Assembly: GCA_973895155.1 (NCBI GenBank)
Contig: OZ316893.1
Coordinates: 27,290,210-27,354,209, forward strand
Source: Marsupella aquatica
Lineage: Eukaryota > Plantae > Marchantiophyta
Reading direction: 5' to 3'
DNA length: 64,000 bases
The position numbers were made by a program, and so were the translations under genes. The notes below the pieces were generated by a model. That model was given only the letters and a program-made list of their open reading frames with translations. It was not told the origin of the DNA and searched no databases. Shown piece by piece: positions 1-64,000 of this stretch (positions are counted from its first letter, which is position 1; the number at the start of each line of letters is the position of its first letter).

Positions 1-1524
1 AAATTTGCAGCAGACATGAAAGGTGACGTAATTTCATTGTGGAAACCAATCCGTTCCTGTTTGCAGCGTGCTGTGGAATTTTGGAAGGGACCTCTAGTGG
101 GGTCTGTAATCATAGTTGAAGTATCAAATTTTCTGTTACCATACATAGAAATTATGGCCTATGGCTTATTCTACGGAGCAGGTCATGAACCATGGACTTT
201 GGTGGAAATATATTGTATCAATAGATAGACCAATGAGATAAACTCTTACTTTTTGTGATACAACTTAATAAAATGTCACACCTCAGGAATTGAAAGTGAA
301 AGAAATCTGGCCCGGTCTGATGCAAAAATGTGATGGCCCAAACTGGTGGGCTGGAAAACTATGTGAGACAGTTTGAGGAGATGGGAAGGAAATCAAATTC
401 TCAACATGACCTGAAAAACGTTTTATGAGGCAAGATGCCCCGGGAAATGGTATTTTGTATCGAAACAGGCCCAGGAACAGGCCGAAAACACATGGTTAGG
501 AAAGATATCAGCAAAACACCAAAGTAGGTTGAGAAAAGTTTTTGGCTGGGAAAATTTGGAAGCAAGTTAAATAACCTTCTACCACGAAAATAGCAAACCA
601 AGTTACAACTACAATAATAAAACCTAGCTTGGACATCAAAAAGAGCAGACAGTCTAGTCTCGTCTGTTAGATATTGCTCTAGTCTTGTGACTCATGAGCT
701 AACTACAGTTAGGCTAACTCGGGTTAAGACTTAGCTAAAGTTAGCGATAATGCTATTGTGTATATAGCCAGGGCTGATGCCAGACCCTGGTGGAACTTAG
801 GCTCATTGTTACGGAGCTAGTTGAGAGATAGGGAGAGCTTGTGCTGTGGATGCTTGGTATGACCGGTCGGCCTAGAGTGCAGTAAAGCTCTTGTGTGTTC
901 CCGTGGACGTAGCCTCATGTGGAGGTGAACCACGTATCTCTCTGTGTCGACTATTGTGCGTTGGATGGTTCATGGGCTTGCCGTTGCGAATGTCGTCTAT
1001 GCTCAACATCGTCCAACGCACCCCAGCCTTCTGCATAGTTGACCATCTGCCCATAGGTGGTACATTGGACTGTACACATGACCATTGTATTGGGATGGAC
1101 TGTCTACATTACTACAATAGCTATGCACACTAGATTATACAAGTGTCAATCATCCTTAACGCCCTTCCGGATTTTTCTCTTTGTAAGTGTTAGTGCTTTT
1201 CTCGAGAAGAATGCTCAGTCCAGATTCAGATTGGCGGATTGTATGAAACTTATCCTGAAGCCTTGCTACAAGGGCATCACCAGCAAAAATTCCCTCAAAC
1301 TAGTGCTTAAGCTCTCATTTTTCCAGGGCATTAGGGCATCCCTAATACAGATGATGGCTTTTGGCCATAAACTAATGGCAATAGCTTTTTCACAGGGTTA
1401 TGTGAAAGTTGGTTTTTTTTCCACTAGCCTCAACAAAGACTTATGGTCACATATGACCAATCTTTATGGATCATGAAAAATTATGGATATAACTTTACTA
1501 TTAGATTAAGGTCCATCACATAGT

Positions 1525-2190
1525 GAGATTTGAGACCCCCTATTAACCCCACAATGCCCTGTGAACAATCATTACTATATCAACAAATGGTACTATATAC
1601 AAGAGCACCTTGTCGGGCATTATGTGGTCCATTAAACAATATTGAGGTTTGAGACCCCCTATTAACCCAACAATGGCCTGTGAACAATAGTTACTATATC
1701 AACAAAAGGTACTATATAAGAAAGCACCTTGTGGGGCATAATGAGATCCATCAAATATTGAGGTTTGAGACCCCCTATTAACCCCACAACGCCCTGTAAA
1801 CAATTTTACAATATCAACAAACTATACTACAAATGAAAGCGCAGGGCATTATGAGGTCCATCAAATATTGAGGTTTTTAAAACCCATATTAACCCTACAA
1901 TGCCCTATAAACAATCATCAGTACATGAACAAACTATACTACAAATGAAAGCGCGGGGCATTATGAGGTCCATCAAATATTAAGGTTTGAGACCCCCTAT
2001 TAACCCCACAATGCCCTATAAGCAGTCGTTAGTACATCAACAAACGGTGTTATATACGAAAGCACCCTCGTGGGGCAGTATGAAGTTTGAGACCTCCTAT
2101 TAACCCCACAATGCCCTGCAAACAATCGTTGCTATTTCAAACAAACGGTACTATATACGAAAGCAGCTTGTGGGGCATTATGGCCCCACA
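1525..2190. repeat. Tandem array of ~6 diverged 100-120 bp units, each with an internal inverted repeat
   Basis: Unit core GAGACCCCCTATTAACCCCACAATGCCCT...GGGCATTATG recurs at ~1532, 1651, 1767, 1879, 1989 and 2089. CCCACAATGCCC can pair with GGGCATTATG(T)GG within a unit. Confidence 0.85.
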
Positions 2191-3464
2191 ATGCGCGCAG
2201 GACTTTAGCATGATTATGCGAAAAGCACCCGAAGGAATGCAGAGCTTTATTTTTGCGCGTGCTGGTGCGTTCGAGTGAAAACAGAGAGCAGAGCAGAGGT
2301 CGCGCAGAGCAGAGGTCGCGCAGCAGGGGAGGACGGTAGTGGCTGGCAAGCAACGGGAAACACGGCAGCTCCTTCGCCGCTCCTACTAGTGTGCTGGGAA
2401 TTGGACACCGCGATGCAGTTCGCGAATGAGGGGTTTTTTTTTGATGCTTGATTGACTGTCGAACGAGAACGAGAACGAGAGCGAGATTGAGGTCTGTCGA
2501 CTCGGATGTGGGAAGATCTTCGGTGTCTGGCGTCGGTGTGTTAGGTGGAAGAAGGCGTGCTGTGTGGGGCGAAAGCTTCGTGGAGCTGCGAGGTGGAGGA
2601 GAGTCTTGAATCGGTTCCGGTTGAAGTGAGGGAGTCAGATGAGGTCGATGTGATCTGATGTGAAATTTACCACATTTTGCGATTGTCCGAACTCCGTTAA
2701 TTGGTACTGCCTGTGGAAGAATGGGCGGAGGATTGGACTCGATGAAGGCTCGCCGTGGTGGGAATGAAGGATCGCTCCTCAAGTAGGGCGGAGGAGGCGT
2801 GGAGGACGAGGTTTGTGGAGGAGACTTCAAGTGGTTACGACAAGATTCTTGCGGCAGGGTGGAATGAGGATGATTCGGCTCCATTGATCTGGTGTCTTGC
2901 TCTCTTGGTCAACCCTTTCAATGCAGATCTGGGATGTCATCGACGGAACAGCGCAGGAGACATAGACTCATAGGTAGATATCTGGGCAGTCAAGGGCGGT
3001 CAGACGACCGGTGTGGAGTGTGCACGGGAAACTTGAATCCTGTGGAGAGCATGCGGTAATTGAGTCGTGCGTACCCTCGTGTAGGCCAACCGAAGTTGGG
3101 TAGTCATTTCCGGTGGGAATCCAGCGGGCGGTTTTGTTAACACTCGTAAATGCGGTGAATTTGACCTGAACTGATGAGGGAGTAGAAGGCGGTCAAGCGT
3201 GATGGGATGAGGGACTATCGATTCACCGAGACTGTCCGAAATGCGTGAAGATGGAAATGGAGGGTTTTGCAACGCCGTGGAGGCAGATTTGGCCAACGCG
3301 GATTTCATAGTTAAGCAGGCGACCGTAGAGCTAGGGTGGCACGGGGGAGCTGCATGGGGCAAGGTGGCCAAGGGATTACCACCAGCACCTACTCTTCTAG
3401 ATTCAGTATTTCGGCCTCGGCCCGTGATAACTGTGTAGGTGAATTCTTCGCTTCACGCCGAAGC

Positions 3465-5911
3465 ATGGCCAGCGGACACTCTCGTTCTTCTAGCTGCGAT
3501 TCGTCGAGCGCCTCATCTAGCAGTGCAGGTTACATCGAGCACCCTATCTCACGCTTCGACACTTTGGCAGGAGTGGCAATCAAATATGGTGTAGAGGTAA
3601 CTTCTTTCTCGCTTCGTGTGACCTCCTTGCCGTCCGGCTGTCCCCTTTGTTCAGGGAGGAGGTTGCTGCTCTCGACTTTGACCTCGGGATTCCCAAATAC
3701 CTCCTACATCGCCCTGACGCCAGCAAACCTTAAGTTGCAATCTGATTCATGGGTCCATTCTACCGGCTATGTTGTCCAAGAGGAAGACTGAAAACATGAG
3801 TTGAGCAGGAACGGCAAATTCCTGATCAATGTTCAGACTGCTACTATGTACAGTTATTTGCTTTGTAAGTCGGTTGTACCTTCCCACTTAGTTGTAGCCA
3901 CGGGGACATCCTACAACGGTGACGCACAGCCACACATTGCTTTGGAGAAGATTGGCTCGGATATGATTATGGTTTTAACACACGGTAGGGTTATGCGATG
4001 TTCACGATGGTAGTGAACCCGTGTTATCAGGTCTTAATGTCGAAAAAGTAGCAAGTTATTCTGGTTTTTCGATGTTCAAGGTGGGGCTACTCGGTTTGTG
4101 GAGATTGCCATGACGGTACTCTTGGAGATTGTGATTGACTGATTTGCGTCCAAGCTCACTTAATTATTCAGCGATGTTTTCGTCTACAGGTTGGGGATAT
4201 CAAACGAATGAATGGACTAGTGACAGATTTGCAGATGTTTGCCTTGAAGACTTTAAAAATTCCGCTTCCGGGGAGACATGTACCAACTTCGACCCAATGC
4301 AGTTCAGGGTGAGTTTATAGAAATTGTTGGAACCTTTTTTATTGGTAAATTTCAATGATGCGTGGGGGAATCGCACTAAATTGATGTTCTCAGGCCTAAA
4401 TCTTATCAACCATTTACCAGAGTCGCAAAAACTGAAGACGATTTAGTTAATATTTTTCGAACGAACTAATACAGAGACCTCCTAACAAACAGTTCAAGGC
4501 GGAATCGAACGACCTCCTTCCTGGATGAAATTTGGTGAAAAATTGCAATGGTAGGCATCCCGAGCAGGAAGCCAGTTTGTCAGTTATCGCATATGAGCAA
4601 AAACTTAAAAGTACTACACACAAAATCCGTTCAGTAGTCAGTAATCAGTAGTACTTTAGTTTCCACATAGTTTCCTCGGTTGTTCAATCATCTTTCGATG
4701 GAGGCTTCGTAAAGCTTAAGAAATGTAAATATTTTCTTATTTTACCCATAGATGGTTGGGAGTAGCTGTTAACTTCCGCACGTTCATGAAGCAATTGTCG
4801 CTTCAATTTATGCTATCAATTTATGCTACTTAACTGTAAATCTGAGGGAGAAGTTGGTCTGATCTGAAAATTCATGTCTCTGGTCCTCAGTCCTTCCTGG
4901 TGGTTTATTTCTGAATGTCCGTCGCTTAACTGTTGTTGTTATCACAGTTTTTCAGGTAAACTGCCACGACATGGCAGATACCCAAATTTAGATATGACAC
5001 AAATTTTGGAAGATTCTGGTACTAAACCAGAGAAGAGACCAGTAACTTCAGCTATGGGTCTCTTGCGAGGTTATTACGGGCTATCATCAGGAGCAAGACA
5101 AGGGGCTGAAGGGACAGAGATGGCCGTCTATAAATCAGATACTGACTACCATTCAGAAGATGAGCCTGCATCACCTTTCTCACCTTTTTCACCCCAAGAG
5201 ACGGCTGATGTTAGACCCCGGAATGAAAGTTCATCGGATTCAGGAGGGCAGTTTTTGGATTCCTATGGCAACCAGTTAGAGCTGCATCCTGGTGCAGGAA
5301 AAGGCAAGGCTAGTGCTTCATTTGAGCCCTTCGCAAGACCTAACAGAGGGATGGTATTAAAATTAGAGCCTGCTGGAGAATCCGGCGGTTTAGGTGAGAT
5401 TGAAAGGGCGAATGACCGGTTGTTCAGAAGACGAGCTAAAGGGGAGAGTACTGGATCTGTACCTGACTTTCAATCTGAAATATTTGCGGCTCCAGAAGAA
5501 GACGGCAATGATCGTAGTATTAATGTTCCGCTTGGGAAGAGCTCTGTTTTAAGGCAGAAAATTCCACCTTCCCTTGAGCCAGACTCGGGCAGTTTGTCAA
5601 GGCCTGTTGTAAATAGTTCTCTTAATGGCTGGCACACAAGTATTGATAGTAGTTCAGGGCTTGCTGGAAGTGCAGTGAGGGCGCTGAGTACGTCATTACT
5701 TGGCGGGAAGGCTGTTGAAGGTCTAATCTCGAAGATAAGGCGATCAGCAAGTAATTCAACTTTACACGAGGAGAGGAGATCTTACAAAGCAGACTCGTCT
5801 GGAACACTCCTGGTGAGTCAAGGAAGTTCACAAAGTGGAGTCATATCTAGTGTGCTGGAAGGGTTCCCAAAGACCGGTGCAATGCGCCGAAATAAGGCAG
5901 CTTTAGATTAA
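3465..5911 (+). CDS. LysM-domain protein (plant At5g08200/At5g23130-like); exons 3465-3596, 4190-4308, 4948-5911
   Basis: GT-AG junctions join in phase (0, then 2). They give YIEHPISRFDTLAGVAIKYGVE|VGDIKRMNGLVTDLQMFALKTLKIPLPGRH (LysM motif) and the C-terminus RRNKAALD typical of this family. Confidence 0.9.
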
Positions 5912-8900
5912 CGGACTTCGTGAATTTGTCTTCACTCAGTAGCACCATGATTCACCGCTAGCACAATTATATGCCAACCTCTAATTTAAGTCCACCGATC
6001 GAAATTTCAATAGACGTCCACGGAGCATTGTCCGTGCCCAGCAGGCTGATTGCCGGTAATGTTGCCTAGCTACTCAGCAGCTGTATTATTCCCTGCGGGG
6101 AAGGGGAGCCACCCCACAATTTATTTATCTATATTATCTTAATAGAAAAAGTACAACATTCATTGGTATAAATGGTTTCTTTGGATCCTTTTTGTAGATC
6201 TCTTGGTATTCACAAGTTTGTGATACTAATAGTACGAAACCTTCCTTTTAGGTTTATCATTCGTTTTTAAACATCTAATTACTGGCACCTCTGACCTGCA
6301 ACAATGAGGGTCTAATGTCAGCTGTCACATCATGTAAACGATCCTTCTCTGCTGTGGGCGGGATCCTTTTTACGTTTCTGAAATGAGCTCTTCAAATGTT
6401 CTGGAGTTCTACTTCAAATATTTTTCAGTGCGACATATTAGCTGATTTTAAAATCAGCGACCTCCATATGTTGAGCTTCAAGCCGTGATCCTAGCTTTCC
6501 TTGCTTTCAATTTGGGAGGGTAAGATGGACAGAAAAAGCTTTTGTTCCCTTGATAAAAGATGTAATGGACTTGCTTGAGCAATGTTCTGAATTGCACATG
6601 CGCTATGATCTGGGATGAATTGTGTTAAGCGGATGCTTCCCTAGATTACAATTTGTTCTTGCCGTGCTTATAGAAGCTGCAGATCATAAAGAAAGAGTTG
6701 AATGATATTAAGATTGTCGTTGTCATTTGTAACGATTTACATGTGAGAGTAGCATAAAAAAACTCGTTTATTTCACATGATGCAATTTATTTGATGCAGC
6801 TGGGATGTATTGCAACTGCAGGCTTTCATGTCTCCAACAGTTCATGGTGGGAAGAGTGAAAGGCGAAAAAGGGAAGTTTAGTTGTGAGGGATTTGATGAG
6901 AAGTAGACATTAGTTGAAGCTTTCCTGAAATTTTATGTGCCAACAGACTATGGCCCACTGCATACCCTCTGCAGTGGGTGTTTTGTCGGAGCAACATGTC
7001 TGAAAGGGATCATATATTATACATCCGAGTCTTGAAGTATGTACATATTTGAGCTTGGCTAGTAGAGATCCTGCTGCGAAGCTGTTCAGGACTCTTATAA
7101 CGACTTGCCAGTAGTGATGCACTATACCCACAATGGGTTGAACCGATTTTGCAGTTTGGCGCTTTTAGAAGTGCGCACACCCATAGCAAATTTTGTATTG
7201 TACACGCGATTATAAACATGATAGTTCTTGTTGGTGTCCAATTAATGGTGTCTCGTTGTGAGAAAGCGTGGAAGGTCATACGTGCTGAAGGGCAACCTGT
7301 ATGCCAGAGAAATTTATGATCTCTCGCGAGAATTAGGTCTATGGCATTCATGACTTCCCAAGTCTGGTCGAGGAGTCCGGTTCTACCTGTTCTCATTGCT
7401 TGTTTGTCCTATTCCTATCATTTAGGTTATAATGATCGTTCTTAGCCGATTATTGAAAGGCATTACTTCTGGACATGTTCCTCTTTCGTTTTGTGATGCT
7501 AAGAACTAGAAGTTCAATGACAAGAACTTAAACCTCATACTGTCTTTCAGAGTATCTCACATCCTACTGTACATCGTATTTAAATGTTGCCCTGATCAGC
7601 TTCAGCAGCAGAAAGTCGTGTGCAGACTAATATGAAGCTACCGTTGCATTTGTTTCATGAAGTCTTCTCTAACCCAGTTCGAAACAAACTTAATGAGGAG
7701 TAGAACTTGCATTGAGAACCAGCACGCATGCTTCTCTTCCATGGCTTTTTTGTCGTGGAAGTGAGTTTACGATGACAAATTACGGTCCTGTTATTAAGTT
7801 GGTCCAGAGGCTTTGTTCAACATTTGATTATATTCTGATTCTGGAGTGGCGTTTGTCTTGTAGAAAAGCTGTCATTCTTAGCGAGAGACGGTTGTGGACC
7901 AGTGGCATTCTCCTGGCACCCTTAACACAAATCTGTCGCAGAAAAAAACGATTTTACTGAAACTGGTCTGAAAACAGTGCTTGTTAAGAAGACCTATTCT
8001 GTCTCCAATTCGTTCTTCCATCAACAACCGAAGCTCGTTATATTTCAGAAGTCTTAATTAATTGGCAAGCTGGACAATCCACATAGCTGCGGAGCAATGA
8101 AGCTCAAGCAGGTGCAGTCACACCACACTGATCGTATATGGCCTCACTGACGTCTAAGCCTAAACATCCAACAGTCACTTTCAGTACTAGTTTTATCTTC
8201 CAGTCCCTCTCTGATATGGCCTGCATCCACTTTAATACACAGTTCGTACCACTTGGTGCAAAAATTAACTGTTTTGCAAAGAACGAAGTCTTAGAATGAC
8301 ATTCGATCTTTATTTATGCCACAATCCCATTTTAATACACAGTTCGGACATTGGTACGAAGAAGCTAGAGCTCTTGTGGAGAAACTAATTGTTTCGCAAG
8401 ATAAAACGACTTAGAAAGATATTCTGTCTTATTCATGCCACAAACTTCAGAATCTCAAGGAAATTAGAACACTGGTCGCATACTCTGCTGAGACATCGCG
8501 GAAGAAGGAGAAGAATACCCATGATTCCTCCGTCCCAAATTTCTGGCGGACGAGACATTAGCTGCTCACAAAGTGAATAGTATAAACTCAGAAGGGGATG
8601 TAAGAGGAAATTGTCGGGATGCTTTCAGTTCTGAAACAGAACTTGAATGTTTCCAAAATTAAAAGTGAGGGTTCTTGACAATCCTGACCGCCAGAGAATT
8701 GATCTTTCATTGGTATCCGTTGAAAACTGCCTGTTCGATATCATTTTGTCGTCTGACTTGTACTCTACTCTCGCTCAGAGGAACCATAATTACAGACCTT
8801 TCAATTTGGAGATTTCCAATCTGTATGGAACTTTAGAGACTTTCTGAGTTTCAATTCTTCAAAATGGTTCAATCCCTTCGAGAGGTAGCAATGCACCTTC

Positions 8901-11444
8901 TCAAGGCTTGCTATCTAGATGTAGCCGTCATAAATTTAGTCTGTGTCCTACATGTTGGCAGTTAGTACCCATAATACACTACACAACACTTCCAAAGAGC
9001 ACAAAGGTCCAAACTGGGAGACAAGATAATCTCTTGTTTTGGGTGAACTTTATAGTGATGGGGAGCAAAAAATTGCCTAGAATGTATTGTCCGAAATCAT
9101 ATTGTACAACTACTGTCAAAATGGTATTCTTCGGCCTACTGTGACAGCTTAGGTTTGGTCACAGGCTTGGTACCTTTAATTATTTTGGATCTTTTTACCA
9201 GAGTTTTCATTTTCCCGCCCAGTAGGGTAGAAGGTTTTAGGTTTTCGCTTTCTGTTGTGAGGTGCTCTAGTGTTTGGGGGCTCTCTGGTTTTTTGGCTCT
9301 TGGTCTTAGTGTGTTTTCCCTTTGTGTGATCCGGTTAAGAGCCTTTGGGATAGTTTTGCAATTTTCCAGAGACCGTTTCCAGCTTTCCCCTCAGTCTCGT
9401 TTTACATGGTTTGTATTCTCTCTATTTCAGTACTTTCTTTCTACTCATATTATACGTATTTGAATCATTGCATAGAGCTGGGCTGTAGAACCGTGGGCAT
9501 GATTTTGTTGGATTGTCATTTTAACAACACTCTTTATCTGATTTTGTGTGGCAGACAATATCTGATCACCCTCCATAAGGTGCTCCTCACCCAATATAGC
9601 CAGGGCCATGCTAGCAATGAGCGCATAATTACTTTGGTAGCAGCTATATACAGACAGTCATTTTTTTTAAAGATCTTTGCAATCACTTTGGTCCACTCGT
9701 ATAATGTAGAACTACAAAGGAACAAAAACATCGGACCTGTAGACGGCCAATATCCAGTAAAGGGGGAAACAAATGACAAAATACGGAAAAACTAAGAGCC
9801 AAGAAGGCAAAGGCCCAAAAAGCTATTAAAAAACTAATCTAGGAAGTAGCTACCTGTAGCTGGTGACTCTCTCCTGCCTGGAAGGTTTTTTTATAATACT
9901 TTATATGAACCATAGGGTTTCTGTGATCTTACGAGAAAGCGTAGGTCAGGCATTTCACTACTTCACGGATCTTGCCTGGAAGGGGAATTTTTTCTATGTA
10001 CCTTTTGCTGGAGGACTAATGTGGTTTCTAGAACGAAATGGCTGCTTTGGCCCCTCTGATGTCGTGGACCTTCTGGAGCACCCTCCTTGTGTCAGTCAAT
10101 GGGACTGAGAAGAGGAGCAGTTTCAGGTCCTTCTACAGGAGGAGTTACGGACCCGTCCTTGATGCATTATGAGGACTGTTGGTCACAGTGCCAAAAAGAC
10201 AAAAATGCCCAAGGACGAGACAAGATTTCAGATGCAAAAATTGACCCAAGAAAGGGAGGGAGAAAGGAAAGGGCCAGTGTTTTTTTTAGTGGCGAAAATT
10301 AGCTAGATTTCACCTCCCCAAAAATCCTTGGCCACTTTTGGCGAAAATTGACTACTATTTTGTTAGTTCATTAGCCAGTGTTTCACCTAATCCCAGGCCC
10401 CATTAGTCAAAATCTAACGGTCAGCCTTAAATCTAGGGAGATCTGATGGTCAGTAAAATAATTGAATAAGGAATCTTTTGAGCATCTTCTCCCTCGCACA
10501 CTTTATATTCACCAGGTCACTCTAGCTAAAAAGTGAAATACTTAAAAAATAGGGCTGGAAAGGGCCCCTCAAGACCGGGAGAGACCCCACAAGCCAAGGA
10601 GCCCATACTAGGAATCATAATAGTAATCCTAATAGACTCTTTACGTACCATAATTAATATTGGTAGCCCTCCATAGAAAATAACACTAAGTATTGTGATG
10701 GTTATCTAAACCTGCACCCAACAAGAAACAAAATATATATATAAATCGAAGAATGCCCTGGAGCAGGTCCGCTTTTGTAGATTGCAGCCAAAATACGACG
10801 AGGACGAGGTAACATGACCCCCGGCCCCCGCCGGACCCCCGGCCGTTTGACCGCAGACATTAATTCCAAAGTATTCAACAGCTTTAAATCATGACATACC
10901 AGTCAGCGATGGCGACGGGCTGGCAGCAAAACTAAGCAAGACTTCTCGTTGCTAGTACATGCACTCCGCAGCGAATTTCCTTTCTCGAGAGTCCACTTGA
11001 GAATGACCGAGCTGACTGACTCGGACGACGAACCAGTGCAAATTTACTCGACGCTGGGAAGGATGCAAACTCTGAGTCAATGGATGAATGACGTTCGCAG
11101 ACGTCGAATTATCAAACGGGTTGATCGACGTAGCTTCAGAGATGTGCGGGTCTAGAATTCCAATATTTTAGGAGCTGCAGCCATTTGCTTTGGACTTAAC
11201 AACGGTTGACACACTGCATTCTGCGCGCGGGTGGCCCCACCCGGTCTCCGGCAACTTACTAGTTGGAGCTTTCACGACACTCGGCGTACTTTGATTCTTT
11301 GAGCTTAAATTGGCGAATAAGCCTGTTGAAACGCAGACAGATTGTCGACGTTGCTTTGCTGTCTGCGTTTTTGTCCCACGAGTGTGTTCGTCTACAAAGC
11401 AATCTGATCGAGGTTTGTTGGAATATAGATTTTCCTCATCGATC

Positions 11445-13070
11445 ATGGTTGGCGTGAAGGAAGGAGAGCCCATGGCTGAGAAGTCCAAGACCGTTGTTCC
11501 TGTCATAGACTTCAGTGGGCTTGCTGATACTGCTAAACGTTCCTCCGTATGTGAGCAAGTGGCACGAGCATGTGAAACTTTCGGTTTCTTTGAGATCATC
11601 AACTCCGGGGTTCCTGGAGAAGTCTTGGACGCAGCATTTGACATCAATCGGGAGTTTTTCAATCTCCCACTGGACGAGAAAGTGGCGTTGCGCCCGGATC
11701 TCAAGGAGAAGAAGCCTCTGGTTCCTATCTTCCAGCTAGGCTACAAGCACTTCCCCGTTCTAGGCGGTGTCGAGAATCGCATGGAGGAGATGGTGTTTCG
11801 TGATTATCACTTGCATCAAGGCCCGCAGGAATATTACACCAACGGCTCGACCGGAGACATTGACCCTACGCTCAACTGGTGGCCAAGTAATCTCCATGAC
11901 TACCGACAAAAAGTAGAGCGTCTGCTACATGAGCTAGGAAAGGTTGCGGACACATTGCTGGACGTGTTCTCGGAGAGTCTTGGACTCCCTCTCACGTATC
12001 TCCGCGAAGTGCACCACAAGAATGCCAAAGTTCCCCGATATCTGAACTTCCACCACTACCCCAAAGGTGCGAAGCCTACAAATGTGGACGAGACAGGAAT
12101 CATCCCACACCGCGATTCGAGCGTTTTCACAATCGTCTCTCAGGGTTACGATACCCAGGGTCTCCGGATAAATCCATATGGAGAATGGGTCCCCGTGCAG
12201 CCGCGGAGAGGATCACTCATTATCAATGTTGGAGATATCCTTCAGGTACTTGAATCAGGCAACTCTTTATTCCGCAACGTCTGCCGGACAGTTGGCTTGG
12301 AATTTTGTCGGTTCAGAGCTCAGATTTTCTGAAATGAATATGGCCAAATGTTCAATCAGTATACCCTTGACTAAAGCAGTTTTAAGGGAGAACTGAAAGA
12401 TCTCAGAGCACTTACTAAGTCCTGTAAAAGTTTCATTTACAACTTTACCAGATTTACTTTAATTTAATTAAACCTAGTTTAATCCAGTTTAATTTAATTT
12501 TACTAGAGATGTGCATGGTCAGTCTAAACCTGCGATAACAGTAACTCATTTTGAAGAATTGGACAGTATACTTCAGAGAGCACCGGAATACTGAACTGCC
12601 AAAAATATAATAATAACAGCCTCTGCTCAGCCGATATGAACAGGAACGTACGTCGCACATAGGAAATTTCGAGGTCCAAACATGAGCGATTGAACTTCTG
12701 CACCCAATTTTGATTGACCTCCAATATGATTGCTGTAGCCTGCTTCACCAAGACTGCTGAATCGAAATGTGTCACTTGATCGATGGCACTGACAGTATCG
12801 TGACTAATGATGCAGGCTTGGACCAATGGACGATACAGAAGTATTCTTCACAGAGTGATTAGCAACAAGGAGAGCGGTCGGCACTCGTTCGCGTATTTTG
12901 TCTTTCCGGCACCAGGTCCTGAGGCAGATTACATTGTCGAGCCGATTTCCAAGCTTATCAGCGAGGTCAACCTGCCCGCCTACGAGCCGTTCTCGTATCT
13001 CGATTTCTTCAAGAACAAGATGCAGGTTAATAGCGTTTCTCTTCTCAGGACTCACGAATTTGTTACCTGA
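11445..13070 (+). CDS. 2-oxoglutarate/Fe(II)-dependent dioxygenase (DOXC class); exons 11445-12245, 12816-13070
   Basis: DIOX_N start (VPVIDFS...ACETFGFFEIINSGV), Fe ligands HRD...H (IIPHRDSS, SILHRV) and the RxS motif (RHS). The intron falls at the usual GDILQ|AWTNG position, with a CTAAT branch point. Confidence 0.93.
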
Positions 13071-15514
13071 AGAAGTACAAGCTCCGTTTATCAGGCTGTA
13101 CCCGGAGGTCCATTTTGGACATGCGCTTCAAGACTCCCGACCTCCGCAGATTTTTGGATCAAGTTTCGATGCATCAGATATGAAATTCATGTGAGGCTAA
13201 TTGTAGTCGCTGGGGACACAAATACTATTAGTATCCATCTAATTAATTATAGCACTCGAGAAGGCTAGCTATGGTGTTTGCCATTGAAACCTTGATTCAT
13301 TCAGGGCTATACCGGCCAAAACCATGGAGGTCCATGGACGTTTATTAGTTTCCGAACCATGTGTCTACTCTTGCACAAAGTTCATGATTTGATAACTGGT
13401 CTATGAGGGTGCTTTCACCACCTGTTAGACATTGAAGTTATAATTACGGAGGGGCTCATTGGAGACTGCACGTATGTAGCTCAGATCTCTTAAAATAAAT
13501 AAATTTATTTGGCCGTCTTATCTGAATGCTGTCCTTTGAAATTAATTAATTAATCCTGTAAAAGTTTAATTTGCAACTTTCTGTGCACTTTAGAATTGAG
13601 TTGAATGATTAATTTGAAGGATGTAGTTGGTTGCTCTTCATTTGACTCTGGCTTACATGATAGAGCAGAAAACCTATTGTTTAGCAAAGTCTTACCATTG
13701 CCCTGTTCACACGATATTGTCTTCACGCCACATTGTGGGGTTAAACCACAGCTGCCCCCTCAAGTTCTAAGGGTTAACAGTAGGATCCAGTTTCACTAGT
13801 AAGAATGCTCCCTCAAGTGCTAAGGGTTTAACAGTACCTGGATCCAGTTTCACTAGTAAGAAAAAGGGAGAACTGTTGGACACTTCACTCTTATATATGG
13901 GCAATTATTGTGGTTTACCTACTGTAGTATGAAAACATTGGATGAATTAATAATAGGCCCTCCAACCATCGTAGGTTTCGTAAGAAAACATTGGATGAAT
14001 TAATAATAGGCCCTGCAACCATCGTAGGTTTTTACTCTCTCCCACGGACGGTTGCCATATCACGCAATCCTTATCAATATAGTATGTTTATCTTAATACA
14101 TGACTATTTTGACTTATCCAAAAAAATTGAAAAGTTCATGTGACGGGACATTTTAACCTGACTAATTTATGAAACACAAGTATTGAGAGAATGATTATAT
14201 ATAACAAAGTTAATGAACAAAATGCACACCTTTTGAAAAACTAGAGGAGTACAATACTTTATGGGTGACAGTACTTTATGGGTGCATTAATTTTTAATTT
14301 GAATGTACTAGTCAATGTAATAAATTATAGATACTGTACTTTGTGATTCAAAGAAAAGTGCCCTTAATTTTATTCTTTTTTTATTTTCTGCTTTATTTGG
14401 TGGGGTTCTCTATTTAATTAGTTGACACCTGTTGAACTATAAACCATGTAAACTTTATATCCAATGGACACGTAAGCTGTATCAATGAACATAATCCTAG
14501 TTGCTTGGTTGAAGTGTCAAACCTTCTCATGAAAGTAACACAAACACCCCTTAAAATGATAAATAAAATATAGGCATCCAAATAAAAACCAAGGAAGTGA
14601 AAAACATTTTTGGGGCTGACCAGAAATGACTAAATTGTAAATAGTACATGGCTAAAGTATAGATTAGATTAACCTAAAAATACATTGCAAGCAATTTGAA
14701 TGAGACAAGATAGCCAAATAGCTCAAAATGGACCCTGCAGCTTCTGGCTTGGCTATATTATTTATCCAAGCAAGAGTTGGGACTCAGATGCAAACTAATG
14801 TGGTAATGCTTTCATCCTCCATCAGATTAGTATAGAGACATGTAGGTGCGAGAATGGGGCACAATCACATGGTATATATGCACTATGAATTGTAAATCAG
14901 TCTCATGACTCGTCTCATGATCGGGTGCAAGAATCTCGGGGGCCTCAGTATACAGAGACCCCCATATCACGCTCGACGTTTTGGACCCTTGCACCCCTAA
15001 CTTATTAAGTAAATTTTTTTTCCCCTTCCCTATCATACTTATAAGAATTCCAAATCCTAACATTTTGACCCCTAAAAATAGTTAAGTAAAGTTTTGTTGT
15101 GAATTAAACACCCCTTAGTAAGAAAAGAAAAGTTCATTCAAGTGTGCACCTTATTCGGGTTTTCGCCAAGCTTATTTGAACCCTAACGTGGTCCTTTGGC
15201 ATCCATATCTCATGGAAAATTGATAGTATATAGTGTTGATGCTTCCACTAAGAATACCAATTCTAGTAGAAGCTTAATATACAGTATGAGTTATTCATAT
15301 TTGCAATCTGCTAGGCTTGGCTCATGTGAAAGGTAGGTACACCAAAAGGGAATTGAGTCAAGAATCTCAATGGTGAGTGTACGTGGCAGAGGGGAATTGA
15401 ACCCCTGATTGAGCAAGAAGCTCAAGTATCCAAATCTGCCACCCCCTAGCCTATTCCCCTAACCTGTCCCCTGTACATACTAAAACCGCTACCATGACTA
15501 TTGATACATGCAAA

Positions 15515-18500
15515 TCATTCAACTCTAGACATGGTCTCCAAATAAGTATCCAAAGCTTGTTTATCAACTCGATCTAACACATACACTAAACCAATCCCTT
15601 GTTTCATGGTTAGAGTAACATTAGTCATCACCATTTCTATATGAATCCATTGTAAATCAGTTGTATCATAAGTGAATTCAACTTTGCTTGAGCTTGTTGG
15701 CTTATACCAATTGAACAAGAACTGACAAATACTCCCTTCGTGTCCATGAGGAGGTGTTGGTCTGTCAAGCAAATCAATAGCAGATCTCACTCTAGTCCAT
15801 TGTCCCTTAACTTTTTGTCTCATCATCATAATCCGACCAAGCCAAAATTCTTTCTTTGCTTGCATTACTGGCTCTTGAATCCTAGATTTACCTCTTCCCT
15901 TACCTTTCCCCTTCTTTGATCTTGTAGAAGGGCCTGCATCATTAGCACTTTCAAAAGCTACTCCACAATCACTTCCAACATCAACAAAACAAGTCACAGT
16001 ATTTGGATCACATTTTTTTCTCTTACCAAGATTATAGTATGCCACTTGCTTCACCCTTGTCAGCCTATCTTTAGACAAATGTGGATTGCCTACTAGTTGA
16101 CTCACCAAAGTTGATTTGTAAATCGTTCTGCCCTCATAGGTAACTGTAGGCAAAACCTTCTTTTTTTCCTGCACAGGGCTTTGAATAGACTCTGTAAGCT
16201 CAGCCACAACAGAAGATAGAACATGACGAACCTCATGCCCCAAAGTATCTACCTCGACAGAATGAGGTTCTGGTATGTCTAACTCAGCTCCATCCTGCAA
16301 AACATCATCAGGATGGTTAGCTCATCTGTCAACCATGCATCAATTCGATTTAGATCTTCCTCGGGATCTTCAAATTCATGAAACTCTCCTTGTGGACGAG
16401 GTCCAATTGGAAATCTGTGCTCTACATGCTCTTCAGAATCATCAGCCTCTTCTATTATAGCTGAATCTGGCCATGTTTCAACTTCCACATCCCAAGGGTG
16501 AGTCCACCATCGCTTTCTTGCTGCTGGAAGATCACTTCGAGGAGACATTTGTAACCTTCTAAGCAACTCTTTTGCTTCTTCAAATCCTTCTTTCAACGCT
16601 GCAACAACCAACTCATTAGTTTGCACTTCAGAGTAATCAAAAAGATTAGGTGCTTCTTCACCTTCAAGTAAAGGATGAAGCTTGGCCCACACATGATGTT
16701 GCTTCTTATGTGAGCGAGCTACTTTTAAGCCCTCTGGTCCACATTCTAATCCAGCAAGACAATTCAACCCAACAGCACTATCCAACAAAGAGCCAAAATC
16801 ATAATTCCTCTCATGGCCACTCATTCCACCTACCTTGCTGAAAAAGATTTCACAACAATCAGAACCCAATTCATGAAATGGAATACACAAGTGAGAAAAC
16901 TTATCACGAAATGCACATACAAGCAACACAACAAATTGACAAGACATATTAACATCATGAAAAGCTTGGATTGAAATCATATTTTTCTCTGTATATGAAG
17001 CAACATTTCCACCAACAGCATGATCACCGTACCTCAACCACAACCTCCACAATCGAAAGAACCAAGATACTTTGCCTGCCAGCTTCACTCTGGTTCTCAG
17101 GTCATATCTTTGGGAGTAGAAAATGTCAATGTAATCTGCACAGACCTGCAGATACAACTCTGTCCCCAAACTTCGCTCATACAACAGATCAGTTCTTACA
17201 TGCAGTTTTGCTAAACAATCACGCACCTTTTTGGATGCTATTCTTTGGGGACCAGCCCAATTTTGACGATCAGATCTGTTCACATCATCCCAGTTCAATC
17301 CATGTTGATGAATTGCATAGCGATTGTACACATTACAAACATGAAACAAAGAAGCTTGTTGGTCTCCAAGTGCCATTATTGAGGACACTCGATCTAGTGG
17401 GTTAATCAACTTTTTCCCATTGTGAGGCTGGTCTTGATCACCAAAACCGTATAGGTCCCCATTAGGTAATATGGCAACTGAATATGGCCATCCTTCCCAC
17501 CCTACACAGAATCTAGGGTAAGAGCCATTTGCTCCTCTGTAGTCTTCTAGCATCAATTTTCTACGTCTTGCATCACCATCACTAGCATGCCCAAGCAAAG
17601 GACCTACAGAGTCTCTGCAGTGCACATCCCAAGATTGTTTTAATTGCACTCAATGCTCTCGAACCCATTCTGCCTTGAACTTGTTACAGGTAGATATAGC
17701 ACAGAGGGCCAACTTTGGCATTCCTCAAATGTATTTACAATCTTATTATAACCATCCTCACCGTCACCTACAAGAATCTCCAATCCAAATTCACAGGTAT
17801 GCTCATCCTTATGGCCACAGAAACCAATCAGAGTGTCATACTTGGCCTCCCACCTGCATAGAGCCCAATGAAAAGTAAATCAGATATAAAGAATTAGTAA
17901 AATTATGTCATGTATCACAAATAAGCTTTAAATGCTATGATATGCAAACATACCTTGGGCTTTCCTTTATCCTAGTTTCATCCTCTGCAAGCATGACAGG
18001 TACATCGCCTTGAATTCCTAGCATCTCTTTTGCAGCAGATCCGAGCCACCTCCTTGAATGTTTCTGGTCTAATTCCAGCACGAAATTGCACAAATTTTGC
18101 TCTATCTCTTTTCAATGTCTTCAGGCTTGGCCCAGCTAAATTTCTTGCAAAAACATGGGCCACCTGCCGGCCCCCATATTGAAACATAGCCTGAGCTATG
18201 GCTTTTGTTTTTTGACTGTAACGAAACCCCCTTGCACTTCTCTCCAAATTTCTACTTACATCCTTCAAAAAATCCCAAAGACCTTCTTTTCCACCAAATG
18301 CACCATTCCTATGACCATTGACAATATTTTTTAGAAAAAGTCTTAAATCTTTTCTGTCTGCAGCTACTCCTAACAATTCCTGCAATTTTCTCTTCCTAGT
18401 ACTAAGGGCACACACTTTCTGAGTCTGTTGTGCCAACAACCATCTCTCCTTTCTTCTCTTGACATTCAGACCATGCATCTGTGTGGTCAACTCTGGACGC

Positions 18501-20053
18501 GTCAAATAATGTGCATTCAAACCACCCTCTGTGCTTCTTCCCTCTCTTTGCTAAACCCTCCGCTTCCCTGTGCACCCGCCCACGAAAGTCATCTTCTAGT
18601 GTTATAGCATGACATCTACTGCAAGTTAGGTTCAGAAACCCTCCACCATACAAGGACAACCTACAGCAATGTTTATGCCTAAATAGTCCTTCTATATGTA
18701 CAATAGTGGTGACAGGATTGTAGACATCAACAGAGGCTGCAACATCTAAATCCCATACATGTCCTCCACGTTGATCATGCAAGATACCTTTCACAGCATA
18801 TTTCACATTCTTCCACTCTACAAATTCATCCCATATTCCCCAACAGAGCAAACTTAAGCCCACATCAATGTCTATAGACCCACCTGTGCCAGAGCTACTG
18901 CTTGCATTGGAAGCATCCTCCTTGAAGAATTTAAAAATTGAATTCTATGAAGGATGTTGATCCCTCTCATCTGGCTTCCTTGGTCTGCCCCTCTTTCCAG
19001 ATCTCAATGCAAGTTCAGTAGTATTCTCTCTGGCTTCAACTACATCTAGATGACCCTGACTGACCAAGTGTGTCCTCAGGTTGTGGTCCAAAGTCCCTTT
19101 CTTACAAACCAAATCCATGATTGCCCCACAAATTTTACAACGAACCTTATAAAGGAACCACTTGTTTGCATTATTGGCTACACCAGGCACATGGGGCACA
19201 TGAAATAGCTCATCATCACCTCCACACTCAACATTCAGAGTCTGGACTATCTCTAGGCCAGTTGCTATGGCCCCCTCATAATCAAACTCAGGCTTCTGTG
19301 CAAGATCTGAGGGCTTGACCCCAGTCATAGCAATGCCCCTTCTCCTGCAGTAATTGTCTTTGTGTTTAGCAAAGGCAAGGTGCTTGGTCTTAAAATTGCT
19401 GAACAAATTAGCAATTGACTTCTTATCTTGTGAATTGTCTGCCCTCCCATAGATCACTCTGCACTCAAGACACTCCAGATGGCCTCTCACATCCTGTCCT
19501 TCATCCCAAGTTCGAATTCTCCAATTATGGCTTTATAACCATTCTTGTGAATCCACTTCTCTAGTCTTATATATTCATCATTCCAGACTTTGACAACCGA
19601 TTGAGACATGAGAAGAGACTCAAAAGAAGCTCTCATATGGGGAGCTTCTTGAAGCTGTTCACCCTGTGAAGAGTCCACTACAGCCGATTGGGTGACAGTA
19701 GGAGATACTGATGGAAACTGTGTTCTACCAGTCGGCAAGGATCCTATTTGTTCAATGACAGCAACTTTCCCATCCAATTCAGACAACTCAGTCATTTTTT
19801 CACTCTTGACTTTCATGCGACCAGGAAGCCTATAATCCCAGAAATCAAAATCAAAATCAACCAAATCAGGAATTCGACTTCGAAAATCAGCTAAAGTTTG
19901 TCCCTCTTTGAAGGCCAACACAGCTATAGGTTCTTCATCTTTCCCATCAGTCACCACATCTCTTTTCTTGTGCAATAGTTTTACAAACTGGGTAGCCATT
20001 TCAATCAATTTGTTAAAGTTAAAGTATGAAGGGTTCTGAAAACAATCAGTCAC
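15515..20053 (-). pseudogene. P-element/THAP9-like DDE transposase, broken by several frameshifts and stops; two N-terminal C2H2-like Zn fingers
   Basis: Motifs occur in P-transposase order: VMLAEDETRIK (~17990-17965), LLGHASDGDARRRK, DQDQPHNGKKL (DxxH), GSDCCEIFFSKVGG (E). Zn-finger-like segments CLEC...HLAFAKH and CKIC...HLVSQGH. There is an intron near 17856-17953. Confidence 0.8.
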
Positions 20054-20264
20054 ACAATGAACCTGCCATACAACACAATAAACAAAACGATATGAAGCAT
20101 ATTAGACATTACTCCACAATAGTCACAAAAAGCTTTTGATCAAAAAAGTTGAAGTCCAACACAAACAAAATCTTGTTGATCATAGTTCACATGTAATTAG
20201 TCTAGTGAATAAGTTTGCTTTGTACCAACCCTCTACCAAAGCATTTCTACCAATTTCAGAAACT

Positions 20265-20978
20265 CTAAGAGGTATGTGGCTGTGCAGGAACCAATTCCCC
20301 ATCAGGTATTGCATGCCTATGACAATAAATGAAACGCCACCCTTCCACATCCCAGTGGTCCCTGCCCTTCACACACCTCCTGAGGTGTTTCACTCCCCCA
20401 AGTTTCTCATCATGACACCAACTTCGAGGGCACCTGCGACACTGTACAAAGTCTTTAATACCATCCTTGTAGACTTTATAGTACTCACAGAAATGCCTTG
20501 GGCACATTAGGCTGTTTGGTTTTGTTGTATGAAACCTCTTAGGCAGTGCCCCAACCATAAGTAGCACCCTAAGGCAACCAGGGTGGTAATGAGAAAAACA
20601 ATCAGGGTGGGCACAATGGAGCACAAGAGATTCTTCTACTGTGGGATGTTCAAATCTGCCAATGAGGCCACAAGCAAAGCATCTAGCTCTACCAGCAGCA
20701 CAGAGTGTACAAACCCAAGGTGCCCTCCAGTCATTGTTTTTAGGCAATGTGATAGGAGTGCAATTAGGCCCATGCATACCTTTTCCACCGACAAAGTGAA
20801 AATGTCTACTACAAGGCCCATCACAGAAAACCACATCGTCTGTCTCATCACAAAAGAAACAGCAAGGGGGGTCCATGCGGTGGTGCTCCTTATGGGAAAA
20901 TATGTCAATCCTGGGCACATCAGAAGCCATCTCTGCTTCTTGGATAGTGGTTTTACCTCTGCACACAGGCCCATCCAT
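20265..20978 (-). CDS. Tandem atypical PHD-finger cassette (EDM2/NSD-like); probably the last exon of a TE-borne gene
   Basis: CFFCD...FCDGPCSRHFH...CTLC...CFACG...CAHPDCFSHYHPGCL...CPRHFC...CRRCPRSW...RFIYCHRHAI follows the Cys/His pattern I recall for EDM2 PHD fingers. Upstream exons were not resolved. Confidence 0.75.
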   Translation of the reverse strand: MDGPVCRGKTTIQEAEMASDVPRIDIFSHKEHHRMDPPCCFFCDETDDVVFCDGPCSRHFHFVGGKGMHGPNCTPITLPKNNDWRAPWVCTLCAAGRARCFACGLIGRFEHPTVEESLVLHCAHPDCFSHYHPGCLRVLLMVGALPKRFHTTKPNSLMCPRHFCEYYKVYKDGIKDFVQCRRCPRSWCHDEKLGGVKHLRRCVKGRDHWDVEGWRFIYCHRHAIPDGELVPAQPHTS

Positions 20979-22581
20979 TCACGCAACATTCGTTCTGCAA
21001 CCCCTCAACATCCATTCAACATATATTGAACAGTAGATTGATATTATGTAACTTGCAACTACAAGCATCCTAGATAGAATCATACCTTTAATCAATCTCT
21101 TGTTTGATTGTAGCTGCAGCAAATGGTGATATTTGAAGCCTGCTCCTTCCACAATCTTTACATGTGAACCCTGGTATATTGCTGAAGCTTCTCAGATGAT
21201 TCCACTACATCCTAAGCCAATCCATCCTGCAAGACAAGTCAAGAGCATATGAAAAGGCTGACTGAAATTCAACTTTAAATTTCAATTCAAGTTCAGCTAG
21301 AGCCAGGGTCAGGGCATACCAAACTGCATAATACTGGTTCCAAGTTATAGATGTTGAAGAGAACCTTTGGTTGGACAACCTACACAACACAAAGCCAAAT
21401 GAATGTCACACAAGCTGGCAGAGGAGAAACAACAGTGCCTCTAGGGATTCTGTTGTACCAAGGGCGAATCTGCTATTCCCCTACTTGGATCAAAACTCTT
21501 GCTACACCTTGATCACAGCCACAATCACCTCAGTCACAACTCGAACCAATGCCCACCTTGTATAAACGAATGCCTTCCATTGCCTTGGAGGAACAGCCAC
21601 ACATTGCATTCACCAAGAGCTAATAGTTTATCTAAGTCTCCTAGACAAAGCAAAGGGAACTCAAGAGCAACAAAGAGAGGGAAATGATTGACAGGACATT
21701 CTATTGAGCAAGAAAATCAAATCACTCAGAATGAATCAAAGGAAGCAATTCAAAACTAGTAGGACAGTGAGGAAACTCCACCACAAGCACTTGCAGATCG
21801 AATGAAACGGCACTTGCAGATCGAATCACTACTACATATTGGCCCCTTTTGCGAAGCTTTTTTTTAACGCCGGGATGGTCTTGCGATGTCATCGACTTCA
21901 GATATTTTGTGATCAAACACGCATCACAATAAACCATGCTCACAGGTTCGCAACATGGTGTTGCGAAGCTAAATACCTCGCAATTTGTTTGAGATCGGAT
22001 TGAATTCGCAACTCTTTCAGATACTATTCGTCTCGCAAAGTATTTGTGGATCCGCGACCATCGCGACTGCATTTGGATCTCTTTTGTTTCATAATTTAGC
22101 GATAATAATGTACTCAAATATATATTGTGAACCTATTAGCTTCGCACAATATTGTGAAGCATAAATAGTCGCAAGTTATCGAATCCAGTTGATTCGCAAA
22201 GTTGAGAACACATTGGCATCACAATTACCGATGGTGTGTTATTCACAAAGTGTTCAGAAGTTGCTTCTTGACAAGCTTGAAAATGTTTTGCAAAGAGAGT
22301 TGTTTGAAAATTTTGTAGAATGGAAATGTTTGAGAGAGTTTCTTTACAAGATGGAGAATGCATGTGTTTAGGTTACAACTAGGGTTTTCAAAAAGGTGGC
22401 ATGCATGAGGATAGCTTTGGAAACGGCTAAGGTTGCATATATAACAGTGAGATGAAATTTCAAAGTCCAATTAAGTGTTTGTAAAACAAAAGAAGAAAAG
22501 TAATATGTTAATATAAATAAAACCATGATAGTTAGTTTAGGGTCAAATTCTGGGCCCACAACAAGTTTTACTGCTAGTGCA

Positions 22582-25500
22582 TCAAACCTGGTCCTCATCC
22601 TCGCCTCCATTTGACACAATAATAACGTCAGGTTTTTCCGAGATAATGGAACGGGACCGTGGCACATACGGTATAACAACTGACCACTCTAGGTCGATCT
22701 GGTGGGTACGGAATATAGAAACACTGCTCAAGGTGACTTGGGAATGTAAATGGTTCAGATGTTTGCCAATGAGATGGTTGAAAGCTAGTTGTTGATGTCT
22801 TCAGTCGAGTAAACCCACACTCATCAAGAAGTACCGTGCGATTATCACCAACCAGGTGAATTTTGAACCACTTACACTTGAAGACATACTCTTCAAATTT
22901 GGAATCGGCATCATAGGATATGATCAAGATCTCCTCAATCTTCCCATAGTGAGGCACCACATCTCTAATCACATTAGTGTCATGACGGCTACTTTGTGAA
23001 TCTTGCATGAACTGCCCTTGAACTCCACAATCAAAAGTTCTTCCCCTCTTCTCATCAAGGTCAGAAATCCTGAAATGCCTCCCTTGTGTCCACATTGCTG
23101 TTCTGGTTTGAACAAGTCTTAAAGGACCATGAACAATTGTTCGAACCTCAGGAGTCATATCTGGAAAATGTGATACATTCTCACCTTGGGCCACCATAGC
23201 ATCCAACTGAAGTACTTTCTCCTTCATATACTCAAGGAACTTTGGAAAGATCCTTGGGCGACGACTCTCCCTCTTTGCATCCTCATAAAACTCTCTCCAA
23301 TCTTCCATCACATTGCTGTTACTCAACATGAAAGTACTAACCTGTGTCAACTCCACTGCGGTTAGTAAGCGTGTTTTTTTTGCACCTGTTAAACGGTCCT
23401 CCTCCACTTCCCTCTCTTCCATCCAAGTGCGTGGAAAACTAGGATCAATGGTAGCTAAGATGTTACTACAATAAAACATACTCTCAGCTGCCAAGTATCC
23501 AGTTGCCATGCTCCCCTCCGCTCGTGCACAGTTCCGTACATAAGCCTTTAACACGGCCATATACCTTTCCAGCCAATACATCCACCTACAATGCACCGGA
23601 CCGGCAATGGCAACCTCCCTCACAAGATGAACGAGAAGATGCACCTGACAATCAAAGAAGGAAGGAGGGAGGGCCTTCTCCAACTTGCATACCACCTCTG
23701 CTGCCAATACCTCCATCCGTGGTATCTCTTCTTCATATATTTCCTTTGAGCATATCCATCTCAACAAAGTGCCCAGTGACCAAAGGGCGTCTTGCACTTC
23801 TTCACTCCCCAAACCTATGATTGCCACAGGAAGTATATGTTGTAGTAAACGATGATAGTCATGTGTCTTGAGATACATTGGCCATTTATGACTGTCCTCC
23901 ATCCCAAAAGCCTTACGTAGATTGGCACCATAGCCTGTAGGAAACCGCATCTGCCCTATGTGTTGTCGAAACTCTCTTCTTTCACCAACACTCAAAACCC
24001 ATGGAGCTGAAGGACGATGTTCCATCCCTGTGGATTCATCAACTGTTATCCATACATCTGGATGTCGTTCTAGATCCTGGCATGCCTCCCTAAAATTAAT
24101 GTTCTTTTCCCCATAAAAGTGCTTGATCAAAGCCTTCCCAACATTTCCCTCTATATGCATGGGGTCTAACAAGTGATGAATCTTCAACTCAGGCCAATAG
24201 GGCAAAGTGGCCAGTATACCCCACCTTGTCAATCCACTACCATCAAATCCCATGGCATCTTCAGGGTCTGCCACCCTATCAGCTATGGACTTCCAATACG
24301 AAAATGTTGTGCGGTCAGGTATCTCACGCTCATCACCATTGATCATGTCAAAGTCTGAAAACAAAAGGGGGTCAGACCTCATGTGATGCCCAAGTGGAAG
24401 AAACTTGGTATGACCAAGGTAGATTATCTTGTGCAGCCATTTTGAGTACTTGGCCATATCGTGAAGGCTTGGACCACAAGTGGAGCATGCCTTGTACCCT
24501 TGAGTTTGGAACCCAAAAACAAACCCAAACCCTGCTCACAAAATAACATTCTCAATTAGAGTCAAAGGAATTGAAAAGTTCATGTACATAGAATTAAAGA
24601 GGGACTTCCTTCCAAACAAACTTGATCTCCAATACATGAAAAAAATACAAATCCATACCACTCACCTGGATAGTCATGCATGGTCCACATAATGATTCCC
24701 TTCAATTGGAAGACACGTGGTAACCCTCCTGTAGTTGTCCGACCATCATATGCCCATACACCCCCCCATAATTTATGGAGTTCCCCAACCAAGAGCGCCA
24801 AGTAGGTGTCCATGTTTTTTACCTTAGATGGACCTGGGATAATCAATGATAGCAATAAGAATCCCTTTTTCATGGACAACCATGGGGGAAGGTTGTAATT
24901 CATAACAACCACCGGCCAAACCGAAGTAGGGCGCCCTTTCCCTCCAAGGGAGTGTGGGCTTACCCCATCTGATGCCAACCCCAACCTCACATGACGAGGG
25001 TCACGTGCAAATTCTGGCCATTGTGACTCCACATGCTTGTGAGCAGGGGAATCAACTGGCAACTGCATGACACCGGCCTCTGATCAATGTGTCTTATGCC
25101 ATACCATCAATTCTGCCAAGTCAGAACATCGGTACATGTGCAACAATCGAGGAATAATAGGAAACCAACGAACAACTTTTCTAGGCACCTTTGAGGTCAA
25201 CATGTTGGTTTCATATCGAGGCTCTTGACAAATTGGACACTCAGTTGCGCTGGCATTGGTCTCATGATAGAGAATGCAGTCATTCACACAAGCATGAATG
25301 ATATGGTATTCCATGCCAATGGATGATAGAACCCTCTTTGCCTCCTTCCAAGTTCCTGGCAACACATTTTCACTAGGTAACAAGAGATCATGGCAAATTG
25401 CAAACAAATCCGATAGTAGCGCATTGCTTGCCTTGTGTTTTGCCTGAAGATTCATCAATGCCAAGATGGCAGATAGTCTATTCAAACGAGCACCCCCATA

Positions 25501-27166
25501 AATAGGTGTTCTAGCATGTGCCTCAGCTTCTTCCCATTGTTTTTGTCCTTCAGGTGTACGTTGAGGCCTTGGATCATGTGCAACATTTGGTGGAGGGTCT
25601 CCTTCATTGGGTGGGACACCTCCTTCACCACCAATGTCTACACCAAACCAATCTGTCATGAAGTCATCCATGGCTGACTCTTGGTCTTGCATGACCTCAT
25701 AATCTGTCCGAGGTGCCCCTTCATCTGGACTGTCATTATCATTGTCACTTGATGAGGAATCTGCTGATGATGTTTCCCCGTCTTGTGGCAAGCCCATTTC
25801 TTGATATGTAGCTCTCAACCTCCTTGGCAACATATCTTGACTAGGCCGCACATTCTATAGAAAATACAATAAAGTATTCACAATGAAATTAACGCCAAAT
25901 ATAGTAGTGCTCGAAACATATTATTAACAATATAAAAAGAACATGTCATTACAAAACATACGTTCACATACGATGAACGTATAATACATGTCCCTAAAGT
26001 AATCCTAATCCCATTCATAATGTGTAAACAACTCCTCTCCAACCAGAATGGTCCTATTAGCTACAACTAGACAATGGTCATGATGATATCTCTGCCCATA
26101 AGGGGCTGGAGGGGGACCATCAACAAAAACCCATTCACAGTTTTTCCTACGCTTAGGCCGGGTCCCCACAGTACTGTTGATGAAACCGGCAATATTCCCA
26201 CTACGGATGGGATCACCATCAATTATACGCTGGTCACAATACTTTCTGGTGCAACCATCAAAAGTATCCATGTCCAATGCATAAGTCTTCCACTCAGGGT
26301 GTTGAACAAGGATCATGTTCCAATGTCTCCTCTTGTAAATGGGTCCACCATACGGGAACAACGTTGGTCCATCTGAAGAGCGCCCTTTTCCACCCATATC
26401 ATCCACAATAATGTCCTGACAAGAGAAAATCCCATACCCATGCCTCTCCCCTAGGGTCGAACTCTTGACAACCCAACGTCTTCCCCAAACTTCTATCTCC
26501 TCACCATAGGTTATATCACATGGCAAACCAAGGCACTCCGGATTCCAATCCTTTATGATAGGAACACACTTCCCTGTGAAGGTACAAGGGCCCCATCTAC
26601 CATCAACCCTACAAGTGTACTGATCCACTTCCCCTCTAGGCTGTCTTTTTGACTTTTTTTTCCCTCTTGTAACAATACCGTCACCCTTAATTGTCCCAAC
26701 ACTACCTTGCCCTGCTGCCACTAAACGAAAAGCTTGTGAAAGTGCCGAGCCTATAGCATCTAGAACTCCTTGTGAGGGAACATAGGGTGTTGGTGTAGTG
26801 GGTGTAGGCCTACTGGATACCTATAGGAAGAAATGGAACCAAGTGAGTGTGATGAACCTCCCAAATTTTATTTTATGCTACCTAGCAAGATTTACAAAAT
26901 AAAATGGAAATCACAGTAAGTTTACAACTCACCATACGGGATGAAGAAGCTCCCGGTGTAAGACCTCGATGTTGGCCATATCGAGCAATGTGTTCCGCAC
27001 ATACATATGACTTTTGGACAACCATCCCCACACATTTTTTACAACCACAAAGTTGGCGTGGTGGACCACTAGGTCGACGTACGGTTGGTTCAGGTTGAGG
27101 AGGAGGATGACTTTCTTCATCGGAAGAGGAATCTGATGTGGTGGAAGTTGTAGAGGATGAAGACAT
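22582..27166 (-). pseudogene. CACTA TnpD transposase; exons 27166-26933, 25854-24666, 24531-22582
   Basis: Contains the transposase-associated Cys motif (CGCKKC), HACVNDCILY, RHVRLGLASDG...WPVVVMNYNLPPW, MHDYPG, DPMHIEGN and WMYWLERYM. In-frame premature TGA at 25084-25086 and a frameshift near 22697. Confidence 0.9.
26005..27166 (-). CDS. Transposon-encoded SET-domain protein (alternative terminal exon); exons 27166-26933 + 26820-26005, ~349 aa, open
   Basis: SET motifs GYGIFSCQDI, YGGPIY, GNIAGFINST and ANRTILVGEELFTHY. The phase-0 donor (ATG|GTGAG) and acceptor (TTCTTCCTATAG|GTA) join in frame. Confidence 0.8.
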
Positions 27167-27589
27167 CTGACAAGTATAGCAATTGGAAGGCGATTAGTAA
27201 AAACTTCACCAAAACCATCATTGATAATCCCTACCTAAACATATTAAAAAGAATTGACAGAAAAATACCTTTATGAGACCCGGGCTTAGCAATGCCTTGA
27301 CGGATCTTGTGGCTCAAATTTCATGAACCAAATCTGGAAGGAGGGGAAAATCTGCCAATATACAATGAATTAAGCCATGCCTTATGGTGAACCAGAAAAA
27401 AAGGATGATAGATTGTAACCCTCCATATTTACAGCAATGACTAGAAATGCATGAGAAAATGTTATACCTTTCAGATGCCCGGGCTCTCGCAAGGCATTAT
27501 CATGCATTAGCCAAAACTTTAAAAAACATGGGGAAGTGCCCTACAACGCCAAAGAGTTTTCCTCTCCATGTTAATGAGATAGACAAAGA

Positions 27590-28430
27590 AATATAAGTAA
27601 CCCAAACCCTACCCTAAACCCAAACCATGAAATGAAACCCTTCATTAAAACCTAACCCAAATCCCTCAATCACCCTAAACCCTTACCCTTATCCTAACCA
27701 ATACCCAAATCCCTCATTAAAAATTCAAACCTTTACTCTAAACCCAAACCCCTACCCTAAACCCAAACCATGAAATGAAACCCTTCATTAAAACCTAACC
27801 CAAATCCCTCAAGCACCCTAAACCCTTACCCTTATCCTAACCAATACCCAAATCCCTCATTAAAATTTCAAACCTTTACCCTAAACCCAACCCAAATCCC
27901 CCAATTACATATAAAACTCTTACCCTATCTACACCTTACTTTACCTATATAGGCCAACCCCCACCCCTATAGTTATTCTAAACTTCACCCTTACCCCTAA
28001 ATTGAGGCCCTTTTTTAAAACTTAAGCAAAAATTGTACCCCCTCAATTAGAACCAAATCCAACCCTATATCATGTTACACCCCAACCCAAACACTTACAT
28101 TAGAAACCCAACCCCTTTAAAAAAACCACAATTAAACCCCCCAACTAAAAACCAAACCCAATCCCTTTAAAAAACAACCACAATTCAACCCCTCAACTAA
28201 AACCAAACCCAACCCCTGTAATTACTCACAACCTAATGCAAACCTCTACCTTGAACCCTAAGCCAAACCCATTAATTTAAACCCAACCCTTTTATTCCAA
28301 CCTAACCCAAGTTTTAACCCCCTTAATTAAACCAAATACTCCTAGATTAAAACCAAATATAAACCTAACCTTTAATTAAACCCAAACCTTTGTTAACTTA
28401 TATTCTAGTTATCCTTACAACCCAAACATC
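27590..28430 (+). repeat. Degenerate AAACCCT/CCCTAA-rich tract with a ~143-bp tandem duplication, between the divergent CACTA-1 genes
   Basis: Repeated CCCTAAACCC, AAACCTAACCC and AAACCCAACCC. Segments ~27607-27746 and ~27750-27890 are near-identical. Confidence 0.8.
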
Positions 28431-28887
28431 CATTGACACCCCTTCCATGTTAACTTATGGGCACTTAACATACCTTAAATGTCGTTTGACAAACCTTAAT
28501 AGCCGTTTGACACCCCAAAGTGTTTTCCAACCCTAAACCGATAAGACCTGCCTCGCAAATTATTTCACAAGTTAGAGAATATTTTTGCGAACCTACGACC
28601 TTCGCACTTGCTTCGCAAAAACAGAGGCCGAGAACAATTTTTTGGGTCTTCTGCGGGTTGCGATGGCTTTGCGAAGGGAATAGATTCGGAAGTGCCTCGC
28701 AAGTTGCGAGACTATTTGCGAGGGCGCGGGCTTCGTAGTTTCCCATGCGTATGTCATTGCAAACCCGTTTTTGAACGGCGTAAACATCGGCGGGAGCTCG
28801 CATTCGGGCTCATTTCAGTTTTTGAGCGAGACGAGAAGGGCCGGGGCGCGCGCAACAGTACGAGGGAGACTGTGAGAGAGGGGAGCT

Positions 28888-30933
28888 ATGGCTACCGGTG
28901 AGGGGAGTGGAGGGCAAGGTGGTAGTGGTAGTGGTAGTGGCAATGGGGGAAATCCAGAGAAAGAGAAGAATGCCTGGGCAGACTTAGTGGCCCAACATCT
29001 CAGTGCTGCACAATTGGGAGAAGTGAATCTCAATTCTCCAGCAGGGCTTGCCTCTTTGAGTGCCATTCTTGGACAGGTTTTGCAAACTGGGATTGTAGCA
29101 GGACAAGCTACTAGAGAGGGGGAGGAGAGGGCCGCAGCTGAAGAGAAGGCTAGAGAGAAAAAAAGGAAGAGAGAGGAAAGAACTAAGTCGGGAGTTGCCT
29201 CTCCTCAAGCCCTAGAGAAGCAGAAGAGAAGAGAGGAGAGAGATTCAATTCGAAAACAGAGGGAGGAGCAACGTCAGAAAGAGGAAGCAAGAAAAAAACT
29301 TCCATTCATTGCCTTGGAGACGAGTGGGACTCCAACTGAGCTAGCATATGCAGGGGCGAAGAGCACAATCAAGCAGATTATCACAAGCAATTTCTCACGA
29401 GGCATGCAGTGGGGGAAGATTGAGAAGGCAGAGCGAAAGAGGGTCATCAACCAAATCAAGGATGCATTTCGCAATGGGCCTGACATAGATGAGCAATGGT
29501 TGGCAGATAAGATTTCAAATTCTATGTCTCAAATGCGATACCATGACAGGATGAAGATTAGAGCCCACCTGAAAGACTTGAGATCATACAGGAACTTGCG
29601 CAGACCCCTCCACTTCACCGAGGACATCTAGAATTCGTTTTACAAGATTGAGGTGCAAATTAAGGCAGCTCACGAGTTGGAAGAGTGGAAGGGCAATCTA
29701 GATCGAGCCTTGAAAGCAAAGGAGGCCGGGAAGCTCCCCCTGACCACGACCTGAAGCCACTTGAGCAGAAGGTAGCTGAGATGCAGAAGGTGGCCGACCA
29801 GGAGGGAAAGCCACCCAAAGCGTTTCACAGATGCAGCCAAACGAGTGAAATCCACCCCCAATCCAGTCCACAAGTTGGGTCAAGGCGGGCTCCCCGGCCT
29901 CAAGTCACACTTTGTGAGTGCCTCTTGCTCCTCCCTAACCTCTCTATTCCTTTCAGAGTTGTGCAATGCAAGTGAATGACATCCCCGAAGGTTCTTGCTG
30001 TTGTGCATGCTTGCTTGGTTACTAGTTTAGGGCAACTCTGACACTTAGAATTTCTGGCAAATTTTTAAAAACTCTCGGGAACACAGTTTGCGAAGGTGTT
30101 GCGATGCGTATTTGTTCGCAAACCCCTCGCAAAGTCTATCATAGACTTTTTCCATTTCAATTTTCCGATGCCTTTGCGAACAAATTCGCATCGCAAACTC
30201 CATCACAACGCCTTCGCAAAAAAAGGTGGTTCGCAAGTTGCTATGCTTATAGGTTCGCAAATTTGAATTTTAAAATTTTTTTGGGTCATGTTTAGTAGTT
30301 GAGGATTTAGGCGTCACTTGTGGCTATAGGGTATGCTTAAGGGCAAATTTAACCAATTTTAATTGGTTTTATGCATGGCAGTATCGGAGGTACAAAAGGA
30401 AGATATCAAAAAAGCATATTGAGGTGGCGATAGAGCATGGACGAAAGTACCTCTTTGCGATGGTAGATGCCGAGTTGGCTACTGTAAGTGTCTAAGTGTG
30501 AACCATATGATTAGCATGCGAACATTGTGAGTGACCCTTTATGTCTTGCGGAAACTAATGATATGTAATGGATGCAGGATTCAGATGAGCCTGAGGGGTC
30601 GGGTGCTGATGTGACCAGTAGTGATGACGATGAGGGGGCTACTCCTGGTACTAGTGGTGCTCGGGGGGGAGTAGTCGTGAGGTAGGTTCTTCCCACCGTG
30701 GTAGTGGTGGTAGTCGTGTGTCATCAGCACACGTTGATGACCAAGGGGAGGAGGAGGACCCTGAGGATGAGGAGGAGGAGCAGGAGGGGCAGGAGGAGCC
30801 AGAGGAGCAGCAGGAGCAGGAGCAGGAGCGCCGACGGCCATCACGCACCCGTCACCAACAGGATCCCCGGAAGGATAAGGGCAAGAAGCCAGCCAAGAAG
30901 CCAACCAAGAGGAGCCGCAAGAGCCCATTCTAG
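28888..30933 (+). pseudogene. CACTA TnpA-like protein; exons ~28888-29913, 30382-30483, 30578-30933
   Basis: Coiled-coil and helical region followed by the motif VHKLGQGG. Premature TAG at 29629-29631 plus frameshifts. The short middle exon resembles those of CACTA-2 and CACTA-3. Confidence 0.7.
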
Positions 30934-32179
30934 TTATTTTGTAGAGATACATGCATGAGAGTGACTTGTCATGCCGGAGCTTAGGGTAGGAAGAGGCAAC
31001 ATAGGTTTAGAAGGGCGGACCTAGCATCAGATATTTCCCCCCTCTTGTCCATGTATAGGGTTCTTTGAAGCCCTATCATTTTGTTCATGCTTTTCCATTT
31101 TATAAAACAACAATTTTGCCTTCCACATTGGGTTCCAAGGAAAACCCCTCGCAAATAATGTATTGAATCCTGTGTGATCATTTTTGCGAACCCTTTAAGA
31201 ACTCATTCCCATCGCACAATATCAACCCCAAGGCGTCGCACTTTTTGAGTCAATTAACTTCAGAACTTCAGATCCAAATATGTCGGGTTTTTGTGATACT
31301 TCTAGGATCGCACTTTCCTAATCGCAACCGTTCACAAACTTATGAAATCACCGGTATCGCTCTTTGTCATACAATCCCCATCAAAACAATTGAACCAGTA
31401 TCAATCGCAAATATGATGCGATGGTAAATCCGTCTCAAATATTGACGCCCGCGCGGGACGTGTGCGTGTATGTTTGCGAACCTTATGCGACGTATAATGG
31501 ATCACAGAAGTATTGAATATTGCGAACCTCTCAGCTTCTCAGTTTGCCATGATGTTGCAATGCCGTTGCGATGGTCCGCGTGCGAAGTTATTAGGTTCGC
31601 AAAGTGCGAAGGGGGTGCGATGCGCGTATGTTCGCAATAGCCAGAATTATGAAAATCAGGGGCTTGTTAGTTGCGATGAGATTGTCTTCGCAAAACCGGC
31701 CGATAGTGTTGTAGTGAATTAGCTCCCTTGCGCCAAGTCAAAGCCTCTATTTCTAAATTGATTTTCAGCAATCCATGGAATTCAGAGTTCCTGTCCAAGC
31801 TCTATTGCCAACTTGGAATGAGTTGGACTGCCACCCGAACATGAGCTTTTAGTATGATCAACATGCGCAGCGACTGCAGTTCAGGCATTTCTCTCACTTA
31901 AATGTGTTCACTTTTGGTAAGTTCCTTCCCCAGTTCCTTCTCACTTCAACATCTGGAGTGCTAAGCCATCATTCAATGGATCCTTACAAGCAGGACAAGC
32001 TCTCATAAATCTGCTTGCAAAAGAGGGGGGAGATACAGACATGGATTCTTTAAGAGCTCTCGACACTAGCTCACATGATCAAGGACAAAGGAGCTGGCTT
32101 GATGAGGAGAAAGCTGGCTAACAAATGAAGCTATGGGTAAGCAAGGTATTGCACAACAAACATTGGCATGGACTGTCAA

Positions 32180-33260
32180 AAGAGCAGCGAGGTACAGAGT
32201 AGCGACAGAGCAACGAGGTACAAAGCAGTGAGCAACAGAGCAGCGAGCAATAGAGCAGAGCAACGAGCAATAGAGCAACAAAGCAACGAGCAATAGAGCA
32301 TAGCAGCGAGCAATAGAGCAGAGCAACGAGCAATAGAGCAGAGCAGCAAGAAATAGAGCAGAGTAGCGAGCAATAGAGCAGACTAACGATGAGATGCATG
32401 GCACGAGAGGTTTCTTTGCGGAGCGTAAGGTGGCAACAAGTAAACTGAAAAGCATACAGACAAATGAGCATTGCCCTTAACATCACGAGTGCAATTTATA
32501 CAAAAAGTAGGACACACAGCATAGGCAATTCGAAAGCACTAAGAGCAATGGATAGAAAACTCCACCAAAAGTAGGTTTGCCCGATGATAGCAACTCGACC
32601 ACACGTTTGCCGATGATAGCAGCTCAATCACAGGTTCGATCGATCATAGGTTTGCCGGTCACAACAGCTCCATCATTCCCAATCTAGGTTTACCAATCAC
32701 AGTAGCTCCATCAAAAGCTGCAGCACCCCAATCATAGCAGCTCAATCAAAAGTTGCAGCCCCACCCTCGATCACAGCTCCTCAGTCAATTGAAATTTGCA
32801 GCCCCACCCCCGACCCAGCTCCAGCTCAACAAAAAGTTCCCCCGGTCACAGCAGCAGCTCGATCAACAATCGTCCCCCCGATCAATCTCAGCCTTGCTCA
32901 ATCTTGTCCCCCAATCAGGTACAGCAGCTCAATCAAAAGCTGCAGCCCCGATCATAGCAGCTCAATTGAAAGTTGCAGCCTGCCCCCGATCACAGCTCCT
33001 CAATGTAAAGTTGCAGCCCCGCCCCCGATCAAGCTGCAGCTCAATGTAAAGTCGCAGCCCCGCCCCCGATCAAGCTGCAGCTCAATATAAAGCCCTGCAG
33101 CATGCATGCAAATCCTTCGGAAAAGTATCAAAGCAACATTGAGCCCAAACAGCAAAGCTCCCCGATCACAGCAATTAGTGCCCCCCGATCACAGCAGCTC
33201 CATCCACAGTCATCTGGCCCTCGATCAATCTTCAACCTGCTCAATCAGTGCATCGCAGCG
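32180..33260. repeat. Internal repeats of the P-like element: GAGCAATAGAGCA-type minisatellite (32180-32380) and CCCGATCACAGCAGCTC motif array (32580-33260)
   Basis: The repeated motifs are directly visible. They account for the low-complexity ORFs in this interval. Confidence 0.8.
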
Positions 33261-34779
33261 CCCTGCAGCATGCATGCATGCATTTCCTTTCGAAAAGTAT
33301 CGAGGCAGCGTTTAGCCCCTACCCTCGCAACTCACCCTCTCAATTTTTGCCCAAAACGCTGCAAGACGTTCACAAACTTCTCAAAATGGCCAGGGCAAAC
33401 CATAGCCGACCGATGGCCCAACAAATGGATGGTTGGATCATCGTTGCTCGATTTTACCCTAAATCAGGCCCTGCATGGCCGCCGCAAGTCTCGCTGCAAG
33501 TAACAAAGAATGGACTGTCTTACCAATGTATGGCCACATGATGTTGACACAAACGGCACTAACCTGGATCGATGGCCCTAAATGGCTCTCGACCTGCGCG
33601 CCTGACCCTTGCTCTTCCCCCCTCATAGATGACCTCCCGCTCACACCCATAATTTAAATTTTGACCCAAATTGGCCATGGAGTACACATGGTCCCCCACA
33701 TGGTGCCCCTAAACCAAGTTATGAAAGGAATTGCCACGTGGACCAATAAAAGATTGACACGTATACCCCATATATATTGTTGGCTAATACCCCTATCTTA
33801 TACTAACAACTTATATTGAAGAGCAAGGTTTTTTTGCAACCCTACTATACTTCTAAGTTGCGGGATTTAATTTTAAACCCCTATAGTTCTTCCACAAAAC
33901 TTCTTAAGTATTCTAGAAAATTGAATTAAAAAACCCTATACTTATTCGCGCGTGATGGGTCGGAAGTTATTAAGTGAGGACCCCGGGGGGTCCGATACTT
34001 GGATAGTCGGATAATTTGAATTTTTATTGGTAATCCTTGGTAGATTTGTTAGTAGGATCCAAAGGCCATTGTACATGTATTTGGGGGTGTGAGGATGTGG
34101 GACTACTTGGGGTGTGATAGGGAGGGACTAATGGGGGACAATTTGATGTTGGGGCCATTTTGTGTGGGGTGTAGGAGCGTGAGCATGGGCGGCCAATCTT
34201 ACCAGACGAGAGGGAACTGTTGGCTAAGAAGCACGGACCGCAAGCTCTCAAGATTCACATGGAGGAGGAGTTGGGTTTGGTATGGACAATCCTCTGAATG
34301 CAATGTCTTAATTGGTTGATGAAAATTCTGTGGTAAGATGGAGCATACACTAACTGGATTGCTAGTTGGATATATGTAGGGCTCAGAGGAGGGCTCAGGG
34401 GCGAACAATTCAGATGCAGAGTTGTTGGGCCCAGAGTCAGGAGGCAATTGTGGCCGCACCCACATCTTGCCAGTCTGGAGCAGTTAGGGATGGTGTTAGT
34501 GGTCCTCGCCACTCGACTCGACGGGGTGAGGATCATGGTGTTCCAGCGTCACAAAGTAGGGCCGGCAAAGGTGGTGCTAGTCAGGCTCCTATATAGCGCA
34601 CACCAGTCGAGAGCCATAGGGGTTGGTTCTAGTGGCCGACGCCAATCAGGGGTTGGTGGTAGAGCTGACACTCAAGGCCCGCGACATGTTGTTGCACGAC
34701 ATGCTGTTGGTGGGTCTCGCCGATTAGAGCCCCATGGGGAAGGGTGTTCTAGAGGCTCTCAGCAGTTAGGCGTAGTTGG

Positions 34780-35410
34780 GAGTGGCTCTGGAGGCTCTGG
34801 CCACTCTGGCCGCACTGGGGGTGGCCAGGTTGGAGGGAGTGCAGCTGACGGTGGAGGGTCTCGGCACTCTGGCCGCACTGGGGGCGGCCAGTCTGGAGGG
34901 AGTGCAGGCGGTGGTGGTGGAGTCTCTCACCACGGAGGCATCACTGGGAGTGGTCGACATGCCCTTGGCCAGTCTGGAGGGAGTGTAGGCGGTGGTGGTG
35001 GAGTCTCTCACCACGGAGGCAGCACTGGGAGTGGTCAACATGCCCTTGGCTAGTCTGCAGGGAGTGCAGGTGGTGGTGGTGGAGTCTTTCACCACGGAGG
35101 AAGCACTGGGAGTGGTCGACATGCCCTTGGCCAGTCTGGAGGGAGTGCAGGCGGTGGTGGTGGAGTCTCTCACCATGGAGGCAGCACTAGGGGTGGTCGA
35201 CATGCCCCTGGCCAGTCTGGAGGGAGTGCAGGTAGTGGTGGTGGTGTCTCTCAGCATGCGGGCAGCACTGGGGGTGGTTGACATGCCCCTGGCCAGTCTG
35301 GAGGGAGTGCAGGCAGTGGTGGCGGTGTCTCTCAGCATGTAGGCAGCATTGGGGGTGGTGGACGTGCCTCTGGCACGTCTGGAGGGAGTGGTGGTGGGGT
35401 CTCTCACCAC
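34780..35410 (+). repeat. 81-bp coding minisatellite (Gly-rich 27-aa unit GQSGGSAGGGGGVSHHGGSTGSGRHAL)
   Basis: GCCAGTCTGGAGGGAGTG recurs at 81-bp spacing (e.g. 34887, 34968). One unit carries a TAG. Confidence 0.9.
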
Positions 35411-35912
35411 TCAGGTCCTCCAGCGGCTAGTCATGGTGCCCCTAGCCAATCCTCAGGGGGGTCACTATATGAAGGGTCATACATCACGTGCGACGGTTTG
35501 GGTCATTTATGACCCCTCTAAGTCACTTTCTATAAAGTTGTACGGCACCAATCATGTGATGACATGTATGCATTTTGCAATTAAATAACCCTATATTTCC
35601 ATAGAAGACTTATTAATAAGTCTTCTTCCAAAACCATTTAAATGGCCCTATACTTCGTCGCACATGATATGCCACTTCCATGGAAGTGACCCCCCCGAGA
35701 GCCAGTCAGGAGGGAGTGGTGGTGGTGGTGGTGGTGGTGAGTCACGATGTTCTACTGCCGATGGGACTAGTGGGGGGGGGTCCTGCAGCTTCCTTTCATA
35801 CTTGCCAAGGTAGCGAAGAGGGTGTGCCCTCTCATGGCTCAGGGGCTTCCCATGGTGGTGGTGGTGGAGTTGGTCCACTTCCTCATGTTGCCTCTACACT
35901 TGGGACAGACGA

Positions 35913-37299
35913 TGTCGTATAGTGCTAAGTATCAAAAGTGACTCTCCTCACCTAAAACCAGGGTTTCGATCCCTTTAAGAACAGATTTCAGAATGAATTG
36001 TATAACTTTTATCACTCCGAGTGATTTAGAGTCTTGAGCTCTATGTTGACTTCACTTCTCAATAAAAAAATCGAATAAACAAACAACAAAGTAACTGAAC
36101 TTCTGATTTATGAATTAGAGAAGAAATGAGTAAGGATTTAGAGACTACAAGCTACTGCCACTCCTTCAGAAAGGATTTGGGCTCAGTATAGACATGAAAT
36201 CTATCTCATAATTCATCCATCTCACTCTTCAAAACACAAAGGTTAATGATAATGGAATTCTCAATCTGATGAAGCAGAAGCTTTCTGATTGCAAATGAAT
36301 GATATGATTTAAAATGCCGTCAACATGGTTTGACATCAGCGATACGCAATTCAGTCAAACTCTAAACCATATTCCAGAATCAAAGCAACAGTACTAACTA
36401 CTCTGAGAATCAGAATTTACTTCTCATTTATCATTAACTATTCTTGAATTGGCTAGCGAATCCCGACTCTGCAAGCAAGCCTAGCAGTGAATTCAATACG
36501 AGTTTCAGAAATCTGCAACTGAATTCAATCACCACAGGAATCTCTTGAATTCAATCTTAACTTCAATCAATATAGCTTTACTTCCATACAAAACACTCAC
36601 AGCATGCCTTGTTACAATGGAAGGAGGAGAAAACTATTCAGAAGACTCAATTCTGAATACAGTATTAACTCTATTTCTCTCTACTTCAAATGAGCATTCT
36701 ACTCTGTCTTATAAGTGCTGGAATCCTAAAATGGAGGAGGTAAGAACAGTCGTGCCTTTCCAAGCTTAAAACTAAACAAGGGAGAAGCACAGCATAAGTA
36801 CTTCAACAAGGGTGGTAGAATACTACTTTACTAGTAATCTACTTCAAAAACTAAGTGTTGAGCGGACGCTGCTAGAAGCGTCAGGAGAATCTGGACGCTG
36901 CTAGAAGCGTCTTAAGTAAAACCAACGGACGCTGCTCACACTGCTCACAGCGTCAATACTAGGGTGGACGCTGCTCACAGCGTCGTGTGTTGAAGCTGAC
37001 GCTTTCCACAGCGTCGGTCGAAATCCTCATAGAGTCTTGGTGGCGGTCGGGCACTGCCAAAAGCGTCATGAGGAGGTTGGACGCTTCCGCAGCGTCTTGA
37101 GTAAAAGAAACGGGCGCTGGTCACAGCGTCGGGCAAAGTACACTAGGAATCGTCAGGAAAGCCGGAGATGTCAAATATTTCTATAAGTGTCCAGAACAAG
37201 TAAATGTTGGCCGGAAGGTGTCTAAAGTGTAAGTAAATCTTGTGATATGCTAAAAATAAACAAGTTTCCAGAAAAAATTGCAGGGACACCCATACCACA
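35913..37299 (-). repeat. 3' LTR
   Basis: TGTCGTATAG...CATACCACA; direct repeat of 40649-42035. A PPT-like AAGTGGAGGG lies adjacent on the minus strand at ~37303-37312. Confidence 0.95.
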
Positions 37300-37376
37300 T
37301 AGCCCTCCACTTAAATTTTGCCGTGTCCCCACAAGACATGACCGAATTGAATCAGAAGCGAGTGACATGTTCTTCA

Positions 37377-37853
37377 TTAATAATATTCTGGCTTAATAAT
37401 CCAAGTAGTGCTCAAAATCATTGACGGGAGTTGGGAGATATCCGAATCCAGAATATAAAAATCGAGGTCATGGAATTCTTCTCCGATCTGTATTGGGACT
37501 CCTTTAACTCTTCCCCAAAGATTAATGATTCGTCCATCGATTGATATCTGAGCAGATATCGGTTGTACTTCTTGATGAACAAATTGCTGGCACAGTCTGT
37601 GGGAGAGGAAATTAATTCGAGAGCCTGGATCAATAACAAAGTGTTGAATAGCATGTCCTCCCAGTTTGATCTTGCCTTCAAAGGAATGTTGGAAAGCACG
37701 GGGTAAAGAATTCCAACAATCCATAGTAGCTTTGATGTCCCACATGAGCAGATAAATATCAATTCGAAGGAGAAAGAAGGAAACAATTGCAGGATGCTGC
37801 AAAAGTAACGGCTTATATACATATAAATGACAACACCGTTTGATATCTCTCAT
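37377..37853 (-). CDS. Retropepsin-like (aspartic protease fold) ORF with a variant active-site motif
   Basis: FVIDPGSRINFLS...DFYIL...MILSTTWI matches the retropepsin pattern hhIDSGA..NFhS...hILG..Wh, with DPG in place of D[ST]G. Confidence 0.6.
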   Translation of the reverse strand: MRDIKRCCHLYVYKPLLLQHPAIVSFFLLRIDIYLLMWDIKATMDCWNSLPRAFQHSFEGKIKLGGHAIQHFVIDPGSRINFLSHRLCQQFVHQEVQPISAQISIDGRIINLWGRVKGVPIQIGEEFHDLDFYILDSDISQLPSMILSTTWIIKPEYY

Positions 37854-37865
37854 AAATGGTGTCCT

Positions 37866-39430
37866 TCAAATCTGTGTCCTAGATAAAACACCTTGAATAA
37901 TCACATCCGGATAAGAAGGAATAATAGGTAGGAACGCTAAACACCTAAGCGACTTGAACCCTTGGGAAGCCGGTAGCATACATTGTTTTGTAATCAACTG
38001 CTCCCTTAGCTTAACAAGCTTCTTCTCATATTTAATTGGAATAGCAAACCCACCAGGACAAACCCAAACATAGTATGGATAGGGCCATGGAATTTCCGGC
38101 ACAAGGGGCGGAAATGGAGCTTGAGCTCGTCGAAGCATATACACCCAACACCAAATTTCGAACTCCGAAAACTTATGTCGTCTGTCCTTATCAATGGGAG
38201 GAACCGCCTTCCCAGGTTCATATGTGCGAATCAAACTACGAATCCTCGGATGGGATGTCATTGGCAAAATCTGCTGCTGCTGCAAAATGCTCTCCATCTC
38301 CAGATGTCGAAAAGCTACTCGAAAATGTTTCTTCTCCCACCTGTGAATTGAAGCCAAATTAGGGATAGGATTTCGGGGTGGCAAATCCACTGTATGCCGA
38401 AGTCGAGGAGGTACTCTGATAATGCGAGGGTCTTCGTCTTCTTCTCCATCACTTGGTGCTCCTATCCAACGGAAAATTACATCTGGCATAGCGGAAGGAA
38501 TCACTGACTCCTTAACTGGTCGAATTGGCAATGTAACAGGAGACGAAGGAGCAGAAGGTTCGGGCTCCAGTGGTTCAAATTCTTCTCTTGCAACAGTAGC
38601 TGGTTGATCTGCAATGGGATGCATTGGTACTAAAACAGGAAGTTCTTCTTTAAAATTATCGCTAGGTAAAGAGACTTCCTGGTTAGTTCGATCTGTCAAA
38701 AGTACAGGAAGGGGTAGCTCGTCTGTTCCGATAGGTGCTTCTCCCTGTTCAAAATCCTGGGAAGATGCTTCAGGAAAGATCTGTCGACTGATAGCATGGC
38801 GCAACCGTTTCCAAGATTTTCGAGTATACGTCACTGAAAACTCCTCCCGAATGTTTTTATCCTCGTTTGTAGCCAATGAAACTGGTGCTGAGCTGGTTGT
38901 CGAAGCGGGTGTCTCGGGTACCAATATGGGTTTGGGCTGCCCAAGCCTGAACTGCTGCTTGTCTCACTAGAAGACGAACCACCGGCTTCACTCAGTGGTT
39001 CTGGATTATCCAATTGTGAAAGATCGACAGAATTATCTTGGGCCAGCGATTCTGCAACTGTATTCTCGGGCAAACCCAAATTTCTTCCTTCGGTATGAGA
39101 TAAGGCCCTCTCAGTGGTACTATCCACACCAGAGTCAATTTGGTTCACCGAACGTACTGTCTGCTGGCGGAGCTTGGTCTTTTGAGAACCAATAAGTTTT
39201 GGACCTGAACGAAGATTTACAAACAGGGGTCGGGTCGACGTGGGCCTTTCCAAAGAGCCACTTGCCTCTTGAATAGATCCCACTTGTTTCCACACACTAC
39301 CCGGTGCAGGTGCTCCTGGTGACTGGAATTCGGGTAACAATGTGCGAGGGGTCACTACTAATTTTGCAGCATCCGAATTACTGGAGGTCTTGGTAGGTTT
39401 TCTTTTATTCGGTGGATCTCCCTCAGACAT
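37866..39430 (-). CDS. Uncharacterised retroelement ORF(s), two overlapping frames (39430-38831, 38924-37866)
   Basis: Long ORFs in the element's sense orientation, Pro/Ser-rich. I recognise no Gag motif. Confidence 0.45.
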
Positions 39431-40624
39431 CCCTCATTCTCCAAGCACGGGTGATTTTGAGACACCAGACCCGCTCCTCAGGAGTCTTTATGCAAGGAGT
39501 CACCATTTAGGTGCGACGTTATCACCCCACTCCGGGAGATATGAACCTGCTTCCTCAAAGTGACTTCCCGTAGCGTCGTTCAACATCCCTTGCATGATTC
39601 CTCCCCCTTGCTATCCCGTAGCTAATACTTCCCTTCAGTGACCAGCCGAGATTCTAAAACCTCGTTTTCTCTGGTGCGTCCTTCAGGTTGAGACGCGGAA
39701 AGGCACACCAGAAGCGTCGCGCACGTTGGTTCGTCACAGATTCCACCGGACGCTGCTCACAGCGTCCACTGGGATCGGACGCTACTCGAAGCGTCCTGAC
39801 TTGCGGAATCTTCTGGGACGAATCGCATTGGACGCTCTTCGCGGCGTCCTTCCTTATCTCCTTTACGGTGGCGATTACTGGAACCGGGCGTTCCCCATAA
39901 TCTCCGACTTCCTTCACCCTGAAATTTCTTTACCACATGGTACGCTACACTAGGCCATCCTACTAATCAGACGTCTAACTCCTTCCTAATCTTCTACGCA
40001 ATTCCTGGTGCATGATTCTTTCCGCTAACTCCCGAATGGAAATGACTAAATATCACTCCTGTGTGATCCTACCATTCAGCCTTAATATTACTAAATGCAA
40101 ACTTTCATCTTCCCACCAGGTGATAGTTAACCAATGTATGCCATTCCTCCCTCTCAGGCTCAGAACCCAAGAATTAACATAACGATTCCTCAAATTCCTA
40201 ATTCTTAATGTTCCCAAAGATCGGATAGGTGGCATCGGTCACACGAACCAGGATGGTTGGACAATTTTACAAATCATACGTCCCGAGCAACGTTAGAATA
40301 ACTTCACTTGTCACTCAAAGTGTCTTTGGTGTCTTCGACTATCTCCAAAGCAACTTGACGAGCAACAGCTCCTCTCTGTGAGGCCTTTTCTGGTGGGAGG
40401 GCGGTTTCTTCTCTTAAGTTTGGCACCACAAATTTTTCCAATACTCTTAAGAGAGCTTCCGGGGCGCTTTGGATAGAGTACGGCATCACCTCGAAATGGA
40501 AGCTCTTCATCTTTTTAACTGGAGTGATGACGCATCTTCACAATTATAGTAGAACGTGAATTCCTCTCCCGTCTAGCTCCTTCTGGCATACACTGCCTGT
40601 ACGTCAATTCAATCTTAAATTCGT

Positions 40625-40642
40625 TCCCCGGCAGCGGCGCCA
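40625..40642 (-). promoter_or_regulatory. Primer-binding site complementary to the tRNA-Asp 3' end
   Basis: Minus strand TGGCGCCGCTGCCGGGGA, separated from the 5' LTR by 6 nt; Athila-type PBS. Confidence 0.85.
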
Positions 40643-40648
40643 AAAAGA

Positions 40649-42035
40649 TGTCGTATAGTGCTAAGTATCAAAAGTGACTCTCCTCACCTAAAACCAGGGT
40701 TTCGATCCCTTTAAGAACAGATTTCAGAATGAATTGTATAACTTTTATCACTCCGAGTGATTTAGAGTCTTGAGCTCTATGTTGACTTCACTTCTCAATA
40801 AAAAAATCGAATAAACAAACAACAAAGTAACTGAACTTCTGATTTATGAATTAGAGAAGAAATGAGTAAGGATTTAGAGACTACAAGCTACTGCCACTCC
40901 TTCAGAAAGGATTTGGGCTCAGTATAGACATGAAATCTATCTCATAATTCATCCATCTCACTCTTCAAAACACAAAGGTTAATGATAATGGAATTCTCAA
41001 TCTGATGAAGCAGAAGCTTTCTGATTGCAAATGAATGATATGATTTAAAATGCCGTCAACATGGTTTGACATCAGCGATACGCAATTCAGTCAAACTCTA
41101 AACCATATTCCAGAATCAAAGCAACAGTACTAACTACTCTGAGAATCAGAATTTACTTCTCATTTATCATTAACTATTCTTGAATTGGCTAGCGAATCCC
41201 GACTCTGCAAGCAAGCCTAGCAGTGAATTCAATACGAGTTTCAGAAATCTGCAACTGAATTCAATCACCACAGGAATCTCTTGAATTCAATCTTAACTTC
41301 AATCAATATAGCTTTACTTCCATACAAAACACTCACAGCATGCCTTGTTACAATGGAAGGAGGAGAAAACTATTCAGAAGACTCAATTCTGAATACAGTA
41401 TTAACTCTATTTCTCTCTACTTCAAATGAGCATTCTACTCTGTCTTATAAGTGCTGGAATCCTAAAATGGAGGAGGTAAGAACAGTCGTGCCTTTCCAAG
41501 CTTAAAACTAAACAAGGGAGAAGCACAGCATAAGTACTTCAACAAGGGTGGTAGAATACTACTTTACTAGTAATCTACTTCAAAAACTAAGTGTTGAGCG
41601 GACGCTGCTAGAAGCGTCAGGAGAATCTGGACGCTGCTAGAAGCGTCTTAAGTAAAACCAACGGACGCTGCTCACACTGCTCACAGCGTCAATACTAGGG
41701 TGGACGCTGCTCACAGCGTCGTGTGTTGAAGCTGACGCTTTCCACAGCGTCGGTCGAAATCCTCATAGAGTCTTGGTGGCGGTCGGGCACTGCCAAAAGC
41801 GTCATGAGGAGGTTGGACGCTTCCGCAGCGTCTTGAGTAAAAGAAACGGGCGCTGGTCACAGCGTCGGGCAAAGTACACTAGGAATCGTCAGGAAAGCCG
41901 GAGATGTCAAATATTTCTATAAGTGTCCAGAACAAGTAAATGTTGGCCGGAAGGTGTCTAAAGTGTAAGTAAATCTTGTGATATGCTAAAAATAAACAAG
42001 TTTCCAGAAAAAATTGCAGGGACACCCATACCATA
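40649..42035 (-). repeat. 5' LTR
   Basis: Same length as the other LTR and identical in spot checks, except the terminal CA to TA change at 42034. Confidence 0.95.
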
Positions 42036-43179
42036 GACGACCTGGACCAAGCCAATATGGACCAGACCACATTCACCGAGGCTTCTCCACCCCCACCTCC
42101 ACGAACTTGTTCCAAAAAGAGGAAGGGACGACATACTCCATTTTGAGCTGGTAGCAAGTCAGATAGTTGACCAGCATATGCAGAGTAGAGGCCTAGTGTG
42201 TTAGGGCACAAAGTGTAGACCATATGGGGCAAGCTGCTATTTCTTATTTGATCCGAGTGGATCACACTTGTACATATTGGGGTCTATATGTATATATTCA
42301 TTTTAGGGGCTTGAGTACCCTTTTTGGCCATGCATGGGTTCTAATTAGATCTATGTTGCATGGTTTTTTCAATAAGTTCCAAAATGCCTCCAAAACACCC
42401 CTACACCTAACCCTAACCCTCTCCCTCACCCTAACCCTAACCCCCTAAATATGCTAATAAGCGTGGCATCCCCGCTTCCCAAAGCACTCTTTCCGATGCC
42501 ATTCCGATACTTAAATCATCCCACTCCATCCAACCAAAACCACGGACTTTCCCATTCCAGAACATTTGGATCTTCCGAATCTTACCGCATTGGAACTTGC
42601 AATACTACTAATATTGGATATTCCGATGTCTTAACCAACGGACACTAATCGAACACGAACTAAACAGAACAGGCGACAAAGTGGTGGTCCGATACTTCCG
42701 GCATCGGATAGTAAAATATCCAATATTTTAGATTACGGATGGTCCGATGAAGGTAATATCGGTGTTTCCAATAGTTGTCCGATGGTCTATATCCGATGTG
42801 CAAAAAATGGCATGTACCGATGTTGTGGTAATCGGAAGTTCCAAAAATCTGGTCGCAAGTTGCCAAAGGTTTCCGATACTTTCATTGTCGGAAAAGGGCG
42901 ATAAAATGTACTAGTGAAACAACACCCTCAGAAGTGCTCAAGACTAATGTACTTTATGTATTTGTCATCAAAAGTGCATATTTATTTGAAAGTTTTCTAG
43001 AACTTCAATTCAGCTAAAAATTTGCAAGCATGATCTTTGAAGTGTAATCTACTTGCTGACAAAGTTCTAAACTTTCTGGAGTTGGCTTACTTGCTTTCTA
43101 ATCAGGTCTACATTAACTCATTTTATATTTGTATTTTGCATCAAGTTATAATTAGTTTTTCTTTTTAATTATTAAATTT

Positions 43180-44760
43180 TATTCTATGTGAACCCACAGT
43201 GGGAAAAACAGCAGGCCATAAGGCAGAAGAGCCCTTCAAGGGCAGTGACACACAGAAAACCTAAGTCAACCATGGCTCAGTAGCAACCATCAAGGCAAAG
43301 TTGGTCTACTGAACTTCTCAGCAAGAGAGGAGCAAGAGAACAAAAGTATGAGGAAGCAAAACTAGACTTACTAACTACCTAACGAAGACTAGAGCGTGAA
43401 TACAACCGACTTCTCCTGGATCCAGTAATAGTAAGTATCCCAAAAGTTGATGATAGGGCCAGGACCCAAGAGTGTGGGTCAATCAGGCCACATGCACATT
43501 TCTAACAACATAAGGGGCGACAAAGATAATATACTCAGTCCTACACATATATTGAACCCTATCAAGTAGAGATCAGACGTCTCACTTTGCTCCTTAAAAT
43601 CCTAATTTGTTCATGCACTAGAATTTGCTTAGCCTGTGTAATTCTAAAGTGTTTAATATTCTTAGATCTGGTAGCAGCTGCAACTGCAATCAGGTGGTCC
43701 AGGTTTCAGAAATAGTAAGTGTCTGGTCAAAAATTATTTTTTTGGAGAGATTAGATGTCTGATCATTGCATTCCAAAGTGGACCACAAGATCTGATACAA
43801 CAAGGAGAATCAAAGTGTGCTCAACAGGCTCTTCCCTATTGAGAGGGAGATTAATTCCACCAAATTCTGATGGGGCTTAATGATAGTACCATTTAGCCAG
43901 ATCCCAACTTCCCTCCAACAATGTTGCACGAGTGTCTGCATTGAGTGAAAAGGTGGGGAATAGTCTCAACAATCCCAAGGCACAGAATACTGATTCCATA
44001 TAACTTGGCAATTCTCACTGCTCTATATCTAGAGAAGAGCCCCTTGTGAGATAATGATGTTCATTTGGGAAGAATAGAAAAGAACTTGGAGAAATTAAAA
44101 AAATTTGCCAACAACAATAGAACATTCAAAAGAAGGGACGAAACTATGGAATCTCAATAGTTCCCCAACCTTCCCTCCACAATAGGTGTAGGCTGCCACC
44201 TCAATCACACAAGTATGTCAATGCTCTCTTATACCATGCTCTCACAAAATTAACTAGAATGGTCCTGTCATTCGAACCCAAGATCCTCAACCAGACAGAA
44301 GAGCTTCCTCACACTAACGTGTTGTATGACTACATAATTTCTCAAGAACTCAAGACTTACTTCGTTCAGCCTTGAGAGGTGTGAAGAAATGAAAGTAGGT
44401 TCAGCCTATTTTGGTCTCTCAGACTGTTATAGAGTGATCCAAACCTTATGGTTTTATGGTTCAGCCATCCTTTGCAGCACAATTATTTTGTTGGGCGGTG
44501 AAAGATCCAAATGTTCGGGGAGGTTGAAACGAGATGTCCTTTGTGAACCACCTCTCTCAAATCACAAATCACCATCAAGCATTGCAACTGAGAAAGAAGG
44601 TATTCTCTTCCTCAGTCTCCTCCATTATCCAACCCAACAACAGCGGGAGGAGGATTTTCTAAACTCAACATTCCAAATTGGAGGTGTGAGACCTGTATGT
44701 GCCACCACTGATCAACTATTCTTAGTGATCTATTGTGCACATTGTTGAATCTAAATAATT
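43180..44760 (-). mobile_element. Possible highly degraded LINE fragment
   Basis: Only faint RT-like remnants on the minus strand (~44550 and ~44320) and a T-rich end near 43160. No open frame. Confidence 0.3.
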
Positions 44761-46105
44761 GAGTTTTCCTCTCAAGCCTCATTTTTCTCATGGATGTGTG
44801 TATGTGTGACGCAATCTAAGTGTATAATGGGACCAACAGTGCCAATGAGAGGTGTATCGGGTGCATTGAAGTGGGTTGGATGGAGACTGTCATAGCTCTG
44901 ATTGCTGGGAGTGGAATGGCATAGCAATGGGGCGATGGCTTAGAAGTCCCTAAGTTAGAAATGCTTGGATCACTAGTTTATGGGTACATTATGGCAGCAA
45001 AATAGAAACATACCTACGGCAGTAAGCATATGTATAGACATATACTCACTATAGCGCTAGGCCCTATGTGTATGGGCTTGATATGAAGACCCTTTCTCAC
45101 CAAAACTATCATGAGTGCAGGATTTGATTCTCAACCTTGGTTCCTTGGGATTGAGCTTGGGTGATGTATGTGTGAAAAGTCTTGCTATGATAATATGACA
45201 TTAAGGGGATAAACTGGTCTTTACTAGCCTTCATAGCATTCCTTCGTGATTCTCAGGTACAATGAGACATTTTTTGCACCCAATAGTGAGGTTTTTGGTG
45301 TTAAGACCCATGTTAATTGCATGATATTTTGGCGCTAGATGGAGGGGATGGAGCTATCACAACTACATTTTGACTCAACTTAACGTTGCCTCACAACAGG
45401 CTAATCTCGACGTATGAAACTCTAAACGGAAACACGGAATCCCCAAGGTAAAATTGGCAACGTTCTGGACGTCTATATTGACGTGGTTTCTTACGTCGTC
45501 TCACACAACGCACATTGCCACACCGCCAACGTGGTTCTTTGTGTGCACGACGTCCTATGCATCGTTAGAGTACTGGGCTAATGTAGATTTCCATGTCCAT
45601 TGAACGTCGCACGGAGTGACGTTAATACAAACAAAACGTCGTGATTGACGACGTTGACTCCCTCGTATAAGACAACGTCAGTGTTTGTAACGATGTCTGG
45701 GACACCATTCCGTTTGATGTAATGTGAATTCGTTCATTGGTTTACGTGGTGTGATAAGACGTTGTTATCATATATCAATGTCATGAACGACGTTGTGTGA
45801 AAGTGGAAGACTACGTCTGGGTCATACCTTGTGAGATGCTTGGTAACTTTATGAATGAACGACACCCCGTATATTATGTCGGACCCTGCCATACAACCTT
45901 ATTGGAGGTTATAAACACACTTAAGCTAGGGTTACAATGGGGTGAGCATTATTTGGGTAGGCAGTTGGGGTTTAGGGATACACATTCAATATGCATATGG
46001 TATAGACGTTGTAATCCGCGAAAAGTGTCGTATTAGATAATATTGTTATGGGCCAAATATGTACAAAATGGAGGATGAAGTCGGGCAAGTAAAATAGGCT
46101 ATACC

Positions 46106-48271
46106 CTAGTCACGCTCAGTCCGCCTGGTATCACGTCCAGACCTGCGTGTAGAAGTGGGTTGTACGCCTCTCGGGCGCAACTCGTACCTGGAGTCATCCT
46201 CCTCTAAGCTAGTGGTACTGGGGGACAACGTATCTGCCTGTGTTGCAGCCCTATGAGTAGTCACTGGCCTACTCCCCTTACTGTGTGGAGGTCGCCTAGT
46301 GTCATCCCTCCTCCTCCTCTCCCTCTCCCTCCCCCTCTGTCTATCTGACCTATCTCTCCCTATCTCCCTCTCTCTCCCTCCCTTGGCTCTCTCTCTCTCC
46401 CTCCGGCCTTGGCCACTAGTACGCCCCCCATGAGTCTCTGCCTCCTCCTGCCCGCAATCTACGTGAGCCTCCTCCTGCAAACCCTCCTCGGGCGGTACCC
46501 TGGCTGGCAAGTGATCCTCAGGGATGGCCCGTGCAACCAAGCCCTCCGGAGGAGTCCAATCCTCCACCTGCATGATAGCATTCTGGTCAGTTAATATCAC
46601 AGAGTAGGCCTAAAGTCAACTACAACCTAGCAATCACTTTAGCTCTTACCCGGTGATCCTCCGGGACTGAGGCCAACTTGGCCCATAGCGCTGCCGGGCC
46701 ATACCGTTTCGAGTACAGCCGCTCCTCCTCCGACGGCTCGGCATCGACACCAAACTTGCGTTTCTACGAGAAAGCAAAAGAACGTCGTTCCTAAGCACGT
46801 ATTCAACCCTCTCAGCATCGGTGCTAACGTCGTTCCATGCGTTGCATATCTAGTTAACGTCGCTCTAACGACGTTTTCACTAAAGCGGTACATGTAACGT
46901 CTCAAGGATGACGTTCTTCCTAAGGTACGTCTCAGATGAAGTTACAAATCAAAGTTAACGTTGTTATGGACGATGTTATGAATGAATCAGGCGACGTAAT
47001 TTCAAAATCTCGACGTTACACTATGGTTTACACCGGAGCAGCGAAATGAAAACGTGGAAGTTGGGTCCGAGACTTACGTAGGTTGCGAGGAACCCTCGCC
47101 ATCCTCCTTGCCCCCAGAAATTGGTTACTAGAAGGCGTCCGCTATTCTTTCGAGCTGCAGTGGCTTTGTCACCCATGTGCACTCGTTTTCCTACGGGGGT
47201 GTTTGGGGGTGCTTCAAGTTCAGACACGATCAAGTTGAAGTCCGACTCGGCCATCCCTTCAGGCTTACGGTACTGCCCTGTCTTCTCGCATTTCATTGCT
47301 CGGACCTTGCTTCTCCACCTGAATCTTCTGTCAGCAAGGAAACTCACAATCTTCTGCCTGATGTGTCGAAAATCAATCTCTCTGCCATTCTTGAATCCGG
47401 CCTGTATGTCATTGAGGAGTACTTGAAACTTCTTTGTATTGTGCACGAGGTCCTTCCAAGTTGTCCACCCAGGGCAGTGTTTCGTACAGCAGACCTGCAC
47501 TCGATTCGTTAGCGCCTTCTCATCAAGCACCTCTGGCTTCGCATCAAAAGCAGCCAGGCTGATGACCGGCAGTTGTTCTTTGCTGGCAGGAGTAGCAATG
47601 GTTCGGTGAGGAGAAGCTCACCGATGACCTCCTCCGATTGAATGTGAATGTCGATGTGACCTTCGACCTCTCCTATCTCTGTCCACCCTCAAATCTCGTT
47701 CAGCCCTTTTTCTCTTGTGTGTGCTGCGGCTGTCTCTTTCTTTGCGCTCCTTTCCCTTCCCCTTTTTTTGTCTCCTCTCAATGCTACTATTGCTACTCAA
47801 AGAATGGGAGCGACGTCATCTTCTGTGTGTCCGCAACTCTGTACTTGAATCATCAGGCTCATATCTCTGAATCCTCACTTGGCTCTTGATGGGAGTAACA
47901 CAGGGTGGTTGTGAATCCGGCTCCATCCCAGAGAACGAGGGATAGTCCCAGACTGAGTCCATCAAGGGCGGGAAGGAAGCAAGAGGATCAAGTGATGCCC
48001 CCGGAAGGTCGCGCAAGAACTCTGGTGCTTGAATGTCGGGCTCAACGTCGGATGCTGGAGCGTTCTCTTCTATGTTCTGAAGGTATTCCAAAAATCGTGA
48101 CTCCTTCGTCCCAGTTCCTCCCATGAATTGCCAACTCTGGTTGAAAGCATCAATCAGTGAATGTGCTGACCGCAAAGCTGTTCGAACCTTCTCCACCTCC
48201 TCTGGGTCTTCCATGGAAACTTTCACAGCATCAAAGTTGATACTGAGGGGCAGATAAGCTGGACGTGACAT
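46106..48271 (-). pseudogene. CACTA-3 TnpA-like gene, frameshifted; exons ~48271-47078, 46763-46650, ~46580-46106
   Basis: Motif TNFWGQGGWRGF|GT parallels CACTA-1 VHKLGQGGLPGL...F|GT. It has a similar short middle exon and a basic low-complexity tail. Confidence 0.65.
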
Positions 48272-48789
48272 TGAGGCAAGACTTGGAGCAAATGTAGATG
48301 ACCTTCACAAAGATTAGAGCTTCACTAGAGCTTCACTAGAGCCACAAACAGAACAGAACACTAGATGTGGGGTGAGGTGTGTGCGGAATGGTCGAATGAC
48401 TCACATTCGACACTATGCCCCGGTATTTTCCGAATAGAATGCGGTAGAGTTCGCAACAATGTGTTTCCGCCATTCTCTGTCTATTTACGTCGTTTTTCAT
48501 GACGATGCCCTAATTGATCGATTAGTAATACGTTGTGCTAGACGACGTTTTCATTTAAACGTTGTTCTGTACACCGTTAAAAGGTAGGGTTTACTGTAAC
48601 GTCGTGTGGGGTACGGTACATGACATAGGGTTTAAGAAATACGTCGTGTATTGTGTTCTCGGCGACGTAAAGTGAAAGTACTTCGTTTTACTTGACGTAA
48701 ATATTGTGGTACTATAGTGGTCCCGACGTTCCATTTCCAAGGCTGAGTTTGCAAGTTTGCGTGTATATGTGTGTGTACTATTGCAGGCC

Positions 48790-50273
48790 ATGGCCTCGTG
48801 CTCATCGGAGTGGTCATCTGATGATCGCTATGATGGAGGTGCATATCACCGAGACAGGTACCGCTCTCATGATAGGGGGAGGGAGAGGAGGAGGGAGCAC
48901 TCACCTGCGAGGTCGAGATACCACTCAGCCGAGAGGAGGAGGGACTTATCATCTGATAGGAGCAGGCACCATTCGTCTGAGAGGAGTTGGGATCAGTCTT
49001 TAGATAGGGAGTACCGATCTAGGGATCATCGACATCGGGAGCGACAAAGGCATAGGAGGTCCCATCGACAGTCCCACCGCCACCGCCGGTCCAGGTCTCC
49101 CTCTGATGACCACACACCCCGACACCGATCACCCATGCCGGAGGATGAGGATAGGTTTGGAGAGGCCATGGCTGCCCTTCAGGGGATTGGCCCAGTCCGA
49201 AAGATGCCCTGCCCATGTAGTAGATGCAAGGGCGTCGTCTCCCACGAGAGGACCACTGTCCTTAGCCATTTAGGCCTCCACGGCCGTTACGTACCCCCGA
49301 CACATCAGGTAATTCATAAACCTTTATTGACACTATTCAATTCATTAAGTCCTTATTTTTGAATATAACATGTTTGGGTTTCTTGAGTTTCTTGAGTGTT
49401 TAGTTGGAATGGTTTTTTCCCTGATTTCTGAAGTTCTCTTGTTCACATGTGAAACAGATTTTGTGTGTGGTCTCTCCGCCCTTGGACCACATGAGACAGG
49501 TTGCACGTCGCGCGCTCACAGCACTAGTTCCCCCATCAGCACTCGATGCCACGTTAAGGGCAATAGACCGTGTTTTTGATAGGAGGAGGAGGGTCATTCG
49601 GAGTCACCCTATTGAGAGGGGAGTAGAGGTCACCACTAGACCTCGGTCCATTACGTCTCGTACCCCTAGGACGGTGCCGCCACACTGTCCTTTTCTTGAT
49701 GCCTCTTTTTCCCGAGCACCAAGAGAGTTAAGAGGGAGAGCCTTGGACATCATAAAGGACTCATTCCCAACCCAGTTTGGCCTCCCTATGGTCCTGCTCG
49801 TTCGGGAGCCTATTGTAGTTTGGGATAGGCCATGGGTCCTCCTCCCATCCACATTGGGAGACGACGTAGGTCTTGGATTATTTGCGCTCGTGGATATTGT
49901 GGTGCCGGAAGGTTGTGCACCTGAGGACCTGCCCGAGTTGATTCCATTTTATGGGCCAAAGTATTCGGCCCATAGATGGCGTATCTTGTCTCGCCAATGC
50001 CCAACCTTTGGTCGGTATGGCATGTCACTAAAGTTGGACCCTAGGTATACTCAGATGGATGGTTACCCCCCTCGTACTGGAAACTTGGCGGGTTACATCA
50101 ATAGCACAGTGGGGTGTCGGCGTTTGGGGTTCCGCCCCAACGCTGAGTGGCATGAGTACCATGACCAGAGTCACCCTCGTTTGCCCTTGGGATGCAGTCA
50201 CTACATCCTGACACATGCCACCCGCACCATTCGAGCAGGGGATGAGATATTTGTAGACTATGATTGGCATTGA
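48790..50273 (+). CDS. Transposon-encoded SET-domain protein (alternative terminal exon); exons 48790-49308 + 49500-50273, ~430 aa, open
   Basis: Exon 1 is RS-rich and carries CPCSRCKG...HLGLHG. SET motifs GLGLFALVDI, FYGPKY, GNLAGYINST and ATRTIRAGDEIFVDY. Phase-0 CAG|GTAATT donor and ACAG|GTT acceptor; an alternative in-frame acceptor exists at 49458. Confidence 0.8.
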
Positions 50274-53200
50274 AGATTATATATGTTATTGATCACTTAT
50301 TCATTACTCAGAGTGAGACTTAGATTGGATTCTTTGACCTTCATTACCTCATGCACTATTGGGAACACATTGTCTAATTTGGGGATGACCTTATCTAATA
50401 TTGATGTCTTGCATAGGATGGTCCAAATATAACACCTACACCTCATCCATCGATGATGACGGAGTCAGCCCGTTCGTTCCACATGCGAGCCACATTATCT
50501 TTTTCTGACGACGAAGATGTTGAGAGTGATCATGTGCATGAGGACGAGGATGTGGACGAGGATGTGAATGAGTACCATGATGCACATGATGACGATTTTG
50601 ATGAAGATGTAGAGGATGATATGGATGCACCTATTCTTGAAGAGGATGCTTTTGCGCACCTTGTGGACATCCACTTTGGACCTCATGTACCTGAGGGTGA
50701 CCCTCCTGTCATGGAACTAGACGAAGATGATTGGGACCAATTGGAAACTGAATCCAGGACTCCGCTATTCCAGGGTTCCCTGACCTCACGGTACATTTCT
50801 CTGAGGTGCTATTATAGTTTTTCTACTGTAATGTTGCTTAAGGGTGTGCATAAACCCTAAGTCCCCAATTGGACCATCCTCAATGGCATGCCTTAAACTA
50901 ATTAAAAAGCTGGTTTCTTTGTGGTTTTCAATGCAAATGCAGGTTGGGAGCCACACTCTTGATGTTGAATTTACAGGGGGTTTTCAATGGATCAGATGTC
51001 CATATAGATGCACTCTTTGCGTTGTTCCACAACAAACTCTTGCCTCAACCTAACAACCTTCCAGGAAGTGTGAGGGAGGCTAAGAAGTTGTTATCATCTA
51101 TCGGACTGGCGTTAGAGACTATACATATGTGCCCTCATGGGTGCATCTTGTATAGAGGACCGTACTTGGACCTCACCCATTGCCCAATTGAGCGATGTGG
51201 CCTTCCACGGTATCGTCCTGATACCATTGGAGACAAGATTGCTGAGAAGGTAATGACATCCTCTCTGTACCACATCTGTATTTTAGTAATTTTTGACGTA
51301 CTTTATGGCGTTTTGTGTCCCTTAACGTTGCCCTCATGAGTAGTATGTCTTTCAACTAGAAGTAAATAACCCTAACGTCTCCCTTGTGATTTTTACGTCT
51401 TTCCATACGACGTTTTTTAGTCCAACATCGATTTTTGCAACGTAAAAGTTTAGAGAACGTAGATCTGCTCAACATGAAACTATAACGTCGTTCTGGACAA
51501 CGTTCACTTTTAGGATACGTAGTTATGTTCAATATAGAAGTAATACGTCGTATTGAACATCGTAAAGATTTTTGGAACGTAGTTATCGTCAACGTATTTG
51601 TGATGTTAATGACGAAATGCCGCCTCATGGTTGTTGTACATTCAGGTACTGAGGTATTTTCCAATCACACCCCGATTGCAGCATCTATACCGACGAAGAC
51701 ACCTATCCTCCCTACAGACTTGGCATGCCGAGACCAAATCCCCAGCAGGGATAATGCGGTATCACCAAGATAGTCCAGCATGGAAGCACATTGATGCCAC
51801 ATGGCCAGATTTTGCTGCAGAGCCACGGAACGTTCGGTTGGGGTTGGCCATAGATGGGGTAAACCCATACAAGCAGCGACGGAAACCAAAGTCCATTTGG
51901 CCAGTTCTTTTGATAAATCAGAACATCCCTCCATGGTTGGCGATGAAAAAAGGTCATGTTCTCCTCCTAGCTATCATTCCCGGTCCCGAGGCTTGCAAGA
52001 ATCCAGATGTTTGCTTGGCCCCAGCTTATGAAGAGCTACATGACTTGTGGGAAATTGGGGCTCCAACAACAGATGTCACCCGTGCACCGGACAATGGGAG
52101 GACATTCAACATGAGAGTCATGATCACCCATTGCACCACTGATGGGCCCGGTAATTCAAAAACCTTACAAAATGTGATTATATTGTGCTAAATGACTTTA
52201 TGTCTTCATTTGGCTTCTTTTATTGTGGGAATATGATGGGGTTTCCTTGGCAGGCATGGGCACAATATCAGGCTTGAAGGTGGCTGGGTACTCAGGTTGC
52301 CCTTCATGTGGCCCTGAGTTGCATGGGAGGTACTCAGTACTATTGCACAAAACCACATATGAGGGCAGCAGGATGAGATTGTCAATGGATGACCCCATGC
52401 GATGTAACACAAGACATTGGGCACAGACTGAGTTAAGACCATGTCCTAATGCGCCTTCAGCAGAAGCTCAAATTCAAATGGCAGAGATGGTGGAGGCTAA
52501 GCTGCTGAAACCCAAAGATTGTGGAGTAAACCGACGCTCAGCATTGTGGGACTTGCCTTATTGGAGGGTAGGTACAATACACCTATCAAATGTTGTGTAT
52601 AGATTTTTGCATCAACTCTCATAATGCTAGAGTTTTTCACTTGATTACCATGTTGTGCAAGCAGATGCTCAAGATCCGGTGGCTACTGGACCCCATGCAC
52701 ATTGAAGTGAATGTCGCAAAGAATTTGGTGAAGCACATATATGGTGAGAATGATACTTGTGGAGTTCGTGTGGATGCAAAGAATGTAGGAGTTGTGAAGA
52801 GCTGTTGGATATCAGGTACATGATAAAACATCGATCAACCCTTAATTTGTAAGAAGTTGCCCGGATTTGCCTGAAACCCCAAACCCTAACAAGTTGATTC
52901 TCTTTAATTATTGGACAGCACGTACTGGGGTGACACCACCAGCCCCTTGGATTTTGCCTCGAGACATTCTGAAGGATGTGAATGGGATGATTTGTGAGAT
53001 GAAGTTCCCGAGCCATTACGGAGCTGGATTCCGTGGGTGCACAACGAGGAATGAGTACATCCCCCCGATAGGGTTGAAGTCCCATGATTATCACAAGTTG
53101 ATACAGCATGTGCTCCCTGCAGTGTTGCGTTGTTGCGATGATTCTAGAGAGTGCCACCTACTCCGACTCACAGTGTACGAGTTGTGCTCCATTTTCAGGT

Positions 53201-54705
53201 TGGAAATATCTTACTCGTGGATTTTGTGGTGTTATGGGACCATAAATTTATGGTGTCTCAAACGACATTCTAGAGAGGATACGTAGTCTCTTAATACTTT
53301 ACGTCATCTATAACTAGGTAATGTAAAAATACGACTCCACATACGACGTATTCAAGGTCGTATAAGTCACCCCTCTTCAGGAACGTCCTGCAGAGCGATG
53401 TTTGTAGGAATCTTAGTAGAGGGAATGTTAGTAGGCATTGAATTGGTAACCATCTTAGCCCACTTTCAGATTGGGCGGTGATATTTATTCCTGTCATGTT
53501 TTTGAGTGCCTCATAGGTGGGTATGTGCCAAGGAGATCAAGGAGTCAGAGATTCCTTTGATGAGGGAGAGGACGGCGCAAGTGATGTGCAATTTGGAGCG
53601 AGTGTTCCCCCCAGCACTGTTTGACATGCAAATGCATTTGCTATGTCACCTGGTGGATGAAGTTGCCATTGCAGGCCCAGTCCATGCCCGATGGATGTAT
53701 TGGGTTGAGCGATATATGAAGGTGCTCAAGGGTTGGGTGCGTCAACCCGCTCGACCTGAGGGAAGTATGGCAACAGGGTTCATTATGTCAGAGTGTCTTT
53801 TCTATTCCGGGGGGTGATAGGGAGTTTGGATAGCAAAGCTCCCACAACTTGGGAAGAGGCACAAGATGATGACAATGGTGGGCTGCGATTGATGGGTGCG
53901 GCCAAGAAGCGATCATTGGATGATGACATCTTTCGTCGACAGATCCATAATTATGTGTTGGGGAATCGACCGGAGATGTCTGATTGGAGGGAGATGTATA
54001 GGTATGGTACTCTAAAATTTTAATCGATTGTGAATTGGATTTGAGAAGGCTGCAAATCTCTAACAATCTTGTGACAACGTATTTGGCAGTGCATGGTTGG
54101 AGCTTCAAGTGGGAGTTGCGCAAGCAGGTCATGGCATTGCATCATTTCGTGTCTGGGCTTTGGAGCGCATGGAGAGGCTCTTGGCTGTGCATGGGTCTAC
54201 ATCCATTCCCATTGATGTACAAAACATCATTAGAGGGCCAGGGATGCGGGCCACGACTCATACACACATGTATGAGTCAGGGCATCACTTTCGGACTTGG
54301 AGGACAGACCATATGAAGAAGAGTACTTGTAACTCTGGAATCTTCATGATGACTGATGTAGATGATGTAGAGGTTCCTTATTGTGGGACAGTTGTGGACA
54401 TTTTAGATGTTCATTTTGGGTCATTTGTCACCACTGTACTAGAGGTGAGGTGGCACAAGTCGATCATGTCACCCCCAGCGAGAGCTACAATGGTTGCGGA
54501 TGAGTGTGGTTTTTATCGCGTGGACACAACCCGAGTTGCACCCACAGGGACTGAGTTTAGTGACACCATAGTTTTTCCTAGCCAAGTGGATCAGTGCATT
54601 ATGGTTCCGATGCAGACCATGAGAGGATGGTCCATTGTCATACCAATTTTCCCTCGGCGAAGGAAGGGCTTCATGGCATCTATCCTTGCAGACGATGCGG
54701 ACTGA
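48790..54705 (+). pseudogene. CACTA-3 TnpD transposase; exons 48790-49308, 50417-50790, 50943-51249, 51646-52150, 52254-52567, 52665-52815, 52919-53198, 53517-54001, 54090-54705
   Basis: All GT-AG junctions are phase-compatible. Motifs HMCPHGCILY, RNVRLGLAIDG, DPMHIEVN, LKSHDYH and WMYWVERYM. One apparent frameshift lies in the G-run at ~53809-53814, which could be a sequencing error. Confidence 0.88.
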
Positions 54706-55341
54706 CACTATCCTTCACACTCTCCATTTATATGTATTGGCTATGCCCACCTTCCACATATATATTGACATATGTTTCGACGTTTGAGATCTGGCAAACT
54801 GGAGGGAGAGTTGTGCAAAGTTTCTTCTTTCCTCACTTTATAGCTAAGAACACATTAAAAAGCATTAAACCTCGGCCTTCGAACAACCTTCAATGGGTCC
54901 TAGCACGTAAACCCTTATCACGTAGGCCAATTGACACTTCGAACTTATTAACGTCAACTTCAACGTCATTAGACAATCAAAGGTCCCTTATACCCATAAT
55001 GAAGACGTTAATCTATAGTTACGTCGTAGATACGTTGTACAAACAACGTATACATAGTACGTCCTTGGTTTACCTCGTAGTAGACGACGTAGATTGTGTT
55101 ACCGTGTCTTAAACGACGTAAACGTTTATTTAACCATTCTTCTGATGACGTTCAAAGTTTCAATCGACGTTACTCACAAAACACATTACAAATATAAATT
55201 GCCTGGGAGGGACTTTTTATTCATGCGCTCAGAAACATACAACGTGCACATAAGGCATGAGTCTGACTCCAGTCTAAACTGATTCCAATCCTAGGCAAAT
55301 GATGCTCCTCCGTCTCCAGCTGACCTTGGCACTAGTGTAGC

Positions 55342-55809
55342 TTAAGGGGTCCCTTCACCAGACCAGTAGTACTCCTCATCTGCCTTCCTCTTTTTGTACG
55401 AATCACGCCTATTGCTGGCGTTCCATTTCTTGCGGACCACTGCTTCACCAACCTTCAGCCTTTCAGCCTCAATCTCAGCTGCACAGCTTTCCTTGTAGTC
55501 ATACATCACAATATCAAGTTCAGTCGGTGACAATTGACATTTAGCCAACTTTGGTGGACAAGCCTCACCATCATCATCCTTGGGCGTATCGTCCAGCATC
55601 AAATCGTCCCCTGGATGCAGCAAAAACTCTTCTGGGTCCAACTCCTTATTGCCCAGAATGGAGTACTGTACCCAACAAATCGAGATGAAATGCACGGACT
55701 CTGCAAAGTGCTCGATCAATCCAGGATAGTCACTGAAGTGCTCTGTGACTTGTTTCCAGGTATTGGCAAGCAAGTATTTCGTCTTTGAGTTACAAAACTT
55801 GTCTATCAC
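55342..55809 (-). CDS. Extra ORF of unknown function inside CACTA-3, convergent with the transposase
   Basis: 155-aa open frame with protein-like composition and a basic C-terminal cluster. No domain recognised; the start is uncertain. Confidence 0.4.
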   Translation of the reverse strand: MIDKFCNSKTKYLLANTWKQVTEHFSDYPGLIEHFAESVHFISICWVQYSILGNKELDPEEFLLHPGDDLMLDDTPKDDDGEACPPKLAKCQLSPTELDIVMYDYKESCAAEIEAERLKVGEAVVRKKWNASNRRDSYKKRKADEEYYWSGEGTP

Positions 55810-56714
55810 ACCTCCACGACAAAAAAGCCACGAACAGTCTTGTCTTCTTCACCTAGCGGAAGAAAACAACAGTGGACATCCTTGAATATCTTACGTACCA
55901 TAGCTGAAGACTTTCAATCTCACTCTGCAAATTCTGTGCACTATCGTACCCGTAGGACATCTGAAATCACGAATGACCTGTGCAGTGAGGTCCCAGTAGC
56001 CTTGCCCCAAAAACTCCCGCGAAAAACCTTACGCATGCCAATTGGATTCCATTAACGTCGTTTCCCACATTGGTCATATACGTCTAACATCGCCCAACAT
56101 CCATTATACGTCATCATAGCATAGTATCCGTTATAGCCACGTCTGAAACAACGTACATCTATACGTCGACCCAACCCTATTCTGCTACACCGTCTGGGAC
56201 GACGTCTACATGTTTGCCTCGTTATAAAAGACGTAAATAGCCCTATTGGGAGATACGTTAAATTAAAGACCCTCTAGACGACGTAAAATGGGAAGGAAAG
56301 TCAAATGGGTAAACCCATTTTGGGTTACGATGTAGAGGGAGATGTACTGGGGAGTAACGTCGTGTCACATGACGCGAAAGGAAGTCACGACGTAGTGAAA
56401 TGTAGTTGTGTATGTTGTGATGCTAGTAAGAATTTTCATCTTGTGAGGAAGAACTAACTATCCTCTGTTGGTGTTGGATTTCAGTAGTGCAGGAGTACGT
56501 ACAATAGGGTGAGCAATTGTGTACATTGGCATGCTGAGGAGGAGGTTCTGGCCTGTCGGCATGGGGAATCTCAGCTTGGAAGGAAGCAAAAATAGAAGTC
56601 AGTTTGGCTAACCTAACTATTCTATCTAACCCGTGGCCTCGAGCTAAGCTGCTATCTTTTGTTTGTGTCCGTTGTCCGTTGCTGTGGGTTTGGTCTAACC
56701 CAAATCCGAATCCA

Positions 56715-56860
56715 CTAGCTAGCCACTATCCTCTATCCGTATATGTATGTGCTAGCCTCTATCCGTATCCGTATTAGCAGCTAGCCTCTATCCGGATCCA
56801 CTAACCTCTAGCTGCTATCCGTATTTGATCAGCTAACCTCTATGCTATCCGTATCTGCTA
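56715..56860. repeat. Short degenerate minisatellite (GCTAGCCTCTATCCGTAT)
   Basis: Several visible copies. Confidence 0.7.
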
Positions 56861-58878
56861 ATTCGGGGTACACACTAACCGCGCCATCACACTAATCAAC
56901 TAAGTTCTATCTTTGTTAATACACCTCTATTTTGAGAGTGTTTTGTATTGATTTTATTTGCCTCAATGAGATCTTTCCAATGCTCTTTACAGATCCAAAT
57001 TTGCTAACGTGTTGAAAGGATATGGATGCCAACCACCCGCGGCATAGCTTCTTACTTCCCTAACACACTAAGACTAACCTATGAACCACTAACCCAAGTA
57101 ACAAAATGAAGCTACACACCCAAGACATTCAGATTTCATCATGAGAACAATCACCATACCACACCACTTCCTATTTAGTTGTGGAGACTCACTTCCCCAA
57201 ATTACCACGTCTGCCTCTATGCAAGCATCTTGAAGAGCCTCCATACTCCATCTTGCTTGTCAATGTACAAGAAGGTATTAATGGTTGAGGAGATGAATCC
57301 TCTCTTCCCCAACTGCTCCTTTGTGGCCTTGACACCATCTATCTCAATTGAATCTGCCTTGGTTGTGTAGTCTTCAAGCTGAAATACCTCTATCCCTACT
57401 CTTAACGCCATGATTGCCCTTATTCTTGTCATCTTGCTAATTGTTATAAGGTTATTGCATTATCAATACCTACTCATTACATACAACACCCTAGTTAATC
57501 ATATTATAGAATAAGGGCCATGTCATCAGCGTCACACAATGACAATGCTATGATTGAACTTGCCAATCAAAACTCTGTTCAAGCTTTGAAGAGAAGGGTT
57601 GCAATGCATGTGGAGCTGGCCAAGACATTGTCTCATTGACACTTGCGTGAACAGTGCTTTGATGATGACACAGACTCTTCGAGCGATGCTAAAGAATGAT
57701 TCTAGCAATTTTTAAAATTCTGTTAGGTCAATGCCCTATGTTTGTGGAAGCCATTTTTGTTAGGTCTAGTTGTCTGTGGTCTTTTGTCCACATAAACTGC
57801 TGGTCATTTCTAGTGGGAGCTTTGCTGGAACTCAGCATTGTATGATTTAGTGAAAATTTGTAATGAACAATGTTGACTTTTTATATTACTCAATTATTTG
57901 TGCAATTGTCTTCTTTCAGTGCACGACAATGAACAAAGTCAAAATGGAAATTGTGCAAAGTACTCAATCTCAGTCAAAATCCACAGCAATAATCATTGAA
58001 AGCTGAAATTAGAAAGCAAAACGCAGTCCTGAAAGGCTCCCATTCTCAAAGTCAAAATTAACCATACAAAAAGCTTTGAGAATAGAATACTTTTGTCAAT
58101 TCTTGAAGTCTAGGTTGGAAATGAAAACTAGTTTTTGGGCTACTGGGTTGATTTTGCCTATGCTTTGCTATTGCAATTTAAGTAGACAAGATTGCATGAA
58201 TTAATTTTGTTGTAGTTATACAATCATGTGAAAAACAATGAAAATGCAGTTTTGAAAAGCACCTATTCATGAAGTCAAAATTGACAAGGAATAATCCATT
58301 GAAACATGAAATTGAAGCTCAAATATAGTTTAGAACAAAGATGAGTAAATTCTCACCATTCTGTACACATTGTGCAATTCTACAACAAAATTGAATGATA
58401 CAACTGTCTACCATAATTGGTCCAGGCAAAATGTGAGAGCTTCTAGGGAGTCAAGCTTTTTGATATTGAATGTCGAACTCACTTGTCTATAGAATGAAAC
58501 CTATTAAATCAGCCTATTCATTAAAAGTGTATTTTCTTTTGTTCACAAATCAGTCCTGAAATGTACACTTTTATGTCCCCAAATGTACACTTTACGAAGC
58601 CCAAATGTACATTTTTTGATACCTAAATGTACACTTTATAGGCCAAATCTTATTAGTATTATATTAATTATAATATTATTATATTACTTATTAGTTCACA
58701 AAGAACCATGGGATAGAGATCATACTTGTAAAAACATTTCCGCACAAAGAAGCCCAGGCAAGGACCATTGATTGATAATGTGTTAAAAAATTATATACAA
58801 TTGTGTCCAAACTTACAATGAATATCCAGGGCTGGCACCCATTTTTACTATCTAATGGGCTTAACATGAGTCAGATCT

Positions 58879-61800
58879 CTAAACAAAGTGCTCCTTACAA
58901 TATTTATTTGAGCACGTGCCTTTGTCTCCTTTACTATCTACCCTAATGTCACGGTTGCAACTCCCTTTATCTTCAGGGAGATGAAATTTGGTGGTGTTGT
59001 TCCTAACTGCTATAATCTCCCACAAAAAGTGTCTGGGATTTTCTCTATACAGACCTGAATATTCCCGTCCTACAAATGATCTAGCAAGTGAGGTGACAAG
59101 TGCATCGTCAAGTTCCACCTCAGGACATAAGCTACATATACGGTGCTTCACAGCCCAAGGAATCTCATTGCTATTGAGGTCCAGCACACTATGCCTATAT
59201 TGTGACTTCCAAATTTTTGCTGCACATCTCTTACTAAGTTGATCATAAGTAATCTCATTTTTTGCCTTGTCTCTCTTAATGTGCAATAGAGACCACTTTG
59301 GAGAGTTTAGGAGAAGATAACAACGAATGTCACTTGCATGTGACAGTTTCTCAAGACATGGCCAAAGAATTGTTAGAAGAAAATTGTCTCCACGATTGGC
59401 ATGCGTGTAGGGCAATGGAAATAGTCCGGTCATGTCTGGGTTGGCAAATGCCTTCAAGGGGGAGTCATCCACAAGGAGTGTGTTGGTTTCATCATATAGA
59501 TTTCCAAATGCACTCCATACCACCCGAAAATCCTTCAATAGCACATTTGCCTTTCCATTTGTAATGTCACGCCTTTGAATGCCTGTGTCAAAGGCTTCCA
59601 CCTGTGTGAATACAAACTTCAGTTTCAACCGCTCCTCAACAGTGAACATCATGTTCAACATTTTCACTATTTGCGGCATCCCAGCACATGTCCAAATTGC
59701 AACGTCAAACCGGTCAAAAACCAACTTTAGAAACTCATGGAGCCCTGGCCTCTCTGTATACATGCGACTAGTTCCATTTGATCTATCCCAATGCACTCCA
59801 TTTGGGGTCACAATGTTTCTAGATTTGCCCTTGCTTTGGAATTCAAGAGAATCCCAAAGTATTTTGTTAAGATCCAAAATCAGCAACTTCCGCTTGATGG
59901 GACAAGGTCTCGATTCTACAAGTGCAACAAATACAACTCTTAGAAGAAAACCAAATTTGAACTTTGGACTGAGATTGTCTCAGTCCAAAATTTACAAGAT
60001 TACTAACAACAAAGAAACCCTGGGCCCTCAGCGTTACTAATACAGGGAGGACGTGCGAACAACGCAAGGGTATTTTTAATGTAATACAAAAAAAAATTTA
60101 TAATAAGTTTTAAAGTAGGCAACATCCCTGTATATATATTCATCACAATATTAGTAATAAGGCTCTTATCAAATACATGTCACATTATTCTTACGCAAGG
60201 GTACCCAAAATGCCAAGTACACACGTCACTATATGGTTGAGACACATAGTTATAGTCATCACCTCATTTGCACACGTGTTCATATAGTAAATCAGACATT
60301 TAATTATTTGTTGTCTTAAGGCAAGTTTAGTTTTGTGGGACCCTTTATGGTGGGACAAATGGTTTTGGGTAGACATGTTTACCCACATGTTTAGGAGTTA
60401 AGTCAGGAGTTGAGTAAATGTTGGGAATCTGGGATTCATGGGGATTCATGGATCAACCCCACATGGACGGACAAGATTACTTTTGAATTCTCTTGAATCA
60501 AACAACCAGGTATGAGGCTAGATGTGTTTGTGTGTGTAGGGGGGTATCGGGTACTCAACCAATGTTTGTTATAGTTGGTTCAGACTTTGGAGTATTATTC
60601 CTCAATTATACATATAGTACTCATGAAACTAGAAGTTTAGAGGCATTGTTGCGAACACTAAGAGGAGAGTGCATGCCTGTTTGTATACTATAGGAAGAAC
60701 TATTCTTGTAGTGTATTAATTTTGTTCATCTATATAAAATATGTATCCTGAACATTGGGCGTAACAGCCATACAAGTCCCCTATGCAGACTCATCTATTT
60801 TAGTATGATATTTGCAATTTTCAAAATTCAAGGGTGTTTTCAATTCCTTGAAAAACTCTATTATAATTTACAAAAGGATAAAATTTAATAGGAAAAGTTA
60901 ATATTTTTACATTAACAAGGAGATTTTTTTTGTGAACAAAAATATTAAGAAGGGGTACACGGGGGGTGTATGTTCTCAGGGGGGTTCACTTAATATAGTA
61001 AGAGTGAGGGCCCAGGGCAAAGAAAACCTACATACCATTTTTAGAAGCCCCAAAGAGCGTAGGTGGATATCGAGGCTCTAATTGTTGACCGTATTCTGTG
61101 AGACCGAGAAGTATTTTAGATTGGTATGAAAAAATGGAAAGTCAGACGGTTTGATCTTAGTCTGAAAAAAGAGATCCGTATTCATCAATAATGTCAACAC
61201 CCAGCTCCTCTTGGATTTCAAAATTGACATCTGAAGTACTTTGTTCTACCCAATAAGGTGACATCCAAACAGGAGTTATCAATCCCAATTCTCCTCTCTT
61301 ATACTCCTTCCTGTTAAGAATCGATGGAGCAGCATCCAATGAAACTTCTTGGCCTCTATTTGGCCCACTTTTCCACATGTAACATCGTGCATCACGTTCA
61401 AGTGACCTCCATCCGGTTGATCCAACTCTATTCCCTTTTTTCTTTGAGAGAGGAAGGACAACTGGACTTCCCGAGTGTGAACAAACAAAAACCAATTTGT
61501 CATCAGAAGCTGAAAAGAGTGTGTTAGGACAAATTGAAGCACCTGCCTGGTTGTCAACAGTCGCTGATGCACGGGCTTCTGGGGTCATGGGAATCTCACG
61601 TACTTCGAAAGCCGTCCCGGGAATCAATTCTTGGGTGTCAGCTTCATTCGAATCGACCTGCCTGTTTCCACCGTCAGTGACCAAATTGGTTGACAAACGA
61701 TTTTGAAATGTATCAATGTCAATCGGTTCTCCGTTCATTTCTCGTTGCACCACATTTGGATTGAGACCATCCTTGTCCAAGTTGTCATCAACCTCAACTT

Positions 61801-64000
61801 CATAGGGTTCCACAGGGACGTCATCTGCACTTGATGAAGGGCGTGGTGCAAGACCAACGTTATCATCAACATCGTAGGGTTCTATGCTTTCACTTTGACC
61901 TACACGGTCATCCAAATTCTTTGCATACGCCACCTCTGATGCCCCATCATCTTTGATTGACTTAGCGCCCACTTCTTCAGAATTATCAACTGATTCATGT
62001 TCGGCACAAACATCCGCAATAGTGGGTTTCCAATGCCTAGAACTCCCACCACGAGGATCCCAATTTTCCTTGATTGAGGAGACCCTCTCACAAAGGAATG
62101 AAGCATACGCTTCCACAAAGTGTCTCTCATCTTGAGAGTCACAATAAACAAAGCATTTGCGTTGCACCAAGAATGTTGTCTTCATCACTTGACCACCCGA
62201 GAAAAATCAAGAATCAAGTCTCCAGCTTCTGACAAGGATTCAATAATCCTCTGTATCATCCGCGTGGGTTTGGCATGTGGATTCACCCAACCACCACGAG
62301 CACCAACTATCTCAAATCGAGGGGCCATGTGCAAAACCTTGGTTGCCTCTTCTGGGGTCAGCATCATTTTTAGATCTTCGGGTTTTGACACGTCGTCTGT
62401 GTCAACCTTCGCCTTCCCAGTGTCAATCTTGGTGACCTCAAAATCAGTATCTTTTGAACCAAAAAAGAATTTTGGCTTTGGGTGATTGGGTTTGAAAACA
62501 TCATTCCAATTGACATTTTTATCTCGAGAAATTCCTGCAAATATAACTTCTTCAATTCCGCCTCCCCAACACGAATCAAGCGGGTGCGGTTGATCCTCTC
62601 GAGAATAACTCCCATACTCAATGTGAATGGTGAGAGATTTCTCTTGTCCCAATTTTCTAAGTGAGCTTAGGACATTCATTGCAAGAGGCCCCGGATGAAC
62701 AGTTATGGCTACAACGATTGTAAGATTTCATGGTAGCTCCACAATGTATTGCAGAAAGACCAAAACTTCTGCTTCTGTCCACAGCTTCTGGTGATCTCGA
62801 CTGAAGTCAACAATGGCAAGTGAGCACGTTGGAGATGATTCTTCTATTGCTGGTGGATCAACTGTTTTCATTAGATTGTCACTAAAGAATGTGACCCACG
62901 GTTGGCTCCGAGAATGTGTCCCTCCGCCAAACTTCTGGCAATAAATGTCATCAAGGTGCATCACCAGAGCTATTGGCAAGATTGCACTCTTCCTGGTATG
63001 ATTTGGCTTCAACAGATTTGACAAAAAAACTTCACCAGCCGCTCTTCTGCATCTACTGAATTCTGCATCAACACTCAACAATGGCAGAACCTCTACTACT
63101 TTCTTCCAGTCGGTATCCGACGGGAAATTCCGTGGATCCTTGCCGAAGTAGTACTCTTCAATGAGAGACTTGAGCTTCCTCACTTTTTTCACATCCTTCG
63201 CAAGCTCCTCTATTGAGGGTATGTCAGATTTATTTGTGGCATCTTTCTTCAGCAATGCCTTTCTTGACTTCACTTGTGTCAGGATTTTTGTGATGTCTTT
63301 CTGTGAGATCAACTCACCATCAAAGGGACGAAACATGGCAACGGTAATTGCTTTTTTGGACTTGTTATTTCCTTCCACCCCAGCTCCATCAGGAAGTTTC
63401 CCATGCAACCACATCTCACAGACTAACCGCCACAACTCAAAAAGATGGTTGTCCGCAAAAAGTAGCCAGTATACATTTCGCAAGTCCTTCCTACCCATAG
63501 TCATTCTTGCCAGAGCCAACCAATCCTACAATCCAAAAGGAAAGCTAGTCAGTTATCCCCAACTCAAGGGTTGGAAAAAAAGGATTCTAAGTGCAAAAAT
63601 AGTTTTGGATTCCGATGGTCTCAATCAAAAACAAAACTCGTACTAAACATTCCAAAAGTTCCAATACTCTTTGACAAATCGTGTCGGACTGAGACCATCC
63701 GAATCCAATATAAAATTACTCTCTATGGTAGAGAAATGCACACAAAGTAATCACATTTCTTACCTGAAATTTTTGGTTGTCTTGAGCATTTGTTTTGTTG
63801 TCGCCATGTTTTGGTTTGTTTGGATTTCCACATTCAACAAACTGCCGCCTCGCATGGACAACTGTATCTTTAAAGCAAGACTGAAACACCATCGTGCTAT
63901 TGATGGCGTTCGATCTCATGGAGTGCTCAACAAGAATTGAAGACGGTGTGCGATCAGACAATATTCTGGATTTCCTAAATTCTAACTTCTTGGCCAACTG
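58879..64000 (-). pseudogene. Decayed multidomain gene: unknown N-terminus, degenerate N4/N6 DNA-methyltransferase-like domain, acidic linker, FCP1/NIF (HAD) phosphatase-like domain; runs off the window
   Basis: The ORFs join through in-frame stops (62728, 61157, ~61142), one frameshift in a T-run (DLILDF[F]SGGQVMK, ~62203) and a phase-1 intron (~61034-59916). NIF motifs LLILDLN, ERPGLHEFL, VAIWT, LLKDF and TLLVDDSP. MTase-like motif NPHAKP...IIESLSEAGDLILDFFSGG. Confidence 0.7.
60018..61017. mobile_element. 1000-bp non-autonomous TIR element (MITE) with an 8-bp TSD, related to the P-like element ends
   Basis: TIR CCCTGGGCCCTCAnnnTTACTA at both ends. Perfect TSD CAAAGAAA at 60010-60017 and 61018-61025. 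Confidence 0.92.

Follow-up and report, generated by a model that had tools for sequence, protein, structure and literature searches.

Two CACTA transposons of the liverwort Marsupella aquatica, located within a 64,000-nucleotide stretch of DNA (hereafter the window), each contain an intact SET-domain open reading frame (ORF) between the first exon of the transposase gene and the acceptor of the TnpD exons. On balance, as judged from sequence comparison and structure modelling, one CACTA transcript probably yields either a finger-SET protein or the transposase TnpD, the former being a predicted lysine methyltransferase that likely marks the chromatin of the element. Splicing of exon 1 to the near acceptor would give the finger-SET protein, with the 3' end of its transcript predicted to form in the short spacer behind the SET stop, and splicing past the SET exon to the far acceptor would give TnpD.

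Boundaries and coding parts of the two elements

CACTA-3 occupies positions 45358 to 56410 (11,053 bp), with perfect 13-bp terminal inverted repeats (TIRs) and a 3-bp target-site duplication (TSD), TAT, and CACTA-1 occupies positions 21827 to 31716 (9,890 bp), with CACTA TIRs and the TSD AAT; TIRs combined with a 3-bp TSD are features of the CACTA/EnSpm superfamily. The sequence-only reading had named both as complete CACTA elements. The terminal CACTA pentanucleotide is present in CACTA-1; both termini of CACTA-3 read CACAA, a one-base variant of it. Both ends are present in each element, but neither TnpD is intact: in CACTA-1 the reading frame is interrupted by a stop at 25084-25086 and changes near 22700, and in CACTA-3 it changes near 53808. 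Alternative CACTA-3 ends at 48411 and 55337 were rejected for mismatched TSDs. The divergence between the elements that had been described was recovered in their TIRs, in the subterminal motifs clustered near both ends (ACGTCG-type in CACTA-3, TCGCAA-type in CACTA-1) and in intron number, which is about eight in CACTA-3 and two in CACTA-1, as counted from tblastn segments and GT/AG candidates, the joined TnpD model of CACTA-3 staying out of frame.

Exon 1 of CACTA-3 (48790..49308, plus strand) encodes an Arg/Ser/Asp-rich tract followed by a CxCxxC..H finger resembling PF13963, and exon 1 of CACTA-1 (26933..27166, minus strand) encodes a Ser/Thr-rich segment followed by the same type of finger. 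The Cys/His motif and phase-0 donor reported earlier at 49308 and 26933 are thus both present, with the motif below the PF13963 cut-off (E 8e-4 and 9e-3); the exon length is divisible by 3 in both elements, and the donors are GTAATT in CACTA-3 and GTGAGT in CACTA-1. In CACTA-3, a GT..AG intron 1a of 149 nt with six in-frame stops (49309..49457) leads to the SET exon (49458..50273, plus strand; 271 codons and a stop), and the corresponding SET exon of CACTA-1 (26005..26820, minus strand) also comprises 271 codons and a stop. The CACTA-3 SET exon is followed by an AT-rich spacer of 143 nt (50274..50416), which is predicted to hold the SET 3' UTR together with the branch and acceptor region of TnpD, and in which a poly(A)-signal scan found no AATAAA-like signal. 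The TnpD acceptors, at 50416/50417 in CACTA-3 and 25855/25854 in CACTA-1, are in phase 0. They open exons 2-9 of CACTA-3 (50417..54708, plus strand; Transposase_21) and exons 2-3 of CACTA-1 (22582..25854, minus strand; Transposase_21, DUF4218 and DUF4216), with PF02992 matches at E 1e-39 and 2e-38 in the two elements and a DUF4218 match at E 5e-33 in CACTA-1.

Both elements additionally carry divergent ORFs that are TnpA-like by position. Those of CACTA-3 are arranged head-to-head (47021..48304, minus strand), and their 47021-47617 piece is homologous to the CACTA-1 ORF (28876..29631, plus strand) at E 1e-6; the latter is 54-63% identical to the same-placed ORF of the L005, L006 and L008 sequences. 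The divergent ORFs of either element had no match to a TnpA Pfam family, and no Pfam match of any kind was found for the CACTA-3 ORFs at 47021..48304 and at 55342..55848 (minus strand), a further ORF convergent with TnpD.

The acceptor of the CACTA-3 SET exon

Two phase-0 acceptors behind each exon 1 had been proposed. Those of TnpD (50417; 25854) and that of the CACTA-1 SET exon (26820) were retained, and the CACTA-3 SET acceptor was moved from an exon start at 49500 to a likelier one at 49458. Three in-frame AGs precede this SET ORF (49433, 49457 and 49499), and sequence comparison makes the AG at 49457 the most likely acceptor, since in the homologs P0004 and P0008 a Gln precedes the helix-start position by exactly 12 codons and so aligns with the CAG at 49455-49457, and since a diverged contig from runs X1 and X2 keeps this CAG and the next codon while differing by four synonymous codon changes within 49461-49481. 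The acceptor at 49499 is disfavoured as probably 14 codons too late; the SET residue numbers used below (G126 to Y254) count from 49500.

Recurrence of the layout and the probable sharing of the first exon

The order of exon 1, phase-0 GT, phase-0 AG and SET ORF is found in five families (CACTA-1, CACTA-3, L001, L002 and L003 type), and the TnpD acceptor then follows in all of them except L002, whose sequence ends at about that point. Across families, intron 1a measures 111-149 nt and contains 2-6 in-frame stops, so that exon 1 and SET can be joined in no other way than by splicing. The spacer between the SET stop and the TnpD acceptor measures 143-150 nt. In metagenome loci, which represent three families besides CACTA-1 and CACTA-3, the SET exon adjoins exon 1 and/or TnpD at 21 of 23 loci (exon 1 was matched at 8 of the 23 and TnpD at 18). 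CACTA-3 stands apart from CACTA-1 and L003 in SET as well as in TnpD, a common position that fits co-descent of the two sequences.

A common N-terminus of finger-SET and TnpD, encoded by exon 1, is supported indirectly by these comparisons, because of the phase-0 pairs in five families, the stops in intron 1a, the lack of a usable ATG in CACTA-1 and the Logan protein P0031, in which finger and SET lie in a single ORF. Exon-1 sequence is also joined to SET in the Riccia sorocarpa models P0033, P0041 and P0058 and the Calypogeia fissa model P0196; these joins fall short of proof because they are gene predictions and similar models join SET to TnpD. The joints 49308>49458, 49308>49500 and 49308>50417 were absent among the matches listed for contigs of runs X1-X4, which come from two studies, span introns and are silent on expression.

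The SET ORF might instead be an accessory gene in its own right within the intron, comparable to PAG2 or the SET gene of HarbingerS (see below) and equipped with a promoter of its own and either an ATG or a different first exon, in which case the sharing of exon 1 would be incidental. Such a gene would find a Met within 12 codons of the SET acceptor in four of the five families (CACTA-3, L001, L002 and the L003 family) and likewise in P0001, P0003, P0005 and P0006, but the earliest Met of the CACTA-1 SET exon is residue 142, past motif I, no more than 111-149 nt of intron lie upstream, the CACTA-3 codons from the acceptor to the Met are conserved synonymously, and in P0031 finger and SET share a reading frame; the nested arrangement is accordingly considered improbable. 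Splicing of SET into the transposase, giving a SETMAR-like SET-TnpD fusion, is less probable still. Parts of SET are joined to TnpD in the predicted models P0079, P0082 and P0114 (Riccia), P0042, P0061 and P0100, but these models cut SET at differing points, most of them ahead of the catalytic Tyr, whereas the stop directly past the Tyr motif is retained and the five families have no conserved donor ahead of it. Longer fused homologs (603-2000 aa) were not found in a targeted search, although a representative search did return such models.

Identity and predicted fold of the SET domain

The SET ORFs of the two elements are homologous, as had been proposed, with 33% identity over 258 columns (E 9e-34), and both exceed the PF00856 gathering score of 22.4 (24.1 and 24.7 bits), the match covering the C-terminal half of the profile only. 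PF00856 is the sole Pfam domain of the 271-codon exon, and neither ORF matched a pre-SET or post-SET Pfam domain. The AlphaFold model of the CACTA-3 SET ORF (pLDDT 83) retrieves SET8 in Foldseek at E 3e-6 and superimposes on SET8 1zkk_A with Z 12.4 and an rmsd of 2.2 Å over 121 residues, so that the predicted structure has a SET fold. Z values against PRC2, SET8, SET1/MLL and SET7/9 range from 11.4 to 12.5, and the top values lie within 1 of each other across several histone-specific SET subfamilies, at 16-26% identity. A single-sequence phmmer search against the PDB gave no SET match, and a 45-sequence profile matched SET at E 2e-6. Matches in BFVD were generic SET proteins at no more than 25% identity, and no relative was found among 41 viral-contig candidates or among 20 candidates from prokaryote genomes.

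Canonical SET domains are characterized by the motifs GxG, YxG, (R/A)xxNHS and ELxxxY, and a post-SET segment closes their SAM pocket. The window proteins have NS in place of NHS, without the His, and stop three residues past the catalytic Tyr, without a post-SET segment. Across sets of 23 and 45 homologs, the GxG, F/YxG, GxxN and GxE..Y motifs show little or no variation, and G126, G152, G198, N201, S202, G247, E249 and Y254 are conserved in at least 90% of the 45 rows. The mean column identity of these 45 homologs is 23%, and the near-invariance of cofactor and catalytic motifs at this level of divergence argues for catalysis, the predicted activity being SAM-dependent lysine methylation.

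The same splicing could also deliver a SET protein that has non-histone targets, or that is a non-catalytic binder, and that regulates the element, for instance by serving as a dominant-negative partner with the common finger; the targets might be TnpD or the TnpA-like protein of the same element, or silencing or splicing factors of the host. A minimal SET without a post-SET segment, tied Z values that single out no histone-specific subfamily and an RS/RD-rich CACTA-3 exon 1 resembling splicing factors would all suit such a role. Against it stand the nearly invariant motifs just described and the PDB sequence nearest the profile, which likewise lacks the His of NHS (YINFS) and whose structure was determined together with a histone H3 peptide, and this possibility is regarded as rather unlikely.

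Selection on the SET exon

For the SET core, dN/dS is 0.15 between CACTA-1 and L003, compared with 0.10-0.16 for TnpD, and for the whole SET exon it is 0.22-0.42 among CACTA-1-like families; deep-clade comparisons, near saturation with pS of 0.59-0.75, were excluded. Among the best-supported 40 of 193 rows of CACTA-3 family variants, 29 of 39 are synonymous, against 24.5% expected in a binomial test that ignores transition bias. Single copies compared with their family consensus give dN/dS of 0.48-1.58, with stops in six of nine; such neutral decay is the pattern expected of inactive copies. These substitution patterns indicate that the SET exon is under purifying selection between families, and the values of 0.15-0.42, together with a layout found in five families, uphold the earlier proposal that the arrangement is old and retained. 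Passive capture of a host fragment without function for the element would accommodate the neutral decay of single copies and the more distant homologs in gene models of Ginkgo (Gb_21150) and Adiantum. It is largely refuted, and very hard to credit, given the between-family dN/dS, a position fixed across lineages of 33% identity and the presence in the window of intact SET ORFs next to broken TnpD in both elements.

Comparison with known systems

The maize En/Spm element produces two proteins, TnpA and TnpD, from one pre-mRNA by alternative splicing, and TnpA acts against silencing of the promoter from which it is expressed. The present elements are likewise CACTA elements with two products predicted from one pre-mRNA, but the alternative product here is a predicted SET enzyme, and the TnpA-like candidate is separate and divergently transcribed. 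In SETMAR/Metnase, a domesticated host gene, SET and transposase are fused in one protein. SET and transposase sequences within one transcription unit are common to both cases, whereas here the carrier is a multicopy transposon, with two products that would exclude each other.

In red algae, Plavaka elements of the EnSpm/CACTA superfamily are described as carrying an accessory gene, PAG2, that encodes a SET domain (PF00856) and for which chromatin modulation is proposed (bioRxiv 10.1101/2025.02.11.637652). On this description, PAG2 is similarly a SET coding region stably carried by an EnSpm-superfamily DNA transposon, but it lies beside the transposase locus and is fused to an N6-adenine methylase; the SET exon of CACTA-1 and CACTA-3, which has no DNA methylase, sits within the first TnpD intron of canonical plant CACTAs (Transposase_21), likely with a common exon 1. 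Repbase entries and genome papers are the cited sources for further transposon-encoded chromatin writers, including SET genes in HarbingerS and oomycete MuDR families and SET captures by Helitrons (PMC12730594, Bostrychia preprint). These are also DNA transposons encoding a SET histone-lysine methyltransferase, but, as summarized there, in other superfamilies and hosts and as accessory genes, with no exon within the transposase gene. The sequence-only reading knew of no earlier description of the architecture. Literature searches found no SET exon that shares the first exon of the transposase, and the novelty claim is narrowed to this layout, since DNA transposons with SET genes, EnSpm-superfamily Plavaka among them, have been published.

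By acting at the chromatin of element copies, the finger-SET protein would ease their expression or movement. VANDAL/VANC anti-silencing proteins of the MuDR superfamily have been experimentally shown to induce hypomethylation, and VANDAL is the only one of the transposon chromatin modifiers cited for which modification of its own sequence is named as demonstrated (PMC12730594, Bostrychia preprint). The CACTA SET protein may similarly be a transposon protein acting on its own chromatin. A more elaborate and rather doubtful version envisages an old two-state switch of bryophyte CACTAs, in which chromatin sets the acceptor choice, a finger-guided histone methyltransferase unsilences the copies and the transposase then moves them. 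The choice could be made through control of intronic polyadenylation by the chromatin state of the element itself; chromatin-linked control of this kind is described for host genes in the ASI1-AIPP1-EDM2 pathway (PMC9292364).

Implications

The finger-SET layout also occurs in liverwort gene models (Riccia and Calypogeia), and some bryophyte gene models annotated as SET domain-containing are transposon exons, which inflates counts of host methyltransferases. If the preferred reading of alternative finger-SET and TnpD products is true, these elements would be a land-plant example, amenable to experiment, of histone marks written by a transposon through a small SET enzyme, and would represent a new coupling of anti-silencing with mobility, through splicing to the first exon of the transposase.

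Layout and Termini of the Two Elements

The arrangement proposed by the sequence-only reading, in which exon 1, a SET exon with its own stop and the acceptor of the transposase TnpD follow one another in phase 0, was found in both CACTA-1 and CACTA-3. In each element, the GT donor that closes exon 1 is in phase 0, and after it come a short intron (intron 1a), a 271-codon frame that stays open up to its own stop, a spacer of 143-150 nt and the phase-0 TnpD acceptor. The CxCxxC..H motif (the finger) in exon 1 of both elements matches the transposase-associated domain, with a score under the Pfam cut-off. The suggested homology of the two SET frames was borne out, with 33% identity over 258 columns (E 9e-34). 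The SET exon of CACTA-3 likewise stood, but not its start at 49500; among three in-frame AGs serving as candidate acceptors, the most likely gives the boundary 49457/49458, because a Gln lying 12 codons ahead of the helix start in the homologous proteins P0004 and P0008 aligns with the CAG at 49455-49457, and a diverged contig (two runs) keeps this CAG while four of the next codons are changed synonymously.

CACTA-3 occupies 45358-56410, with TSD TAT and a perfect 13-bp TIR (45358-45370 and 56398-56410) beginning CACAA, not CACTA, so that its ends would escape motif-based annotators; CACTA-1 occupies 21827-31716, with TSD AAT. Both had been called complete, which is true of the SET frames but not of TnpD, which is broken in both: the CACTA-1 copy has a stop codon at 25084-25086 and changes frame near 22700, and the CACTA-3 copy changes frame near 53808. 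Each element also carries an upstream head-to-head gene on the opposite strand. The two genes are homologous (25% identity, E 1e-6), and that of CACTA-1 is conserved in the metagenome loci L005, L006 and L008; by position only they may be TnpA-like, and a Pfam search gave no support for this assignment.

Several further features accompany these genes. The ACGTCG-type subterminal motif of CACTA-3 also clusters internally and in TnpD introns (46800-47020, 51300-51630, 53280-53360), where it could form putative binding sites for the element's own proteins. Exon 1 of CACTA-3 encodes an Arg/Ser/Asp-rich tract like those of splicing factors (48790-49150, plus strand), the corresponding stretch being Ser-rich in CACTA-1 and the metagenome locus L001. 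In both window elements an acceptor-like AG directly precedes the ATG, which points to a non-coding exon farther upstream.

The SET Domain

Both frames score above the Pfam SET cut-off (24.1 and 24.7 bits versus 22.4). An AlphaFold model of the CACTA-3 frame, built from a 23-sequence alignment (pLDDT 83, pTM 0.69), has SET8 as its best Foldseek match (E 3e-6); in structure comparison, PRC2, SET8, SET1/MLL and SET7/9 are tied at Z 11.4-12.5, and therefore neither a subfamily nor a target lysine can be assigned. The glycine, asparagine and tyrosine motifs vary little or not at all across 45 homologs, whose mean column identity is 23%. Two departures from canonical SET domains were observed: the NHS motif is without its His, as in the PDB sequence nearest to the profile, and the window proteins end 3 residues past the catalytic Tyr, lacking the post-SET segment, which helps bind SAM. 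Catalysis by the finger-SET protein is likely; a rival reading gives the SET protein a non-histone or non-catalytic role.

Family, Linkage and Selection

At E values of 0.001 or lower the SET profile recovered 159 clusters (50% identity), of which 91 reach 1e-10 or lower. Named members occur in Calypogeia fissa and Riccia sorocarpa, and distant ones in Ginkgo and Adiantum, so that the window itself is likely bryophyte DNA. The distant gene models P0099, P0147, P0059 and P0076 (Ginkgo, Adiantum, Calypogeia) have different N-termini; other elements may have captured these SET sequences, or they may be domesticated or belong to the donor family. No relative was found in the viral contigs or prokaryote genomes searched.

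TnpD lies downstream in 18 of 23 metagenome loci and exon 1 upstream in 8, either or both being present in 21; the other two (L019, L022) carry only part of SET, at the end of a contig. One family accounts for 21 of the 23 loci (L003-L023), which reduces the independent cases to three further families. Their exon-1 donors and SET acceptors are in phase 0 wherever the contig extends that far. Intron 1a measures 111-149 nt with in-frame stops in the families compared. In most copies the TnpD acceptor reads AG; the exceptions are L020, where it is altered, and L007, where it is off-register.

In a SET tree of 61 rows, midpoint-rooted and with several long outer branches, the window SETs sit in two separate subclades (100/98 and 95/93) within a single 43-row clade (99/94). 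All rows whose CACTA context is known are in this clade; those from Ginkgo and Adiantum and two from Calypogeia lie outside it. Of CACTA-1, CACTA-3 and L003, it is CACTA-3 that stands apart, in SET (36-40%) as well as TnpD (47-49%), the remaining pair being similar in each (73% and 88%); some Riccia SET comparisons alongside these were too short for use.

That the arrangement is retained, as had been claimed, agrees with a dN/dS of 0.15-0.42 between families. For CACTA-1 versus L003 the SET core has a value of 0.15, with TnpD at 0.10-0.16; the whole SET exon gives 0.22-0.42 among CACTA-1-like families, deeper pairs being near saturation. Among the 40 best-supported of 193 rows of CACTA-3 family variants, 39 fall in the SET exon and 29 of these are synonymous, 24.5% being expected without transition-bias correction. 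These values argue against the rival view of the SET exon as passive cargo. Single copies compared with their own consensus decay neutrally (dN/dS 0.48-1.58; stops in six of nine), which places selection, as with TnpD, at the level of the transposing lineages.

Probable Sharing of Exon 1

Exon 1 is quite probably shared by the SET and TnpD products through a choice between near and far acceptors. This is favored by the fixed phases of donor and acceptors, the in-frame stops of intron 1a, the CACTA-1 SET frame having no Met ahead of residue 142, and the Logan protein P0031, which joins finger and SET in one frame and represents a transcript or an intronless variant. Predicted Riccia and Calypogeia gene models make the same join, and an exon-1 profile matched 10 of 231 proteins (domain E under 1). 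Against sharing, a Met lies at most 12 codons from the SET acceptor in four of five families, a point in favor of the rival of a nested separate gene, and a signal scan found no clear poly(A) signal. Among the rows listed, assembled contigs carrying this DNA, which do not bear on expression, showed no exon 1-SET joint. The gene models are only predicted, and in some of them SET is spliced into TnpD, at points that differ, as in a SETMAR-like SET-TnpD fusion; such a fusion is unlikely because the SET stop is conserved and no donor ahead of it is common to all families.

Other Features of the Window

A minus-strand run of long ORFs with a few stops between (15515-20978, about 1,700 codons) opens with PHD fingers (PHD_NSD E 5e-8). 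One piece of it, 456 codons long, has a CEIFFSKVGG motif reminiscent of P-element-type transposases; this piece has no Pfam or PDB support, and the run is possibly another DNA transposon with a chromatin-reader domain. The region 33900-42916 has a further CACTA-like end at 42916 (inverted CACTA, with CCGAT/ATCGG motifs clustered at 42500-43000) and, at 34805-35452, an 81-bp tandem array. The insertion of an LTR element is suggested by a direct repeat, identical over 300 nt or more, at 35911 and 40647, together with sequence that recurs at 37052/41788; a weak Asp-protease match at 37380-37865 accompanies it. A NIF/FCP1-like phosphatase ORF that has no introns (E 2e-15), adjoining long unannotated ORFs (58879-59979 and 61157-63525, minus strand), is possibly cargo of another mobile element, and a 2OG-Fe(II) dioxygenase ORF at 11295-12332 (plus strand; DIOX_N plus 2OG-FeII_Oxy) is probably a host gene.

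Proposed Function and Novelty

Known systems for comparison are SETMAR and the splicing of maize TnpA/TnpD. HarbingerS and oomycete MuDR are described as carrying SET genes (PMC12730594), as are Helitrons and the EnSpm-superfamily Plavaka, gene PAG2 (bioRxiv 10.1101/2025.02.11.637652); chromatin-linked polyadenylation is treated in PMC9292364. The claimed novelty therefore narrows to the intronic exon: full-text searches turned up no CACTA of a land plant whose transposase intron contains a SET exon; subscription journals, Repbase Reports and bioRxiv supplements (Bostrychia Supplemental Table 6, Fig. 12), outside that search, may bear on it.

In its layout, fold and selection, the SET exon is a real and conserved feature with a predicted function. 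Most likely, one pre-mRNA would yield either finger-SET, through the near acceptor and a 3' end in the spacer, or finger-TnpD, through the far acceptor. As a histone lysine methyltransferase, finger-SET would act at the copies of the element and ease their expression or movement; the chances of a chromatin target that serves the element in this way are about even.
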